Shown here: one piece after another, positions 1 through 64,000 of the stretch
Position numbering within the stretch: the first letter of the stretch is position 1
Layout: every line of letters begins with the position of its first letter
Assembly: GCA_002269645.1 (NCBI GenBank)
Contig: NIVC01000428.1
Coordinates: 186,001-250,000, forward strand
Length of the DNA stretch: 64,000 bases
Source of the DNA: Macrostomum lignano
Taxonomy: Eukaryota
Direction: 5' to 3'
Notes under the pieces: generated by a model
Told to the model about the DNA's origin: nothing
The model's input: only the letters and a program-made list of their open reading frames with translations
Database searches by the model: none
Position numbers and translations under genes: made by a program

Positions 1-1108
1 TGGTTGCACTAGCTAAGTGCCCTAATTTATTATAAGTTTATTTTTAATCTTATTTGATAGTCATTTTGTCTGCAGCAAGTTCAGTTGCAACTCTTGCTGC
101 CGCTGGCAGACAAAAAAGTAGGCCTAGCACTCAAACTAACTATTTAGACTTAGGCCTATGCACAGTAATGCACCTAAATCTCATTAGGCCTATCTCACCC
201 AACAAAAAATACAAATATTTTCAAGAGTTTTTGTAGTTGACTATTCTTGCTCTGGTGTGGTGGCTAGGTTAGTTAGAACCTAAGCTAAGTAGGCACAGTA
301 GGCCAGCCTAGATTATAGGGCATCCAAGCATGTTAACTTAGGGCCTACTTAATGATTATAGTCTTAGGATATGTGCATGAGCATAGCGTGCAAAATTTTT
401 GTTGTTGTATGATTATCATTCAATTTAGATTTTAAAATCACTGTAAGAAAATACAGACCCAAGGACTCTATGTATCTGAATTAATAAGAAAACTTAAAGT
501 GAGAATGAGCTTTAAATACTTGTTTATATCAGACAGACCTTAAATATTTTTCGCAGAAAACAGTAATAAAAATTAACAATTCGTTCATTCATTCGTTCGT
601 GCATATGGCATATTATAGGCTACAGCATGCATATATGATGTATGTAGCCTATACATCCACCTATTTATTAAGTCTATATATATATAGACTATCGTTCGTG
701 CATATGGCATATTATACACTAACTACTGAATTCACCAGCTGTTGGGTTCACCGGATTTTTAACTTTATTTTTAAGGCTTAAAAATATATATAATCGATAG
801 CGCAAGTAAAACTAGAGATGCGCCTAGACTTTTGTATGATTTTATGATTAGTATAATCATATACCAAAGATAATGGCATTTTAAAATAAGGATGCACTAG
901 CCATGATTGTATGAATATCTCTGCATAGGCCTAGGCCTAGAAGTTGCTTTTCTTTCTTTCTTATAATGTAAGTGCCTATATGAGCTATAAACTATAGTTC
1001 AGAATCAGAAAGCAACATATATTAGGATTTCCTAGCATATAACAAGGGTACTTGCCATTTTTTCAGCAGCTTAGCATATATCCCAATATATATGATAATG
1101 AAAACATG

Positions 1109-1685
1109 TGTGCTAGGGGTATTTCCTGTACGATACAAAATCCTACCACTGTAACCAAAGTTGTTACAGGTTTATAATTTCTTCTATTAAATTTCTGCTG
1201 CTGACACCAAATCTTGCCTTAATATTTCTAACTGTTTCTTAGAACTTCATTCAAATATTCCTGGGTAGTGTTCTGGTAGCGTTCTAGTAGCTTATAGCCT
1301 GAGTGGTCTAGTGCTGGTATATGTATTTTCTCTCTCCAGTCTGGGCGTTACTGAGATTAGAGGGTCACAGCGATTACTCTTAGTACTACTCTTTGCATGA
1401 ATCCTAAGTGCAACCTTCAACCTTCTTCACAATACTTTTAGAAATGAACAATGATCTGAGAAAGATTTATTGAACACGTTTTGAGCTTATATGTTATAGC
1501 TAGTAAACGAGTTATCTCTTCTTCCTCTCAGCCTGCTCCTATTTATACTATTTGAACGTGTGTATTTTTAACAAATATCAAATATTGAGAATATATAGAA
1601 TATATAGAATATTTTGTAGAGTAAAACAAATTATTAGTGCAGATTCAAACTGTTATATTCCTAGAAACTATTAACCACTTCTACA
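1109..1685 (-). repeat. 3' LTR (left copy)
   Basis: Near-identical to 8922-9498; TG...CA ends; adjacent polypurine tract at 1686-1698 (minus strand). Confidence 0.92.
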
Positions 1686-2344
1686 ACTTTCTTCCTCTAA
1701 CATAAATTTTAAACAAAAGCATTGCTACAGTGAAAAATTTATAAATAGTCATAGTAGTACATATAGCTTAGAAGCCATCATATTAAGAACAGGAAAGCAT
1801 AGAAAATGTAAAAGACAACAATTATATCAAGTAGGTGCTTTGGTGCTATAGAACAACTAAAAATGTAGTGCATAAGGTGAGCATGAAAGTAAATTGGTTT
1901 TAAAGCACACGGTAGAAATTTGGTTTAAAATGCTCATAACACAAAACAAAAGAAAATACACTTGGCATAGAATGTTCAAAGTCAATTACCAAGTTTAAAA
2001 GTCACAAGGCTGGGATAGATCTCTGTAGAATGGCCAGCCAAGCTGCGAAAAATACCAGCGCAGCTTTATGTTGATTAGCTGGCGCTGCACCGGCCTGGCA
2101 TCAGCTTGGAGCATATGGTAGACTCTCAGCAACTTCCTGTAGTATGGCCACAGCCTTGCAGTTGCTGAACTGCTCTCGTAGGGTGTGCAGATAAGGCCAA
2201 ATCTGTGAACGCTGGGGCAGAGCCTCATCCAGTCGCAAGAAGGCAATTCTTAAGATGTATTGCTAAATGCCATGTCTTGGACGTTTGACCTCGACACCCC
2301 TAGTCTCGAGTAGCTCATGCATCATGGCGCGGTGGTCTGAGGAT

Positions 2345-3276
2345 TCATTCTGCGGAGCTGGGCGTGCTGGCGGAACATTCTGGCGAGATCAGCGAGCAGG
2401 ATTTCTTGGGCCATGAGGAGGCGCTTCTGTTGGAACAACAATTTGGATCGATCGGCTGCAAGCTCCATCGGCTCTCATCACGCAAGAATGAAATGGCGTG
2501 GCCGCCTGGCAACCCTATTGCAGCCAAGGTCTGAACTGCACCGGACGCCCCCCTTCCTGTGCCAGACATCAACCCATACCCGTATTTGCCTGTAGCCCCC
2601 CGCCTGTGCCACGCCGCGCACCGCCCGGCCTCCCCTCTGTGCCCCTCCCCACGTGTGCCCCCGCACCCCTCTCCCATGCCCCCATGCCATGCTGCCACGC
2701 GCCGCTGCCACATGCCATGCCACCACGCACCGCGCCGCCGCCAGGCCAATCTGCGCCAGACGCCATCCACAAAAATGGCCACTGGCTGCAATAGGGCCTG
2801 GCAATCTAGTAAGGCGGCCCTCTTCTTCTCTGGCTCTCCGGATGTTGCATTCAGTCTTGGTCTCTTGGTAGCAGAACTGGGTTTTTTTGTGCGAATGGGT
2901 GCGAATAGCATCCTGATCTTAAAAATCGCACCCTAAAATTTGACTCAGTGTGCGAAAAGCGCATCAAAATTTTTGCAAGTTTTTGTCTGCAGCAGTGCAG
3001 CGCATCCTGGTCTTGAAAATCGCACCCTGAAATCTAGCACAGGGTGCAAAATCGCACCCAAGTTATGGACAAAAAAAACCCAGTAGCAGAATCTCCGCCT
3101 GGAGGCTTTGGTCGCGTTGGCTGTCTCAGGGGAGCTTCGTTCTCTTGCTCGCGCTGTTCTCCTCGCTCTCGCCTCTCGCACTCTTCTCGCCCTTCTTGCT
3201 GTTGTTGCTCCGGTTGCTGCTCGTCACTCTCTAGCAGAGCTTGAAGAAATGAATTGATATTGTCATTATTGTCCAT
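2345..3276 (-). pseudogene. Cargo/accessory ORF of the LTR element, interrupted by a MITE (238 aa when the MITE is removed)
   Basis: Removing 2877-3083 plus one TSD joins ORF 3034-3294 in frame to ORF 2345-2911 (...KPPGGDSA|TKRPRLNATSGEPEKKR...). A TATA-like TATAAATA lies about 110 nt upstream on the minus strand (about 3382-3389). No family recognised. Confidence 0.5.
2877..3083. mobile_element. 207-bp MITE
   Basis: TIR CTGGGTTTTTTT / AAAAAAACCCAG; 8-bp TSD TAGCAGAA at 2869-2876 and 3084-3091; internal AATCGCACCC / GTGCGAA motifs in both orientations. Confidence 0.85.
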
Positions 3277-3729
3277 TACGATTTCTTCACACAATTCTCT
3301 GTATAAGTCTTCGCAGGGGTCTCAAAATTGTTCTTCGGATGTGTGAACTATGGGAGCCTGCTAGCAATCAGGGGGGATTGTATTTATAGGCTGGCGGCCA
3401 AAAAGCTGGACCGCATCATTGTGTTAAAAGCTAGGCCTCGAGGGGGGGGTTGCTTGGGTTGACAGATTTGACACTTCAATTTTTATAGATTTTCTTTAGA
3501 TTTTTATAACTTTTTTATTTTTCGAGATTTTTTCTTGAGTAATATGTCACAAGAAAGCTTACATTTAGCAGAATAATATGGTGTTTTCAAATTTGTTCTA
3601 TGTACAACATGTCAAATTTTATAGGCAGATAACTATTACTAATATGAAATTTTAACTAATTTACACTGGTTTCAATGGCAATTCGCTGACATCATCACCC
3701 TATTGTTCCAAATATTGTGCGTAGCGCCT

Positions 3730-4171
3730 TCAGGGCACAAATCCATTCACACCTTCTCTTTGCTGAGTCACTCTATTGCCTCGCGGTCTCAAATTATACC
3801 TTTCTACTGGCTGAGCTTTCTCCTCCAACTCTATTGCTCCTTCCTCTTCTGATGGCTCATCTGAGTCAGTCGCTCTCTCTGTATTCTCACTGTTCAGTTC
3901 TTCATTTCCTTCGTTTTCACTCTGCGAATTAGGATCTGCAAACACTCTCCATTGAATTCTGTCTTCTTTGTCTGAGCTTTCCTCCTCTAAAATTTGAACT
4001 TCTGGGTTTTTAATAACTTCCTTTTGTCTATGATAAATTCTTTTCTTTGGTTTTGGTGGTTCTTTCTTCTAAATTATTATTAGTTTCGTCTGGTAAATCA
4101 ATTTTGGATTTTGGCACTGGAGTCAGATTATTTCTAGTTTTCTCTTTGGACAACTTTGCAAAGTCTCACAG
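3730..4171 (-). pseudogene. Possible C-terminal pol tail remnant of the LTR element
   Basis: Acidic low-complexity frame ending PVERYNLRPRG; RYNLRPR-type motifs are typical of Gypsy post-integrase tails. Broken by stops upstream. Confidence 0.35.
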
Positions 4172-4175
4172 CTAG

Positions 4176-7100
4176 CACGGTTGGGCTAGAATAAGATTTT
4201 GGGGTAAAAAAATGCCCATTAAAATGACCATTGTAGTGTGATAGAGGAACATCTCAGCTGTCAGGGGAATGTTTTCCTAAAATGAAATCGGTTTGTCCTG
4301 ACCAGTTATGCCCAATTATGTTAATTAGCTAGCATAATTAATTAATGTACTCGGAATTAGGCGTTTCCTTCGTGTGAAATCACCTAAAAACTGCTTTTGA
4401 GCTGTGTTCATATTAAAATCTGTAGCTATTTATTATCAATATATATTAGTATTAGTTATAGAAATTGAGCACTTTGTAGTTCATATTATTAGTACTCAAA
4501 AATTATAAGAAAAGAATAGAAATATCCAGCATTTCAGAGAAAGGGTCTCTTCGAAACTGAGCAGCAGGTCAAACATTTGGATAGCACTTATTAAAAGTTT
4601 ATATCAATAAAATTAAATATATGATATAAATATAATATAATTTATATAGCAAATCATAATCAATTTATGCTTTAGCATGCAGGTACTACAAGATACATGT
4701 CACTTGTACATGATACATGATACATGTAGCTTGTAGTAGTGCTAGTAACAACAGCAGCAAAGTAGGCTGCACAACACGACAGTACAGTAAATTTAGTCAA
4801 ATGAAAAGCCATCACTGCATTAAATATGTCACTGCATTAGATATGCCAGCTGTTATACGCCACTGTTGCCTGCAGCAGCCTATTGCCAAACTGTGGGTGA
4901 TCGTCTGGCAGCCTGTAGCGCTGCCAAGTCCGCTGGAAATCCAAGTGTGCACTCTCTACTGCCTGTTTGCTACATGTTCCAAGTGCACAACCAGTGCGAT
5001 GGCAGAAGTCGCTCATGTGGCAAAGAAGGACATGCACTTTGGGCATGTGACAGTCAATCCCAGTGCCAGGTATGCAGCTCCAAACTTTTCAATTCGCTCA
5101 CCAAAATCTTCCGCCAATTCCTGGCCAAATGCTCCATTAACAATGCTGTTGAAGCAAATCAAACACTGGGCGAAGGGCTGTAGTTCATGAGGAACATCTG
5201 CAAGAAGAACCTCAGCCATCAGCAGCAATTTGCAACAAGCGTTGCCTTCCATTGTGCCGCCGCGGTACCCCGCTTGCACAATGCCATGAGATTGTAGCCA
5301 TGCAAATCCGCGGTCTTTGCCCCATGCTTCGTTCAAGGAATCAAGCAATTTGTTACTAATTCTGAGCAGAAGATGCAGTTCAGGAGGGGGCAGCAGCATC
5401 AGCACTTCCTTGTCATCATCACCAGCCAGCAGCGGCAGACTGACACAGTTCATGAACTGCTTCGCTCTGCTCCAAACTCGTCCAGCAGAATTGAACTCCT
5501 GCACTTTCTTCCGAATTCTACTGACGGTTTGTGGCCTGCCGCTTGTCGTCAGTGGTGCAGTAGACTCACAGTACGGACATGGGTGAGCACACGAGTGAGG
5601 CTGGAGTCCGCAGAGAATGTTTGCTAGCTTCATGTCTGTGACAGTCACAGCAGACAGCTCCACTACAGAAACAGCCTGTAGCAGTGTTTTTACATTTTTG
5701 TACATTTCTGAGATGTCATTGACGATTGCGAGAACTATAATCTTTTTCACCCTGGCGTCATTGAACTATGAGTGGTGTAGCACACTTTCGTGAACTGTAG
5801 CAGCACCGCCATGCGCCTGATGGTCAGATGTTGATGCAACAACAGACACGCAAATCTTAAAAAAACCTCCGCCACCATCAAGCCCCAGCTGGCATTCGAA
5901 GTTAGATGCTCCTCGCTGTTGGACAATAACTTCAATGAGGTGCGAAGCATCAGTGCAGAGGACAGCAGCACAATCACCGATGGCAGAAAATGGCAGCTCA
6001 AATTGAAGTGTCTGAAGTTTAAAAAAGTCCTCCAATACACAATTCTGAGTCACTAATGAATCTTTCAGCCTAGATTCAACTGCTCGCGAAGAGCTCGCAC
6101 CAGCTCTCAGTACCTACGCGACCTGCAGCATCTGATTGTTGCTTAGATTCAGCACACCTTTCAGTGTCTTCATTGTGCTGATAGAAGTTGCAGGGAAGCC
6201 AGTTGCTTCATTGCCTATACTAGTACCAACAGTCACGCGCATTGGGCGACCACCTTTCATCCATGACAAGGAAACACAGCTGGAGCCACTTGCTGCAGCC
6301 TTTGCTGATATGCAGCTGCTGGCCAGCATGTTCTGCGTATTAGGACTGATGCCCTGCTGCAGATTAGTCAGTCGCGTTGCTCTTGAGCAGTTGTGTTTCT
6401 TGCCACGGCCAATTTCTGATCAACAAAACAAGCAAATGAACTGTGGTTGTGCTGCATCAGCTGCCGACAATGGATGTTTTCAAGGTTGTCCTGGACGAGA
6501 TGCAGCAGCGCCAGTACTGTAAGAGCTGACAGAAGTTGTCAACTTGCTGCTGTTCTTCAATCTGGCAAGTTCGCACAGTTCGCAAGAGCAATGCAGATTA
6601 TTTCTTGTGGATGGAGGCAGACTTTGCAGGTCGGCAACCATCTGCTCATAGTTTAGCCTTGGTGGCAACTCACGAGGCGCTGGACTAGATAGAGATGAAA
6701 TGATGCGTCGACACCTGTCACACAAGCCGGTTGGCAGAATGTGCTGCACAGAAGCAAAATTCAGCACCAAATCCTCAGCAGAAAAATTGGCTACCAACCA
6801 AATTGAGCGCGAGGCTTTCCACAAACAGAGTAAACACAGAATCTCTCTGCAATCTTCATGTGTTTTTCTTGCATTCGGCATATTCTGAAATTGGCTTGAT
6901 CGCTGGCCACTGATGTAAGAGACAAATGTTTTGAATTTGGCCCTGACTTGAGTATTGGTTGTGATATTTATTTGAGTGCTACTATGAGTTGGCTATAAAA
7001 GTAGCAATCAATCTGACAATCTGACGCATATGAAATAGAATAGTACAAATGTACGTTCATGTGCGAATTTCAATATTGAGCAGAGAGAGTGCGTGAGACC

Positions 7101-7450
7101 TAGAGCACAACAGTTAAAATCGAAGCTTGAGCAGAGCATTGGCTGCTGCATACATTCTGATTAGCAACTGCTCATCCAGTATAATAGCAGTTTAACTTTA
7201 TATCATAAAAACATAAAAGCAAGTCATAAAAACAGTTTTTAGGCAATTTCACATGAAGGAAGCGCCTAATTCTGAGTACATTAATTAATTATGCTAGCTA
7301 ATTAACATAATTGGGCATAACTGGTCAGGACAAACCGATTTCATTTTAGGAAAACATTCCCCTGGCAGCTGAGATGTTCCTCTATCACACTGCAATGGTC
7401 ATTTTAATGGGCATTTTTTTACCCCAAAATCTTATTCTGGCCCAACCATG
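4176..7450 (-). mobile_element. Chapaev-type (CMC superfamily) DNA transposon nested in the LTR element
   Basis: About 220-bp TIRs (4176-about 4398 and about 7229-7450) starting CACGG / ending CCATG; 4-bp TSD CTAG (4172-4175, 7451-7454). CAC termini with a 4-bp TSD are the Chapaev signature. Confidence 0.85.
4837..6881 (-). pseudogene. Fragmented Chapaev transposase
   Basis: N-terminal Chapa-like zinc finger (H-x7-C-x2-C in HEDCREILCLLC, LPTGLCDRC, HCSCELC). Core motifs DMKLANILCGLQPHSCAHPCPYC, PPPELHLLL, YRGGTMEGNACCKLL, PKVH and SKQAVESAH. Split over at least three frames. Confidence 0.8.
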
Positions 7451-8235
7451 CTAGCTTCTCCTCGAAATCTTATCTTCATTTCATCTCATCTCAACTCAAC
7501 AACTTCTCGACTCAATATCTCGACTCAACCCTGACCTCTCGAAAGCTTCTCTGCTGCACTCATGCCAGCTACAGCTCTACTGTCATGGGTCCTATAACCC
7601 TTAACTCTCAAGTCTCCTTTCACTGTTTCAGCTTGGTCTCGTCAGTAGAATCATAGAGATTCTGTATTAATCTGCTCTTTAGGCCTTACTGCCCTTCCTT
7701 TCCTTACATGGCCTGACTCTCTGAACCTTTCTTGGCTCCTCTAAAAGCGTCATTGGCCTCTTCTTTCTGCCTTTGGTCAATCCGCAATTGGTCAGCATGT
7801 GTAGCTGTCTGCGCGTCATGCCAATCTCTGCAATCCAATCTTTTTGACAATTCTCTTTGCACAATTTTGCACAATCAACTTCTCATCAATTTCTCTGAGT
7901 AAAATAATCTTCCTTCAATTTTTTAAGTCCAAAATTGCAGTTCCCTGGCTTTCCTAAGGCTTAAATTCCCATAAAATGGCCCTTTTAAGGTCATCTAGTC
8001 AAAATGATCCTTTTGAAGGTTTCCTCCTAAAGTTTAGCTATTCAAAGAATTTTATTTACTCTAGTACATTGCAATATGCAGACGAAATACTTTTTAAACA
8101 AATATTTTTGGGATTTTTCTAACTTTTATTCATTTTTTATATTTTGCATATACATTTCTATACATATTTACAAATAGTTTTTCATAATTGCTCTCCTATG
8201 TACAAGTCGTCTTAGGGTGGCTTCTGCTAGGCATG

Positions 8236-8764
8236 CTAGTTGAACCTGATTCGGCACTGGTGTCCTGCCTGTGGCCTCATAGGTCCTGGTTGGTCACAGA
8301 AGAAACAGTGACCCGGTTTTGGCTCCAGTCTGGTCCCACTGAATCGGTGCTCTTCCAATTCGGCATTGGTCGGGGGTGTCTGTGGTACTGGCTTAGTCTC
8401 TAGGCTGATGTTGGTAAAAATTACAGTTAGAGTGACTAGGCACTCCATCAGCTCTCTCCTTACTCTCTCCGTACTCTTTAATAATCCTTTGGCGGATGTA
8501 CTGATACTTGAAGTCTTCTTTCCTGTTGCTCAGTCTGCGCTTGACTCTCTCTGGGATGTTCAAATTCGCGAATAACTCCTTCTTGCACTCTTCCTCACTG
8601 AGCTTCTTATTCCTACAATGCTGCTCAAAGGTGATCAACCACTTGCGAATATCTTCGCCAGGGGTGTACTTCTTGAATCTTTCTTCTCTTGTCACTTTTT
8701 CTAGACAGTCTAGCAATTGTTCTACCAGCATGGCAATGGCATCATTAGCCTGATTCTGATTCAT
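8236..8764 (-). pseudogene. gag-like ORF remnant with degenerate zinc knuckle
   Basis: ORF 8393-8764 (IRKWLITFEQHCRNKKLSEEECKKELFANL, resembling a retrotransposon gag capsid region) frameshifts into 8236-8448, which contains CFFCDQPG (degenerate CCHC). It lies directly downstream of the 5' LTR/PBS. Confidence 0.6.
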
Positions 8765-8921
8765 CTTCTCTCTATGAAAAACTTTTCAAATTATTCTCTA
8801 AAATTCTTCTGAAGTCTAGCTTTAAGAGTTTGCGCCGTTTCTCTAATCTTTATCGCTGCCACCAAAGTTGTCGTAGGGCTTACTTCTGTCCTCCAACTAT
8901 TCCACAGTTAAGCCACCAAGT

Positions 8922-9498
8922 TGTGCTAGGGGTATTTCCCGTATGATACAAAATCCTACCACTGTAACCAAAGTTGTTACAGGTTTATAATTTCTTCTAT
9001 TAAATTTCTGCTGCTGACACCAAATCTTGCCTTAATGTTTCTAACTGTTTCTTAGAACTTCATTCAAATATTCCTGGGTAGTGTTCTGGTAGTGTTCTAG
9101 TAGCTTATGGCCTGAGCGGTCTAGTGCTGGTATATGTATTTTCTCTCTCCAGTCTAGGCGTTACTGAGATTAGAGGGTCACAGCGATTACTCTTAGTACT
9201 ACTCTTTGCATGAATCCCAAGTGCAACCTTCAACCTTCTTCACAATACTTTTAGAAATGAACAATGATCTGAGAAAGATTTATTGAACACGTTTTGAGCT
9301 TATATGTTATAGCTAGTAAACGAGTTATCTCTTCTTCCTCTCAGTGTGCTCCTATTTATACTATTCGAACTTGTGTATTTTTAACAAATATCAAATATTG
9401 AGAATATATAGAATATATAGAATATTTTGTAGAGTAAAACAAATTATTAGCGCAGATTCAAACTGTTATATTCCTAGAAACTATTAACCACTTCTACA
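8922..9498 (-). repeat. 5' LTR (right copy)
   Basis: Near-identical to 1109-1685; followed on the minus strand by ACT-TGGTGGCTTAAC (PBS-like). Confidence 0.92.
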
Positions 9499-10487
9499 CA
9501 TGTCAAAAGACATTTTTAGTTCTAATATATAAAGTTTGTAATTTTTTCTAGCATTAGACCTAGAAGCCTAGTATATACTAGTATATAATCTATACTAGGC
9601 CTATAGCCTATAGACTATATGGAACCAAATTGGAAGCCACCAACCATTTAGTAATCACATTTCTACCAAGATATCATATATGAATATCAATGTAAATGGT
9701 TACAAAAGATAATCTTGTCTGATTTTATGGTTTTTGATAATTGTATTTTTGGTCTAGACTTTGAGTCTTTTGAGTTGAGCTAGAGACTGGAATAAAAATG
9801 TAATGTTCCGTAATAAACTAAGATTCTTATAGTTAGCCATCTCTTCTTATCTTTGGTTTATAATCATTTGTCTATATTGTATATAGCTATTTGCTTTAAA
9901 TGATTACAAACCAAAGCTAGGCAGCTACCTAGCTTTAGTTTAAAATTATCTAAATAGGTAACAGATTTGAAATGATTATAAGGACTAAAACAAAGTTGAG
10001 ACATATATTTGTTTAAAAACTTATTTATATACCAAAAATCTTAGTCTTTTGTCTTTTATACTCTTTAAATAAAATTGAAAAGATATATAATATAAGTGTT
10101 ACCATAAAGTTCTAGATTGAAATTTCTTGTTATTTTCAACAATTCTCTATTTTTTATATTGGTAATTGTCACTTTGCATAGTGATTGTAAAGCAAAGAAA
10201 TGCTAGCTTTTTTTCTAAGCAAGCCACTTCAAGTTCAATCAATAAAAAAAATGATTGTAGGCTAATCATCAAAAGTTGCTAAAAAGTGTGGGGGCAGGTA
10301 TCATTGATGGGCCCTCCCACTTAAATTGGAATAGAGGCATAGTCTCCTTAGCTCCCAATTTTGATTGTGTGATACCTATGTTTTTATTAGCCTTTTTAAT
10401 GAAATATTAGGGTTATTCTCTAACTATTAGTTTAAATATATATTATTAAAATAGATATTTTGAAAAATATTTTACTTCTTTCTAATA

Positions 10488-10651
10488 CAAGGGCAGATCT
10501 AGGGGGGCTAAAGGGGTTACCATGCCCCCCTTATCCATGGCCAAAAAGTGGGCTATACTTTTTTGGCCTATACTATGTATAGTCTATTTTCTAATGGTTA
10601 TAATTGCTTAATATAGCTTGTTTCCTCTCATATTTTTTGGATCTGCCCTTG
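10488..10651. mobile_element. Small MITE-like element
   Basis: Perfect 12-bp inverted ends CAAGGGCAGATC / GATCTGCCCTTG; no clean TSD seen. Confidence 0.5.
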
Positions 10652-11898
10652 ATTTAATTTTTTTATATAATTTTATCTTTGTAAAATGGTCTATAAGATT
10701 TAGGGCCAAGAAAGTGCCAAATTGTAGTAATTTATCATTGAGTTTGACAAAGATCTAGCATATAATTTATTCTTTAGAGCCCAATTTTATTTTGTGTTTT
10801 TTATTTCAAAATTCTTACAATAAATTTGGTATATAGGCAAATAAACTTACTAATAAATATTTGATTTTAGTTTGTTTGGATTCAATAAAATTCTAATATT
10901 GATAATAATAACTTTTGTATAGTCATCAAAGCAATTATTAAAATGCTGGCTCAAGGGTTATAGGAGGAATTGCTCAAATGCTATGGCTTAAGGCTCAGGT
11001 AGATTGCTAAAATGCCAATTGCCAAGCATCATTAGATTGGTACAAAAGCATCAATGGGAAAATGAAGGTTAGGTCATGGCTTGAAGGGAGACTTTGATGT
11101 TTAAGTTCAAATGAAGTGCTGATATCTTAGTCTAGGTAGTTGGCTCAAGAAACTAACAATAATGACTATACAAGGTCAAAAGCTACATGTTTATTTCTCC
11201 AATGCACAGAGAATGAAAAAACCCGAGAATATGCATTGCAAGCATGCAACTGGCATAGAAATTTCAAGCACAGTTTTCATAAAATTCTCGCCTACCAAAC
11301 TGCAGTTGTTGCTTCAGGCATGCAGTCCAACCACACTGGTGCAGGCCTTGCCCATCACAGCTCCATAGTTGTGACCTCTAGTAGCGTTGTGCCTGCTGTA
11401 TCAGCACCTGGTCGCCTTGGAAACAGTGTACCTGTTGGCACTTCAAGCTTTGCAATCTATCCAGCAATGTCTGCAGCCAGTACTTTTGACCAGCAGCAGC
11501 AACAACAACAACAACATCAGCAGCAGATCGCACTCCATCCATCTGCTGTAAGTTAGGGGTGCTTCTGCTGTCTAACGTCTGTTAGGGTCCAGAGGTTTAA
11601 TTGAGCCAAAAAATCCTGAAAAATGCTATTCGCACTACTAATAAGCAATAATCAAAGAGCATGTGTTAGCTCGTATTTAAAAAAATATGCTTCATTCACT
11701 TAGCTATTAATACCGAGAAGATAAAATACCACAGAAAGATTTCGATCCTGCAGAATCTTACGAAAAATTAGAGTCGATTTTTAGTAGATGGATATGATGA
11801 AGAATATTTAAATATTGGTAGATTAGCTCGCTTAATAAATAGGAATAAAATGAATGAGAGAACAATCATTAACTTGTTTTTATTTACTTTAATTTAAT

Positions 11899-11938
11899 TG
11901 CCAATGCATTTCGACCCTTGTAGGTCATCGTCGGGGCA
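11899..11938 (-). ncRNA. Minimal hammerhead motif, core mutated (CCGACGA)
   Basis: Inverted copy of 13848-13887 with the core CUGA changed to CCGA. Confidence 0.55.
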
Positions 11939-12070
11939 GTAATGAAATTGAAAATTTTAATAAACAGTTCAATAAATATACCTGTAACAAGTTGAATACA
12001 CAATATAAATTACGAGGCACCCTCATAATTTACCCATGGGGGCACCCTATGGGGGCACCCTATGGGGGCA

Positions 12071-13538
12071 CCCCCCATAGCTAGCTGGCAGTTGAGGCTC
12101 GGGTTCTGATCTTTGATGTACATAGCCTCTAAGATGTTCAAAGTGTGCTCATGGCGGCTGGCACCCCCATAGCTAGCTGGCAGTTGAGGCTCGGGTTCTG
12201 ATCTTTGATGTACATAGCCTCTAAGATGTTCAAAGTGTGCTCATGGCGGCTGGCACCCCCATAGCTAGCTGGCAGTTGAGGCTCGAGTTCTGATCTTTGA
12301 TGTACATAGCCTCTAAGATGTTCAAAGTGTGCTCATGGCGGCTGGCACCCCCATAGCTAGCTGGCAGTTGAGGCTCGGGTTCTGATCTTTGATGTACATA
12401 GCCTCTAAGATGTTCAAAGTGTGCTCATGGCGGCTGGCACCCCCATAGCTAGCTGGCAGTTGAGGCTCGGGTTCTGATCTTTGATGTACATAGCCTCTAA
12501 GATGTTCAAAGTGTGCTCATGGCGGCTGGCACCCCCATAGCTAGCTGGCAGTTGAGGCTCGAGTTCTGATCTTTGATGTACATAGCCTCTAAGATGTTCA
12601 AAGTGTGCTCATGGCGGCTGGCACCCCCATAGCTAGCTGGCAGTTGAGGCTCGGGTTCTGATCTTTGATGTACATAGCCTCTAAGATGTTCAAAGTGTGC
12701 TCATGGCGGCTGGCACCCCCATAGCTAGCTGGCAGTTGAGGCTCGGGTTCTGATCTTTGATGTACATAGCCTCTAAGATGTTCAAAGTGTGCTCATGGCG
12801 GCTGGCACCCCCATAGCTAGCTGGCAGTTGAGGCTCGGGTTCTGATCTTTGATGTACATAGCCTCTAAGATGTTCAAAGTGTGCTCATGGCGGCTGGCAC
12901 CCCCATAGCTAGCTGGCAGTTGAGGCTCGAGTTCTGATCTTTGATGTACATAGCCTCTAAGATGTTCAAAGTGTGCTCATGGCGGCTGGCACCCCCATAG
13001 CTAGCTGGCAGTTGAGGCTCGGGTTCTGATCTTTGATGTACATAGCCTCTAAGATGTTCAAAGTGTGCTCATGGCGGCTGGCACCCCCATAGCTAGCTGG
13101 CAGTTGAGGCTCGAGTTCTGATCTTTGATGTACATAGCCTCTAAGATGTTCAAAGTGTGCTCATGGCGGCTGGCACCCCCATAGCTAGCTGGCAGTTGAG
13201 GCTCGGGTTCTGATCTTTGATGTACATAGCCTCTAAGATGTTCAAAGTGTGCTCATGGCGGCTGGCACCCCCATAGCTAGCTGGCAGTTGAGGCTCGGGT
13301 TCTGATCTTTGATGTACATAGCCTCTAAGATGTTCAAAGTGTGCTCATGGCGGCTGGCACCCCCATAGCTAGCTGGCAGTTGAGGCTCGGGTTCTGATCT
13401 TTGATGTACATAGCCTCTAAGATGTTCAAAGTGTGCTCATGGCGGCTGGCACCCCCATAGCTAGCTGGCAGTTGAGGCTCGGGTTCTGATCTTTGATGTA
13501 CATAGCCTCTAAGATGTTCAAAGTGTGCTCATGGCGGC
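12071..13538. repeat. Tandem array, 16 x 92 bp, derived from the end of the GIY-YIG ORF
   Basis: Unit CCCCCATAGCTAGCTGGCAGTTGAGGCTCG(G/A)GTTCTGATC...GGCGGCTGGCA; period 92 (12077 to 13457 = 15 periods); A-variant in copies 3, 6, 10 and 12. Confidence 0.95.
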
Positions 13539-13712
13539 AGGAATCGATAATCTTAAATAAATCAATCGGTTTGCTGTTACAGCATGAGTTGCATGTGAGA
13601 AGGTGCTCCTGTACAGCAGATCTTTTGGTCCAGTGCTCCTTGACCCTGGTGTACAAGTGTCGCTTAGTTTTTCCGATATACGAAATGCTCTGGTCGCCAG
13701 AACAATTCCTCC
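13426..13712 (-). pseudogene. Penelope GIY-YIG endonuclease C-terminal fragment
   Basis: YIGxTxRHL..R..EH and LEAMYI...NPSLN motifs of Penelope/Poseidon endonucleases; RT domain absent. Confidence 0.85.
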
Positions 13713-13847
13713 GTGCGGAACGTGATCCTAAGCTCCCAAGGTTAGAACTTGTTTCAATTAAAACTACGTACATTAATTTATATTGTGTATTCAACTTATT
13801 ACAGGTATATTTATTGAACTGTTTATTAAAATTTTCAATTTCATTAC

Positions 13848-13887
13848 TGCCCTGACGATGACCTACAAGGGTCGAAATGCATTGGCA
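13848..13887 (+). ncRNA. Minimal type I hammerhead ribozyme motif (intact core)
   Basis: UGCC-CUGACGA-U-GACC(uacaag)GGUC-GAAA-UGCA-UU-GGCA: stem I UGCC/GGCA, stem II GACC/GGUC, and palindromic AAUGCAUU at stem III as in dimeric Penelope hammerheads. Confidence 0.7.
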
Positions 13888-14066
13888 ATTAAATTAAAGT
13901 AAATGAAAACAAGTTAATGTTTGCTCTCTCATTTAAATATTGAGTGAGGCAACTTTGAGCGTTGAATGTTAAGTCGCTTGGTATTGTCGACTCATAAAAA
14001 TTTTGTTCATTCTATTGTGTCCAGGAGGTTGCGGGTTCGAACTCGCTGTCGGCTTCGTCTGTTAAA

Positions 14067-17000
14067 ATGAACTCGGCGTTGAGCTACCTAACGCAGGTGA
14101 AGCGGCGCCTGGCCTCGGACAGTCCGGCTATCTATAACGGCTTTATCGATGCTCTGAGGGATTTCAAGGCTGGTAAAATTGATCCTCAGGTGAGGCGGGA
14201 ATTTGTGCTAAGCTGGTTTTTAGGGCTCTAACCGAAGCATTTAGATAGCCGCTACCCTTGATGAGAATTGCACTGTTCCTCAAAAACCTCCGATTACAAA
14301 ACGGCTTTCATTTTTCATATACTACCTTATCCATATTAACTGCCTTTATTCACCCTTTGGAATTTCCCCTATCCACCCTTTAGAAATCGCCCTATCTACC
14401 CCTTAGAATCGCCCCTATCCACCACTTAGAATCAATCACCCCTATCCACCATTTAGAATCACCCCTATCCACCACTTACAATCGCCCCTATCCACCACTT
14501 ACAATCGCCCCTATCCACCACTTACAATCCCCTTAGAATCCCCACCATTCCATACGTAGAATCGCGTCCTTCCATTTCCTAGAATAGCACTCACTAACTT
14601 CTGGCTTCCATGCGCAGGCCGCCCTGTCCCGAGTCCGCCAGCTGTTCCGCTCGTATCCGGACCTGGTTACCGGCTTTGTCGCCTTCCTGCCAGCCGGGAT
14701 GTCCGTCAGCAGCGCCCAGAATCCGCCCCCGCCCGCCGCCGCATCGCAGCAGTCGTATCCGAGACAGTCGCAAAAGAACCAACAACAGCAACAGCAGCAG
14801 CCACAGGAGGAGTTCAACCACGCAATCGCATACGTCAACAAAATCAAGTCGCGGTTCGCCGGTCGATCAGCCGTCTATAAACAATTCCTGGAAATTCTGC
14901 ATCGCTACCAGAAAGAGCAGCGGACTGGCCGGGTGCACTCCGAGGCTCAGGTAATGGCCGAGCTTGGCCGGCTGTTTGGCGGCCAGTCGGATCTACTGGA
15001 AGAGTTCTCCCTGTTTCTGCCGCATCGCCAGCAGCAGATGTCTCAGGCCGGTAAGTTTTTCTTTACTGAACTGGGACCATCATATGTGCACTACTGTAAG
15101 TAGCCTACATAAAGTATTGAATTAAATCAGAATGTTTTTTTAGCAATAGAATAGTGTCAATGACTCACCAAATTTATTTTTAATGACTCACTAGGGGTTT
15201 TAGCCTTGTGGTTAGAGCGTCGGACTCACAACTTGAAGGTCGGGGGTTCGATTCCCGATCTTACTAGAACAATGTGTCCTTGAGCAAGACAATTAACTCT
15301 GCACTGCTTGAGTTCACCCAGCTGTAAAATGGGTGCCAGCATTAGCTGGGGTAATTGAGGGTGTGTGTGGCGACCCCCTCCCCCCTAGTCCATCGACTGA
15401 ACAGCCGTACGCAGCCTTCAGATGCGCCGCGCAATAGCGGCGGCTGAGCTTTAATCATAGAACTAGACCTTTCAGTGTCAGCTGAGTCAGTGTGATATAG
15501 TTGTACCACCAACAATCGACAATTCCACTATGAATGGTAGACTGATGACAGTGGCCTTGGTATATACAAGTATATCGAAAATCGGGGTGCCACAAAACAG
15601 CCACGGAGAGCAAACCAGATCGCGTGTGCAAATCTATTTAATTCCTCAGACCCGGCCGCTGCAGTCAGCACCCAGCAGTCGCAGCCGCCACCTCAGCCTC
15701 TGCCGGCCCCGTCAATCCCGTCAACCATCCTGGCCCCGCTGCTTGCTCCCCGACCGACTGCTCTGAAGCGGCCTCGCCCGGCGTCGCCGTCTCAATCGTC
15801 TTCGTCCTTGTCGTCGCCATCTCTGTCGACAATGCCGAAGCGACGCATTTTTGCCGTATCAACCGATGTGGCAGCATCCAACAGTCCGCTAGTTGCTGTG
15901 CCATCTCGAATTCCGGCCCGGCCGCCTCTCTATCATCATCATCGACAAGTGCAGCGCCGGCGAAGGCCCCGACACCCGCCAGTTCGAGCTCCTTCGCCCA
16001 AAGCCGAGAGTCTACTAGCTGACGCTGCTAAATTTGACGCAGAGGCGGCGCGCTTTCTCGAGCGCCTTGAAGCCGCCATCGGAGAGCAGGAAGTGTACGC
16101 CAATTTCTTGCGCTGCCTCAACTTGTACGCCACTGGCCGGGTCGGTAGGCTTGATTTCCTAGAAAGAGCGGCCGCTTTCCTACGCCCGTTCCCGGATCTG
16201 CTCGCCTGGCTGCAGGCCGACCTGGCCGAGACTACCGACTCTGGTCGGCAGAAGCGCCGGCAGCAGCAGCAGCCGGAACAGACTCCAGAAATTGACTCGT
16301 TGAAGCTTCAAATCAGCGGCGGCTCCTACAGAGCGGCGCCGCGCAGCTTCGCTCAGCCGCGCTGCAGTGGCCGCGACCACCTGCCGGCGGCCTGTCGGGA
16401 GGCCCTCAATGACACCCTGGTGAGCTTTCCCAACTGGCTGTCCGAGGAAAGTCGTGGCGGCGGTCGGCGGAATCAACACGAGGAGGCCTGCTGTCGGGTT
16501 GAGGACGAGCGCTACGAGCTTGATATGGTGCTGGAGGTCAACCAGGCGGCCATCCGAGCGCTGGAGGCTGCCTACCGACGATTGCAGCGGCTGCCAGTTG
16601 ACGAGCTGGTGCGCCATCGTCTTGGCGAAGATCTGTGCGGCGGCTCCGCTGTGCTGCAGCGGCAGGCCATCTACCGGTGAGTCAGACTTCTCTTTAACCC
16701 CAGCTGGATCACCTTTGAGTTTAAGGCCGAAACGTTTGCAGTCTCTACCCTCTTCTCTTTGTTATCGTTTCGCCACCTTTTCTGCGATAAGTCCATTCTT
16801 CCTTGTAGGCTAGAATTCCAATGAAATCGTATTTAAATTAATTGCTTAAAAATGAATTTGGTAATGTATATTTTTCTGTGCATTCTGCGCACATTAACAG
16901 CCTGTGGTACTGTCAATATGTACTTTGTTCTCGTGTAATTAGCATTGAAATGGAGATTTATTCAAGCAAATTTAGTGCAACTGAGTAAGCAGCTACGATT

Positions 17001-20000
17001 GTTATAAGCATATAATGTAGGTGTCATTGGTAGCAAATTAGTTAATCAATATTGAAATTTTGCAGATAGGATAGTGCAATTATAAAGCGTAGAATCGCTA
17101 TAGGTATAAAATCACAGTCTAGAACTCATATATTGTTAGTATATATAACTATATTTCATCGATTGAGTTGGCCTTCTGTGAGTGTCTGTCATTTTTTCAT
17201 AAAAATTCCTGCTCATAGTTTCCAGAGATTGTGAAAGTGAATAATAATTGTTTACTCCTGCACAGCACTGACCTGCAGCGCTTTGCGTTTTTCCACCCGG
17301 GCCCGTAAGCAGTTCATAATTATCCTCGCCGCGTGGCGCTGCTTCTGTCTCTCCAGTGTGTTGCTAATTACTATGCGCTCCTCTTTGATCTTGCCGCCCG
17401 CTTTCGGCTTCAACGGCGCCAGCTGTTCCTCGTCGGCAGCCGTGCCCAGGAAGTTTCGCGTCAACGCGTCCAGCAGGTCTACGCAGAAGATCGTCTCGCC
17501 TTTGCAAATCGGCACGTTCAGGGTGGCCAACTTGATCCGGTTAGGCATGGGCAGCTGCAGCGGCGGCTCTAGCTCGTCGAGGAACTCGTATACTCGGCTC
17601 ACCGGGATGAAGCCCTTCGCCTTGGGATCATAGGACTCCCATTTCTCGTAGAACAAGTCGAAGTCCTCCTGCGTGAGACCCTGCTGCACATCCTCCGTTG
17701 CCTGACTAAAATTCTCCAGTATAACCGCTATGTACATATTGATGATGACTAGGAAGCTGATCACCAGGTAGGAAACCAGGAATAATACGGCCAGAGCGAA
17801 ACTGCCACAGTCGCTGTGCGGCTTTTTGTCTGGATCGCAGTGCGGCGGCTTCTCGTTGATTAAACCGTCCAAAATGCTGTCCCATCCAGCCGAGGTGCTC
17901 AGCTGGAACAGCACCACCATGCCGCTAGGGAAGGTCTCGAAGTTGAACATCTCGTCTATGCCGCTGCTGTGCCGCACGTGACTAAAAAACGATATGCCAA
18001 CTATGCTGTAGATGAACATGATCATGACTAGCAGCAGGCCGATGTTAAACAGGGCCGGTAGGGACACAAACAAGGAGAACAGCAGAGTGCGAATACCCCT
18101 GGCCGATTTCACCAGCCTCAGGACTCGGCCGACCCGAAACACTCGCACAACGCGTATTATAGTTGGCGGTATGCGCAACAGCTGTATGATGTCTTCCACT
18201 GCCCAGGTGAGAATGCTCAGCACTACTATGACGAAGTCAAACACATTCCATGGAAACTTGAAGTAATACCATCGCTGCGCCATCAGCTTCATCACGCACT
18301 CGAATGTGAATATCACTATGAAGACTCTGTTGATCTGCTCAACAGCAAAATTGAATGCCTCCGACTGGTCGTGATGTTCAATGCACATTACAATTGTGTT
18401 AAGCATTATGAATATCATAATTACAACGTCGAATTTTTGATTGCTGGTGATTTTAAAGAAAAACTGTGGGATTCTTAGCTTTGGTTTCGGTACAGGCTTC
18501 TGTGGAGCTGAGCTACTCATCTTCTTCATCGCTTTGTAGTACTTCTTTTGATCTTCTGTCAAGAATATTTCCATTGAACCGCCGGCTCGCTTCTTCTGCA
18601 TGTTGAAGTTATCAATAATAACGCCAATGAAGAGTTTCAGGGTGAAGAATGAACCAAATATGATGAACAGCACAAAGAACAGGTACATTGTGGTACTGGC
18701 GTCTCGTTGTGGCTGTATGCCGACACCTGAAATAAGCAATTAGTGCATTAAATAAAGTTTAACTATATTTAATAACTTACTAAAAATATTTTGTATCTGT
18801 GCTCAGTTACCTGTTATGTCAACCGCATCTGCAATGATTCCTAGCCAACCCTTGTATGTGGCTATTTGAAATAAAGCCAGATAGCCATTCAGAACATTGT
18901 CAAAATTGATTCGAGAATTCTGCCAAGACACGTTGCCAAATTTTCTTGCCATCTCCTCGCAAACGCTTTGGTTGGGGACAATTTCAGGTAGCAGACGTTC
19001 CTGCGTTTCATTGTCAACACACTTGTAAAACTGTCCTCCAAATAGCTGCACACCCATGATGCTGAATATTAACCAAAATACCAGGCACACTAGTAATACA
19101 TTGAAGATTGATGGTATTGCTTGGATAAGCGCGTTTACGACAACTTTCATTCCTTCCCATCTGCTTACAGCCCTAAGCGGCCTTAGAGCTCTCAATGTTC
19201 TCATGGCTTTGAAAGCGCCCATACTTTGTCCTGACGCTCCACCCAAGAAATTCAACACCAGGCTGCAGAGTGCTACATTTACTATTATAAAGTCCAGCCA
19301 GCACCACGCATCTTTGAAGTATTTCTTTAAGCCGAAGGCGACCCACTTTAGCACCATTTCCAGTGTAAAAATAACTGTAAAGCACTTGTCCATGTGCTCA
19401 AGAACCAGCTTCAACTTTGGTTTTTTGTGCAAATTGACATCCTCTACAGTTAGAGTAATGCTACTAAGTGCAATCATTAGAATGATGAACATCTCAAAAT
19501 ACTTGTGCTCAACTATTTTATAAACTTGGCATCGAAAAATCCACCAGGCTTTTCCGAATCTTGTCGTATCAAATAGCCGCATTACATTTGGACAATGCTT
19601 AGTCAGCTTCTTTGGCAAGCAGTCCTCTGGAGCATCCCAGTAAACAATGTCTACTTCGTTGATTTCTGGCTCTTCAAATGCAGGTGGAAATTGATCCTCC
19701 AATGCAAGGCTAAATTGGCATTTTGGGTAGATTTTGTTGTGCGCCTCACCACAAGCATCCCGATTGGCATGGAGTTCGTTAATGTCTTTAAACACCATAT
19801 TACTGGCCGCTATACTGACATTCTCCATTAAAAATGCCCCGTGTCGCTTCAGCGCAAATCGGCCGTCTGGGCTTATCCTTGGTCCCCTTTTATCTGCATT
19901 CTCTGCATCAGGTTCGTCAACGTCTTGACTGTCGCTTTCAAACAGATCTTCATCATTTAGTTCCTGACTGCACAGACTATCTCTGATTTTGTAAATAATA

Positions 20001-23000
20001 TACCAAAAAAATCGAATAATCTGCAGCCGCAGCCATACTAAAAACCTCTTGATTCGATCAATAGCCTCTTGAAGCTTATTAACCTCTTCCTCCACTTCAC
20101 GCCGTTGCAGACTCTCAGCCCCGAAGCTGCTCAATAGCAAGGCTAAGAACAAACTGAGTACAACCAAACTGGCCAATATGTTTGTTAGCAAGAAGAAAGG
20201 CATACAGATGAATCCGTTTACGTTCATACAGTTCCACATGCTGTCAATCCATTCTCCGCACAGAACACGGAATACTATCATAAAGCTGTGCGTAAAGTCT
20301 TTGAAGTTCCATCTCGGGTAGTCACCTTTGTAGTGCGGATACAGTGTCGTATTCTTATACGTCGAGTAGTTCTCACCAAACAGTTGCATACCAACGACAG
20401 CGAATATAAATATTATTATACCCAGGACAAAAACTAGATTTCCCAATGCTCCCATTGTTCTTGCAATGATGGCGAACAGCAAATTCATTGTTTGCCAAGA
20501 CTTGGCTAGCTTGAACACGCGAAGAAGTCGGAAAGCACGTAAAATTGACAATCCCTGGATGTTCTGGAGTGGCAGCTCTGCCAGGCTTAAAACTACAATG
20601 CAAAAATCGAATATATTCCATCCGTCTTTGAAGTAGACTCGTGGCTTCATTGCTATTAGCTTGCAAATAGCCTCAACTGCAAACGTAGCTGTAAAGAAGA
20701 GATTCGCATTGCTCAGGAATTCGCTAAATTTCTTGCTGTTCGTCGGCATATCAAGGGCCATGAAGCCTGTATTAACCAAGATGCACAACGTGATGTACAG
20801 TTCTGTAAATGGGTCTAGAATTATAAAGGCAACATATTTTTCGAACACCTTCCAACCGTCGCAGCAATCCCAACTGTCGCAACACTTATCCAGAAAGCGG
20901 CGCTTGAAGCATTCTGTTTTTTTCTCTTTCCTCTTCCCTTCTATGTCAATGCTGTCTTGATTTTTTGCAGTTTCTGAGGACTCATTCACCAAGGTTTTTA
21001 GCAGGATGACTTCTTGCATATCAACTATTTGTCCCTCTAGTTTCGCTGTCCTGTTGGCAAGTGTGACCCTGTCTCATATTTATTAGTTGAGTATGGTCGA
21101 CTGTCGCAGATTTTGTGGTATTCTTCGTTTGACACTAGGTCCATTGTTGGCCTTTCCTGACCATCTTTAGTGCAAAGCAATATATTTTTCAAATTCTTTC
21201 TCTTCAAATCAGACATCCAAACATTTGTGTGGATTTTGAAGTCATGATCCAATGTCGAGAACTGTGCGTATTTTTTTATTCCTTCATTGATCAGTTTCTG
21301 CTCTTTGACATGTTCCGATGCAGGCGTCTGAGCAGACGATTCATCTGCATATGGGAATCGTATTGCTTCCAATATATTAAGTTTGGTGCATTCCGCTGGT
21401 TTCAAATGAAACCTGTCTTTGTGCTTAATGCACGGCGAACTGGGCAAACTGAGACTTTTGAACCATTGTTTATTAACTCTTTGAGCGTATTTTTTCGCTA
21501 TTATTCTTTCTCGTACATGTCCACCTTCAATCTTGTCAGATTGCATGCTTAGCTCCTCTGCGCTTTGCTTGAATCTATCTAGCGATATTCCGGCTACCTT
21601 ATAGATATCTCGCAAGCTCAGGCAGCTCATTTCATCTGAATAGTAGCTTTCAGAGAAAGGCCCGTCCTTGTTGAACTCTTGCTCCTGTTTTTCTTCGTCT
21701 TGCTTCCGAGCAGCCTCTTCCTCTTCGTCCAATTTGTCCTGTCTTCTTACTTCATCGTAGGCCATCGCAACTATAGCTAATATGACATTCATTAGAAAGA
21801 AGGAACCCAACATAATGACAAAAGCAAAGTAGAAGACGTGCGGTTTTCCATTGGTTCGAATTACAAGCTGGTAGAGGCTTTCCCAGTAGTCTTGCGTCAT
21901 GAGACGAAATGCGCATAGCATCGACCAGCCGAAGTTGTCAAAGTTTGTATAACCAAAGTCAGGGTTGGCTTCGTCGGTACGAAAACATTCGTAGCCTTCT
22001 GGACACTGTTGCCCGACCTGGTCTGATAATGAGCACACCCGAACTGTTGGGTTTTTGTACCAGTTGCTGTAATTGTTTCCATGTAGCCTCCGCAATTTCT
22101 GCTCTAATATTTTTTGCTCTGTACTGCTAAGCTCCGTGTAATTTGTTAGTTGTTCCATGTCAAGGTATTCTGTCAGATTAAACTTTGCTACACACTTCTG
22201 CAATAGTGTGCCTTTGTACACTTGCAAGCCTACCAATGCGAATATACTTAGCACAAAAATTGTCAAGATGCCTACGTCTCTCAGACGTTTCACGGCTTCC
22301 ATCAAAGCACCAACAATAGTTTTCAGACCAGGCACGGTTGTTACGGTTTTTAGAGCTCGCAAAACTCGAAGTGAGCGTAGCGCACTGAGATTTCCCAACG
22401 CCTGACTGAAAAACATTATGTAAGCTAGGCCGATGACTATAAAGTCAAGCCAATTCCACGCATCGCGCAGGTACGTGAAATTCGATAGGATCAAACCTCT
22501 GGATATTGCCTTGATTATAGCCTCGGTTGTGTAGATTGCCGTGAATGTGTATTCCACTGTTTCTGAACTGCTGTTCATTGCCATGAAAACGCAATTACAA
22601 ATAATTGCTAGCAGCACCAGCATGGAGAAAGCCGGGTGTGTTAAAATTTTTATCGCACATCGTCTTATTGGATTGAACGGCGACAGAAGCATGAGTGCTT
22701 TGGTTGCTGAAAACCTGAATATTGTCTTGTCACGCGCAATGACAACGCAGGTGAGCTTGTCAGCGTAGAACTCGTCAATATCTTCCAAGATGACGCCGCT
22801 CAGCTTCTTGACGGGAAACCGTTCGCTTAAATTTGGCGGCAGCTTCATGCCAGCCGCAAGCTTCGGATTCGGCCGCCTTTCATCTGTCGCTGTAGATGCC
22901 ACATTAGTCGGACTATCCCGTCTTGCAGACGCCGTCTTGTCCAAATTCTTACCTTTCAATTTAGTCGCGCGTTGCCTACCAACAAGCGGTGCTGCCAACT

Positions 23001-26000
23001 TAGTATTCACCTGCGCCGCTCCAAATCTTGACGCGTGTGCACTTAAAGCCTGGCCCAGAAATGTTCCATCTTTCCGTCTCCGAAGGATGCGCTCCACAGA
23101 CTCCTGTGTGAATAGACGAAATGGCGAGAAGCGCTCATACTCCATCACCGATAGTGTATTCAGCGTTCAGTATTCTCCGTCGATTAAACTATTTCTGACT
23201 TTTAACAGCGAAGAAAGACTTCAGACTCGATGATCTTTCCTGTCATTGGCTGAGCTGCCCTACTGGTCTAAAATGAGTCCAGTCACCAATCTTTTATTAT
23301 AGCTGCTGTTAGATAGCCCACGCGACAAGACTACTATTCCAATCCGTAGCTATTATGGATATTTTCGCAATACCATCTGTCCGCTTATAAATCTTTGGCC
23401 GCTTTGAACAACCGAGATTGTTTATCCTAGCGATTATGAGGCCTGCAGTGCAGTTGGAGCCCTGCCGCCATTCAGCAGTACAATGCACCCTGAGTGCCAA
23501 CCCCAGTGCTGCGCATCATTTGACTAAGGAAAGGCGGGCGCATTCTTAATCAGTATCGGCTTTTACTCGCCTGCTTTGGCGAGGCTCCCCCCTCCGCTTT
23601 ATCCCCGGGCGAGCCATGCTCGCCGCGTTGCTGCTGTCTGCCGCATTCAATTTATTCTGCGGAGCTCCTTGCGTCCCCGGCTCTTCTGACGCGCTGCATA
23701 GAACAAACAGCTGCATCATGCTGAGAGATGGAGATGGTAGCAGAAGGCGACTGGGGGGGGGGGGATAAGTCGCAATTTAATGACAGCCCCTGGGCCCGAG
23801 TAACCAACTGAGGCATATTGATCGCCCTGGATTTTCCTGCCCGCCCAACGAATTTCCCATTCAATAGCCAAGACAGTTTAGCTTTTCGCCAAGTCCTCCC
23901 GCAGTCTCTTTTGGCTCTCTTTTCACTTCTGCTTAGCTGGGTAACGCAGTCCCCGCTTATCCATTTTCCTCCTTCTAATCCTAGTTATCAAATGCTGTAC
24001 TTTGCGAATTTGCATCTTGCAGTAGATAGCAAAACGCATCTATTTATCATTCATTTTCTGAAATAATTATATTACAAGGCTTGCATTTGACGACCAAAAC
24101 TCCGCAGTTAATTTAGCCGTCTCGTTTGATAAAACCGGAACATTAGGAAAATAGGCAATTTTGTTTCGTAGAATAATGTCCTTTTTTAATTTAAAAAAAT
24201 GAAAAACACTTACTTATTCCTTTATTCTCATTCTTAATCTCTTAGTAAGTCATTGTGGTTCTCATATCTGAGTAGCTCGGCGGTAGACGCATCTGACTCT
24301 CGCGCCACAACTCCTGGTTCGATTCCGTGCACAGCCACCTGACTGTTACCTGGTCAGCGAATCCTGTTTGCCAGACAGGATAAAAAACAAGATAACAAAC
24401 AGGATAACACAATGTTTCCCTGCAGGATTCGCATGAATTACCCGACTGTTACCTGGTCAGCGAATCCTATTTGAATCTTGTTTGAAACAAGGAAACGTAA
24501 GATTTCGTCACGCAAACAGGATTCATACAAAATAACATTTTGCATAACCGGAATAGGGCATGTTATCTTGTTTGAGCGAAAGTTATCTTGTGATGTTATC
24601 TGGTTTATTTACCAGAGGGTACATTCAGTTGGGATTTGTGCGCCAAAGTTTGACCAGGGGGTTGTCGTACTATCACACCCATGGGGGCCAGCGTGTACAC
24701 GACTGACGCAGTACAGTACTGGCGCGTTTGTACGTGCTCAAGAGCTCAAGAGAAGAGAATCAGCAGAATTGCCTCATCGCTCTTTTTGGGACCTGTATCA
24801 ACAGTAAGGTAAATTTTCTTTTACCCAACAAATGCGCGCAGAGTCTACGGCGACAAGGCGCACGTGGTCATCCAGTGCCTGCAGGAGAATCCGGCCGTGG
24901 CCGTGCCGCTGATCCTTCGCCGACTGAAGGCCAAGGCTGACGAGTGGAAAGAAGCCCAGAAAGCCTTCAACAGAGTTTGGCGCGAACAAATCGATAGAAA
25001 CTACGCCAAGAGTCTGGACCATCAGGTGAGTATTACGGTAACAAGCCCACGCTCTAGCTTTTATAGCCAATGCAAATTACTACTGTAATTACTACTGACA
25101 TTCAACCGAACAGGGCCAGGCGTTCAAGCAGTTGGACCTGCGCCAGATGCGCACCCGAGCCCTTGTGAACGACATCTCCACTAGGCCGGATCAGACTGTC
25201 CGGCTGGCCGTGTCCTCGGACAGCGCGGCTGCTCGCAATGACGCTGTAGACCTGCTGGCGCTGCAGGCGAAGCGACTGGCCGGCGTCGGGCAGGAGGAGC
25301 GCGCGGCCGTGAGGCGGCTGCTGCGCTGTTGGCTTCGCGACGTCACCGGAGACGACCGCGTGGCCAGCGACAGCGCCGTTGGCGAGTCCGATGCCGACGA
25401 AAGCCGCATTGACAGCTTGCTGGCGTTGGAGGACGCGGAGCCGCTGATACCAACTGATAGGCGACCGTTGCTAGGCAACAGCGCAGTTTACTCCTTTCTG
25501 CGCCTGTTCCACATGCTGGCTGAGCGGCTCGGCGAGGTCAAGCTGGCAGCAGCTGAGGCGGCAGCCGAGTTGGCGCCCACAGCGACCAGCACGGCGGCCC
25601 GCTCCGCCAAGACCTACGCCGCATTTCTACAGCTGGCCACGAGCCTGATCAACACCAGCCTGGACCCCGCCAGTTTCGAGGAGCGTGTCCGACACCTGCT
25701 CGGCAGTAGGTGCTATCGGATTTTCACGCTTGACAGGCTGCTGTCGCTGGCCGTCCGCCAGCTGCACAGTCTGGTCACCGAGGAAGCCTCCCGGAGGCTG
25801 CTGCGTCAGTTCTACGCGACCAGGCCTTCGGTGGCGGCGGCCATAAAAGGCGAGACGGCCGGAGCGGCGGTCGATTGCCCGCCTGACGGAAATCGGTGAG
25901 CCCTCAAAATTTTAGACGCCTAATACGAAATCATCTATGAAAATTAGTCAACGGTTCTTTTTGGAAAAGTCGGTTTCTGAAATAACTAGATTTTGTACAT

Positions 26001-27062
26001 CTTTTTTCTGAAAGGCTTCTAAAGAATTATGATTGCAGAGTTTTGCCCCTTGATCCTTCGATTCCCGCTTCTTTAACTCCACCATCCATCCATGCCGAAC
26101 CTCATCAATGCAGCCGCGTCAAGTCCGAGCAGCAACTGGAGTCGCAGGAGCAGCAGCAGCTCTACCGCATCAGCCTGGACCAGCGCGATCGGATTCTCAG
26201 CATTCGCCTGCTGGCCACCGCTGAGCTGCAACAGTCGTCGGCATCTTCAACAGCAGCCTCTTCACTGCAGCAGCAGCAGCAGCAACAGCAACAGCAACGG
26301 CACGCAGCCGCCACACCGTCCGTTATGGCCATGGCCGCAGCCGCTCAGCACTGGTCCCGCTACCTGCTGGACCTGCAGCGGGATGCCAGCTCCGCTATCG
26401 TCAACGCCTGCCGACCGCCGCTATTTCTCGGCCGCAATCGCCGTCGCAGCAAATGCAGCGAAGATGGCCGCAACGACGGCGCAGGTCGGGTGAGCTGCTG
26501 GGACCGGACGGAGCTGAGGCTGGCGGAGCACGGACCGCGACTGCGCCTCGTGCAGGCGGCCGGCAGCGAGAGCCTCTTCTGTCGGTGGCGAAGTCCTGCT
26601 GCTGCTGACGCTTCCGCTTCTGTCGTTCGACGTCGTCAACTTGGCGAGAGCCTTCGCCGACTATCCTGGTCGGCGTCGCCAGCGGAGGAATCGGAGGCGC
26701 TCGCCTGGTTGCTGGGCGAGACGCCCGGCCTGGTGCGGCCCGGCCTGCGCACCGTCCGACTGCCGCGGCAGCCCGCGGGCGGCCCGGCCTCCGACACCGC
26801 CGGCATCTACCGAACCGAGGCGACGGACCCGGCGGTGCCGCTGTGGCCGGTGAACTCGCAGGCGGATCTGGCCGCCGCGGCGGGCACCTGCAGTCCGGAC
26901 GAGGCTGACGAAGAACCGGATGAACAGCGAGACGATGAAGCTGGCGAGCTGTTCGATCGCGAGGCTGACGATGAGGATGAGGACAGAGAAGACGAGGTGA
27001 AAGTGGAGGATGTCAATATGGAGAACAGAGCGAATGGCGAACAGCGGGCTGGGGACACTTGA
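14067..27062 (+). CDS. Sin3: Sin3-like paired amphipathic helix co-repressor (divergent), 6 exons
   Basis: Exons 14067-14189, 14618-15050, 15650-16676, 24842-25025, 25114-25895 and 26114-27062, all GT-AG and phase-compatible. PAH1 ([10 protein letters not shown]...GFVAFLPAG), PAH2 ([15 protein letters not shown]...EEFSLFLP), PAH3 ([12 protein letters not shown]), HID (SYR...CSGR...[31 protein letters not shown]...SLDHQ) and Sin3 C-terminal region (FTLDRLL...VRQL). The true start may lie further upstream. Confidence 0.9.
14370..14535. repeat. Intronic minisatellite (about 23 bp, ATCGCCCCTATCCACCACTTACA-like)
   Basis: About 6-7 degenerate copies in Sin3 intron 1. Confidence 0.8.
15194..15360 (+). 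mobile_element. tRNA-derived SINE with conserved central domain
   Basis: A-box-like TAGCCTTGTGG and B-box GGTTCGATTCC, then TGTGTCCTTGAGCAAGACA...CACCCAGCTGTAAAATGGG, resembling CORE/Deu/Meta-type SINE bodies. Confidence 0.7.
17252..23148 (-). CDS. Nav1: Voltage-gated sodium channel alpha subunit (Nav1-type, DEKA), about 1900 aa, nested antisense in Sin3 intron 3
   Basis: Four S1-S6 repeats with intact S4s. Filters QDYWE / GEWID / YKGWL / SAGWD give D-E-K-A; inactivation linker [11 protein letters not shown]. Clear 84-bp intron at 18727-18810 (ITG|VG). A second discontinuity near 21.05-21.2 kb is either an intron or a frameshift. Confidence 0.95.
24268..24335 (+). mobile_element. tRNA-like SINE head
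   Basis: TAGCTCGGCGG (A box) and GGTTCGATTCC (B box); no complete cloverleaf; followed by a 30-bp direct repeat pair (about 24338 and about 24442). Confidence 0.45.
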
Positions 27063-28149
27063 AGGTCAACTCTTGAAGCTGTTATTTATGACTGTATAAT
27101 CTTTGTCTATTAACTGTTAATTCCACAGCAGTGGTTTAGTCGCATATTTACGGATATTTTGTACAGTACAAATCGTAATAGCAATAAATATGAATGGAAT
27201 GTGTGCGTCTCTGCACCCGCCCTGTCATGTTCTCTCTATATTACTTAACTAATGGCTAGTAGTATCTGTAGAATTAGCTAAATTTACCGCTATCAAACAA
27301 AAATGCTTTATTTTTCTATTGAACAATGATTGCTAATAATATAATTAGTATAGTCAATTTCGGCGCATCGGCATTTTTATTATTCTCCTGTCAATCTATT
27401 ATCAGTTAATTAATTAAACTTGTCAATTCAAAATCATAAATTTTTCATCTAATCCTAATTTAATATTGACTGTCGAATCGTTGAAATAATTTTTCTTCGG
27501 GTTTCAATAATTATAAGGAACATATGACATTAAGAGGAACATATGATTCAATGTATACTAAAGTCCGACAAGCTGTCAGTAGCAACTGATTGCCAAACCG
27601 GTCATGTCCGCAAGGGATTTATTTGACACAGAGAGGTAAATTTGATCAAATACAATAGAAATTAACCAATAATTGTCATATGGCTTGACAAAAAGAAAAA
27701 AACGGATTAACTACTTCAAGTAGATTAGTAATTTGGTGCGCTATTTACACACAATTAATGCAGTCGCCTCTCACAATGATCTGCTTTTTCTGTCTCTATA
27801 AGTTAGTGCATTGGCTAATTAACGGTTTCTACTTGTACAGTCGGGTGATGAGCAACCATAAAATTGAAATAAAAACACCTGAACACCAATCGCGATTAAG
27901 CTTGCAAGGCATTCATTCTTAATGGATTGCTAATCCGGTTACTTAATAGGCTTTCCAAAAATGGAGAGATAGCTTTCACTAGGCCCATAAAGCTGCGATT
28001 AGCACCTGTAATTTAAGCACCTGAACTAAGAAAGTAAATCTCAGAGCCTTGCAGAACCGGTCAGATAACGCTAAATTTACCTTAGCAACTAAGAAAAGAG
28101 AAACTGTTAGTTAAAATTTCATCTTCTGACTGACGGGGTGGCCGTCCGG

Positions 28150-31100
28150 TCAGCGACAGTCTGCCGGCTCCGGCAGCACCACGTGGAACTGGGCCTCGTC
28201 GTCTAGCAGGCGACGCGAGTCCAAGTCCAACATATCGTCGACTTCCACCTTGATGCCGCGGCTGGCCAGCTCGGCCTTCCGCTGCATCAGCGCTGACTCC
28301 AGCTGGCGCATCTTGGCGGCCACGTCAATCCGGCAGACCGGGTGCGGCTCCTCGCAGCCGCTGCAGTCGGCAGGACTCTCCATCGCCGAGTCGCTGTCCA
28401 CCGAGGGCGAAGGTTTCGCCTTCTCGACTTCCAGCTCGGTGTCGTCCAAGTCGAGTTCCACTTCGCCGGCTGTTGGAGGCAGCGACGAAGGCAGCGGCGA
28501 GGCGAGTGACGACAGCGATGGCGTTGACGACGGCTGCGGCGTCTGGGGCGGCGGCAGCGCGGGTGGAAGCAGACAGAGCTGCTGCTGATGATGCAGCGAG
28601 CCCTTGTTGCGGACGTGCCGGGGCAGGTAGATGTTCTTGCAGTGAATGAGCTGGTGCGCCCGCAACCGGCTGGTGCTGATGAAGGACCTGCCGCACGAGG
28701 CGCACTGGAAGGGCCGCTCGCCGCTGTGCACCCGCTCGTGCACCTGCCAATTCGAAATTCGTGTTGGATTCGTAAAGCCTACTCTAGATTGAGGAGGCGG
28801 CCCAGCCTGAGGATCTGGGAGGGTGGCTGGCGGTCCAGCCTGAGGATCTGGGAGGGTGGCTGGCGGCCCAGCCTGAGGATCTGGGAGGGTAGAAGCCCAG
28901 CCTGAGGATCTGGGAGGGTAGAAGCCACTACTAAGGACGCATTTATCCGGGCGTTTTGGAGGCGGGGTGGGTGTCAACCCTCCTCGCCTCTCATTGGCTG
29001 GCGCCCCGATCACTAGGTGATCGATACGCGTATCGATATCGGCGCTCGGCGCGCGCACGCCGCAGGCGCGTGGCGCCAAGCGCCGCAGGCGCACCCTCCC
29101 GATATGTGCACCCTCCCGAGCCGCAGGCGACCCTTCAGAGCAGCAGGCGCCCATCCCGCAGGGGTACCCTCCCGATATGTATGCGCACCCTTCCGATATG
29201 TATGTCGCAGGCCCCCATGCTGCAGGCGCCCCATGCCGCAAGCACCCCGAGTGTACACTCTACCGAGCCGCAGGCACCCCGAGTGTACACTCTACCGAGC
29301 CGCAGGCACCCGAGTGTACACTCTCGCGATATGTACACTCTACCACTCTCCCGATATGTAAGATATCTAGTCAGCGATATTAGGCTAGTGAAAACTACTT
29401 ATAGTAGATGAAATTGCGTATATTTACATAAAAAGTAGATAAAACATATTGGTAGGTGTGAATAATGACGCATAATACATATTGGAGCATATGAGCAGCA
29501 AAAACACACAATGTAGGTGCATGGGCAGAAATAGACAAAGCAGGTACTGTAGGCGCTACATAGGTGGAAATACACACAGTATAATGCAGGTGCATACATA
29601 CACACAATGTAGGTGCAAATTGAGTATAATACAGGAAAATTACATAGCATATAATGTAGGCGCATTTTAAACGATACATTTTGCATATTAACCCGCAGGC
29701 ACAAAGTATATATCGGTCATAGGATAAAATACACACACTGGAAGTTAAGTATAATACAACATATGTATGCAAAATTAAGCATATAATGTAGGTGCAAAGT
29801 AAAATATCCAGCCCAGGATATTCGAGACACGCCCCCAGAGTCAGGGCCGGGGGATCCCAATGTACAGTGCGGGCGGAGTAACATAGAGAAATTCCAATTC
29901 CTCCCCAGGGCCGGGGGATCCTAGCGGAGTACAGTTCAGGTAGGAGCGTTCCTAGTCTGCAACCCATAGCTTCCAAATAGGGTACGAGGGGCCAATGTTT
30001 CGAGAGGGGATCCTCAGTACAGTGCGGTCAGAGAGGAGTAACATAGAGAAATTCCTCCCCAAGCCCCAAATAAGGTTTTTTCAAGGGGATCCCAAGTACA
30101 GTGAGGGCAGAGAGAAATTCCAATTCCTCCCCAAATGGGGGTTATCAAGGACCCCTCACATTGCACAGGGCGGGCAGAATAACAGACCGCATACAAATAG
30201 GGGTTTTAGCGGATCCCAAGTACAGTGCGCTCCCTGGTGTCAAATGATGAAGGAATCCCGCCCCCCAATGCACAGTGCGCTCCGGGGTGTTAAATGAGGA
30301 AGGATCCCGCTCAATGTACAGTGGAGGTGCCAAATGAGTAAGGACCCCTAAGTACAGTGCGGGCGTAAAACCATTTTCATCCCCACGAGTCAAGGGATCC
30401 CAAGTGGGCACATAGGGGAATCCCAGGCGTAAAAAAGATAGATCCTTATCTTTCACTCACTCCCGAAAGCCATACGGGCGGCTAGCGGCCCCATACACCC
30501 TCTTAGTCATCACGCGCTGGAAAGTCTTGTCCATCTCGAGGGTCCTTATTGTACAACTGGCCTTATCGCGCCTGAACTGGGCCTGGGGCAGGCGTACAGT
30601 CCCGCCGTGACGCAGAATTTCCTGCAGCTCGTCCTCGCGCTCGGAAATCTCGGGCGTGACTCTGATGCCCTTGCACTTGAGCACCGAGTACAGCGACCCG
30701 TCGGGCTTCTCCACCACGTACCGGTAGAGCTTGGGGCCTCCCGTGGTGAACTGTACCATGCGGCAGCCAGCAGGTACCTCGTCAGTCCACTGCCCCAAAC
30801 TCGAACCGCCCGGAGGCTCGTACTCGCCCGGGAGCAGCGGTATACGACCCTGGGAGGAGGAGAAGGATAAAAAGTGTTAAGGGGAGAAAGAGAGACAGAG
30901 ACAGTGAAAAAATTACTTACGAATCAGTATCGGCGTAAATGACGCGGGTTCCTAGACCCTCCAGAGCCTCGTAGAGTCGCAGCCGGGCGTGGGAGGTGGT
31001 GAAAACGCCAATAGGTACATTAGCGTACTTGAAAGCCCGCTCGCCAGCACCGCCAAATCGGGGCTTGTACTCGAGCATCATGAAGCTCTCCCCAATTGGC

Positions 31101-34100
31101 TCGCACGACTTGACCTTGATCGAGGGGTCGGTCAGGCGCTGCAGCCACGCCTCGTAGCTGTCCACAATCTCTGTGGAGGTCAGGTCGTCGCGCTGGCAGA
31201 ATTTGCCCCAGAGCCTGCAGGGGAAAAATAAATTTTTGTATATCTGGCTACTGTAAGTAGAAAAACACGGTCCCCACTGCAAGTAGAAAAAACTTACGAG
31301 TTTAGAAAAATCTTGGCAACAAAGCGCAAGCCAGGATTCTCCTCCACCTTTTCCAGCCGGACGCCTTCGCGTTCGAAAAAGCTGGCCATGTAGGCAGCCT
31401 TGGCGTCCTCAGCCATCCCCGGCGAACCGCTAGACTCTGCTTTGAGCTTCAAAAAAGTGTTTACATAATCTGCAAACAGGCCCGTGCGAGTCTCGGTCCA
31501 ATAGGCCAGGGCATGAACTGACTGCAGCTTGTAACCCAACTGCAGGGCTTTGTGGAGCTCTGGGGTCGACCACGTGCCGCGGAGCATTCTCTCAGCGTCA
31601 GTGTGTGTACACTCGCTGCTGCACTGGGTCTCCATGCAGACGCGGCAGAGGCCGAAAACCAACTTCTTGTTAATCTTGGCGGGCAGTAGCGGGATGTGGA
31701 GATTGGTTGGCGGCAGAATCGACACCTCGGCGATGCCAAAATACCGGGCCAGCTGCAGCTCATCCAGTAGATGAGGCTCGGGGTGGTGTACCGGGTGCCC
31801 GACCGGGTACTTGTCAAACTTGTTGACAGTCGGGTAGAGCGACACCTAGGGGATAAGGATAAGATAAACTCAAACGCATGTCAACTGTGTGTGTACAAGT
31901 GTACAAACTTACCACATCCCGATAGCGCAGCTCTACAGTCTCGGTGGCCTCGGCGTGCGGGACAAAAGCCTCGGTACGGCCGCCAAACAGGGCATCCTCC
32001 AGGCGAATAGGCTGCTGGACTGGCGCTCCCTCGTCCTGATAGTCGTGCTCCCACAGAACACGCACATTGTATGCAGTGGAGAGCAGCCGGGTGAAGCGCT
32101 CAGTCTCCTCATAAATTGCTCGCATTGGCTGGTTCTTGAGCGGGTGCAGCACGTCGCCGTTGGGGAAGCACTTGGGACAGCCATGGTAGAAACAGCCATG
32201 AAACTGCAGCACTGTCCTGGTCTCTGGGTCGAAGCCGTCGACCTTACGGCCCATGGCGAAAGCCTCGCCGCCAGAATCGGCTGTCCGCAACCGGCCGCCA
32301 AACTCGGTTGCATTTAAATGTGCCAGCCAGCACCGCGCCTTGTGCGACTGTACATCGGACCGGCGGGAAATCACCCCAAGAGTGTTGGGCTCCATAAACT
32401 TGGTGGTGAATACCGACATGGCCAAGCCCGCAATGGTGTTGGATTGAACAAATGCGTCCAGTCCGCAAATGTCCTTAATCAGGCGGGCATATTTCAGGCA
32501 GCCTTCCCGCAAAATTAACGTGTCCTGCAGGCAATAGTCCAGGTACGCCTTATTGAAATTAAACACCTGTCCCTCCTGCTTGGCCAGCCAGTCGGCGATG
32601 GAGTCATGCTGCTTATTCTTCTTCCCGCCGTACATATCAATTGAGCAGTAGGGACCGACGTACCCCCAATTTTGAGGCTGATTGAAGACGTGCGGGAAAT
32701 CTCCTTTGGTCAGTTGGGTGCCCAAACCAAGCGCCTTTGGGAATTGCGCCAGACCAATAGGGATGAAATTGAGGCTGTCCTTGAAGGTGATCTTGTCGCA
32801 CTTCATATACATTAGGCGGCTGTTCTGGAAGATCACTTGCGGCTTCTTCTTGGCCAGTCCGTTGAGTAGGGCGCCGAGCAGGAGGAATGCGTCATACGCA
32901 GAGCCATTGTGCGCAATAGCAATTGCCCCCTGCTTGAACACACTAGTCAGCCAGCAGTAAAAGGCATCGATAGAGTGCGGCCCGACAGATACAAACTCTC
33001 GCATCCCACAGGCACAGTCATTGTGCGAGACACAGCTCGTGAAATCGAGTGCCAAATCGCGTCCCGCAATGCAATTGGCTGAGCTGTGTAGTCCCCCGCA
33101 CGCGCTGCAGCGGGGCCTGGGGAAGAGTTTGGGACACGCCTCGCAGGAGGTGGCAGCCGTAACCAAGTGTACCCGGTGCTGCTTGCCAGAGTCCACGTAC
33201 GTCTCGAAATCATAGTAAACATACGGGGCGCTAGACTCTTTGGCTTTGGGCGGGGTGACAAAGCACTCGTGGGTGGCAGTTTCGTCGTACTGCTTGCAGA
33301 CTGGGCACTTGGCATAACCACACTGATGCTCAGGGGGCTGGCCTACTTTTAGTTCTTCTAGATAGCCACACGTGCCGCAAACGTGGACCGAATCACAGCG
33401 CGATCTGCCGGATTGATGCCTACTTTTGTGTTAGGTACCTGCTTTTTATTAAATACACTGCACCAAAAGCAACTTTAATCGGTACATACTGTGTTTTTGT
33501 AGAGGTGCCGGTATGCTTTTTAATACATATGTCTTTAGTGTAATTTGGTGTGCTTCTTCAACTTGGCTCGCGAATCTTGCACTATGGCTCTCTAGTGGAA
33601 AGTACTCTTACTTGTGCTGGTTGCGGGTGATTGTAAGGCTTTCTGCTTGACTTCTTTAGTTTACTTGATGGTTAAATGAGGAGTGGGAGCTGACGCGCCT
33701 ACCTCGGGGGAGGAATGCAGCTCCGCGGTCTGATGCAGCGCTTTCTGTTACCCCTCTCCGTCCGCACTGTACATTGAGCGGGATCCCCTCAAGTGTTAAA
33801 ACTCCCATTTGGAGGCTCTGGGGAGAGTTGCAGTGGAGTTCAACAAATTTCTGATAAGATCTCTTGCGGGGGCATGACACTCGTCTCGAAATAAAAAAAA
33901 CCTGAACAAGTGCTGGATGCCCTTACTAGTTGGCTGGTTGTTACCTCTACAATTGTGTACTATTTCTGTCAATATTTTCCCCTGCATTATGTCAATATGT
34001 GCTACAGGGTGTCATAATATGATACTTTTACGCACTAATATGTACACTCGTATCATAATTTTCCTGCATTGTGTCTGCTTCTACATCTACGATGTGTGTA

Positions 34101-37100
34101 TTTTAACCTATCCCCCGATATATAATATGTGCCCGCGATGTGTGGTAATATGCCGAAATGTACATGTACAAAATCAATAGTGTGTATATACGTCTGCATC
34201 GTTTTTGTCTATGTTTTAATAATACACACCTGCATTATACTGGCTTTCCATATGAGTGGCAACTCCTTTGTAACCTACAATTCGTTGGCTCAGTGTTAGT
34301 GGTATTTTGTAATTAAATTACTACGTCTAAATGTTGTATTATTATTGAATTCAATTATTATTGAATTTCACTCCTCATGTGCTAGAGAGGTCTAATTGTA
34401 ATATAATCTTGCTATTAATCTACCATCTCTACTGTAAGTAGACTGTGACTTGGTGTCTGGGCTCGAGTTGTGTACTCTTTGTATGAATGCATTCTTGGTG
34501 TGTAACTCCTGACCATCCCTTCCCTCTGGGAGCACTGCAGATAGACTAGTATGGCTTGGTATTCAGGGCTGGTGTGTGCACGTAATACTCTGTAATATTT
34601 ACCGGACTCGGGTGGGGAAGCTCGTTGTACGGCTCTCTCCGTGGGGTGTGATTCACCGCCTCTCTGTCCCGCGCCTCCTGCCAGGGGAGCTCTCTCCGCG
34701 GGGGTGACTTACACACTGCCTCTGTCCCGCGCCGCGTGCTGTGACATGCCGGGTAGCGTCCTCTATCTCCTACTGCCTCCACGCACTCTCTGTCCCCCTC
34801 CTGCTACAGGGGGCTGGTTGCTCGCTGTACAGGGCAGCGTCAGCATCTGGGTTTCCTTCCTGCACCGTCTACCCCACCACTATACTGACTAACCGCATGC
34901 ACACGACATTGGTGGGAGGGGTGGAGTTCCCCACTGACGGGTGTACACCTACTCGACGCTGAAGGTACACTTGCTGAACGCCCACCCTGTCAGATGTACA
35001 CTTGCTGAACACCCATCCTGTCAGATGTACACTCGCTGGACGCCCACCCTGCCGGGTGTACACCCCGCCGTCCCTTCCCTCCAGGAGCACTGCAAGTAGA
35101 CTAGTATGGCTTGGTATTCGGAGTTGGCGTGTGTACGTAATATACTCTTTGTAATATTTACTTGACCTGGGTTTGTAAGTTCTAATAACATATAAATGAC
35201 TACTGCTGACTAGTTGACGCATCTGGATGGTGTGATAAAAACTAGTAACGTACCGTGATTTCGAGAGAAATCCTAGCACAATACTGTTCTGTCCGGCATG
35301 TGGAAAAGTATTTGCCCCGCCTTCGCTTACTCATACTGCACACAGACAAAGCTTATCTCTATTAGCAATCTGTTCGTGGTGGTTTAGAAGGATACTGTCT
35401 TCCTGTATATAGCTCTCTATCCCTTCATCACTCGTAATAACTTCATAAATGCTCGCTTGACCAATGGCTGGTACTGAACTAATAATTCATACGATACATA
35501 ATGGTTAATACTTTCTAACTCCGTACAGCTCACAAGTTTCTACTCTCTACCTTATCAGTAACATTAAAATAAAAAGGTAAAATTTGCTGGTTTTGTGCCT
35601 TGTTTGCTTACTTTTCTATTAAAATACTTGCGGTTTATAATTGAAAATGTCTGCTTTTTATTCAATTTTATGTGGTTTGAAGGTTTATTTTTGCTAAAAT
35701 GCCTGGTTTCTTATAAAAATTTCTACTCTCGACAATGATTGTGTCAGCTATTTCATTAAAATAACCTACTTTTTGAATAAAACGTTGTATTTAAGCCCCT
35801 AGTTTTTTCAAAACATAATTGAAACAGCTTACATAGAGCATGCAGACCCCGAAACCCCTCTAGTGTGCCCTGATTTCAGCGGTCTGACGGTTAAGATCTG
35901 TATTTTTACACTATATTTTCCTTCATACAGCAATACAGGAGGGTATGGAAGAGTGAGTCTGGCGGGAGAGGGGGCTTGTGGGGTGATGAGGATGCGTACA
36001 CACAGTTTAGCCTGTTTTAGCCTACCTTTTGGGCTAATATACTTACTATTATTACTACCATTATACCTACTATGTACATACTATTATACTACCCGCTATT
36101 AAATATGCTGCACTAAAACCAACTTTTGAAAATACATAGCGTGTTTTGGTCTATTCTCCCTCACGTCTCTGTCCCTACACGTGCTCTGCCCGCTTTGGTC
36201 TCTGTTTGTGTACCTCTCTGTAACGTCTCTGTACGCTCAGACTGGTTTCTCCGTCCCCGCACGCGCCTCTACTAAAGTTTGCTGTTACCTACCCCTACAC
36301 ACTGCTCTCTGTCTCCCTCCGCGCACACCTCACTGCCCTTGCATGTAATTTGCATGCCTTGCATGCCCTGTCCTGCCCTCGCGTGGGTCCCTGCCTATAC
36401 ATAGCTACCGGACCCTACCTCTCTCTGTGCCTTGCTCGCAACTCTGTCCCAGGCTCCCCTTCATACTTCTCTGTCCCAGGCCCCCTTCATACTTCTCTGT
36501 CCCGGGCTGTAACTGGCTGACACGCGCCTCTCTGTTCCCCAGCCTGCGTGGCTGCCTACCCTGCACACTGCTCTCTGTCCCCCTCCGCGCCTCTCTATCA
36601 TCCTATTCCTGCAGCTGACCGTGCCGTTCAGCTCTGTCCACGCACGGCTCCACCCCTGCCCGTGTCTCACTGTACACTGCTCCCTGCTGCATGGCTCCCT
36701 TACCCTGCGCGTTTGCTTCCTATCTCCCTCCTGCTCCATATGTTTCTGTTCCCTCACACTACGCACACGTGGCTGGCTCTCTGTCCAAACACATCTCTGC
36801 TCCTCCACTCTATCCTCGCGTGGCCCCTTGACGGTTCGCATGCCCCTGCATACCCTGCCTGCCTCTCTGTCCCCTGCAACTGGGGAGGGAGCTCTCTATC
36901 CTCTGTATGGCTTTCTCTGTGGGGTGTGTGTGACTCACACTACCTCTCTGTCCTAGCATGCGCCTCTCTATCCGGCTCCTGCAGCAGGCTGTGTTATTCA
37001 CATCTCTTTCCACCCACCCTCTGCCCGTACACGCTCAGTGTACAGGGCTGCGTCAGCATCGGGGTTAAAACTTCTCGCTCCCTATGCTTCAACAGTATAA

Positions 37101-38450
37101 CAACCTAGTGGCTGGTTCTCTGTCCGCCCCACCCCTCTCTGCCCGTACACTCTCACTGTACAGGGCTGCGTCAGCGTTAGGGTTGAAACTTCTCGCTCCC
37201 TATACCCCACAACCGTGTAGTGTCCTAGTATGGGCGCGACCTGGGTTCGATTTCGCTAGTTGAGATGTAGGTGAGAGAGGGGAAGAGGCCCGTATCGATG
37301 ACTACATATCGGTGTACACACATATCGGGAGAGTGTACACTCGGGGTGCCTGCGGCATGGGCGCCTGCTGCATGGGCGCCTGCGGCTCGGGAGGGTGCGC
37401 TTGGGATCTGATTGATTTGGGATCTGATTGATTTGGGATCTGATTGATTTATTGGGATCTAATATCGGTAGGTGCGCCTGCGGCTGGGGAGGGTCGCGGG
37501 TTCGAGTCGCCGATATCGATACGGGTATCGATCACCTAGTGATCGGGGCGCCAGCCAATGAGAGGCGAGGAGGGTTGACACCCACCTCACCTCCAAAATC
37601 GCGCCATTCGGAATCCCTTAGTAGTGAAGCCCAGTCTGAGGATCTGGGAGGATGGCTGGCAGCCAAGCCCGAGGATCTGGGAGGGTAGAGGCCCCGTCTG
37701 AGGATCTGGCAGGGGCTGGCGGACCAGCCTGAGGATCTGGGAGGGTGGCTGGCGGCCCAGCCTGAGGATCTGGGAGGGTAGCTGGCGGTTCAGCCTGAGG
37801 ATCTGGGAGGGTAGAGGCCCCATCTGAGGATCTGGGAGGGTAGAGGCCCCGTCTGAGGATCTGGGAGGGTGGCGGCCCAGCCTGGGGATCTGGGAGGGTG
37901 GCGGCCCAGCCTGAGGATCTGGGAGGGTGGCGGCCCAGCCTGGGGATCTGGGAGGGTGGCGGCCCAGCCTGGGGATCTGGGAGGGTGGCGGCCCAGCCTG
38001 GGGATCTGGGAGGGTGGCGGCCCAGCCTGGATATGGGAGGGTGGCGGCCCAGCCTGGGGATCTGGGTGACTCAAGTCAAGTCCGGCAGGGCAGCTACTAG
38101 CTTACCTGCAAGTCGTATTTCCTGCCGTAGGACTTTCCACACACTCCGCACTCGTGCCTAACCAGCTCGCCGGTGTGTATTTTCATGTGAGCGCGCATGT
38201 TGTCCTTGCGGCTGAAGGTTTTGTAGCACTGGTTGCAGCTCCAGGGCCGGTCGCCGCTGTGTATCTTGGCGTGCCTCTCGTATTCGTATTTGAATTTGAA
38301 CACCTTCCGGCAGAAGCCGCAGGGGTATAAAACAGCGCCTGCGTCGGCTGCCTCGCTGCGAAGTCGCTCAGCTCGGCGGGAGATCTCCGACATTGGGTCC
38401 GGGTCCAGCACCACCGTCCTGGGGGCTGCCGGTGCCAGTGCCTCGCTCAT
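28150..38450 (-). CDS. C2H2 zinc-finger protein (4 fingers), two coding exons separated by a 9.4-kb intron
   Basis: Exon 38106-38450 (CGFC..HAKIH, CNQC..HMKIH, CGVCGKSYGRKYDLQ) splices GT-AG to exon 28150-28743 (VHERVHSGERPFQCASC..HQLIH), completing finger 3 across the intron. An acceptor at 38469-38470 suggests a further upstream exon. Confidence 0.88.
28790..28926. repeat. Minisatellite (GGCCCAGCCTGAGGATCTGGGAGGGT-like, 26-30 bp), left part
   Basis: Same unit and orientation as 37626-38065; it is the target array split by the pPolB element. Confidence 0.85.
28927..37625 (-). mobile_element. Polinton/Maverick-derived inverted-repeat element carrying only a recognisable pPolB gene
   Basis: Ends ACTACTAAGG / CCTTAGTAGT flanked by GAAGCC on both sides (28921-28926, 37626-37631; 6-bp TSD). 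Near-identical inverted block about 28958-29045 versus about 37507-37595, plus subterminal repeats. Internal protein-primed PolB. Confidence 0.85.
30457..33430 (-). pseudogene. Protein-primed DNA polymerase B (Polinton-type) with 3 spliceosomal introns and one frameshift
   Basis: N-terminal Cys/His region, ExoI YDFET, ExoII HNGSAYD, ExoIII YCLQD, VSR-like insert (VDG...QFHGCFYHGC), FGGRTE, motif A DV|VSLYP, motif B KIFLNS|LWGKF, motif C YADTDS|V, and C-terminal KR..SRPYGF. Introns at 31846-31912, 31215-31297 and 30850-30920. One-base frameshift near 30835. Confidence 0.92.
37626..38065. repeat. Minisatellite (GGCCCAGCCTG(A/G)GGATCTGGGAGGGT-like), right part
   Basis: About 16 degenerate copies filling the rest of the zinc-finger intron. 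Confidence 0.88.
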
Positions 38451-39526
38451 AGGTGTGGCAGTGTCGGTCTGGGCAAGAGTAGTAAGTCCAAAAGGTGAAA
38501 TTTAGCATCAGTTTCTCGTTCATTTATTTGAATGAGACTAAGTACAAAAGTACAAAGGGAGATCTGGCTGGATGGTTTAGAGGGGATCTCAGACGAGAGA
38601 GCTACGTAAGAAAATCTATCAAGAAACGTAATGATAAAAAAATTTAATAGATCTAAATAAACTAGACAAGATTCAGAAGTGAACAAAACTGAACTTAATA
38701 ACTTACGAGTACATCACAAGTATTTGCGAGAGAGAAAGTGGCCGATGGTAGTCTCATGCAATTATAGATGCTCAAAATGAAATGTTCAGAAATTTCCTTA
38801 ATGACTCAATTACTCAATTCTTACTCGTAACTTTAAATAAAGAATTACTGGTTTAATACAAGTCTACCGCTAAACTAAGTTTTTAATATTAGATAAGACT
38901 CCAATACTTAATTCAGAGTGCAGTCCGCAGGCGAGAGAGTTCAGGATCGGGATCGAATTTTAAACCTTAGTATTGATTTCTGAGCCTGCCTGAGGCTTGG
39001 CCTGCACGCAGAGAACTGGCGCAATTATATAATGTTGGTTAAGATTGGGCCTACCCCCAGGGGTGGAGGCTTGGAGGGGGCAGTCGGGCCAAATGGGACG
39101 TCTAGCTTGGCTGACTAATTTTGGGGCCCAGGCGGCGCGCGCGTGCCTGAGGTCCCGGCCCCGGGGGGGGGTAGGGGAATGGGGTGGCTGGCTGGCTGAT
39201 CATAGGGGGTTGGCCCGTACCAGACTGACTTAGGCGGCCCCACCCAGTGCAAATAAACAAAGAGAGCGCCGGCCAGGGGTGGTGGGGGCTAATGGCTGGA
39301 GGGCAGCCGCGGCCCCCCGCCCGCGCCGCCCCCCCCCCCCCCCGATTCAAAACGACAGATGGGAATGGAGGGAAACAAAGAGTCATAAAACTGAGGCGGC
39401 AGGCGTGTGGGATTCCCAGTCCCCTCGAATTGGGGGATTCTTTCCCTCCCCACTGGCGCCTCTTTGTATTAATTTATTGATATGAAGAAAAGTTACTGCA
39501 GGCGAGCTGCCATAACTCCAGCCCAT

Positions 39527-42500
39527 CCATAGTGCAGAAGGACGGGTGTACGACGGAAATTTCCGTCGTACATTGAGGTTGGTTGTCGTACATGTCGTAC
39601 ATCGTTCATTTTTGCAAGGGCTCTTTGTCGTACATGTCGTACCGTCGTTGGCCACACTGTCACTGTCGTACATCTCTGACTAGAAAGCTATATGCATAGG
39701 CATTTAAAAATACAATTTCGTTTTCATAATTAAATTAAATTTATTCAAAGTTCTTTTTACGAGGCACAAATAAAATATAATCTTGGCATACTTAATAATA
39801 ATTTTTTATTATGTGGCACCAAATTTCACATTTTTATATTCAAGGCCACACAAATGTGCATCCGTTGTTTTAATCTTAACCTTGTTTATTTCTTTTTTGA
39901 AATGCGTATCGTTGTATCGTGTTACTGGGAATTGAATTGTGAATGTGAATTAATTCATAATCATCTGATCTTGTAATTCTCGTCCTCCGGTCAGTCTCGT
40001 CTCTCGTGATCGTGATGTGATCTAAGATAAGATCTGATCTGACTAATGTCTTTTGTCTTATCCCTTATAACTTTTACTTTTCTATAATCTATGGCTATGC
40101 ACTCTGCACTGCACTAGCACTATATACTATACTACAAGCTACAACTAAAAGTAACTTTTAAGTTTTCTTAATTTGTTGCAAAACTTAAACTAGCAATTTG
40201 TAATTTTTCAACTTTGACAAGTAAATTTATTAGTAGTTAGTACGAGTAACAAGTTGAGTAATTAATTAAGTTGAGACTGTTGAGTTGAGTTGCATGTTGC
40301 ATTGTTGCAGTTGACTCATTGACTTTGACTGTTGACAAATGACAAGGTCAACTGTCAAGTGACACTTGTGACAGTTTGTTGTTTGAGACTTTGAGTTAGT
40401 GAAAGTGACTAGTGACTGACTGACTGGTCTGTCTGACTGACTGACTCGTGTCTCGTGTCTGTGTCTGTCTGGACATCTGGTGATTCTTTCAAGTTTATTT
40501 TTTAAACATTTTATCACTTTTACCTTCATAAATTAGTTCTAGAACTTCTAGTGTTCTGTTCTAATTCTAGTTCTTAACTTAACTTCTTGTTCTTAATCTT
40601 AGTTGCAAGTTTTTATTTTAAAAGTTCAAGTTGTCAGTTGTGTAATTTCACAATTTCAGTAATTGAGTTGACATTAGACAAGTTTATAAAATTATCTTAT
40701 CACTTTCTTTTAATAATTAGTAATTAATTAATTAAATGCATTTTTTATTTGTCAAATTTGACTTTACTTGACAAGTTGAAGTTGACAGTTGAGTACTTGA
40801 GTATTGAGTAAAGACATAGTAATTAAGTTGACAGCTATGGCTTATTGCTTGGCTTGAAACCAACAAATATTTCTTACGAAATAACAAGTAGAAGTAGCTA
40901 ATAGCCATCTAGCCAAGAGACACCAAGTTTTGCTTCGTTTCATGAAAGAAAAGAAGTGAATATATATAAATTAGGGCCTACTGCAAGTCTGCAACTAATT
41001 TGAGACAAAACTTCAGGTGCTTGGCAGCAACTTTAGCAAATACAACTTCCAAGTTGACTTGACATTGACAAGTGTATAAATTTATCTTATTACCTTTACT
41101 TTTAGTCTTTTAGTAATTCTAAATTCATAGCAAATTTTGCTATTGTATTGTATTGTAAGTTGACTAGATTGAGTAATTGAGTTGTATAAAATTATGCAAT
41201 TGATTATATTTGGTAGAGTTGAGTAGAACATTTGGTAGAGCTAGATTGTAGAATGGTACAGTATAGTATATGAAATTATTTTATAAAAAAAACAAAATAT
41301 ATTGAAATGTGCATTAATTATATCCTATTACTAAATGTCTAATCTTTATTTCCTAAATTTCTATAAGTATAATTATAATTATTTATTTAATTTTTGTAAA
41401 CAAAACCATATTTTTATTCAACTGATAACTAGTTTGGTTTATGCTTACTTATTGATTAGATTTGGTCATAACTAATAATACTAAATTAAATGCTGATTGC
41501 CAAAAAAATTAACTTGTCTTTCAGCTAAATTCAGCTATTCAGCATTTGCTTTTTGATTTATTGTGCCAAAATTAATCTCTATAATGTCTCGTAGCAGTAG
41601 CACATCAAGTTCTGGCTCTGAAGAAAATCAGTCTGAGACAGAGACACCACTAGCTGCAGCTTTGCAAGCTAGTATCCAGGACCAGGCTGACCAGGCAGAG
41701 CCAGAGGCAGTAGTAGAGAAGGCGAAGGCTGCTGAGTGTGCTTGGGCCCATATGCCAATCATGCAACAGGCACAGCGGCAACGCCAACAGCAACAGGCTA
41801 ATGTGCAAGTACAAGCAAAATCAAAGCGTCCACTGAGTTTGTCTCATGCAGCGTCTTCATCTGCACAAACTGAAGAGCCACCAACTAAGAAGCCTCGCGG
41901 AACTGTGTGTGACCCACATTACTGTGTGGATTGCCTTCAGCGAGGGCTTCCACTGTCCAACTGCCGCATTTATCGAAACAATGGTAGTAGCAGAAAAACT
42001 CATCGGAGTCGCTGGCACAAAGAAGACCCAGCCAATAAGATTTTAACATATTGCAGACCTGACCATGCTGATGTTCGCGACCTAATTGCTGCCAGGCCTG
42101 CCAATGAGAATGAGAAGCAGGTAAAAAAACGCATCACAAAGGCCATGGTCAGCCATGAGGTGCTGGAGGTTGAAAGTGCCAGTGATGAAGAGTCACCTGA
42201 ACGTCCTGAAGTTCCAATGACCACTGAGCCTGAGGCAGAGCAGCAGCAGTCTGAGGGACCAAAGACAAATCTGGTAGTAAACATTGAAGTACTGGAATCA
42301 TCCGCCGTTGACCAAAGATCCAGCTCATTTGTTAGGCAGCTTGCTGATGCTTCACCTATCCTTCCCAGTCCTGCTGAGGCTGCATCTACAGCATCATCAA
42401 GCACGTCAGGTCGGGATCTTTTGGCAATTGTCACTGGGCTGGAAATTAAAATGGCGGAGGCAGCCCGACAACTTGCCCTACTTCCGATTATACTAAATGT

Positions 42501-45500
42501 TGTTCGGGACTTGGCGCTGTCACAGGCTACCTCCAGCTCAAACTCTCGGGGACAAAACTTACCAAAAGTGCCGCCAATTGTGGCTAGCAACATGGCCGAG
42601 CTCCTGGAGAACGAGATGCTCGCCACAGCACCTTGCGGTGAGGACACAATTTTATACTGTGTCCCGTGCTACAACGTTTTAATGGAAGGCACGGCCTTCT
42701 CGCCAAAGTTGACTGTTGCGGAGAGGCACAGCACTTTGTAAGTCCATTGTATGTACTTTTATCTAACAGGCAATAAGACAATCCAGTTGGCCTTTTCCAT
42801 TTATTTATTATAAACTTTCATTTCTCTAACTTCTTATAGAAACCCCAAGTCGATGGGCACGCTTGCACGAGGGCAGCTCATTACAAAGCTGGAAATGACT
42901 GAGATCCTTGCGTGTGGCGAGGCATTCTCCCGGCTTCGTTATAGGATAGTGAAACATCTCTCTGGTATCGAGGCTGTCGGCCATGTGAAAGCTATGAAGA
43001 AGTATGCGGACCGCAAGATTGAAGAGAAGCGCGTCTCAGGAACTGTTCGGCGCCTTTTGCGTTGCTCTGTTGCCAATATCGAATCAGCGTCAGCTAGTAA
43101 GCACTATGAGACGTTCGTGAGCATGCTTTATCGGTCGGACGCTGAAGTTGGCCAGCGGGGCCACGGCCGGTATGTACCATATTATGTGGTTTGTATCTGT
43201 ATGCCATTAGCTAAGCTATGGTTATTTTGTACGCTATTTGTTAATTTACCACCCACTATGCATCCAACTAGGGAGTTTAACAAGGAGTTGTGGTCGTTGT
43301 TTGAGGTCACCGCTGACAAGTATACGGCTGAGTTCCTGCAGACCCCACTGCCGTCCACCGGATGTCCTCCCTGCTACGCCATTGCTTGCGACAAAAGCAC
43401 ACCAGGTCGCATCACTAACCAAGCTGTTATGGTGTTGGCCAGGTAAGTAGGGAGGAAGAAGGAAAAGTAATGTACATTAGGAGTATCCGCCACTTAAATA
43501 TTACTTTTACTACCTCCTTAAAACGGATAACCCCTAACAGGTGCGAGACTGGTGACGCCGTTGCTATCCCAGGTGGCGCCCCGGCCGTTTATTCCAAAGA
43601 GATGGACGGCAGCGGCCCCGTTCTGGTGCAGCGGCTTTTTCAAGGTCTGGCGAACTTTGATTTGCCCATTGATCGTCTTGTGGGCGTCATTGCCGACGGG
43701 CAATATCAAACTGCGCCTTTTAAAACGGCAATATTTGAGAAGCTGAAGGAGGCCGGAGCCGACTATGAGATCCCAATTAACTGGGACCCGGCCCACTTTA
43801 TAAACCTGGCCGTGACTAACGTGCGCGATAGTGACGACGGAGAGGCGTTGCAGGATTTTATTGACAGGGCAAACCTGTTTCCGCATCTTTTTGGCCACGG
43901 GCGTGGCCGTTCGGCTTTGGAAGTAAGTATGCAACCTGAATGTCTAACTGAATAGTTTACCGAGGGTTTTAGATATACGTTTGCTATAAAACTACTCCAA
44001 ATTCTTTGTTTGTAAAAAAACAGATTGCTTCCGAGGACCATGCCGGAGCAATTTCATCATTTGCCTCGCAGCGCTTTACCAGTTCAGCCATGAACCAATG
44101 GCAGACCATCTTTCGCTGCTACGGCGATCTGCATGCCGCATTTCGAGCCGAGAAACCACGAGTCAGAGATAACGACCCACAGCCGTACATAATGTTCGGA
44201 TTTGATTTTGTGTGCGACTTGTTGGGCTACCTGGATCTCTTTGCGCCAATCAAGTAAGTTGATTTATATGCCTTGTGGGTAGTAAAATTACTATGGGATC
44301 AACTTTTTGATTACCTACTTACTCCAAACACATAACACTTGCACAGAGCTCTTATGGAGATTGCGCAGAATCTTCAGCTGCCCCACTGGAAAGTGTCTAC
44401 CTTATGGCCATTGGTAGCTGAGTTCCTCCATGTCCATGCAGAGCAGTTTCGTAGTGAGGACTACCCCACGCTGCATGAGCACATCGACAATCTGCACGTT
44501 GGTGGCACATTTGATGGCGTGACTCTGCTGGACGGCTGGCTCAAAGTAAAAAAGCCGGTTGCTGGCTCTGCCTCTGACCAGGATCAGTGGCGCGCTCGAG
44601 ACATGGAGGTAAGCTTGTGCAATCATTATATTATGTACTCTGCCAAAGTTACCATATTCTCCTTTGTGCTTCATTATTCAGCTCCATCCTTCTTCCTCCT
44701 TCCTCAGGACATTGCACGTGATACACAGAAGCTTGCCGGGGCACTTCACCGCAGCTTCGTTGCTCGCATTCAACGCTGCTGCGACCCGAGCACCTCTGAT
44801 TGTGCCTCCTTCGATGCAGCTGCCATCATCCGTGCCATTGCATGCAGGGACCCTGAAGTTGCAGCAGAAGAGTTTGCAGACCAGTGCGCTCCCGCCTTTA
44901 AGCGGCTTGTGACCGAGGCAGTCAAGCATAAGCACCTGGCTCATCTGAAAGTTCCCATGGCCCGAAGGTGAGCTCCTTCACAATCAAAACTATAAATGCA
45001 CTGGTACTATAACTAGTGTGAGGCTGGAAATCACATATTTCAAGACCACTTTGCTACAGAAAAATGTAACGAAATCGAATTGTATTTAATTTTATTTTTT
45101 GTCCACTAAACTTAGGTATGCTGCGAACTTTGTGGACACTATACGCCACGTCATTTTCACGGGTGAAGGCCGCAGTAGCTGGCTGGTGCCTTCCATCAAC
45201 GGGCCACTGACGGATTTAAAAGTAGCAGCACCCACTTTGGCACGTCAGTTATTGCTGCATCTATCGGGTTCGACAGCAGGTGGTGAATTTTCATCTGTTG
45301 TGGTGGACGAAGCAGCAGTTTATGCGTCTTTCTATGCCGACCCAGACGTTTTCCAGCGAGCCGGCCCTGCAACATGTGCACTACTTGATTTTGCACTACA
45401 CCGAGGTGGCACTGGTGAGTTGCAAATTCCAGTTGCTATCTACAAATTAACTAATGTCACCTTGGGCAAGTCAGTCAGATTTGATCAGAATTTCATCTAC

Positions 45501-46095
45501 ATATTTTTCCGCCTTTTTCTTCCAGAAGCGATTGTCGAGAGCTTCTACTCGACTATGCGGTCGCAACAGCAACAGGGAGGCCAAACCAACGACACCCTTC
45601 AGCTTCGCGCTAAGTTAGCTTGGTTGCTACCACCCATGGGCGGCGATGCATGCGAAGAATTTCTCGACGACTCTGCGAAACTTTTTTTTAAAGGCGACAA
45701 AAGCCGTGGGATTCGTCCACATTGGAGTCCGTTTTTTGCTGCCAAAACTAAGGACGCCATCGGCAAGGTGCTGCAGAGGCGCGCAGCAGCTGTTTCCCGT
45801 GTGCCATTCATCGGCCGTCGGAAGCAGAAGCCCAAAGACGGCGACAATAATGCCAATTGATAAATTCATTTAATTGAATCATTCATAATTAATATTACTT
45901 CAATTACTTGTAAACTTGTTATTACCACTTACAACTTATTATTACTCTTTGTCTGGGTCGGGAGTATGTGGGTTTCTGCATTGTAGTTTGTCGTACAAAA
46001 AAAAATTACTTAGTTCACTTGTGTCGTACTGTCGTACAGCAGGCTAAAACTGAAATTTGCCTTCCGTCGTACACAGAAATCCTTCTGCACCATGG
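39527..46095 (+). mobile_element. hAT-superfamily DNA transposon, apparently full length (6569 bp)
   Basis: TIR CCATAGTGCAGAAGGA / TCCTTCTGCACCATGG; perfect 8-bp TSD CAGCCCAT (39519-39526, 46096-46103); clustered GTCGTACA subterminal motifs at both ends. Confidence 0.92.
41584..45860 (+). CDS. hAT-like DDE transposase, 9 exons, about 1140 aa
   Basis: Exons 41584-42737, 42840-43169, 43272-43442, 43541-43922, 44024-44253, 44347-44608, 44708-44967, 45116-45414 and 45526-45860 sum to 3423 nt (1141 codons) with compatible phases. Motifs ACDKST (D1), IADGQY (D2), WDPAHFINLAV (CxxH-equivalent), SQRF (RW-equivalent) and TEAIVESFYS (E). Confidence 0.85.
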
Positions 46096-48393
46096 CAGCC
46101 CATAAGATAATTTCCCTACTCTTTGATTCTCTTCTTGTCGATTGTTACTGTTTCTAAAGGCTAAAAATGTCTTAAACGTCATAAGCCACACGTCTACTAA
46201 GTAGGCTTACAAGCAGATGTTTCTAATGAAGAGGAATTGTCAGCTAATGTCAACGATTCGACCTAGGATTCAAGGAATATATTTTTATGCGTTATTTGCG
46301 ACGACCACAATTTTCCAATCAAACGACAGAAAGCATGACATGATGAAGCAACGCAAGAGGGGGTACTATCATACTATGTCCTGCGTTTATTTCTCAATGT
46401 TTTGATATTTAGGCTGCCTGTTAACCCTACACTGCTCAACGTCCATGCTAGCAGTTTGAGTTCTCAAACCCCCCCCCCCCAAGTTTCACCCCTTGGCCAT
46501 TAACGATTCCCTGTAAGCTATAGTTTTTCCTTATTCCATATGAACAGAGCAGAATGGCAGATGTTCCAGTCTTCTTTCCACTCTGCCTGCCTGCGCCTGC
46601 CTGCCTGCCTGGCCTCTTCCCGAAAAAAACTCCACAGAACTCCCCTACGGCGTGTGAGCCAGCCAAACCAGGTCCCAGGCACAAAGGCACTCTGCGTGAG
46701 CAGTCGGGAATATTTCTATTACGAATTGTGGAAAAGGGAACGAGTTTGAAAGTGCCGAAGTATTGTGGAGCGGAATTCATTTTTCTTTACTGCCGCACTG
46801 TGCTCACTGGCTGCTCAGCGCAGCGCAGGGCTCAACAGTCAACTATATGAAATATTGTAGCTATGCGAGCAGCTCAATGTATATGGGAATTTATAATGCG
46901 AGTATATAGAATCGGTAATGATATCAATATACCAATGCGGAAGTAATCCATGCAGTAACGGATGCAACGCAAACAAAACATTTGGCTACTGACTTAAACT
47001 GCTTATCATTATCTAATTACTTGTCGAGAAAAAAATTTCCGTGAAGTTCCAAAACAGAAGACGCGGGTTTCCTTCTTACCTGCTATAATGTGCTGCACTT
47101 GAGACTTCTCAAATCAAAATGGTAATTATGGACTGCTTCCCTGCCTGCGGACCGGCTCAAGTTTCAAAAATATAGGGTAAATTTGACTTGCTGAGGTGGC
47201 AGAGGTGCGTATCGAAGCGTGGGCAAACTGCAGCAGTCTAGCTTGTATGGGAAATAAAGACGGAGAGGGGGATCTGCGCGACAGAGTTGAAATTCGGGTT
47301 TCGGGGAGCCGGCGGCGGCTCATAAATTGGGGAACTGCCTGCCTGTGACTCACTCAGGCTGGACCCCGAACCCCCCCCCCCTGTTTCCCCACTCTGCTGC
47401 CCCCTATCTCTTCCCCGACCCCCCTGCAGCCCCAATGGGAAGGGGACAGCAGGGGGCCCGGAGGCGGAGTGGATTCCCAGCCAAGTCTGTTCCACCTTCC
47501 CAAGCCGCCCCCGTTGCCTGCATGGTCGCCAGAACCAAAGGGTGGCTGGGGTGGTTTTGGGAAGTTGAAAATGGGAAGAGAAAGAAAGAGGAGCTGAGAA
47601 TGGGGTAGGAGGGGGCGGCGAATTGCTAACCGGACTAAACACGCCGAGGACTAATCTCAAATCCAACTCCAGGCCTTGCTCCCGCCGCTCCCCCACGACC
47701 TCAACAACTCTGCGGCATGTGCTCCGGCCCGTGGCAGTGAGCTTCCACCCTTTGGTCCGTTTAGGGCTGCTCTTGCCCCCCTAATTGCTCTGCGTGCTTT
47801 CCGCAGGGCACGTGACTCAGCTGCATGGCGTATCCTGGAGTGAGCTGCTGCTGCTGCTGCTCGGGCCGCAGCGGCAGTGCGTCTGCGGCTGCGACCGCCG
47901 GTGGCATGCATTTTTGTAAGAGTCGCTCGAAGTGGCCATTTGCTAATGACTGCACTGCCGTTGTGGATCGGAGGTTTGGGTTGTTGGTTTTTTAGAGGGA
48001 AGACTGCCGGAGAGTGCGCGTGTGCGTGGGGTCCTATAATTCTCCTACGCCCCGACCCGCCCGCAGGAGGCGCTGTGACCAATGCAGATCAAATGCAGGC
48101 GCCCGCAGCCTGCAATTACCGGTTTTTAGTCCGCTGTTCTGAATCAACTGCGTTCTCAGTTGCTGATCAATTTCGCTTTTCGATTCGCTCCTGCACTGAT
48201 ATTGCTGTGTTATCGTGTATTTGTTACTCACTGGTAGACCGGTTCTTGAATGTAAATTATACGATTTTCAGCAGAATATATTTGTTTATAATTTTTTATG
48301 ATTGTGATTGTGCTTTATTAGTAACTTGTAGTGGTATTATACATGTAGTTACAGAGTTTTTAGTAGTTACGAGTATTGCGCTATTGTTTTAGT

Positions 48394-49035
48394 GGGGTCG
48401 CCATCATAAACTCGAAAAATCACATCGTCGAAAACAAGGCTCCATCACAAGCTCGAAAAATCACATCGTCGATAACTGATTTAGCAGCCATCATCACAAG
48501 CTCGAAAAGTCACAAGCTCGAAAAATCACATCGTCGAAAAGCATCCACCATCACAAGCTCGAAAAGTCACAAGCTCGAAAAGTCACAAGCTCGAAAAGTC
48601 ACAAGCTCGAAAAGTCACAAGCTCGAAAAGTCACAAGCTCGAAAAGTCACAAGCTCGAAAAGTCACAAGCTCGAAAAGTCACAAGCTCGAAAAATCACAT
48701 CGTCGAAAACTGATTTAGCAACCATCATCACAAGCTCGAAAAGTCACAAGCTCGAAAAAATCACATCGTCGAAAACTGATTCAGCAACCATCATCACAAG
48801 CTCGAAAAATCACATCGTCGAAAACTGATTAAGCAACCATCATCACAAGCTCGAAAAGGCACAAGCTCTAATCCTAACCCTAACCCCAAGGCACTAACCC
48901 TACCCCGACCCTAACCTAACCCTAAACCCTAACCCTAAAGGCACAAGTTCTAACCCCGACCCTATTCGAGCTTGTGATGGTGGTTGCTGGGTCTGTTTTC
49001 GGCGATGTGATTTTTCGAGCTTCTGATGGGCCCCC
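48394..49035. mobile_element. Foldback/MITE-like element with internal tandem repeats and a telomere-like CCCTAA tract
   Basis: Inverted ends GGGG..CCATCA..CTCGAAAAATCACATCG.CGAAAAC; internal AAAGTCACAAGCTCG-type tandem (about 48500-48690); degenerate (CCCTAA)n at about 48870-48960. Confidence 0.65.
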
Positions 49036-50518
49036 TTTTTAGTGGTCAACTGGCCAAAGGGAATCCGCCGGATTCTGGAGTCGCCAAGCGACTTTATTTT
49101 TTGAGGTGTAGGCACATATAAAATTATTGCGTTTTTTATTTTCATGTCTGTCCGTTTTGACACGGCAAAAAATTAGGAGGTTCGCAATCCCATTCTGGAA
49201 TAAACTTAAGAATCTCCACTGTTACCACAGTAACTTAAAAATCAAAGGACTAATATTGACTAATATTTAAGCAGTTTTAGTTTTAGAAGACACAACACAA
49301 CAACATCAAAAACAACAACAGCAGCAGTAACAAGCTGGTACACCTCGCGCCGACCAAAAAACGCAAAAGTGGCCACATATGGTGGGAGGTAGAATTATAG
49401 ACACATGCAGTTACATAAATGAATATGCAACGGCATAGCAACTACAATTGAGTTACGTACGCCGTACGAGTTCACGGACGATCCAACTACGCGTATGTCA
49501 TAATCTTAGCTTGACTGCTTCAATGCGTAGTTCTGCTTTCTCAAAATTTTATTACTTTGTCGTTCATTCGACATTCAGTAACTGCAAAAGCAGTTGCATA
49601 TTCATAATTTTAAGTTCTACCTTGTGCCTGGTGGACCATATTTTTTTTACAAATTTACAGATACTTTAATTTATGCCTTCTAGCGGATCAAACTTTTTCG
49701 CATAACGAGGTACACAAATTTGTCATAACAATAATTTTCGCACTTTTTTAACTTAATGGCTTCTAAGAAGTCATAATATTTAGTTGTGCGATCAATTTAC
49801 ACATGCGGATAGACTAGAGATGTTTAAGTATATGATTTAGTTAGCCGATTTCGATTAAGAATGGATATATGATTTGAGCTTTTTCATGTATATATCTAAG
49901 AAAAAGGAGTCAGCAAACATGTGGTTCAATCAAGTAATTATTTTTAGACTCATCCCCATCCAGATTTTTGCTTTTGATAGAAACTTTAAGTTTTTTGTTA
50001 GCTAAACAGATTCATGCAACAAAAGTATGCAGTAACTTTATATTTAATAAATTTGAATGAATTGAGAGTAATTATAATGGGTTTAGACAAGTTTGACAAG
50101 CATTTAGTTATCTATTGTATATTGCTATATGCTATTTGTAATTGTAAGCACTTTAAGATGATTAGCTATTGCATAGTAATTTAGCAGTCATTCTGTGGGC
50201 TACTTTTTAAGTGCTGCTGTTAGAATAAAAATATTCTTTGCTGGATGAGTAAGCTTGAATCGCAAACTGGGTTATGTATAATAAACTAATTTAATTATAT
50301 TATACTAAAGTATAATTTTTGGTTTGTGCCTTTAAGCAATAAGGTAAATATGACTATCAGACCATTGCCAAGAAACTAGAATAAATCTTGCATTTAATGT
50401 CTAATCAATCTATCATTATAAGATATATTGTAAAATTTTTCTATTTTATCTTGGATTAATTGATTTTATAAAAACATTTCTATAGATTGAACTTTTTCTG
50501 CTTCATTTTTTCATCAAG

Positions 50519-53500
50519 GCCAGCAACAATCAGCGGTGTCATACTAGGACCGTGGCAGCTGGTCTGGTCCTCCTCATAGTTGGATCCATAGGGTTAGTGG
50601 CTTATAACCCAGTGCTCCGCTGGCAGGTACTGCAGCACATAGCACTGCGCAATGGCACCCTGGCCTACAGTCAGTTCATTTCACCCAAAGTGCCAGTGCG
50701 AATCCAGTTCTACGCATTCGATCTACAGAATCCTATTGAAGTTATTAACGGTAAATCATATATTAATTAAAAATAGCGACTGATAGTTGATGGCGAGATT
50801 CTCATTTGGAGAATTAGTAGAGAACAACCCAGCGGGTTAGCAGAGGATAATTCAGCGGATTAGCAGAGGATAATCCAGCGGATTTGCGGAGGATAATCCA
50901 CCGGATTAGCAGAGGATAATCCAGCGGATTTGCGAAGAATAGTCTTTACGATTAGCGAAGGATAGTCTTTCAGATTAGCGGAGGATAATTCTCCGGATAA
51001 GCGGACAATTCAGTGGATTAGCAAAGGATAATCCAGCGGATTAGCGGAGAGGAGGATAATCCAGTGGATTAACGGAGAATAATCCAGCGCATTAGCGAAG
51101 AATAATCCAGCGCATTAGCGGAGGATAATCCAGCGGATTAGCGGAGGATAATCCAGCGGATTAGCGCAGGATAATCCAGCGGATAAGCAGAGAATAATTA
51201 GTCAGAATTTCCGGCCGAACGCTGCAGGCGATCGCCCGTTCGTGGTGCAGCGCGGCCCCTTCACCTACGCGGAAGTTCGCCGCAAGGAGGACGTCTCGTG
51301 TGACGAGCTGCGAGACTGGCTGACCTACAAGCAGAACCGCACCTATCTGTTCCTGCGCAACGAGTCCATCGCTGACGATTCCTGGCGGTTCACCACCGCC
51401 AATTTGCCGTTGGTGACCATCCTAAACAGTCTGCGGTTCATGCCGCAGGCGCTTCAACGCTTTGCGTCGGCCGCCCTGGCCGCCTTCCCCAACGAGACCC
51501 TGTTCCCGAGGCTGAGCGTCCGGGATGTTGCTTTCGGCTATCACGACAAACTCCTGCGGCTGGCGCACGAGGTTTGCTTACTGCTGGCTCAATGAGGGTA
51601 TGGGGCGGTTTACTGGGGGATATAATTACCCACATAATGAAGGGACGGATTACTAAATGAAGTAGTGGATTACTAAATATAGGAGCGGATTAATAAATAA
51701 AGGTGAAGGGGTGGATTACTAAATGAAGTAGTGGATTACTAAATAAAGTGGTGGATTACTAAATGAAGTGGTGGATTACTAAATGAAAGGGTGGATTACT
51801 AAATGAAGTGGTGGATTACTAAATGAAAGGGTGGATTACTAAATGAAGTGGTGGATTACTAAATGAAAGGGTGGATTACTAAATGAAAGGGTGGATTACT
51901 GAATGAAGGGGCGGATTACTAAATGAAGGGGGGATTACTGAATGAAGAGGCGGATTACTGAATGAAGGGGCGGATTACTAAATTAAGGAGCGGATTACTG
52001 AATGAAGAGGCGGATTACTGAATGAATAGGCGGATTACTAAATTAAGGTGTGGATTACTGAATGAAGGGGCGGATTACTAAATTAAGGGGCGGATTACTG
52101 AATGAAGGGGTGGATTACTGAATTAAAATACGGATTACTGAATGAAGGGGCGGATTACTAAATTAAGGGGCGGATTACTGAATGAAGGGGCGGATTACTA
52201 AATTAAGGGGCGGATTACTGAATGAAGGGGCGGATTACTAAATTAAGGAGCGGATTACTGAATGAAGGGGCGGCTCGCCAATGAACGAAGTGGCGCACCC
52301 GCAGGTCATCCCGGGCATGGTGTACACTGATTTCATCGGCGTTCTGGCTGGGTTGAACAACACATACGATGGCGTGTACACCATATCCGCCGGTCTCAGA
52401 GATCCCCAGCACCTGGGCGAAATCCAGGCATTCAACGGGTCGCGCAGCCTCCACTTCTGGTCGTCGGAGCTCGCCAACCTGGTGATCGGCTCCGACGGCA
52501 GTCTGGCTCCGCCGTTCCTCAACAAATCCGCTCTGCTGCCCGCCTTCATCTCCGACATCTGCCGCTCACTCTATGGAGTCTTCGACAGCGAGGTTGATGC
52601 GGCTGGCGGCCTCCTCCGGTTGTGGCGATTCACCGGTCCGGACAGGCTGCTGGCCAACGCCAGCGAGAACCCGGACAATGCGGGCTATTGCACCCCGGCC
52701 GGCAACTGTCTTCCCGCCGGCCTGTTCAACCTCACCGAGTGCAAACGGCTCAACGGCCTTCACATACCTGTGGTGGCCTCTTTGCCGCACTTCCTGCTGG
52801 CTGCTCCCGAGATTCAGGTAATTGGATTCCCTGTCTGCGTCCAGATCCCAACCCAGATCTCCATCCCAATCCAGATCCCCATCCCAATCCAGATCCATAC
52901 ATGCGCAACCTTGGGAATCACTCGACCGTTTCTATTGGCAACACAGACATGTAAGTCGCTATTGGCTGAGAGCAGTCACGTGACTACTATTCCGTCCAAT
53001 AGCGACTTAAATGTGTGTGTTGCCAATAGAAACGGCCGGGTGAATCCCTAGGTTGCGCCCAAGCATGTCCAGATCCCCACCCCAATCCAGATCCTCATTC
53101 CAATCCAGATCCTCATTCCAATCCAGATCCCCATCCCAATCCAGATCCCCATCCCAATCCAGATCCCCATCCCAATCCAGATCCCCATCCCAATCCAGAT
53201 CCCTATCCCAATCCAGATCCCAATCCCAATCCAGATCCCTATCCCAATCCATATCCCTATCCCAATCCAGATCCCAATCCCAATCCAGATCCCTATCCCA
53301 ATCCAGATCCCCATCCCAATCCAGATCCCCATCCCAATCCAGATCCCCATCCCAATCCAGATCCCTATCCCAATCCAGATCCCAATCCCAATCCAGATCC
53401 CTATCCCAATCCATATCCCAATCCCAATCCAGATCCCCATCCCAATCCAGATCCCAATCCCAATCTTGATAACCATCTTAATCGAGATACAAATCCCTTT

Positions 53501-54073
53501 TCCTCCCAGGCCTCGGTACGCGGCCTGTACCCTGACGACCGCGCCCACCGCACCTACGTGGACATCGAGCCGCTGAGTGGGGCGGTGCTGCAGCTGTACA
53601 AGCGGCTGCAGATCAACCTTCAGCTGGACGCGGGTCCCGCCTACGCCGCGTTCGCGCCGAATCTCCGGTCCCAGTTCTACCCGATGCTGTGGATAAACGA
53701 GAGCGCCGTCGTTGACGTCGACACGGCTAGTCAGTTGCGTGACCTTCTGCTGACCCCGCAGTTGGTTGCCAAAATCGCTATCGGGGTTGCCATGGGCCTG
53801 GGAAGCTTAGTAACAACTGTGGCAACGTTTCTGCTGCTATTGCAGCGAAGGAGAAACGCAAAAACCACCCAGGCTGATTCGTCACCGACGTCGGGAGCCG
53901 TTGAAAACGTCGTCAATGGCGTCGGTGTAAGCGTCGTCGGGGACGGTTCAGTTAATTGCGCTGTCACGGAGGCAGGCAGCGAAGTCCAGGACAGTGATGC
54001 AGTAGTCAGGGACGTCGGCGAAGGCGATCGGACTGGGCTGCTGGCACAGGAGGAGCCCGTTGCTACGGCCTGA
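50519..54073 (+). CDS. CD36/SR-B/LIMP-2 family scavenger receptor (first exon not located)
   Basis: Exons 50519-50750, 51228-51571, 52305-52817 and 53510-54073, phase-compatible. N-terminal TM; motifs FYAFDLQNP, QRGPFTY, GSDGSLAPP, DICRSL, SLPHFL, H.TYVDIEPLSG, YPMLWINE; C-terminal TM. Confidence 0.92.
50828..51190. repeat. Intronic minisatellite (about 23 bp, GGATTAGCGGAGGATAATCCAGC)
   Basis: Degenerate tandem copies fill CD36 intron 1. Confidence 0.85.
51640..52275. repeat. Intronic minisatellite (about 20 bp, GGATTACTAAATGAAGGGGC-like)
   Basis: About 30 copies fill CD36 intron 2. Confidence 0.9.
52845..53465. repeat. Intronic minisatellite (18 bp, ATCCAGATCCCCATCCCA) interrupted by a MITE
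   Basis: Tandem copies in CD36 intron 3; source of the spurious DWDGDL/GIWI ORFs. Confidence 0.9.
52899..53068. mobile_element. About 170-bp hairpin MITE
   Basis: Long inverted arms: ACATGC..GCAACC..CCGTTTCTATTGGCAACACA..TAAGTCGCTATTGG versus CCAATAGCGACTTA..TGTGTTGCCAATAGAAACGG..GGTTGCGC..GCATGT. Confidence 0.7.
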
Positions 54074-54079
54074 TAGGCT

Positions 54080-54510
54080 CAGCCATAGACTATTGAGTGG
54101 CTGATGATGAATCGGATGGGAGCCATTGCTAGAGGGACAGGTTGGGCCATAGACTATTGAGTGGCTGATGATGGATAGGATGGGAGCCATCGCTAGAGAT
54201 AGGCCATAGACTATTTAGTGGCTGATGATGGTCTGAGAGCCATCGCTAGAGGGACAGGTTGGGCCATAGACTATTGAGTGGCTGATGATGGATGGGATAG
54301 GAGCCATTGCTAGAGTGACAGGTTGGGCCATAGACTATTGAGTGGCTGATGATGGATGGGATAGGAGCCATTGCTAGAGTGACAGGTTGGGCCATAGACT
54401 ATTGAGTGGCTGATGATGGATGGGATGAGAGCCATTGCTAGAGTGACAGGTTGGGCCATAGACTATTGAGTGGCTGATGATGAGGGAGCCATTGCTAGAG
54501 TGACAAGTTG
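54080..54510. repeat. Tandem repeat, about 64-bp unit, about 7 copies, just 3' of the CD36 stop
   Basis: GCCATAGACTATTGAGTGGCTGATGATGG...; period 64 between 54261, 54325 and 54389. Confidence 0.88.
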
Positions 54511-57071
54511 GCCCAAAAGAAGTTTATTTAAAAAGAGTTTATTTATGATACGAAATTCTGGGTACTTTTTTATTTCCTTCAACCCAGAAGTGATATTATG
54601 TCATTTTAAAGTTGAAGTTCGGCTGTGCCATAAAACATATCCGAAAAATGCCTAACAAAAACTGTGTGCAATAATTGCATATACAGGACTACTTGTATAT
54701 TATAGGACTGCTTTATAACATTATGGACGAGAAACAATGCTCTCTCCGTAATGTATTTTTCAGTAAAATCTGCCTCCTAAACTTTTCTAAGAAATCAAAT
54801 TCTCCACCCTTCTACTTGAGTGGTCCTTGATAAACTGCTGCTATATAGCATATGTAAATTGAGTAACCATTATTTTGATTTTGTAATTTTCTACTTCAAT
54901 AAATTCTCATGCTTCTTTGCGTTTTCCCTTCTGAATCTGGTTTTGTATTGCTGAAGCTATTTTTGGGTAATTTTAACACTTAATAAGTGTGTGCAATTTT
55001 ATGCCGAAAAGATTGTCATTCACGAATTATTTGTAAATAAGAGCCAGAGTTCTTTTAATGAAAAAGGCTAAATTCGATAATTGTCTTTCTTATCGATTTC
55101 TCATCCAATATATCTTAATGAAAAAATTCTTAATAAAGCAACAAAAACAAGGGTACGATTTACATTTTTTCAGAAAAAAATAAATAGATTTTTCATACAA
55201 TACAAATATTAAGTGTCTATTTCTTAGATAGATTCTTTGTGCTCAGAAGCTCTGACTAGAAATTGCAAGCATTGGTGATAAATAGAAGTTAAGAAAAGAG
55301 AATATTCCTTCATCAGGTGATATTAATAATAAACAAGATTAGAGTGAAAGGATAAGCAAGAAGGCAGGGAAAGCATGCATTTATAATGTACGGCCATCCA
55401 ACATTGCACTACAGTTTGGTTCGCAGAGTGACAAAGGCCGCCAGTGCGCGGTGGTACTTGGGATGGTCGGCGCCCTGTTGGTGCCGCACGTACTCAGCTG
55501 TGACCGCCAAATTGTCATCAAACAGCTGATAGATTGCCGGCACGTGCGACTGGCCTCCATCGGGGCTGCTTGGCCAAGCCGCGGGGCTGAAATTTTCAAA
55601 TGCGTGGATGCCTGCTTTAGAGTGTACAGTTTGAGATTTGCTGCGCCAACCCCCAACTCGCGCTTATTGGTTGGCGATACGGCAGCCAATCAGATGGATC
55701 GATCGTGGAGTGAGGTGGCTGCGATAGCTCGTTAGATATTTAAAGGTCCCCAAAGGAAATACTTCAGTATACCACTCGTACTTTAAAGCAAAGCCTGATT
55801 CGAAAGAGCAATGTTTTTTTCAAAGGAAGAATACAACAACAAAAAACACTGACGAATAATTAATAAACAGACATAACGGGTAGACTCAATGGATTGATTG
55901 GGCAGCTTATTTTTACCGCTTGCTTACCCAGCATCAATTAAACTGTCTCTACACTGTGAAAATCGAGACAACAGATATTTAAAAATGTTTAATTTAGAAG
56001 TAAATAATTGCAATATTTACCCTTTAAAGCTACTATTAAACTTCAGTTAGTAGTATTGGCGCGCAGCATCAACTTGCTGGAATTTATCTACCTATAATCG
56101 TTCCCGCCCTTTCACGGAACCGCTGCGTGCGGCCCTTGTTACTGCTTATCTTGTTTTATTGCCATTCTCGGGTTACCTGTCCCTCCCTGTACGGGGGGCA
56201 ATGTACATTCCTCACACCAATAAAGGCGTGTCACGTGACTTCTATTAGACAGTTAGCCTTACCCAGGCTCGTGGAAAATCAATATGCTAAAAATAGACAT
56301 TATCGATTAGTTAAACGAACAGCCTTCAACTCACTCGGGCATGCAGGCCGGCTCCGCAGCGGTGCCCCCCGCCGTCGCCTCCGCCTCGAACTGGCCGCAT
56401 TCGACAAGGTCCGCCTGACTGCGCCGGACGCCCATCTCGGTGGCGTCGCCGGTGTCGGCACCGTCAGCGCTGCGGCAGTATTGTTGTTGCAGCAAATAGT
56501 TTTTAAAAATTAGTTGTGTTAGAATAGAAAGCGTTCAAAGCAAATTAGTGACTACTGTATTAAGCAAGGCCAGTTAGAATCTTATAACACAAATATAAAG
56601 GCTGCTGAAAAAATGGTCTCAATAATTACCCGATCCTCTAGCGCCCCGTGTCATTCTGGCGTCCCTTGTGCCCTTCTGACGCACCTTGTGCCCTTTTTGG
56701 CGCCTATTGCCCCCTTCTGAAGTCATTTGTCCCCTTTTGAAATCCCTTTTCTACCTCTGGTGTCTCGTGCCCGCTCTAGAGCCGTCTCCTTCTCTGACAT
56801 CACACCAGGCATCAGCCGAAAACAACAGAAGCCAACAAAAGTACATCGAGAACTACTACTATGACTAACTGTTTTAGGGAATTTTGAGTTGCACTCAACA
56901 ACTGCATGCAGTAACTAAGCTTTGAAAAAAAAAATAATAATTTATTGCACTTCAAAAAAACAAAAAACATTCGAATGGATTTAGAATTTCGATTTAGGAA
57001 ACAGGCTATGTTTGTTAGTAATGCGTTATTAAAAATACAATTATGTAGGATGACTATATCTAAAAGAAGTT

Positions 57072-60000
57072 CTAAAAGTCCGAGACGGGCATGGACACGG
57101 AGAGAGTCTGGTAGGCCGGGTCTGGCGCCAGCTGCTGGGACACGTAGATCGCCGCTGACCCGTCTGGCTGCGAGTGGCTGCCGCTGAGGGCACTGCGAGC
57201 GATTCGAGCTGGACTGAGTTAGACTCGGGGGGATGAAGGATGATTCTCCACTAGAGCCTGAAAACCCCCTAGCGACCTGTCTCCTTCCCTTTTCTGGCGC
57301 TCCTTTACCCATTCTGGCGCTCCTTTACCCATTCTGGCTCCCCTTGTCCCCATTCTGGCTCCCCTTGTCCCCATTCTGGCTCTCCTTGTCCCCATTCTGG
57401 CTCTCCTTGTCCCTATTCTGGCTCTCCTTGTCCCCATTCTGGCTCTCCTTGTCCCCATTCTGGCTCACCTTGTCCCCATTCTGGCGCTCCTTGTCCCCAT
57501 TCTGGCGCTCCTTGTCCCCATTCTGGCGCTCCTTGTCCCCATTCTGGCGCTCCTTGTCCCCATTCTGGCGCTCCTTGTCCCCATTCTGGCTCTCCTTGTC
57601 CCCATTCTGGCTCACCTTGTCCCCATTCTGGCTCCCCTTGTCCCCATTCTGGCGCTCCTTGTCCCCATTCTGGCTCTCCTTGTCCCCATTCTGGCGCTCC
57701 TTGTCCCCATTCTGGCTCAGATCGCCGTTGACTCTTCATGTCGCCGTTCATGGCGCCCCGTCCCCTCTCGTCTTCATACTACTTGAAGTCGCAAATAAGT
57801 AGTCTGTTTTGTGAATAAATTCGATCACTGATAAATACACTAAATCAAAATTTCCCGAGGAAGCAACTCACGACTCCGGCCCGACTTCCGGCGGCGGCGG
57901 GTGCTGCCCGTTGGAGAAGATGGGGTTGGTCTTCTGCTGCAGGCTCTCGATGGTTGCCAGACGCTCCGCGGCCAGCGCCTTCAGGCGGGACCGCTCGAAC
58001 AGGAACCAGCCGAGCAGCAGGCCCAGCACAGAGGCGATCACCGCCAGCAGTGCGCAGGCCACGATCAGCCCCAGCGGCGCCGGCTGGACCAGCGGCTCCG
58101 TCGTTGCCGCTGTTGTCTCGCTTGTTGTTGCAGCTTCGTACGTCGTGGCGTTCAGCGAGTCCAACGACGTGACCGAATCGGGCGTTGTCAGCGAGGTTGA
58201 GCCACTCGTCGAGGTCGACGGCGCTTCGGTAGTTGGCGCCTGGGCGATAAGACTGGAGTTGACTGGCAGGACAACGGTTTCCATGGTAACAGTCTGATTG
58301 CCACTGCTGCTGATCTGTGTGGTTCGAAGCTGGAAGTTAGTAGTCAGAGTGGGGCATTGCATTATTTTTTTGTACCAGAGTCAAGCTGCCCAGAGCCTCT
58401 CCCTACCCTGCATACAGGAGGCTGTATTATATATATATATTATTAAAGACATGGACATCACCTCAACCGTTGCGTGGCTGTCGTTAATCATCCAGACTGC
58501 CGATGCGGCTACTGAGGCGTTCCACGACTCCGCTGGCGCAGCAGAAGTTGCCATTGTTGAAGTCGTGGAGGTCGTCGTCGTTGTCGTCGTGGTGCTTGTC
58601 GTCGAACTGCTGGTTGTTGAAGTAGGCGCCTGGCTGCTGCTGCTGGTGACAGCGTCTGACGAAGTGGTCGCCACGGTGCTGGCGCTGCTGCTGGTGGAGC
58701 TCGTCAGGCGCACCGACACCGAGACGGTGGAACGGCGCCGCGCAGACGACGGCTCCGCACGGTCCTCCGCCACGACGTTTAAGACGAAGCTGGTGAAGGT
58801 TTTTGTGCATTGATCAGGTAAGGTGTCACTCTTCTCAAACTGGCACTCTTCTCAAACTGGCACTCTTCTCTTCTCAAACTGGCACTCTTCTCAAACTGGC
58901 ACTCTTCTCAAACTGGCACTCTTCTCAAACTGGCACTCTTCTCAAACTGGCACTCTTCTCAAACTGGCACTCTTCTCAAACTGGCACTCTTCTCAAACTG
59001 GCACTCTTCTCAAACTGGCACTCTTCTCAAACTGGCACTCTTCTCAAACTGGCACTCTTCTCAAACTGGCACTCTTCTCAAACTGGCACTCTTCTCAAAC
59101 TGGCACTCTTCTCAAACTGGCACTCTTCTCAAACTGGCACTCTTCTCAAACTGGCACTCTTCTCAAACTGGCACTCTTCTCAAACTGGCACTCTTCTCAA
59201 ACTGGCACTCTTCTCAAACTGGCACTCTTCTCAAACTGGCACTCTTCTCAAACTGGCACTCTTCTCAAACTGGCACTCTTCTCAAACTGGCACTCTTCTC
59301 AAACTGGCACTCTTCTCAAACTGGCACTCTTCTCAAACTGGCACAGGTCAAACACAGACAAAAATGGCACCAGCTCCATCAAAATGCATCCTCCTGTTGG
59401 CTCACAGATCCCCGGGCGCAGATGACAGTCCAGCCGCTGCCGTCAGCAGTCCGCTGCCCGAGTCCAAGTTGAACAAAGACTCAGCCCCGGGCACGCTGAC
59501 AAAGACTATACTGAATGTCAGCTGACCGTTAATTCCAGAATCCGCGTCCGTAGCAACCAGCGTGTGCAGGGCGGCTCCAGGCGTAGCGACCGAGCGGTCC
59601 AGGCTGATGCTGATGCCCGAGGCGTTGGCGAAGACCGGCGAGTTGTCGTTGACGTCGGTCAGGCGGATGGTCAGGCGGGACGGCGTCGAGGCAAAACGCT
59701 CGGGCGTGGCCGTCTCCTCCGACCAGACCTTCGGGGAGGCCATTGGTTGCTGCGTATAGCTACTGACCTGTTCGGTTAATTAACTAGTCGAAGGGGCAAC
59801 TTATCCACTCCGAATCCCGAATTATCCATCCCGAATCCCGACGTAATTATTCCGAATCCCGAATTATCCATCCCGAATCCCGAATTATCCATCCTGAATC
59901 CCGGCTTATCCATCCCGAATCCCGACTTATCCATCCTGAATCCCGAATTATCCATCCTGAATCCCGAATTATCCATCCCGAATCCCGAATTATCCATCCT

Positions 60001-63000
60001 GAATCCCGAATTATCCATCCTGAATCCCGAATTATCCATCCCGAATCCCGAATTATCCATCCCGAATCCCGACTTATCCATCCCGAATCCCGAATTATCC
60101 ATCCCGAATCCCGAATTATCCCGACAGACACTAAGTGATTATGTTGCGGTGGGCGGAATCGAATCCGGGACCTTACAGCTACACGATTCATCCCTTCCTG
60201 ATCCCAAGTCAGATACCAGGCGACCCCGCATCCAGTCTTGGTACTTTCAGTAGGTCAATGGGAAAAACTGAACTCACTGTAACATTGAACTCTGGCGTTG
60301 CCTCCCGGTCCAGCAGGCTGGCGTTGGCCACAGTCACGTGACCGCTGTTGGGATCGATTTGAAAGGCGCCACTGGGATCGGCCAGCAGATAGCTGACTGT
60401 GGAGTTCTCGCCCTGCAACGGTCATTGGGATGATTCAGAGTCTTGGGACCACGAATTTGGAACTCCCACAAAACTGGAAATCCTACAAAACTGGAAATCC
60501 CACAAGACTAGAAATCCCAAAAGACTGGAAATCCTGCAAAACTGGAAATCCCACAAATCTGGAAATCCCACAAAGCAGGAAATCCCACAAAGCTGGAAAT
60601 CCCACAAAGCAGGAAATCCCACAAAATTGGAAATCCCACAAAGCAGGAAATCCCACAAAACTGGAAATCCAACAAAACTGGAAATCCCACAAAACTGGAA
60701 ATCCCACAATACTGGAAATCCCACAAAGACAGGAAATCCCTCGAGACAGGAAATCCCACAAAACTAGAAATCCCACAAAACTGGAAATCCCACAAAACTG
60801 GAAATCCCACAAAACTGGAAATCCCACAATACTGGAAATCCCTCGAGACAGGAAATCCCTCGAGACAGGAAATCCCACAAAATTGGAAACCCTGCAAGAC
60901 TGGAAATCCCATAAGAATGGAAATCCCTGTGAAATTCCCGTGACTGGAAATCTCGTAAGGCTAGCGGTATTTCCTGGATTCGAAGTACATGATGCAACAA
61001 CGAGCCGAGAGTTGAGCTCACCAGGTCTCTGTCGGTGGCGGACACGCCAATGACAAAAGTTCCAGCGGGCGAATTCTCTACTATGGTGACTGAGTAGTCT
61101 GTTGCAGACATGACCGGAGCGTTGTCGTTTCTGTCTCCGACCGTCACCAGCACCAGGGCCAGCGCCACCCGGGTGGCGGGCTTGTCGGTTTGATAGCCCT
61201 GCGGGATATTTTAGGGATATTTGCCCAACTTCATTCTGATTCGGGATCGGGATTCGGGATCGGGATTCGGGATCGGGATTCGGGATCGGGATTCGGGATC
61301 GGGATTCGGGATCGGGATTCGGGATCGGGATTCGGGATCGGGATTCGGGATCGGGATTCGGGATCGGGATTCGGGATCGGGATTCGGGATCGGGATTCGG
61401 GATCGGGATCGGGATTCGGGATCGGGATTCGGGATCGGGATTCGGGATCGGGATTCGGGATCGGGATTCGGGATCGGGATTCGGGATCGGGATTCGGGAT
61501 CGGGATTCGGGATCGGGATTCGGGATCGGGATTCGGGATCGGGATTCGGGATCGGGATTCGGGATCGGGATTCGGGATCGGGATTCGGGATCGGGATTCG
61601 GGATCGGGATTCGGGATCGGGATTCGGGATCGGGATTCGGGATCGGGATTCGGGATCGGGATTCGGGATCGGGATTCGGGATCGGGATTCGGGATCGGGA
61701 TTCGGGATCGGGATTCGGGATCGGGATTCGGGATCGGGATTCGGGATCGGGATTCGGGATCGGGATTCGGGATCGGGATTCGGGATCGGGATTCGGGATC
61801 GGGATTCGGGATCGGGATTCGGGATCGGGATTCGGGATCGGGATTCGGGATCGGGATTCGGGATCGGGATTCGGGATCGGGATTCGGGATCGGGATTCGG
61901 GATCGGGATTCGGGATCGGGATTCGGGATCGGGATTCGGGATCGGGATTCGGGATCGGGATTCGGGATCGGGATTCGGGATCGGGATTCGGGATCGGGAT
62001 TCGGGATCGGGATTCGGGATCGGGATTCGGGATCGGGATTCGGGATCGGGATTCGGGATCGGGATTCGGGATCGGGATTCGGGATCGGGATTCGGGATCG
62101 GGATTCGGGATCGGGATTCGGGATCGGGATTCGGGATCGGGATTCGGGATCGGGATTCGGGATCGGGATTCGGGATCGGGATTCGGGATCGGGATTCGGG
62201 ATCGGGATTCGGGATCGGGATTCGGGATCGGGATTCGGGATCGGGATTCGGGATCGGGATTCGGGATCGGGATCGGGATCGGGATTCGGGATCGGGATCG
62301 GGATCGGGATCGAGATCGCGTACCTTGACCAGCACAAACAGCTGGCTGGCTGGCAGACTCTCCCTGTCGATGAGGCTGACGATGCTGAACTGGCCCGTGG
62401 TGGAGTTGATGGCGATGAAGCTGGTGTTGTCAATCTGCGAGCCTGAGTGTGCGGAATGGCATTTGAGAAGGTGAGATTGTTTGAAGGAAAAAAACAGGAA
62501 AGTTTTAATTTTGTGAGATTGAGTGAGTTGTAAAAAAGATTTACAATTATATTTAAAGCACATTGTTACGCACCAAACTAAGCGAATTAAAGCAATAAAA
62601 CAAAATGCCAAAAATTAGCAGCTCTAAATGTTCGAACACGAGACCCGTACAAAATCGCAATTATTAATTTTTTATCTGGAAGGCAACTAAACTGGTGGCC
62701 CTGGAAACCAAACTGGTGGCCCTGGCAAGCAAACTGGGGGCCCTGGCAACCAAACTGGTGGCCTGGTAACCAAAACTACGACCCTAGCAATAAAGTGGCA
62801 CGCCCGTTTGACACCCTGTTTAGTATTAGATAACTCATTAATAGAATACTTGGATTAGTTCTCAATAAATATATTTCATTACCTGCCGAATTCCACCAAT
62901 AAGCTGGAAAATTAGGGCAGAATTTCTCAGTTCTTTCACTTCAATAGAATTTATTTATTATTAAGACGAATCACCACGTCAAACACCTGTTAGCTTACCG

Positions 63001-64000
63001 GAAACGATAGCATAATTTATGGTCTCGTTGATGCCCACATCCTGATCGAGGGCCAGCAGCGGTGGGCTGGCCGTCAGCGGCGAGTTCATGTAAGCGGTGT
63101 TCTGGATGGAGCCGTGGGAGGGGGTCAGCGGCGAGTTCATGTAAGCGGTGTTCTGGATGGAGCCGTGGGAGGGGGGGGGGTTCAATCAGCCGCTTTCACT
63201 GCCTTTTGCTTTAGTTTGCACGGCTAGATATGACAACTGGAGGATGAAGAGATCACTAATTGCAGTAAGAGGCTGGACCCTTTGTTGAAAGTAGAAATTA
63301 TGGTACCCTCTGAAGGACATCAGACTTCGTCGCAAACACTTCTAGAGGTCTGCATCGCGGTTGAATTCTTCAACGCATGATGGAGAGCAGCCTCTCTGAT
63401 ATAAAAGGTCTGCTCATCTAACAGGGTGACGTACTCGCCATTCTAGATAATGTAGATGCTCTTCAAAAGCGTCTCAACGCTGCCAAGCCGCTCGGTTGGC
63501 CGAAAATCGTACGAGTCTATTGATATTTGCGAGCATTTCTTGGATACAGAATCTCACCTCAGAACAAAAGAGAGGTCAAACAATTCTTTGACTAAGTGAA
63601 CCTTTTTGGACCCGAAAAATGTCTCGTGGTTTTAACCAATCAGTCACCTGAGGAAAGATGATACGAGCGCTGGCTGTGGGACATTGTCACCAAAGGCGTT
63701 GCAACCCGGGTGCCCACAAACCTGGAGTTACTTTGCTTGGTAACCACTAAAGTTTTACAGGTTCCCCTGAACCGGAGCCCTGAAGCGGTTTAATAAACAC
63801 ATGCTAGTGACGTCACTCACATTCTCCATAAAGTACAGCGAGTACGAGTTCTGAGTGAACTCAGGATTTTGATCGTCGTAGTCCAAGACGTTCACCACCA
63901 GGGTGGCGAAGCCCGTCAGCGCCGCCGGCTGGCTGGCCGGCTCGGTCGGCAGCTCCGAGGCCGCCACGGTCATGATGTACTGGCGCGGTCCGGCGTCAAA
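57072..64000 (-). CDS. Non-classical cadherin, 3' portion (gene continues beyond the window)
   Basis: Exons 63821-64000+, 62999-63101 (or -63152), 62323-62442, 61022-61198, 60278-60412, 59406-59767, about 58461-58789, 57872-58329 and 57072-57183. Cadherin motifs VLDYDDQNP, LDRE, GDRNDNAP, ATDRD, TDVNDNSP and ATDAD; Ser/Thr-rich stalk; TM (LGLIVACALLAVIASVLGLLLGWFLF); short tail. The last-exon assignment is less certain. Confidence 0.88.
57290..57715. repeat. Intronic minisatellite (21 bp, CTCCTTGTCCCCATTCTGGC(G/T))
   Basis: About 20 copies. Confidence 0.9.
58828..59343. repeat. Intronic minisatellite (17 bp, TTCTCAAACTGGCACTC)
   Basis: About 30 near-perfect copies between cadherin exons. 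Confidence 0.93.
59800..60122. repeat. Intronic minisatellite (21 bp, ATCCCGAATCCCGAATTATCC)
   Basis: About 15 copies. Confidence 0.9.
60460..60945. repeat. Intronic minisatellite (about 17 bp, GGAAATCCCACAAAACT)
   Basis: About 27 degenerate copies. Confidence 0.9.
61237..62315. repeat. Intronic satellite (GGGATC/GGGATTC-based unit), about 1.08 kb
   Basis: Near-perfect array filling almost the whole intron from just after the donor (62322) to near the acceptor (61199). Confidence 0.95.

Follow-up and report, generated by a model that had tools for sequence, protein, structure and literature searches.

The window analysed here, a stretch of 64,000 nucleotides of Macrostomum lignano DNA, contains an 8,699-bp insertion (28927-37625) with ACTACT...AGTAGT ends and GAAGCC flanking each side. 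It carries a family B DNA polymerase that is primed by protein (pPolB) and no visible integrase or capsid. A preliminary description of the locus suggested a compact satellite lineage with its own replicase. The insertion is a broken hybrid, and we consider it probable that it derives from one half of a two-segment Polinton-type virus, the halves of which would complement each other in trans.

A chimeric insertion in a predicted host intron

The ~8.7-kb length, the termini and the 6-bp target site duplication (TSD) claimed for the element were all verified in the sequence (Table 1). Both of the close homologous loci, L141 and L142, are empty sites with the two flanks inside 3.2 kb, and the insertion point is a 29/33-bp minisatellite inside what is predicted to be an intron of a C2H2 zinc-finger gene of the host. 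A 33-nt pattern from the terminal core gave 188 exact matches in the genome and 0 in the control; our survey of ends is based on the 100 of these that were listed.

The long symmetric arms said to close in on the pPolB were not borne out. The ends of the window element are alike over 91 bp at 97% and over ~310 bp at 72% only, 14 of the 21 positions at bases 7-27 differ between them, and the arms stem from two different parents. The window copy is a defective chimera in which the 3' pPolB part of a polymerase family, POL-1, is joined to a single arm from a family of non-coding palindromes. The 33411/33412 junction was found in one further insertion, C4851, with a different flank, and was unbridged in the joints listed from sequencing-run contigs, which drop rare variants.

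The pPolB of the window is genuine (Pfam PF03175), although it is not nearly complete as first described: it is cut at 33411, its terminal-protein (TP) and vOTU domains are missing, and it is frameshifted. It carries three GT-AG introns. None of the sequencing runs used for splicing is recorded as RNA, three being taken as RNA by guess, and contig depth was not used for expression. The VSR-like insert also proved genuine, with a model pLDDT of 94 and a match to E. coli Vsr 1cw0 (Z 8.8, rmsd 3.1 over 102 residues) that is tied in the structure search with a mitoribosomal chain (Z 9.1). None of the 32 other ORFs of at least 60 aa within the element matched a Pfam family at the cut-off. The reported absence of a visible integrase or capsid was confirmed by Pfam and by tblastn searches that used ORFs of canonical elements and of the partner; the same searches were empty for full POL copies, ruling out hidden versions of these genes in either. 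The window copy, being without the priming domain, would be a passive defective satellite that has moved twice.

Table 1. Features of the insertion and its surroundings (window positions)
Feature	Position	Strand	Basis or remark
Left TSD copy GAAGCC	28921..28926	+	Sequence; empty sites
Right TSD copy GAAGCC	37626..37631	+	Sequence
Left end, ACTACT and 21-nt variable word	28927..28953	+	
Conserved terminal core, common to POL-1 and palindromic satellites	28954..29044	+	97% to right end
POL-1 segment terminal arm	28927..30249	+	99.5% to L001; part of ~1.3 kb TIR in full copy L001
Right end: core, 21-nt variable word and AGTAGT	37508..37625	-	
Predicted intron of host C2H2 zinc-finger gene	28744..38105	-	Contains element
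Chimera junction, POL-1 part/palindrome arm	33411..33412	.	
One arm of non-coding palindromic satellite family (8-9.4 kb)	33412..37625	.	
Patch ~71% similar to terminal repeat of CAP-1 (integrase/capsid segment)	34653..35067	.	
Last pPolB exon	30457..30849	-	Frameshift near 30830 in window copy
GT-AG intron, 71 nt, predicted	30850..30920	-	Same position in family 2; absent from listed run joints
pPolB exon, motif B second half to motif C YADTD	30921..31214	-	
GT-AG intron, 83 nt, spliced	31215..31297	-	Skipped in 3/3 presumed-RNA runs, 0/1 DNA-type run
pPolB exon, motif A second half to motif B first half	31298..31845	-	
GT-AG intron, 67 nt, spliced	31846..31912	-	Skipped in 3/3 presumed-RNA runs, 0/1 DNA-type run
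Large pPolB exon, 5'-truncated: Cys-rich region, Exo I-III, VSR insert	31913..33411	-	TP and vOTU missing
VSR-like (PD-(D/E)XK) insert	32018..32353	-	

Polymerase elements and integrase/capsid elements

Full POL copies are numerous, ~9 kb long, and encode the pPolB and a PC4-like gene without integrase or capsid. One pPolB exon has 45 full-length genomic matches at 95% or more, the window included. All five large pPolB exons are present in 38 of 46 loci, and a pN/pS of 0.11 points to purifying selection on the POL pPolB. Eleven of the 46 loci are unbroken, and assembly errors may add to the breaks elsewhere. Multiple copies with independent TSDs were found, every polymerase locus having both ends showing its own 6-bp TSD (17/17). 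In the full copies the pPolB includes the TP and vOTU domains that the window copy lacks, so that a lineage keeping its own replicase is an accurate description of these and not of the incomplete window copy. Predicted POL folds match phi29 polymerase (Z 14.8), OTU protease (Z 8.4) and Vsr (Z 8.2), and the vOTU Cys and His are invariant in 40/40 aligned proteins; the TP was assigned by position and secondary structure alone, with no PDB match listed. A PC4 search gave no match, and no sequence match to the accessory ORFs was found in Atlas, PHROGs or PDB. The pPolB of a second family, POL-2, has the same four intron positions, one intron being in frame, which ruled out that this family is intronless. 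Locus L008, a candidate integrase partner, is actually a tandem Gypsy element within a short derivative.

Since the POL lineage is without integrase, its integration must come in trans, as had been proposed. The lineage is multi-copy and old, and its pPolB is unaccompanied by integrase or capsid; however, it is not a lone plasmid-like satellite, because a complementary element exists. These CAP elements are ~10.3 kb long and encode integrase, capsids, protease and ATPase without a polymerase. INT, mCP, pX-like, MCP, protease and ATPase genes were present in all 20 fetched CAP loci, with zero pPolB matches inside the element. Copies with both ends measure 9.6-11.9 kb and have a TSD in 13 of 16 cases (absent in 3/16). 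The MCP is a double jelly-roll (DJR) protein (Atlas score 0.98 and F54H12.2-like matches), and the INT matches rve. The protease is 34% identical to an ORF of a co-resident Polinton and has no sequence match in Atlas, PHROGs or PDB; its assignment also leans on what we take to be the catalytic motif order. The PF04665 profile gave no ATPase match in the genome, though ATPases are present there, so its silence carries no information.

The assembly is fragmented, the searches scored the best 114 of 1601 candidates (INT search) and the best 91 of 974 (other search), and there is a full-size but decayed element, C234, whose pPolB is of the VSR type. This leaves room for the view that each half arose by deletion from a 19-20 kb parent that is still present but was overlooked, which we hold to be highly improbable. 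C234 is not a sister of the window lineage in the pPolB tree (FastTree; deep support weak). Furthermore, no element joining both halves was found among the matches listed and best-scored candidates: the 36 paired family-1 ends and three long family-2 pairs include no joined form, and 31 of the 36 are spaced 8.1-10.5 kb and none 12-25 kb. The ~56 INT loci (counted by eye among the best 114 of 1601) have three contigs in common with pPolB, at distances of 44-466 kb. Deletion derivatives would also have long TIRs in common, whereas POL and CAP have ~30 bases. On this survey, the earlier view that this is no random deletion derivative holds for the POL lineage, which did not arise by a single deletion from a 15-20 kb Polinton residing in the same genome.

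Shared ends and common size

The likeness of POL and CAP consists of the first 27-31 bases, drawn from one variable word pool, with little or nothing further in. CAP-1 end words are on average 1.3/27 bases from a POL-1/palindrome word (5/16 identical) and ~13 from family 2, and the right-end word of the window differs by 1 base from that of CAP-1 copy C181. POL-2 and CAP-2 end words are 3.9-5.0 apart. No match past the ends was found by blastn between POL and CAP segments, and the CAP proteins gave no matches to 71 polymerase, palindrome or window sequences save in flanks or a nested canonical element. As in segmented viruses, complementary and non-overlapping gene sets are carried on segments with shared termini. 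Two such POL/CAP pairs coexist in the genome, each with its own end pool, a clean pairing being blurred by a CAP-2 core that beyond base 27 is nearer POL-1 than POL-2. Between the two putative viruses, CAP genes show a dS of 1.6-2.4, while POL ranges from 2.2 to saturated, and synonymous sites of both pairs are similarly near saturation.

Polymerase loss alone is not special, because a co-resident canonical family includes pPolB-deleted copies of 11-12 kb (C494, C738). CAP elements could accordingly be polymerase-less Polintons copied by the canonical pPolB, with POL elements as independent end-mimicking satellites. Such one-way parasitism would suit the distant metagenomic relatives of the capsid module, which mostly accompany the other pPolB class and are single-piece where long enough (pPolB matches in 11/18 examined contigs). 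We regard it as decidedly unlikely, as CAP ends are unlike every canonical end examined and draw on the same mosaic pool of words as POL ends, and two parallel instances of the pattern, similar in depth, are present. All canonical families with ends examined begin AGTAG, and blastp of their pPolBs against that of the window lineage gave no match. Target-site bias was too weak to identify the helper: CAT/ATG occurs in 17/67 TSD-length flanks versus 0.136 expected (p 0.007), and also in 4/7 canonical TSDs.

All classes of element, including the non-coding palindromes, cluster at 8-11 kb. Differing flanks and direct-repeat TSDs ruled out that the palindromes are fold-back assembly artefacts. One palindrome with inverted flanks, C996, may be such an artefact. 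The size clustering argues against a two-component transposon without a virion stage, in which complementation is intranuclear and the capsid genes are residual, and so does strong purifying selection on MCP, ATPase and INT between and within families (dN/dS 0.03-0.08). This explanation is unlikely, even though the spliceosomal introns common to both polymerase families suggest long residence in the nucleus, MCP and pPolB have no relative in viral_contigs, and the system is known here from its genes.

Relation to known elements and a possible mechanism

Canonical Polintons/Mavericks (Eupolintoviridae, adintoviruses) resemble the system in rve integrase, DJR capsid, protease, ATPase, TIRs and 6-bp TSDs (17/17 polymerase loci, 30/31 pairings, 13/16 CAP copies). 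The TP-vOTU-Exo-Pol architecture of POL is described in Polinton pPolB2/Alpha-type polymerases (10.1101/2024.03.18.585575) and its VSR insert in pPolB2 of molluscs and marine nematodes (10.1101/2023.08.22.554363). A canonical Polinton is, however, described as a single element of 15-25 kb (PMC6431247), and intact vertebrate Mavericks as intronless (PMC8097293). Here, the pPolB is found on one 9-10 kb element and the integrase on another, within the 8-11 kb range, the integrase is confined to CAP, the MCP, mCP, protease and ATPase are carried by this pPolB-less partner, and the POL polymerase gene is split by introns that are spliced. The 5' ends of POL and CAP are ACTAC, those reported for canonical elements (AGT)2, (AG)3 and (AC)3A.

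In pGKL helper-killer pairs the partner supplies transcription functions. The cytoplasmic linear plasmids pGKL1/pGKL2 are described as a capsid-less pPolB replicon with terminal protein and two-element dependence (PMC13348850), traits seen or proposed here as well. POL and CAP differ in their nuclear location, splicing and integration, and in a partner that provides integrase and capsid. Bidnaviridae (BmBDV) are described as having a Polinton-derived pPolB and a genome of two linear segments that are similar in size, have conserved termini and are packaged individually (PMC4061559); that account, in the part available, mentions no integrase. Bidnaviruses differ in being ssDNA viruses with a parvovirus-type capsid encoded beside pPolB. 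The split here separates replication from integration/morphogenesis, the capsid is of the double jelly-roll type and both halves are integrated; scanned POL copies have no ORF for a parvovirus-type capsid or S3H helicase. In being passive derivatives, the window copy and the palindromes are like non-autonomous or deleted Polinton remnants, and pPolB-plus-TIR loci without INT are described in C. elegans (10.1101/2024.01.15.575659). Such remnants stem from a known full-length parent, whereas both halves here are selected, conserved families and no parent was found. The literature searched in full text contains neither a bipartite Polinton nor these elements, and the organisation appears new to it; Repbase and supplements, which lie outside this scope, could list either half.

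Given the observed gene content, separate insertion with 6-bp TSDs, common end words, selection and a spliced polymerase gene, our best reading is that of two viruses derived from Polintons, each bipartite and with segments that integrate independently, with size-matched defective satellites including the window copy. Selection and size clustering suggest that both segments are needed and encapsidated; complementation and virions are inferred from the sequences. POL would prime itself via its terminal-protein domain, released by the vOTU, and copy any linear DNA starting with the cognate 27-31 bases. The CAP integrase would insert any DNA with cognate ends, and the CAP capsid would package one ~8-11 kb molecule, which would explain the common size of segments, palindromes and window chimera. 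Co-replicating molecules may swap and patch ends, giving one mosaic end-word pool per virus. On balance we lean towards segmented integrating DJR viruses: replication and integration/virion segments packaged and integrated singly, two sister viruses with separate reshuffled 21-base end codes, possibly diversified by VSR (patch repair of panhandle mismatches), and capsid-sized defective swarms.

Polintons have been defined and surveyed via a pPolB adjoining an integrase, and a large pPolB survey, in the portion available, retained integrase-linked pPolBs only (10.1101/2023.08.22.554363). Such a filter would miss split forms, which would read as debris. A split Polinton would offer a route by which single-piece Polintons give rise to segmented viruses and to plasmids without capsids, and a laboratory animal has kept both halves. 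Furthermore, the size clustering of non-coding palindromes provides a testable handle on whether animal Polintons make virions.

The window copy, a chimeric element

The preliminary description gave the element ACTACT...AGTAGT ends and a GAAGCC duplication on both sides, and both were borne out. The insertion site is a minisatellite in a C2H2 zinc-finger gene of the host, within one of its predicted introns, and both close homologues of this locus elsewhere in the assembly lack the element (empty sites). The minus-strand pPolB gene has three GT-AG introns, exonuclease and polymerase motifs were found, and its VSR insert is real. It had been taken as nearly complete, but it breaks off at 33411, a frameshift lies near 30830, and a check of this pPolB for the vOTU motifs with Cys and His found neither. 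The long symmetric arms did not hold up either, as the two ends agree no further than 91 bp at 97% identity and roughly 310 bp at 72%. This copy is defective.

Features of the window copy and its insertion site
Feature	Position	Strand
Element	28927-37625	
Part matching the 9-kb polymerase elements	28927-33411	
Part matching a single palindrome arm	33412-37625	
Host zinc-finger gene, flanking exon	28150-28743	minus
Host zinc-finger gene, flanking exon	38106-38501	minus

From these sequence matches the element is a chimera of part of a polymerase element and one palindrome arm. The palindromes are non-coding, near-perfect and 8–9.4 kb long, each with its own target site duplications (TSDs). The arm is attached in two of 45 loci selected by a polymerase exon, the window and contig C4851, and the junction is present at the same two among the best 40 of 153 candidate places. 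The C4851 twin is 99.93% identical to the window copy across 7.3 kb and has a different flank. Another insertion has severed it from its second end, which is apparently on C437/C1431, the hexamer CCTGTC being common to both. A chimera without the priming domain has thus moved, and must have needed help in trans.

The palindrome centres (L002, L003, L006, L010) hold a conserved, asymmetric, GC-rich stretch, some 92 nt long and bounded by (CA)n and (TG)n tracts. It folds as an imperfect hairpin, and could be the hairpin end of a half-length form.

Polymerase segments and canonical Polintons

When all 134 candidates for one polymerase exon were scored, 45 were full-length matches at at least 95% (family 1, POL-1); a second family (POL-2) lies at about 71% to the same exon. 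UniRef proteins of Macrostomum lignano are 80–94% identical to one member of the polymerase family. Full POL-1 copies encode pPolB and a PC4-like gene in divergent orientation (38/45 loci; PC4 match with E 0.034 in family 1, passing the cut-off in family 2), and some additionally an acidic ORF or a dUTPase. All five large pPolB exons were found in 38 of 46 loci, 11 of the 46 are break-free, and pN/pS is 0.11. Where both ends of a locus are visible, a 6-bp TSD is present (17/17). Among the first 100 of 188 core matches there are 36 end pairs, 31 at 8.1–10.5 kb, four shorter and one at 40.6 kb, the last because a canonical Polinton is nested inside. At C271:276939-317558 (L011, L057-L059, L012) a 32-kb canonical Polinton with TSD GAGATA is nested in a POL-1 copy.

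Four intron positions are common to both families. Two pPolB introns are skipped in 3/3 runs guessed to be RNA (three studies) and in 0/1 DNA-type run; the skipping contigs run past 33411 into polymerase sequence, and therefore derive from full copies. A family-2 protein model matched phi29 polymerase with Z 14.8, an OTU protease with Z 8.4 and Vsr with Z 8.2. The PF03175, OTU and VSR features, rather than a labelled tree, point to the Alpha/pPolB2 type as described in the accessible text of PMC8502044 and 10.1101/2023.08.22.554363. In our tree both families fall together in one clade, set off by a long stem, and C234's decayed full-size element is not its sister; the closest outside relatives are about 30–40% identical. 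A diverged subfamily, L161 (C392:505559-510818), has 81–93% amino-acid identity to family 1 and its own end word.

Canonical Polintons are abundant in the same genome. Those with ends examined start with AGTAG, and blastp of the POL pPolB against their pPolBs gave no match. Besides a VSR-type pPolB, the C234 element (C234:57207-77800, L101-L103) has genes for integrase, ATPase and capsid, and is interrupted by other elements. L127-L128 (G000:C592:149057-159651) is a 10.6-kb palindromic derivative of a canonical AGTAGT-ended family, with TSD TCTATG and an integrase and PC4-like gene on each arm. Nesting also runs the other way, with L004 inside an integrase gene of canonical type and L067/L068 between canonical genes for capsid and protease. 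Between the ACTACT ends of L008 (C558:43471-53355), a short derivative measuring about 1.1 kb, lies a tandem Gypsy LTR element with three LTRs.

Partner segments and shared ends

Querying with a canonical integrase uncovered a distant family of integrases; one of its copies lies between ACTACG-type ends. All 20 fetched loci of the two partner families (CAP-1 and CAP-2) encode an rve integrase, minor capsid protein, pX-like ORF, major capsid protein (MCP) of the double-jelly-roll type, protease, ATPase and a few small ORFs, and no pPolB match was found inside the elements at these 20 loci. They are 9.6–11.9 kb long, with TSDs in 13/16 loci having both ends. Among the best 114 of 1601 integrase candidates, with identity down to 35%, about 28 loci per family were counted by eye. 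Searched against 71 sequences from polymerase elements, palindromes or the window, CAP proteins matched only flanks or a nested element of canonical type. Among the integrase loci counted, three contigs also have pPolB matches, 44–466 kb apart (overlap judged by eye). MCPs P0202-P0204, on short ENA/Logan contigs, are 78–80% identical to CAP-2, compared with 88% for CAP-1; they are possibly a third CAP family or from another host.

Every element class starts with ACTAC, 22 bases and TTTT. Bases 7–27, the end word, are fixed in length and hypervariable (35 words among 73 ends; pi 0.47, compared with 0.05 just inside the ends and 0.03 in a polymerase exon), while positions 1–6 and 28–36 are set by the search pattern itself. 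The words are mosaic down to adjacent columns. CAP-1 words are on average 1.3 bases from a POL-1 or palindrome word (5/16 identical) and some 13 from those of family 2. Between POL-2 and CAP-2 the distance is 4–5 bases, and the window's right end differs by one base from a CAP-1 end. Inward of the ends, blastn between POL and CAP segments gave no match. The CAP-2 core, however, resembles POL-1, which counts against clean pairing. Two different ends occur in 11 of 31 end pairings. The right end of a CAP-1 copy on C150 (L184-L185) has first core bases of POL-1 type followed by CAP-1 sequence, and directly records an exchange of ends.

A probable bipartite Polinton system

Starting from the window copy, we arrive at a Polinton system that is probably bipartite and of which this genome has two, POL-1/CAP-1 and POL-2/CAP-2. 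The rve integrase inserts the Polinton element. Neither half is a canonical Polinton, because pPolB and integrase are on separate elements; the pair would jointly work like one. POL would replicate, and CAP integrate, any molecule with cognate ends, and each putative CAP particle would contain one 8–11 kb molecule. Template switching may generate the palindromes and chimeras, carried along as defective genomes. More speculatively, molecules with two different ends could fold into panhandles with mismatches, and patchwise repair of these, for which the VSR domain is a candidate, would reshuffle the words. In the available part of 10.1101/2024.03.18.585575, Polinton pPolBs bear a terminal protein that is released by the vOTU.

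Two further observations argue against this reading. Copies without pPolB occur in a canonical family too. Of 80 returned metagenomic contigs with distant capsid relatives, 18 longer ones were examined, and 11 of these also contain pPolB. C494 (L121-L122) and C738 (L125-L126) are 11–12 kb canonical-family copies with integrase, capsid, ATPase and only a pPolB fragment; C114 (L129-L130) is a full 14.3-kb relative.

According to the accessible text of PMC8097293, vertebrate Mavericks that are intact have no introns, and their ends are repeats of AGT, AG or AC. The nearest segmented precedent is the bidnaviruses, which differ by ssDNA and a parvovirus-type capsid (PMC4061559, in its available portion). 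The portions available of PMC3014272, PMC12567637 and 10.64898/2026.10.13.758929 contain no split Polinton, and a literature search, with Repbase, supplements and most subscription papers outside its scope, found no published report of a split POL/CAP organisation.

Between the two putative viruses, MCP, ATPase and integrase have a dN/dS of 0.03–0.08; dS is 1.6–2.4 in CAP genes and ranges from 2.2 to saturation in POL. The split state thus seems to have arisen before the two families diverged.

Follow-up and report, generated by a model that had tools for sequence, protein, structure and literature searches.

Polintons (Mavericks) are the closest described relatives of the element analysed here, and their core genes, like the genes of intact Mavericks, have been described as intronless (PMC8097293). 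Insertions in the active site of B-family DNA polymerases (PolBs) are known in the form of inteins, which occupy three sites termed pol-a, -b and -c (PMC549080, PMC4071816), the last one being YGD|TDS (PMC549080). Inteins and group I introns, as homing elements, favour conserved sites, unlike spliceosomal introns, for which no such preference is reported (PMC2814812). Spliceosomal introns associated with homing nucleases exist in mirusviruses, where a nuclear DNA virus has short GT-AG introns (shintrons) in conserved genes and the system includes VSR-like and HNH nucleases (PMC12768974). Protein-primed PolBs (pPolBs) carry homing-nuclease inserts (10.1101/2024.03.18.585575), and collaborative homing has been described in phages, in which free-standing nucleases cut the intron-less allele and a group I intron gives protection (PMC11296320). 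In the window, a 64,000-nucleotide stretch of a Macrostomum lignano contig, we find a Polinton derivative whose pPolB is interrupted by a spliceosomal intron at each of the catalytic motifs A, B and C (Table 1).

Table 1. Features of the pPolB gene and of the insertion that carries it (positions in the window; a dot marks features given without strand)
Feature	Position	Strand	Remarks
Intron A, in motif A (YRDV|VSLYP)	31912-31846	-	67 nt, phase 0; genomic copies and spliced contigs
Intron B, motif-B Ser codon (KIFLNS|LWGKF)	31297-31215	-	83 nt, phase 2; genomic copies and spliced contigs
Intron C, motif-C Ser codon after second Asp (YADTDS|VVY)	30920-30850	-	71 nt, phase 2; genomic copies and spliced contigs
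pPolB exon: Cys-rich region, exonuclease motifs, VSR-like insert, first half of motif A	31913..33411	-	PF03175; upstream part missing in window copy
pPolB exon, motif A to motif B (VSLYP...KIFLN)	31298..31845	-	PF03175
pPolB exon, motif B to motif C (LWGKF...YADTD)	30921..31214	-	probable-RNA contigs
Last pPolB exon, with a one-base frameshift near its start in the window copy	30457..30849	-	comparison with genomic copies
Whole insertion, ends 5'-ACTACT...AGTAGT-3', flanking 6-bp duplication GAAGCC	28927..37625	.	recombinant: pPolB mini-Polinton (left) and palindromic satellite arm (right)
Terminal inverted repeat arm of the pPolB mini-Polinton family	28927..30249	.	1.2-1.4 kb in full copies
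One arm of the 8.8-kb palindromic element, same ACTACT ends	33412..37625	.	replaces pPolB 5' exons and PC4-like gene

The three introns are genuine, ordinary host-type introns that are removed by splicing. The original prediction of short GT-AG introns (67, 83 and 71 nt) was borne out, since GT..AG ends are preserved at all three positions in 30 out of 30 genomic copies fetched, with lengths of 65-89 nt for intron A, 68-83 nt for B and 68-75 nt for C. Each has a GTAAGT donor and a pyrimidine-rich YAG acceptor; the GTRAG donor and pyrimidine-rich acceptor expected of U2-type introns were found in 30/30 copies. The sequences are present in DNA and gone from probable RNA. All three are absent from one contig of X3 and from one of X12, two probable RNA runs that come from two studies, and contigs of run X13 have spliced joints at A and B; all three are retained in the contigs of X2, a probable DNA run. 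The RNA or DNA status of these four runs is an automated guess, no matching run being on record as RNA. The classical MAG|G proto-splice context is absent from the three sites in the window copy.

The element that hosts them is a Polinton derivative of about 9 kb with a pPolB gene, a PC4-like gene and reversed ends. Its polymerase matches PF03175 and has Polinton-type pPolBs as nearest outgroups. With the VSR-type Polintons (group 2 pPolB; 10.1101/2023.08.22.554363, PMC8097293) it shares this domain with a VSR-like insert, long terminal inverted repeats, a PC4-like gene and a 6-bp target duplication, which was present in all 11 copies with both ends recognised (21 examined). A CACTA/Chapaev-type element with a 4-bp duplication was rejected because the duplication measures 6 bp and the termini read ACTACT. 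In contrast to those Polintons, the mini-Polinton is small (8.7-10.4 kb in the family, with ends ACTAC..GTAGT, as against 13-25 kb and AG...CT ends) and gave no integrase, capsid or ATPase match. Marker searches for these three genes were negative inside 20 loci of family A and nine of its sister family, and no capsid/packaging-ATPase/protease module appeared in the capsid and ATPase searches or in the ORF lists of four copies. Two integrase markers from the same genome gave no rve match in 31 loci, and the positive control worked. The Pfam A32 search of the genome gave no match although an A32-like ORF is present, so that blanks from this search weigh little. The PC4-like gene is related to that of full Polintons in the same genome. 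Eight full Polintons of this genome have AGTAG..CTACT ends, the reverse of those of the mini-Polinton; none of these eight, whose ends were in view, is a helper with matching ends. No Polinton marker gene was found in the 8.8-kb palindromic element. Scanning of viral contigs revealed no relatives. The family is unusual in being young, multi-copy, expressed and polymerase-only, in having its ends reversed and in being accompanied by a palindromic satellite. The mini-Polinton would likely copy itself using its own pPolB, and would likely borrow an integrase in trans.

The number of introns had to be revised. It had been claimed that three of three introns sit at catalytic motifs; in full-length copies the pPolB gene has six introns, three of them at the motifs. 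The miscount arose because the window copy, a recombinant, lacks the 5' part of the gene from about 33412. The claim that the exonuclease/VSR part has no introns stands for the exon that encodes it, which is continuous. Additional introns that seemed to align near the exonuclease I insert were rejected, as the signals were weak and the probable-RNA contigs continuous. The three other introns lie in variable N-terminal regions and are kept in 20/20 copies. We take the N-terminal region of the protein, a further feature in common with the VSR-type Polintons, to be OTU-like, a label derived from its Cys/His motifs. The one-base frameshift of the window copy lies at most about 20 nt past the third acceptor, and 28 out of 30 copies read through this position. 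The mini-Polinton pPolB is under purifying selection (pN/pS of 0.096 among 20 copies). That Polinton ORFs are intron-poor, as was stated in the original prediction, agrees with the published description, and the six spliced introns of this pPolB contrast with the absence of introns in intact vertebrate Mavericks (PMC8097293).

We then asked whether the placement at the motifs is non-random within the gene. With windows of size 2 or 4, the three sites fall within the 1-5% most conserved windows of the protein, a figure that reaches up to 9% with size 6. In the conservation profile they coincide with peaks 3, 4 and 5, which are the motifs that B-family polymerases share. The probability that at least three of six introns would lie at such conserved positions is 3e-4 to 1.3e-2. 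However, the other three introns fall among the 5-13% of windows with the lowest conservation, and the mean conservation over all six is not significant (p 0.18-0.42). The non-random placement that had been proposed is supported by the conservation of the three sites and by the recurrence described below, but not by the test on all six introns. With p ranging from 3e-4 to 0.4 by test, and post hoc, the bias inside this single gene is only suggestive. It might reflect chance and ascertainment, six random gains in one lineage of which three hit motifs, where a break is easiest to notice. The gene was chosen after a genome-wide scan, and all copies in this genome amount to one evolutionary sample. 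We nevertheless regard chance as improbable, given the low probability for three of six and the recurrence in other lineages, which is stronger evidence than the bias within the gene.

Separate gains of introns at the same motifs appear to have occurred in distant relatives. Outside this genome, introns are inferred from the ends of protein sequences rather than from DNA. A coral-labelled lineage breaks, in protein data, at the same motif-B serine codon as the flatworm family: among 15 members listed out of 348, all six ORF-called members that reach motif B stop at LNR* or LNS*, two NCBI gene models read through, and two downstream ORFs match from the serine on, behind a leader rich in F, C and L. 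In three related clusters, all 24 of the listed members that include motif B stop at LNS*, and the read-through tail of P0176, worked out by hand, is compatible with a 68-nt phase-2 intron. Eleven more distant pPolBs have intron-like protein ends, which are spread over several junctions within the B and C motifs. Among 140 further representatives, eight of 58 truncated C-terminal ends lie at motif C, seven of these eight showing one and the same D-T-G change, as a phase-1 GT donor would produce. Of the unrelated N-terminal leaders, six of 20 (seven of 21 once P0225, identified by eye, is included) fall at motif B, at four different junctions. The query of this search was the exon from B to C, so that introns within that exon are invisible to it. 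Both this boundary and the heaping of alignment ends inflate the counts, in favour of chance; ends also heap elsewhere (9/58 between +25 and +29 past motif C), hence binomial p-values for the junction counts are too small. Chance accounts poorly for a hit on the same serine codon in a non-sister lineage and for a D-T-G junction common to seven proteins that are mutually 19-41% identical. Among related loci with DNA, an intron was found at A or B in none of 80 and at C in none of 73.

Is this recurrence a remnant of introns already present in an early nuclear Polinton and lost from most lineages? The shared motif-B position of two distant lineages could be read in this way, and a count of changes on an unrooted tree does not distinguish gain from loss. 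However, the coral-labelled group is nested among intronless relatives, and 35 intronless rows surround the two intron-bearing groups, so that many exact losses would be required; a single clade uniting the coral-labelled and flatworm groups was rejected (AU p 2.4e-7), on a tree from a quick LG+G4 search, unrooted and with one long branch. Ancient introns would also leave four motif-B and two motif-C junctions unexplained, and we consider them quite improbable. Different junctions within a few nucleotides are rather compatible with independent events close to one fixed target.

We therefore favour, at a probability of roughly 0.4, repeated gain at the motifs, with homing-type nucleases that recognise the invariant motif codons as its likely drivers. 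Separate Polinton lineages would likely gain introns repeatedly at catalytic motifs, the invariant codons of which would likely be cut by putative homing-type nucleases of rival elements; an intron would interrupt the target, protecting the DNA and leaving the protein intact. The intron might be created in the repair of the break, or selection might only preserve it. The same genome contains an intronless Polinton whose polymerase includes an Endonuclease VII-like domain. The VSR-like signature does not discriminate, being found in 34 out of 42 aligned pPolBs, intronless ones included, and the VSR-like insert has no PDB or NCBIfam match. The proposed logic is that of phage collaborative homing (PMC11296320), although the introns here are spliceosomal instead of self-splicing and the nuclease-target pair is putative. 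Compared with the mirusvirus shintrons, the target is a polymerase and not virion genes, the element is integrated, and no intron encodes a nuclease: introns A, B and C contain no nuclease ORF, being too short and mutually unrelated. Remnants of homing elements, one of the causes suggested at the outset, were likewise not found in these short, dissimilar introns, and a common mobile origin was rejected, no pair being more alike than shuffled sequences (p >=0.10, 15 pairs).

Intron A presumably lies 3 nt upstream of the pol-a intein site and intron B 2 nt downstream of pol-b; the papers searched did not give the precise coordinates of pol-a and pol-b. Of the suggested coincidences with intein sites, that of intron C is borne out as proximity, at 8 nt from pol-c (PMC549080); the junctions differ from the intein sites. 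Unlike inteins, these inserts are non-coding, are removed by the spliceosome at the RNA level and lack intein or nuclease sequence; they measure 65-89 nt, are mostly frameshifting and are skipped in probable-RNA contigs. We speculate, more tentatively than for repeated gain as such, that the motifs could be true hotspots of spliceosomal intron origin, cut by homing-type nucleases in rival pPolBs, sometimes at the same nucleotide and in unrelated animal hosts. The introns would then be a eukaryotic stand-in for PolB inteins, and the helper-dependent mini-Polinton, with all three motifs shielded, the extreme case.

The main rival is a filter on survival, according to which introns arrive at random in a compact, DNA-replicating element, imprecise deletion removes the ones that lie in variable regions, and those in motifs pile up because only an exact deletion is tolerated. 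It accounts for recurrence at varied junctions without any nuclease, it suits introns that resemble plain host introns, and the same retention argument exists for inteins and group I introns (PMC2814812). On the other hand, the three introns of the variable N-terminal regions persist in all 20 copies, at least two of them being common to family A and its sister family (50-62% protein identity in that part), and the equally conserved exonuclease, VSR-like, GGRT and KGxFPH peaks of this gene have no introns. We hold such a filter to be unlikely, though less so than the other alternatives.

Repeated gain at catalytic motifs, if true, would offer a testable system for how introns arise and recur at one site. 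In the titles and abstract openings of the Polinton literature covered, no description of introns in pPolB motifs was found. A practical consequence is that screens for Polintons that rely on ORFs overlook entire active lineages.

Two further explanations can be considered. Gene conversion at the motifs, which are the sole sequence shared between the genes, might have transferred introns from the B-family polymerases of the host. This is highly improbable and largely refuted for present-day host genes, as none of the motifs A, B and C is interrupted in the Pol delta-like gene or in the Pol alpha-like one, nor is A or C, the two motifs covered, in the zeta-like gene. Alternatively, the introns may have been selected because unspliced RNA yields a dead polymerase, or because they hide conserved sequence from small RNAs. 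Introns can in general protect against silencing, and spliced transcripts of the family occur in the probable RNA runs. Yet the upstream introns already make expression dependent on splicing, so that the regulatory reading of the original prediction does not need the motif positions, and the motifs are restored in the mature mRNA. We consider regulation or escape from silencing improbable, marginally more so than ancient introns. The sister family also argues against regulation: it was mistaken for intronless owing to its 867-aa frames, but its motif-A intron, of 81 or 87 nt, is simply in frame in 7/7 copies.

The introns predicted at the three catalytic motifs of pPolB are real. Their GT..AG borders were kept in 30/30 fetched copies while their lengths varied freely; in the DNA search of the animal's genome, the 40 candidates scored out of 98 were all 90-100% identical. 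One contig of sequencing run X3 and one of X12 skip all three introns (A, B and C, named after their motifs), and X13 contigs show two of the three joints, whereas X2 contigs read through all three unspliced. The RNA status of the runs with spliced contigs is a guess; no run containing the sequence is recorded as RNA. These are ordinary spliceosomal introns, neither inteins nor shintrons.

Location of the element and the motif introns in the window
Feature	Positions	Strand	Description
Inserted element	28927-37625		ACTACT...AGTAGT ends, 6-bp duplication, contains pPolB gene
Intron A	31912-31846	minus	67 nt, GT-AG, phase 0, inside motif A of pPolB
Intron B	31297-31215	minus	83 nt, GT-AG, phase 2 in Ser of motif B
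Intron C	30920-30850	minus	71 nt, GT-AG, phase 2 in Ser directly after motif C second Asp

The original prediction counted three of three introns at motifs, a count that did not survive: contigs aligned to one full copy revealed three further pPolB introns, measuring 737, 70 and 209 nt, as well as a 75-nt spliced intron after the stop codon of the PC4-like ORF (locus L040, 7875-7949). The 737-nt joint comes from a single run, and the 209-nt joint is also seen in X17, a run guessed to be DNA, with no genomic copies lacking this intron. All six pPolB introns were found in 19-20 of 20 copies. Introns A, B and C, plus at least two of those near the N terminus, are also present in a sister family whose proteins are 62-71% identical; the introns therefore form one ancestral set, of which three of six lie at motifs. 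Three database proteins from other samples match the exon bounds exactly. The six introns are unrelated to one another in sequence, and none contains an ORF.

The gene belongs to a mini-element that works like a helper-dependent Polinton derivative. Full copies measure 8.8-9.1 kb or somewhat more, with inverted repeats of 1.2-1.4 kb, and encode pPolB and a PC4-like protein akin to that found next to the integrase in the same genome's full Polintons. A 6-bp target-site duplication flanked all 11 copies in which both ends were recognised (21 examined). Integrase, capsid and ATPase markers had no match inside any of 31 loci, and the mini-element departs from full Polintons in integrase, capsid, size and end sequence. 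Its families have ACTAC..GTAGT termini; all eight full Polintons checked in the genome carry the reverse complement, AGTAG..CTACT, and none has mini-Polinton-type ends. The nearest database proteins are labelled Macrostomum lignano. Variation among 20 copies gave a pN/pS of 0.096, and exons 3-7 were free of frameshifts and stops relative to the reference in 7/19 copies; the polymerase is thus under selection in its spliced form. The window copy is a recombinant: from 33412 onward its sequence gives a 99.9% match to an arm of a palindromic element, 8.8 kb long, that shares the mini-element's ends. This palindromic element (window 33412-37625; L251, G000:C2128) has 4.2-kb arms, a 6-bp duplication, ACTACT ends and no Polinton marker genes; it is abundant, with many inverted pairs in the genome 95-100% identical, and is likely a satellite of the mini-element. 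In some mini-element copies the PC4-like gene is followed by an extra ORF of 336 codons that belongs to no known family (L033, 7961-8968), and one copy sits within a capsid-like gene of another Polinton (L042, 155-633 and 9454-9612).

The placement was tested for the proposed non-randomness. When windows were ranked by conservation across 41 intronless outgroup pPolBs, those at introns A, B and C belonged to the top 1-5%, or up to 9% when the window was widest; the remaining three introns lay among the bottom 5-13%. The probability of at least three of six introns being so conserved was 3e-4, 2e-3 or 1.3e-2, depending on window size, and Fisher's test gave p = 0.01-0.02, but the mean of all six did not stand out (p = 0.18-0.42). 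All these tests being post hoc, the motif bias within this gene, taken alone, is suggestive. According to PMC2814812, spliceosomal introns are indifferent to conserved sites, and PMC8097293 describes intact vertebrate Mavericks as lacking introns.

That such introns recur non-randomly in other pPolB lineages is likely (probability about 0.75-0.8). Related metagenome loci (40-46% identity) showed no intron at A or B (0/80) or at C (0/73), in a survey whose aligner recovered the known introns. In a distant, coral-labelled cluster (15 listed of 348 members), both eukaryotic gene models continue through motif B, while all six ORF-called members reaching it end in LNR* or LNS*; in two downstream ORFs the match starts at the motif-B serine, preceded by a pyrimidine-type leader. 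Three related clusters end in LNS* in 24/24 listed members with motif B, whereas two control clusters read through in all 14 printed members with the motif. In a quick tree search with one long branch, the coral-labelled group nested inside intronless relatives, and its union with the flatworm group in one clade was rejected (AU p 2.4e-7). A wider protein survey covered 140 further representatives (from 150 listed of 683 hits, 3 dropped). Motif C was the site of 8/58 truncated C-ends, seven with a D-T-G change; a second heap of nine C-ends at +25 to +29 makes uniform-null p-values too small. Motif B was the site of 6/20 unrelated N-leaders (7/21 with one added by eye), at four junctions. The 11 motif-end cases, known from proteins in a survey blind to introns within the query exon, share 19-44% identity among themselves, and for nine of them some read-through relative is closer than any fellow case.

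Two strong readings of the cause are left, transfer from present-day host polymerase genes being largely excluded because these lack introns at the motifs. Tentatively, and at somewhat under even odds, nuclease pressure at the motifs would have led to introns being gained or retained there. It would account for hits confined to motifs that B-family polymerases have in common, and for junctions differing by a few bases. The proposed cleavage at the motifs has precedent in PolB inteins, whose sites pol-a and pol-b presumably lie near introns A and B. Intron C is 8 nt away from the intein site pol-c (PMC549080), and further precedents are homing-nuclease inserts in pPolBs (10.1101/2024.03.18.585575), homing introns of mirusviruses (PMC12768974) and collaborative homing (PMC11296320). 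An intronless Polinton co-resident in the genome carries an Endonuclease VII-like insert. Against nuclease pressure, a VSR-like signature occurs in 34/42 aligned rows regardless of introns. A survival filter would explain the pattern without any enzyme; we consider it the less likely of the two, and it predicts loss of variable-region introns, which persist in the mini-Polinton pPolB, and introns at other invariant motifs, where this gene has none.

Elsewhere in the genome (L103 6426-9998, L239-L246, L254-L255), the polymerase of intronless Polintons contains an Endonuclease VII-like domain, and several AGTAG-ended copies of 8-12 kb keep integrase and capsid-like genes with little or no polymerase. 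The element in the window is enclosed by a 29-33 bp minisatellite (28150-28750 and 38106-38400, minus strand), and its site, judging from sequence, resembles an intron within a C2H2 zinc-finger gene. Three long frames (17252-23166, minus) make up a gene resembling voltage-gated sodium channels; it is flanked by pieces of a Sin3-like gene (15541-16680 and 25099-25899, plus), within which it is possibly nested. Many minisatellite arrays of 13-23 bp units occupy 48400-62600 and 11980-13660, and include a 92-bp unit within a 160-bp inverted repeat pair.
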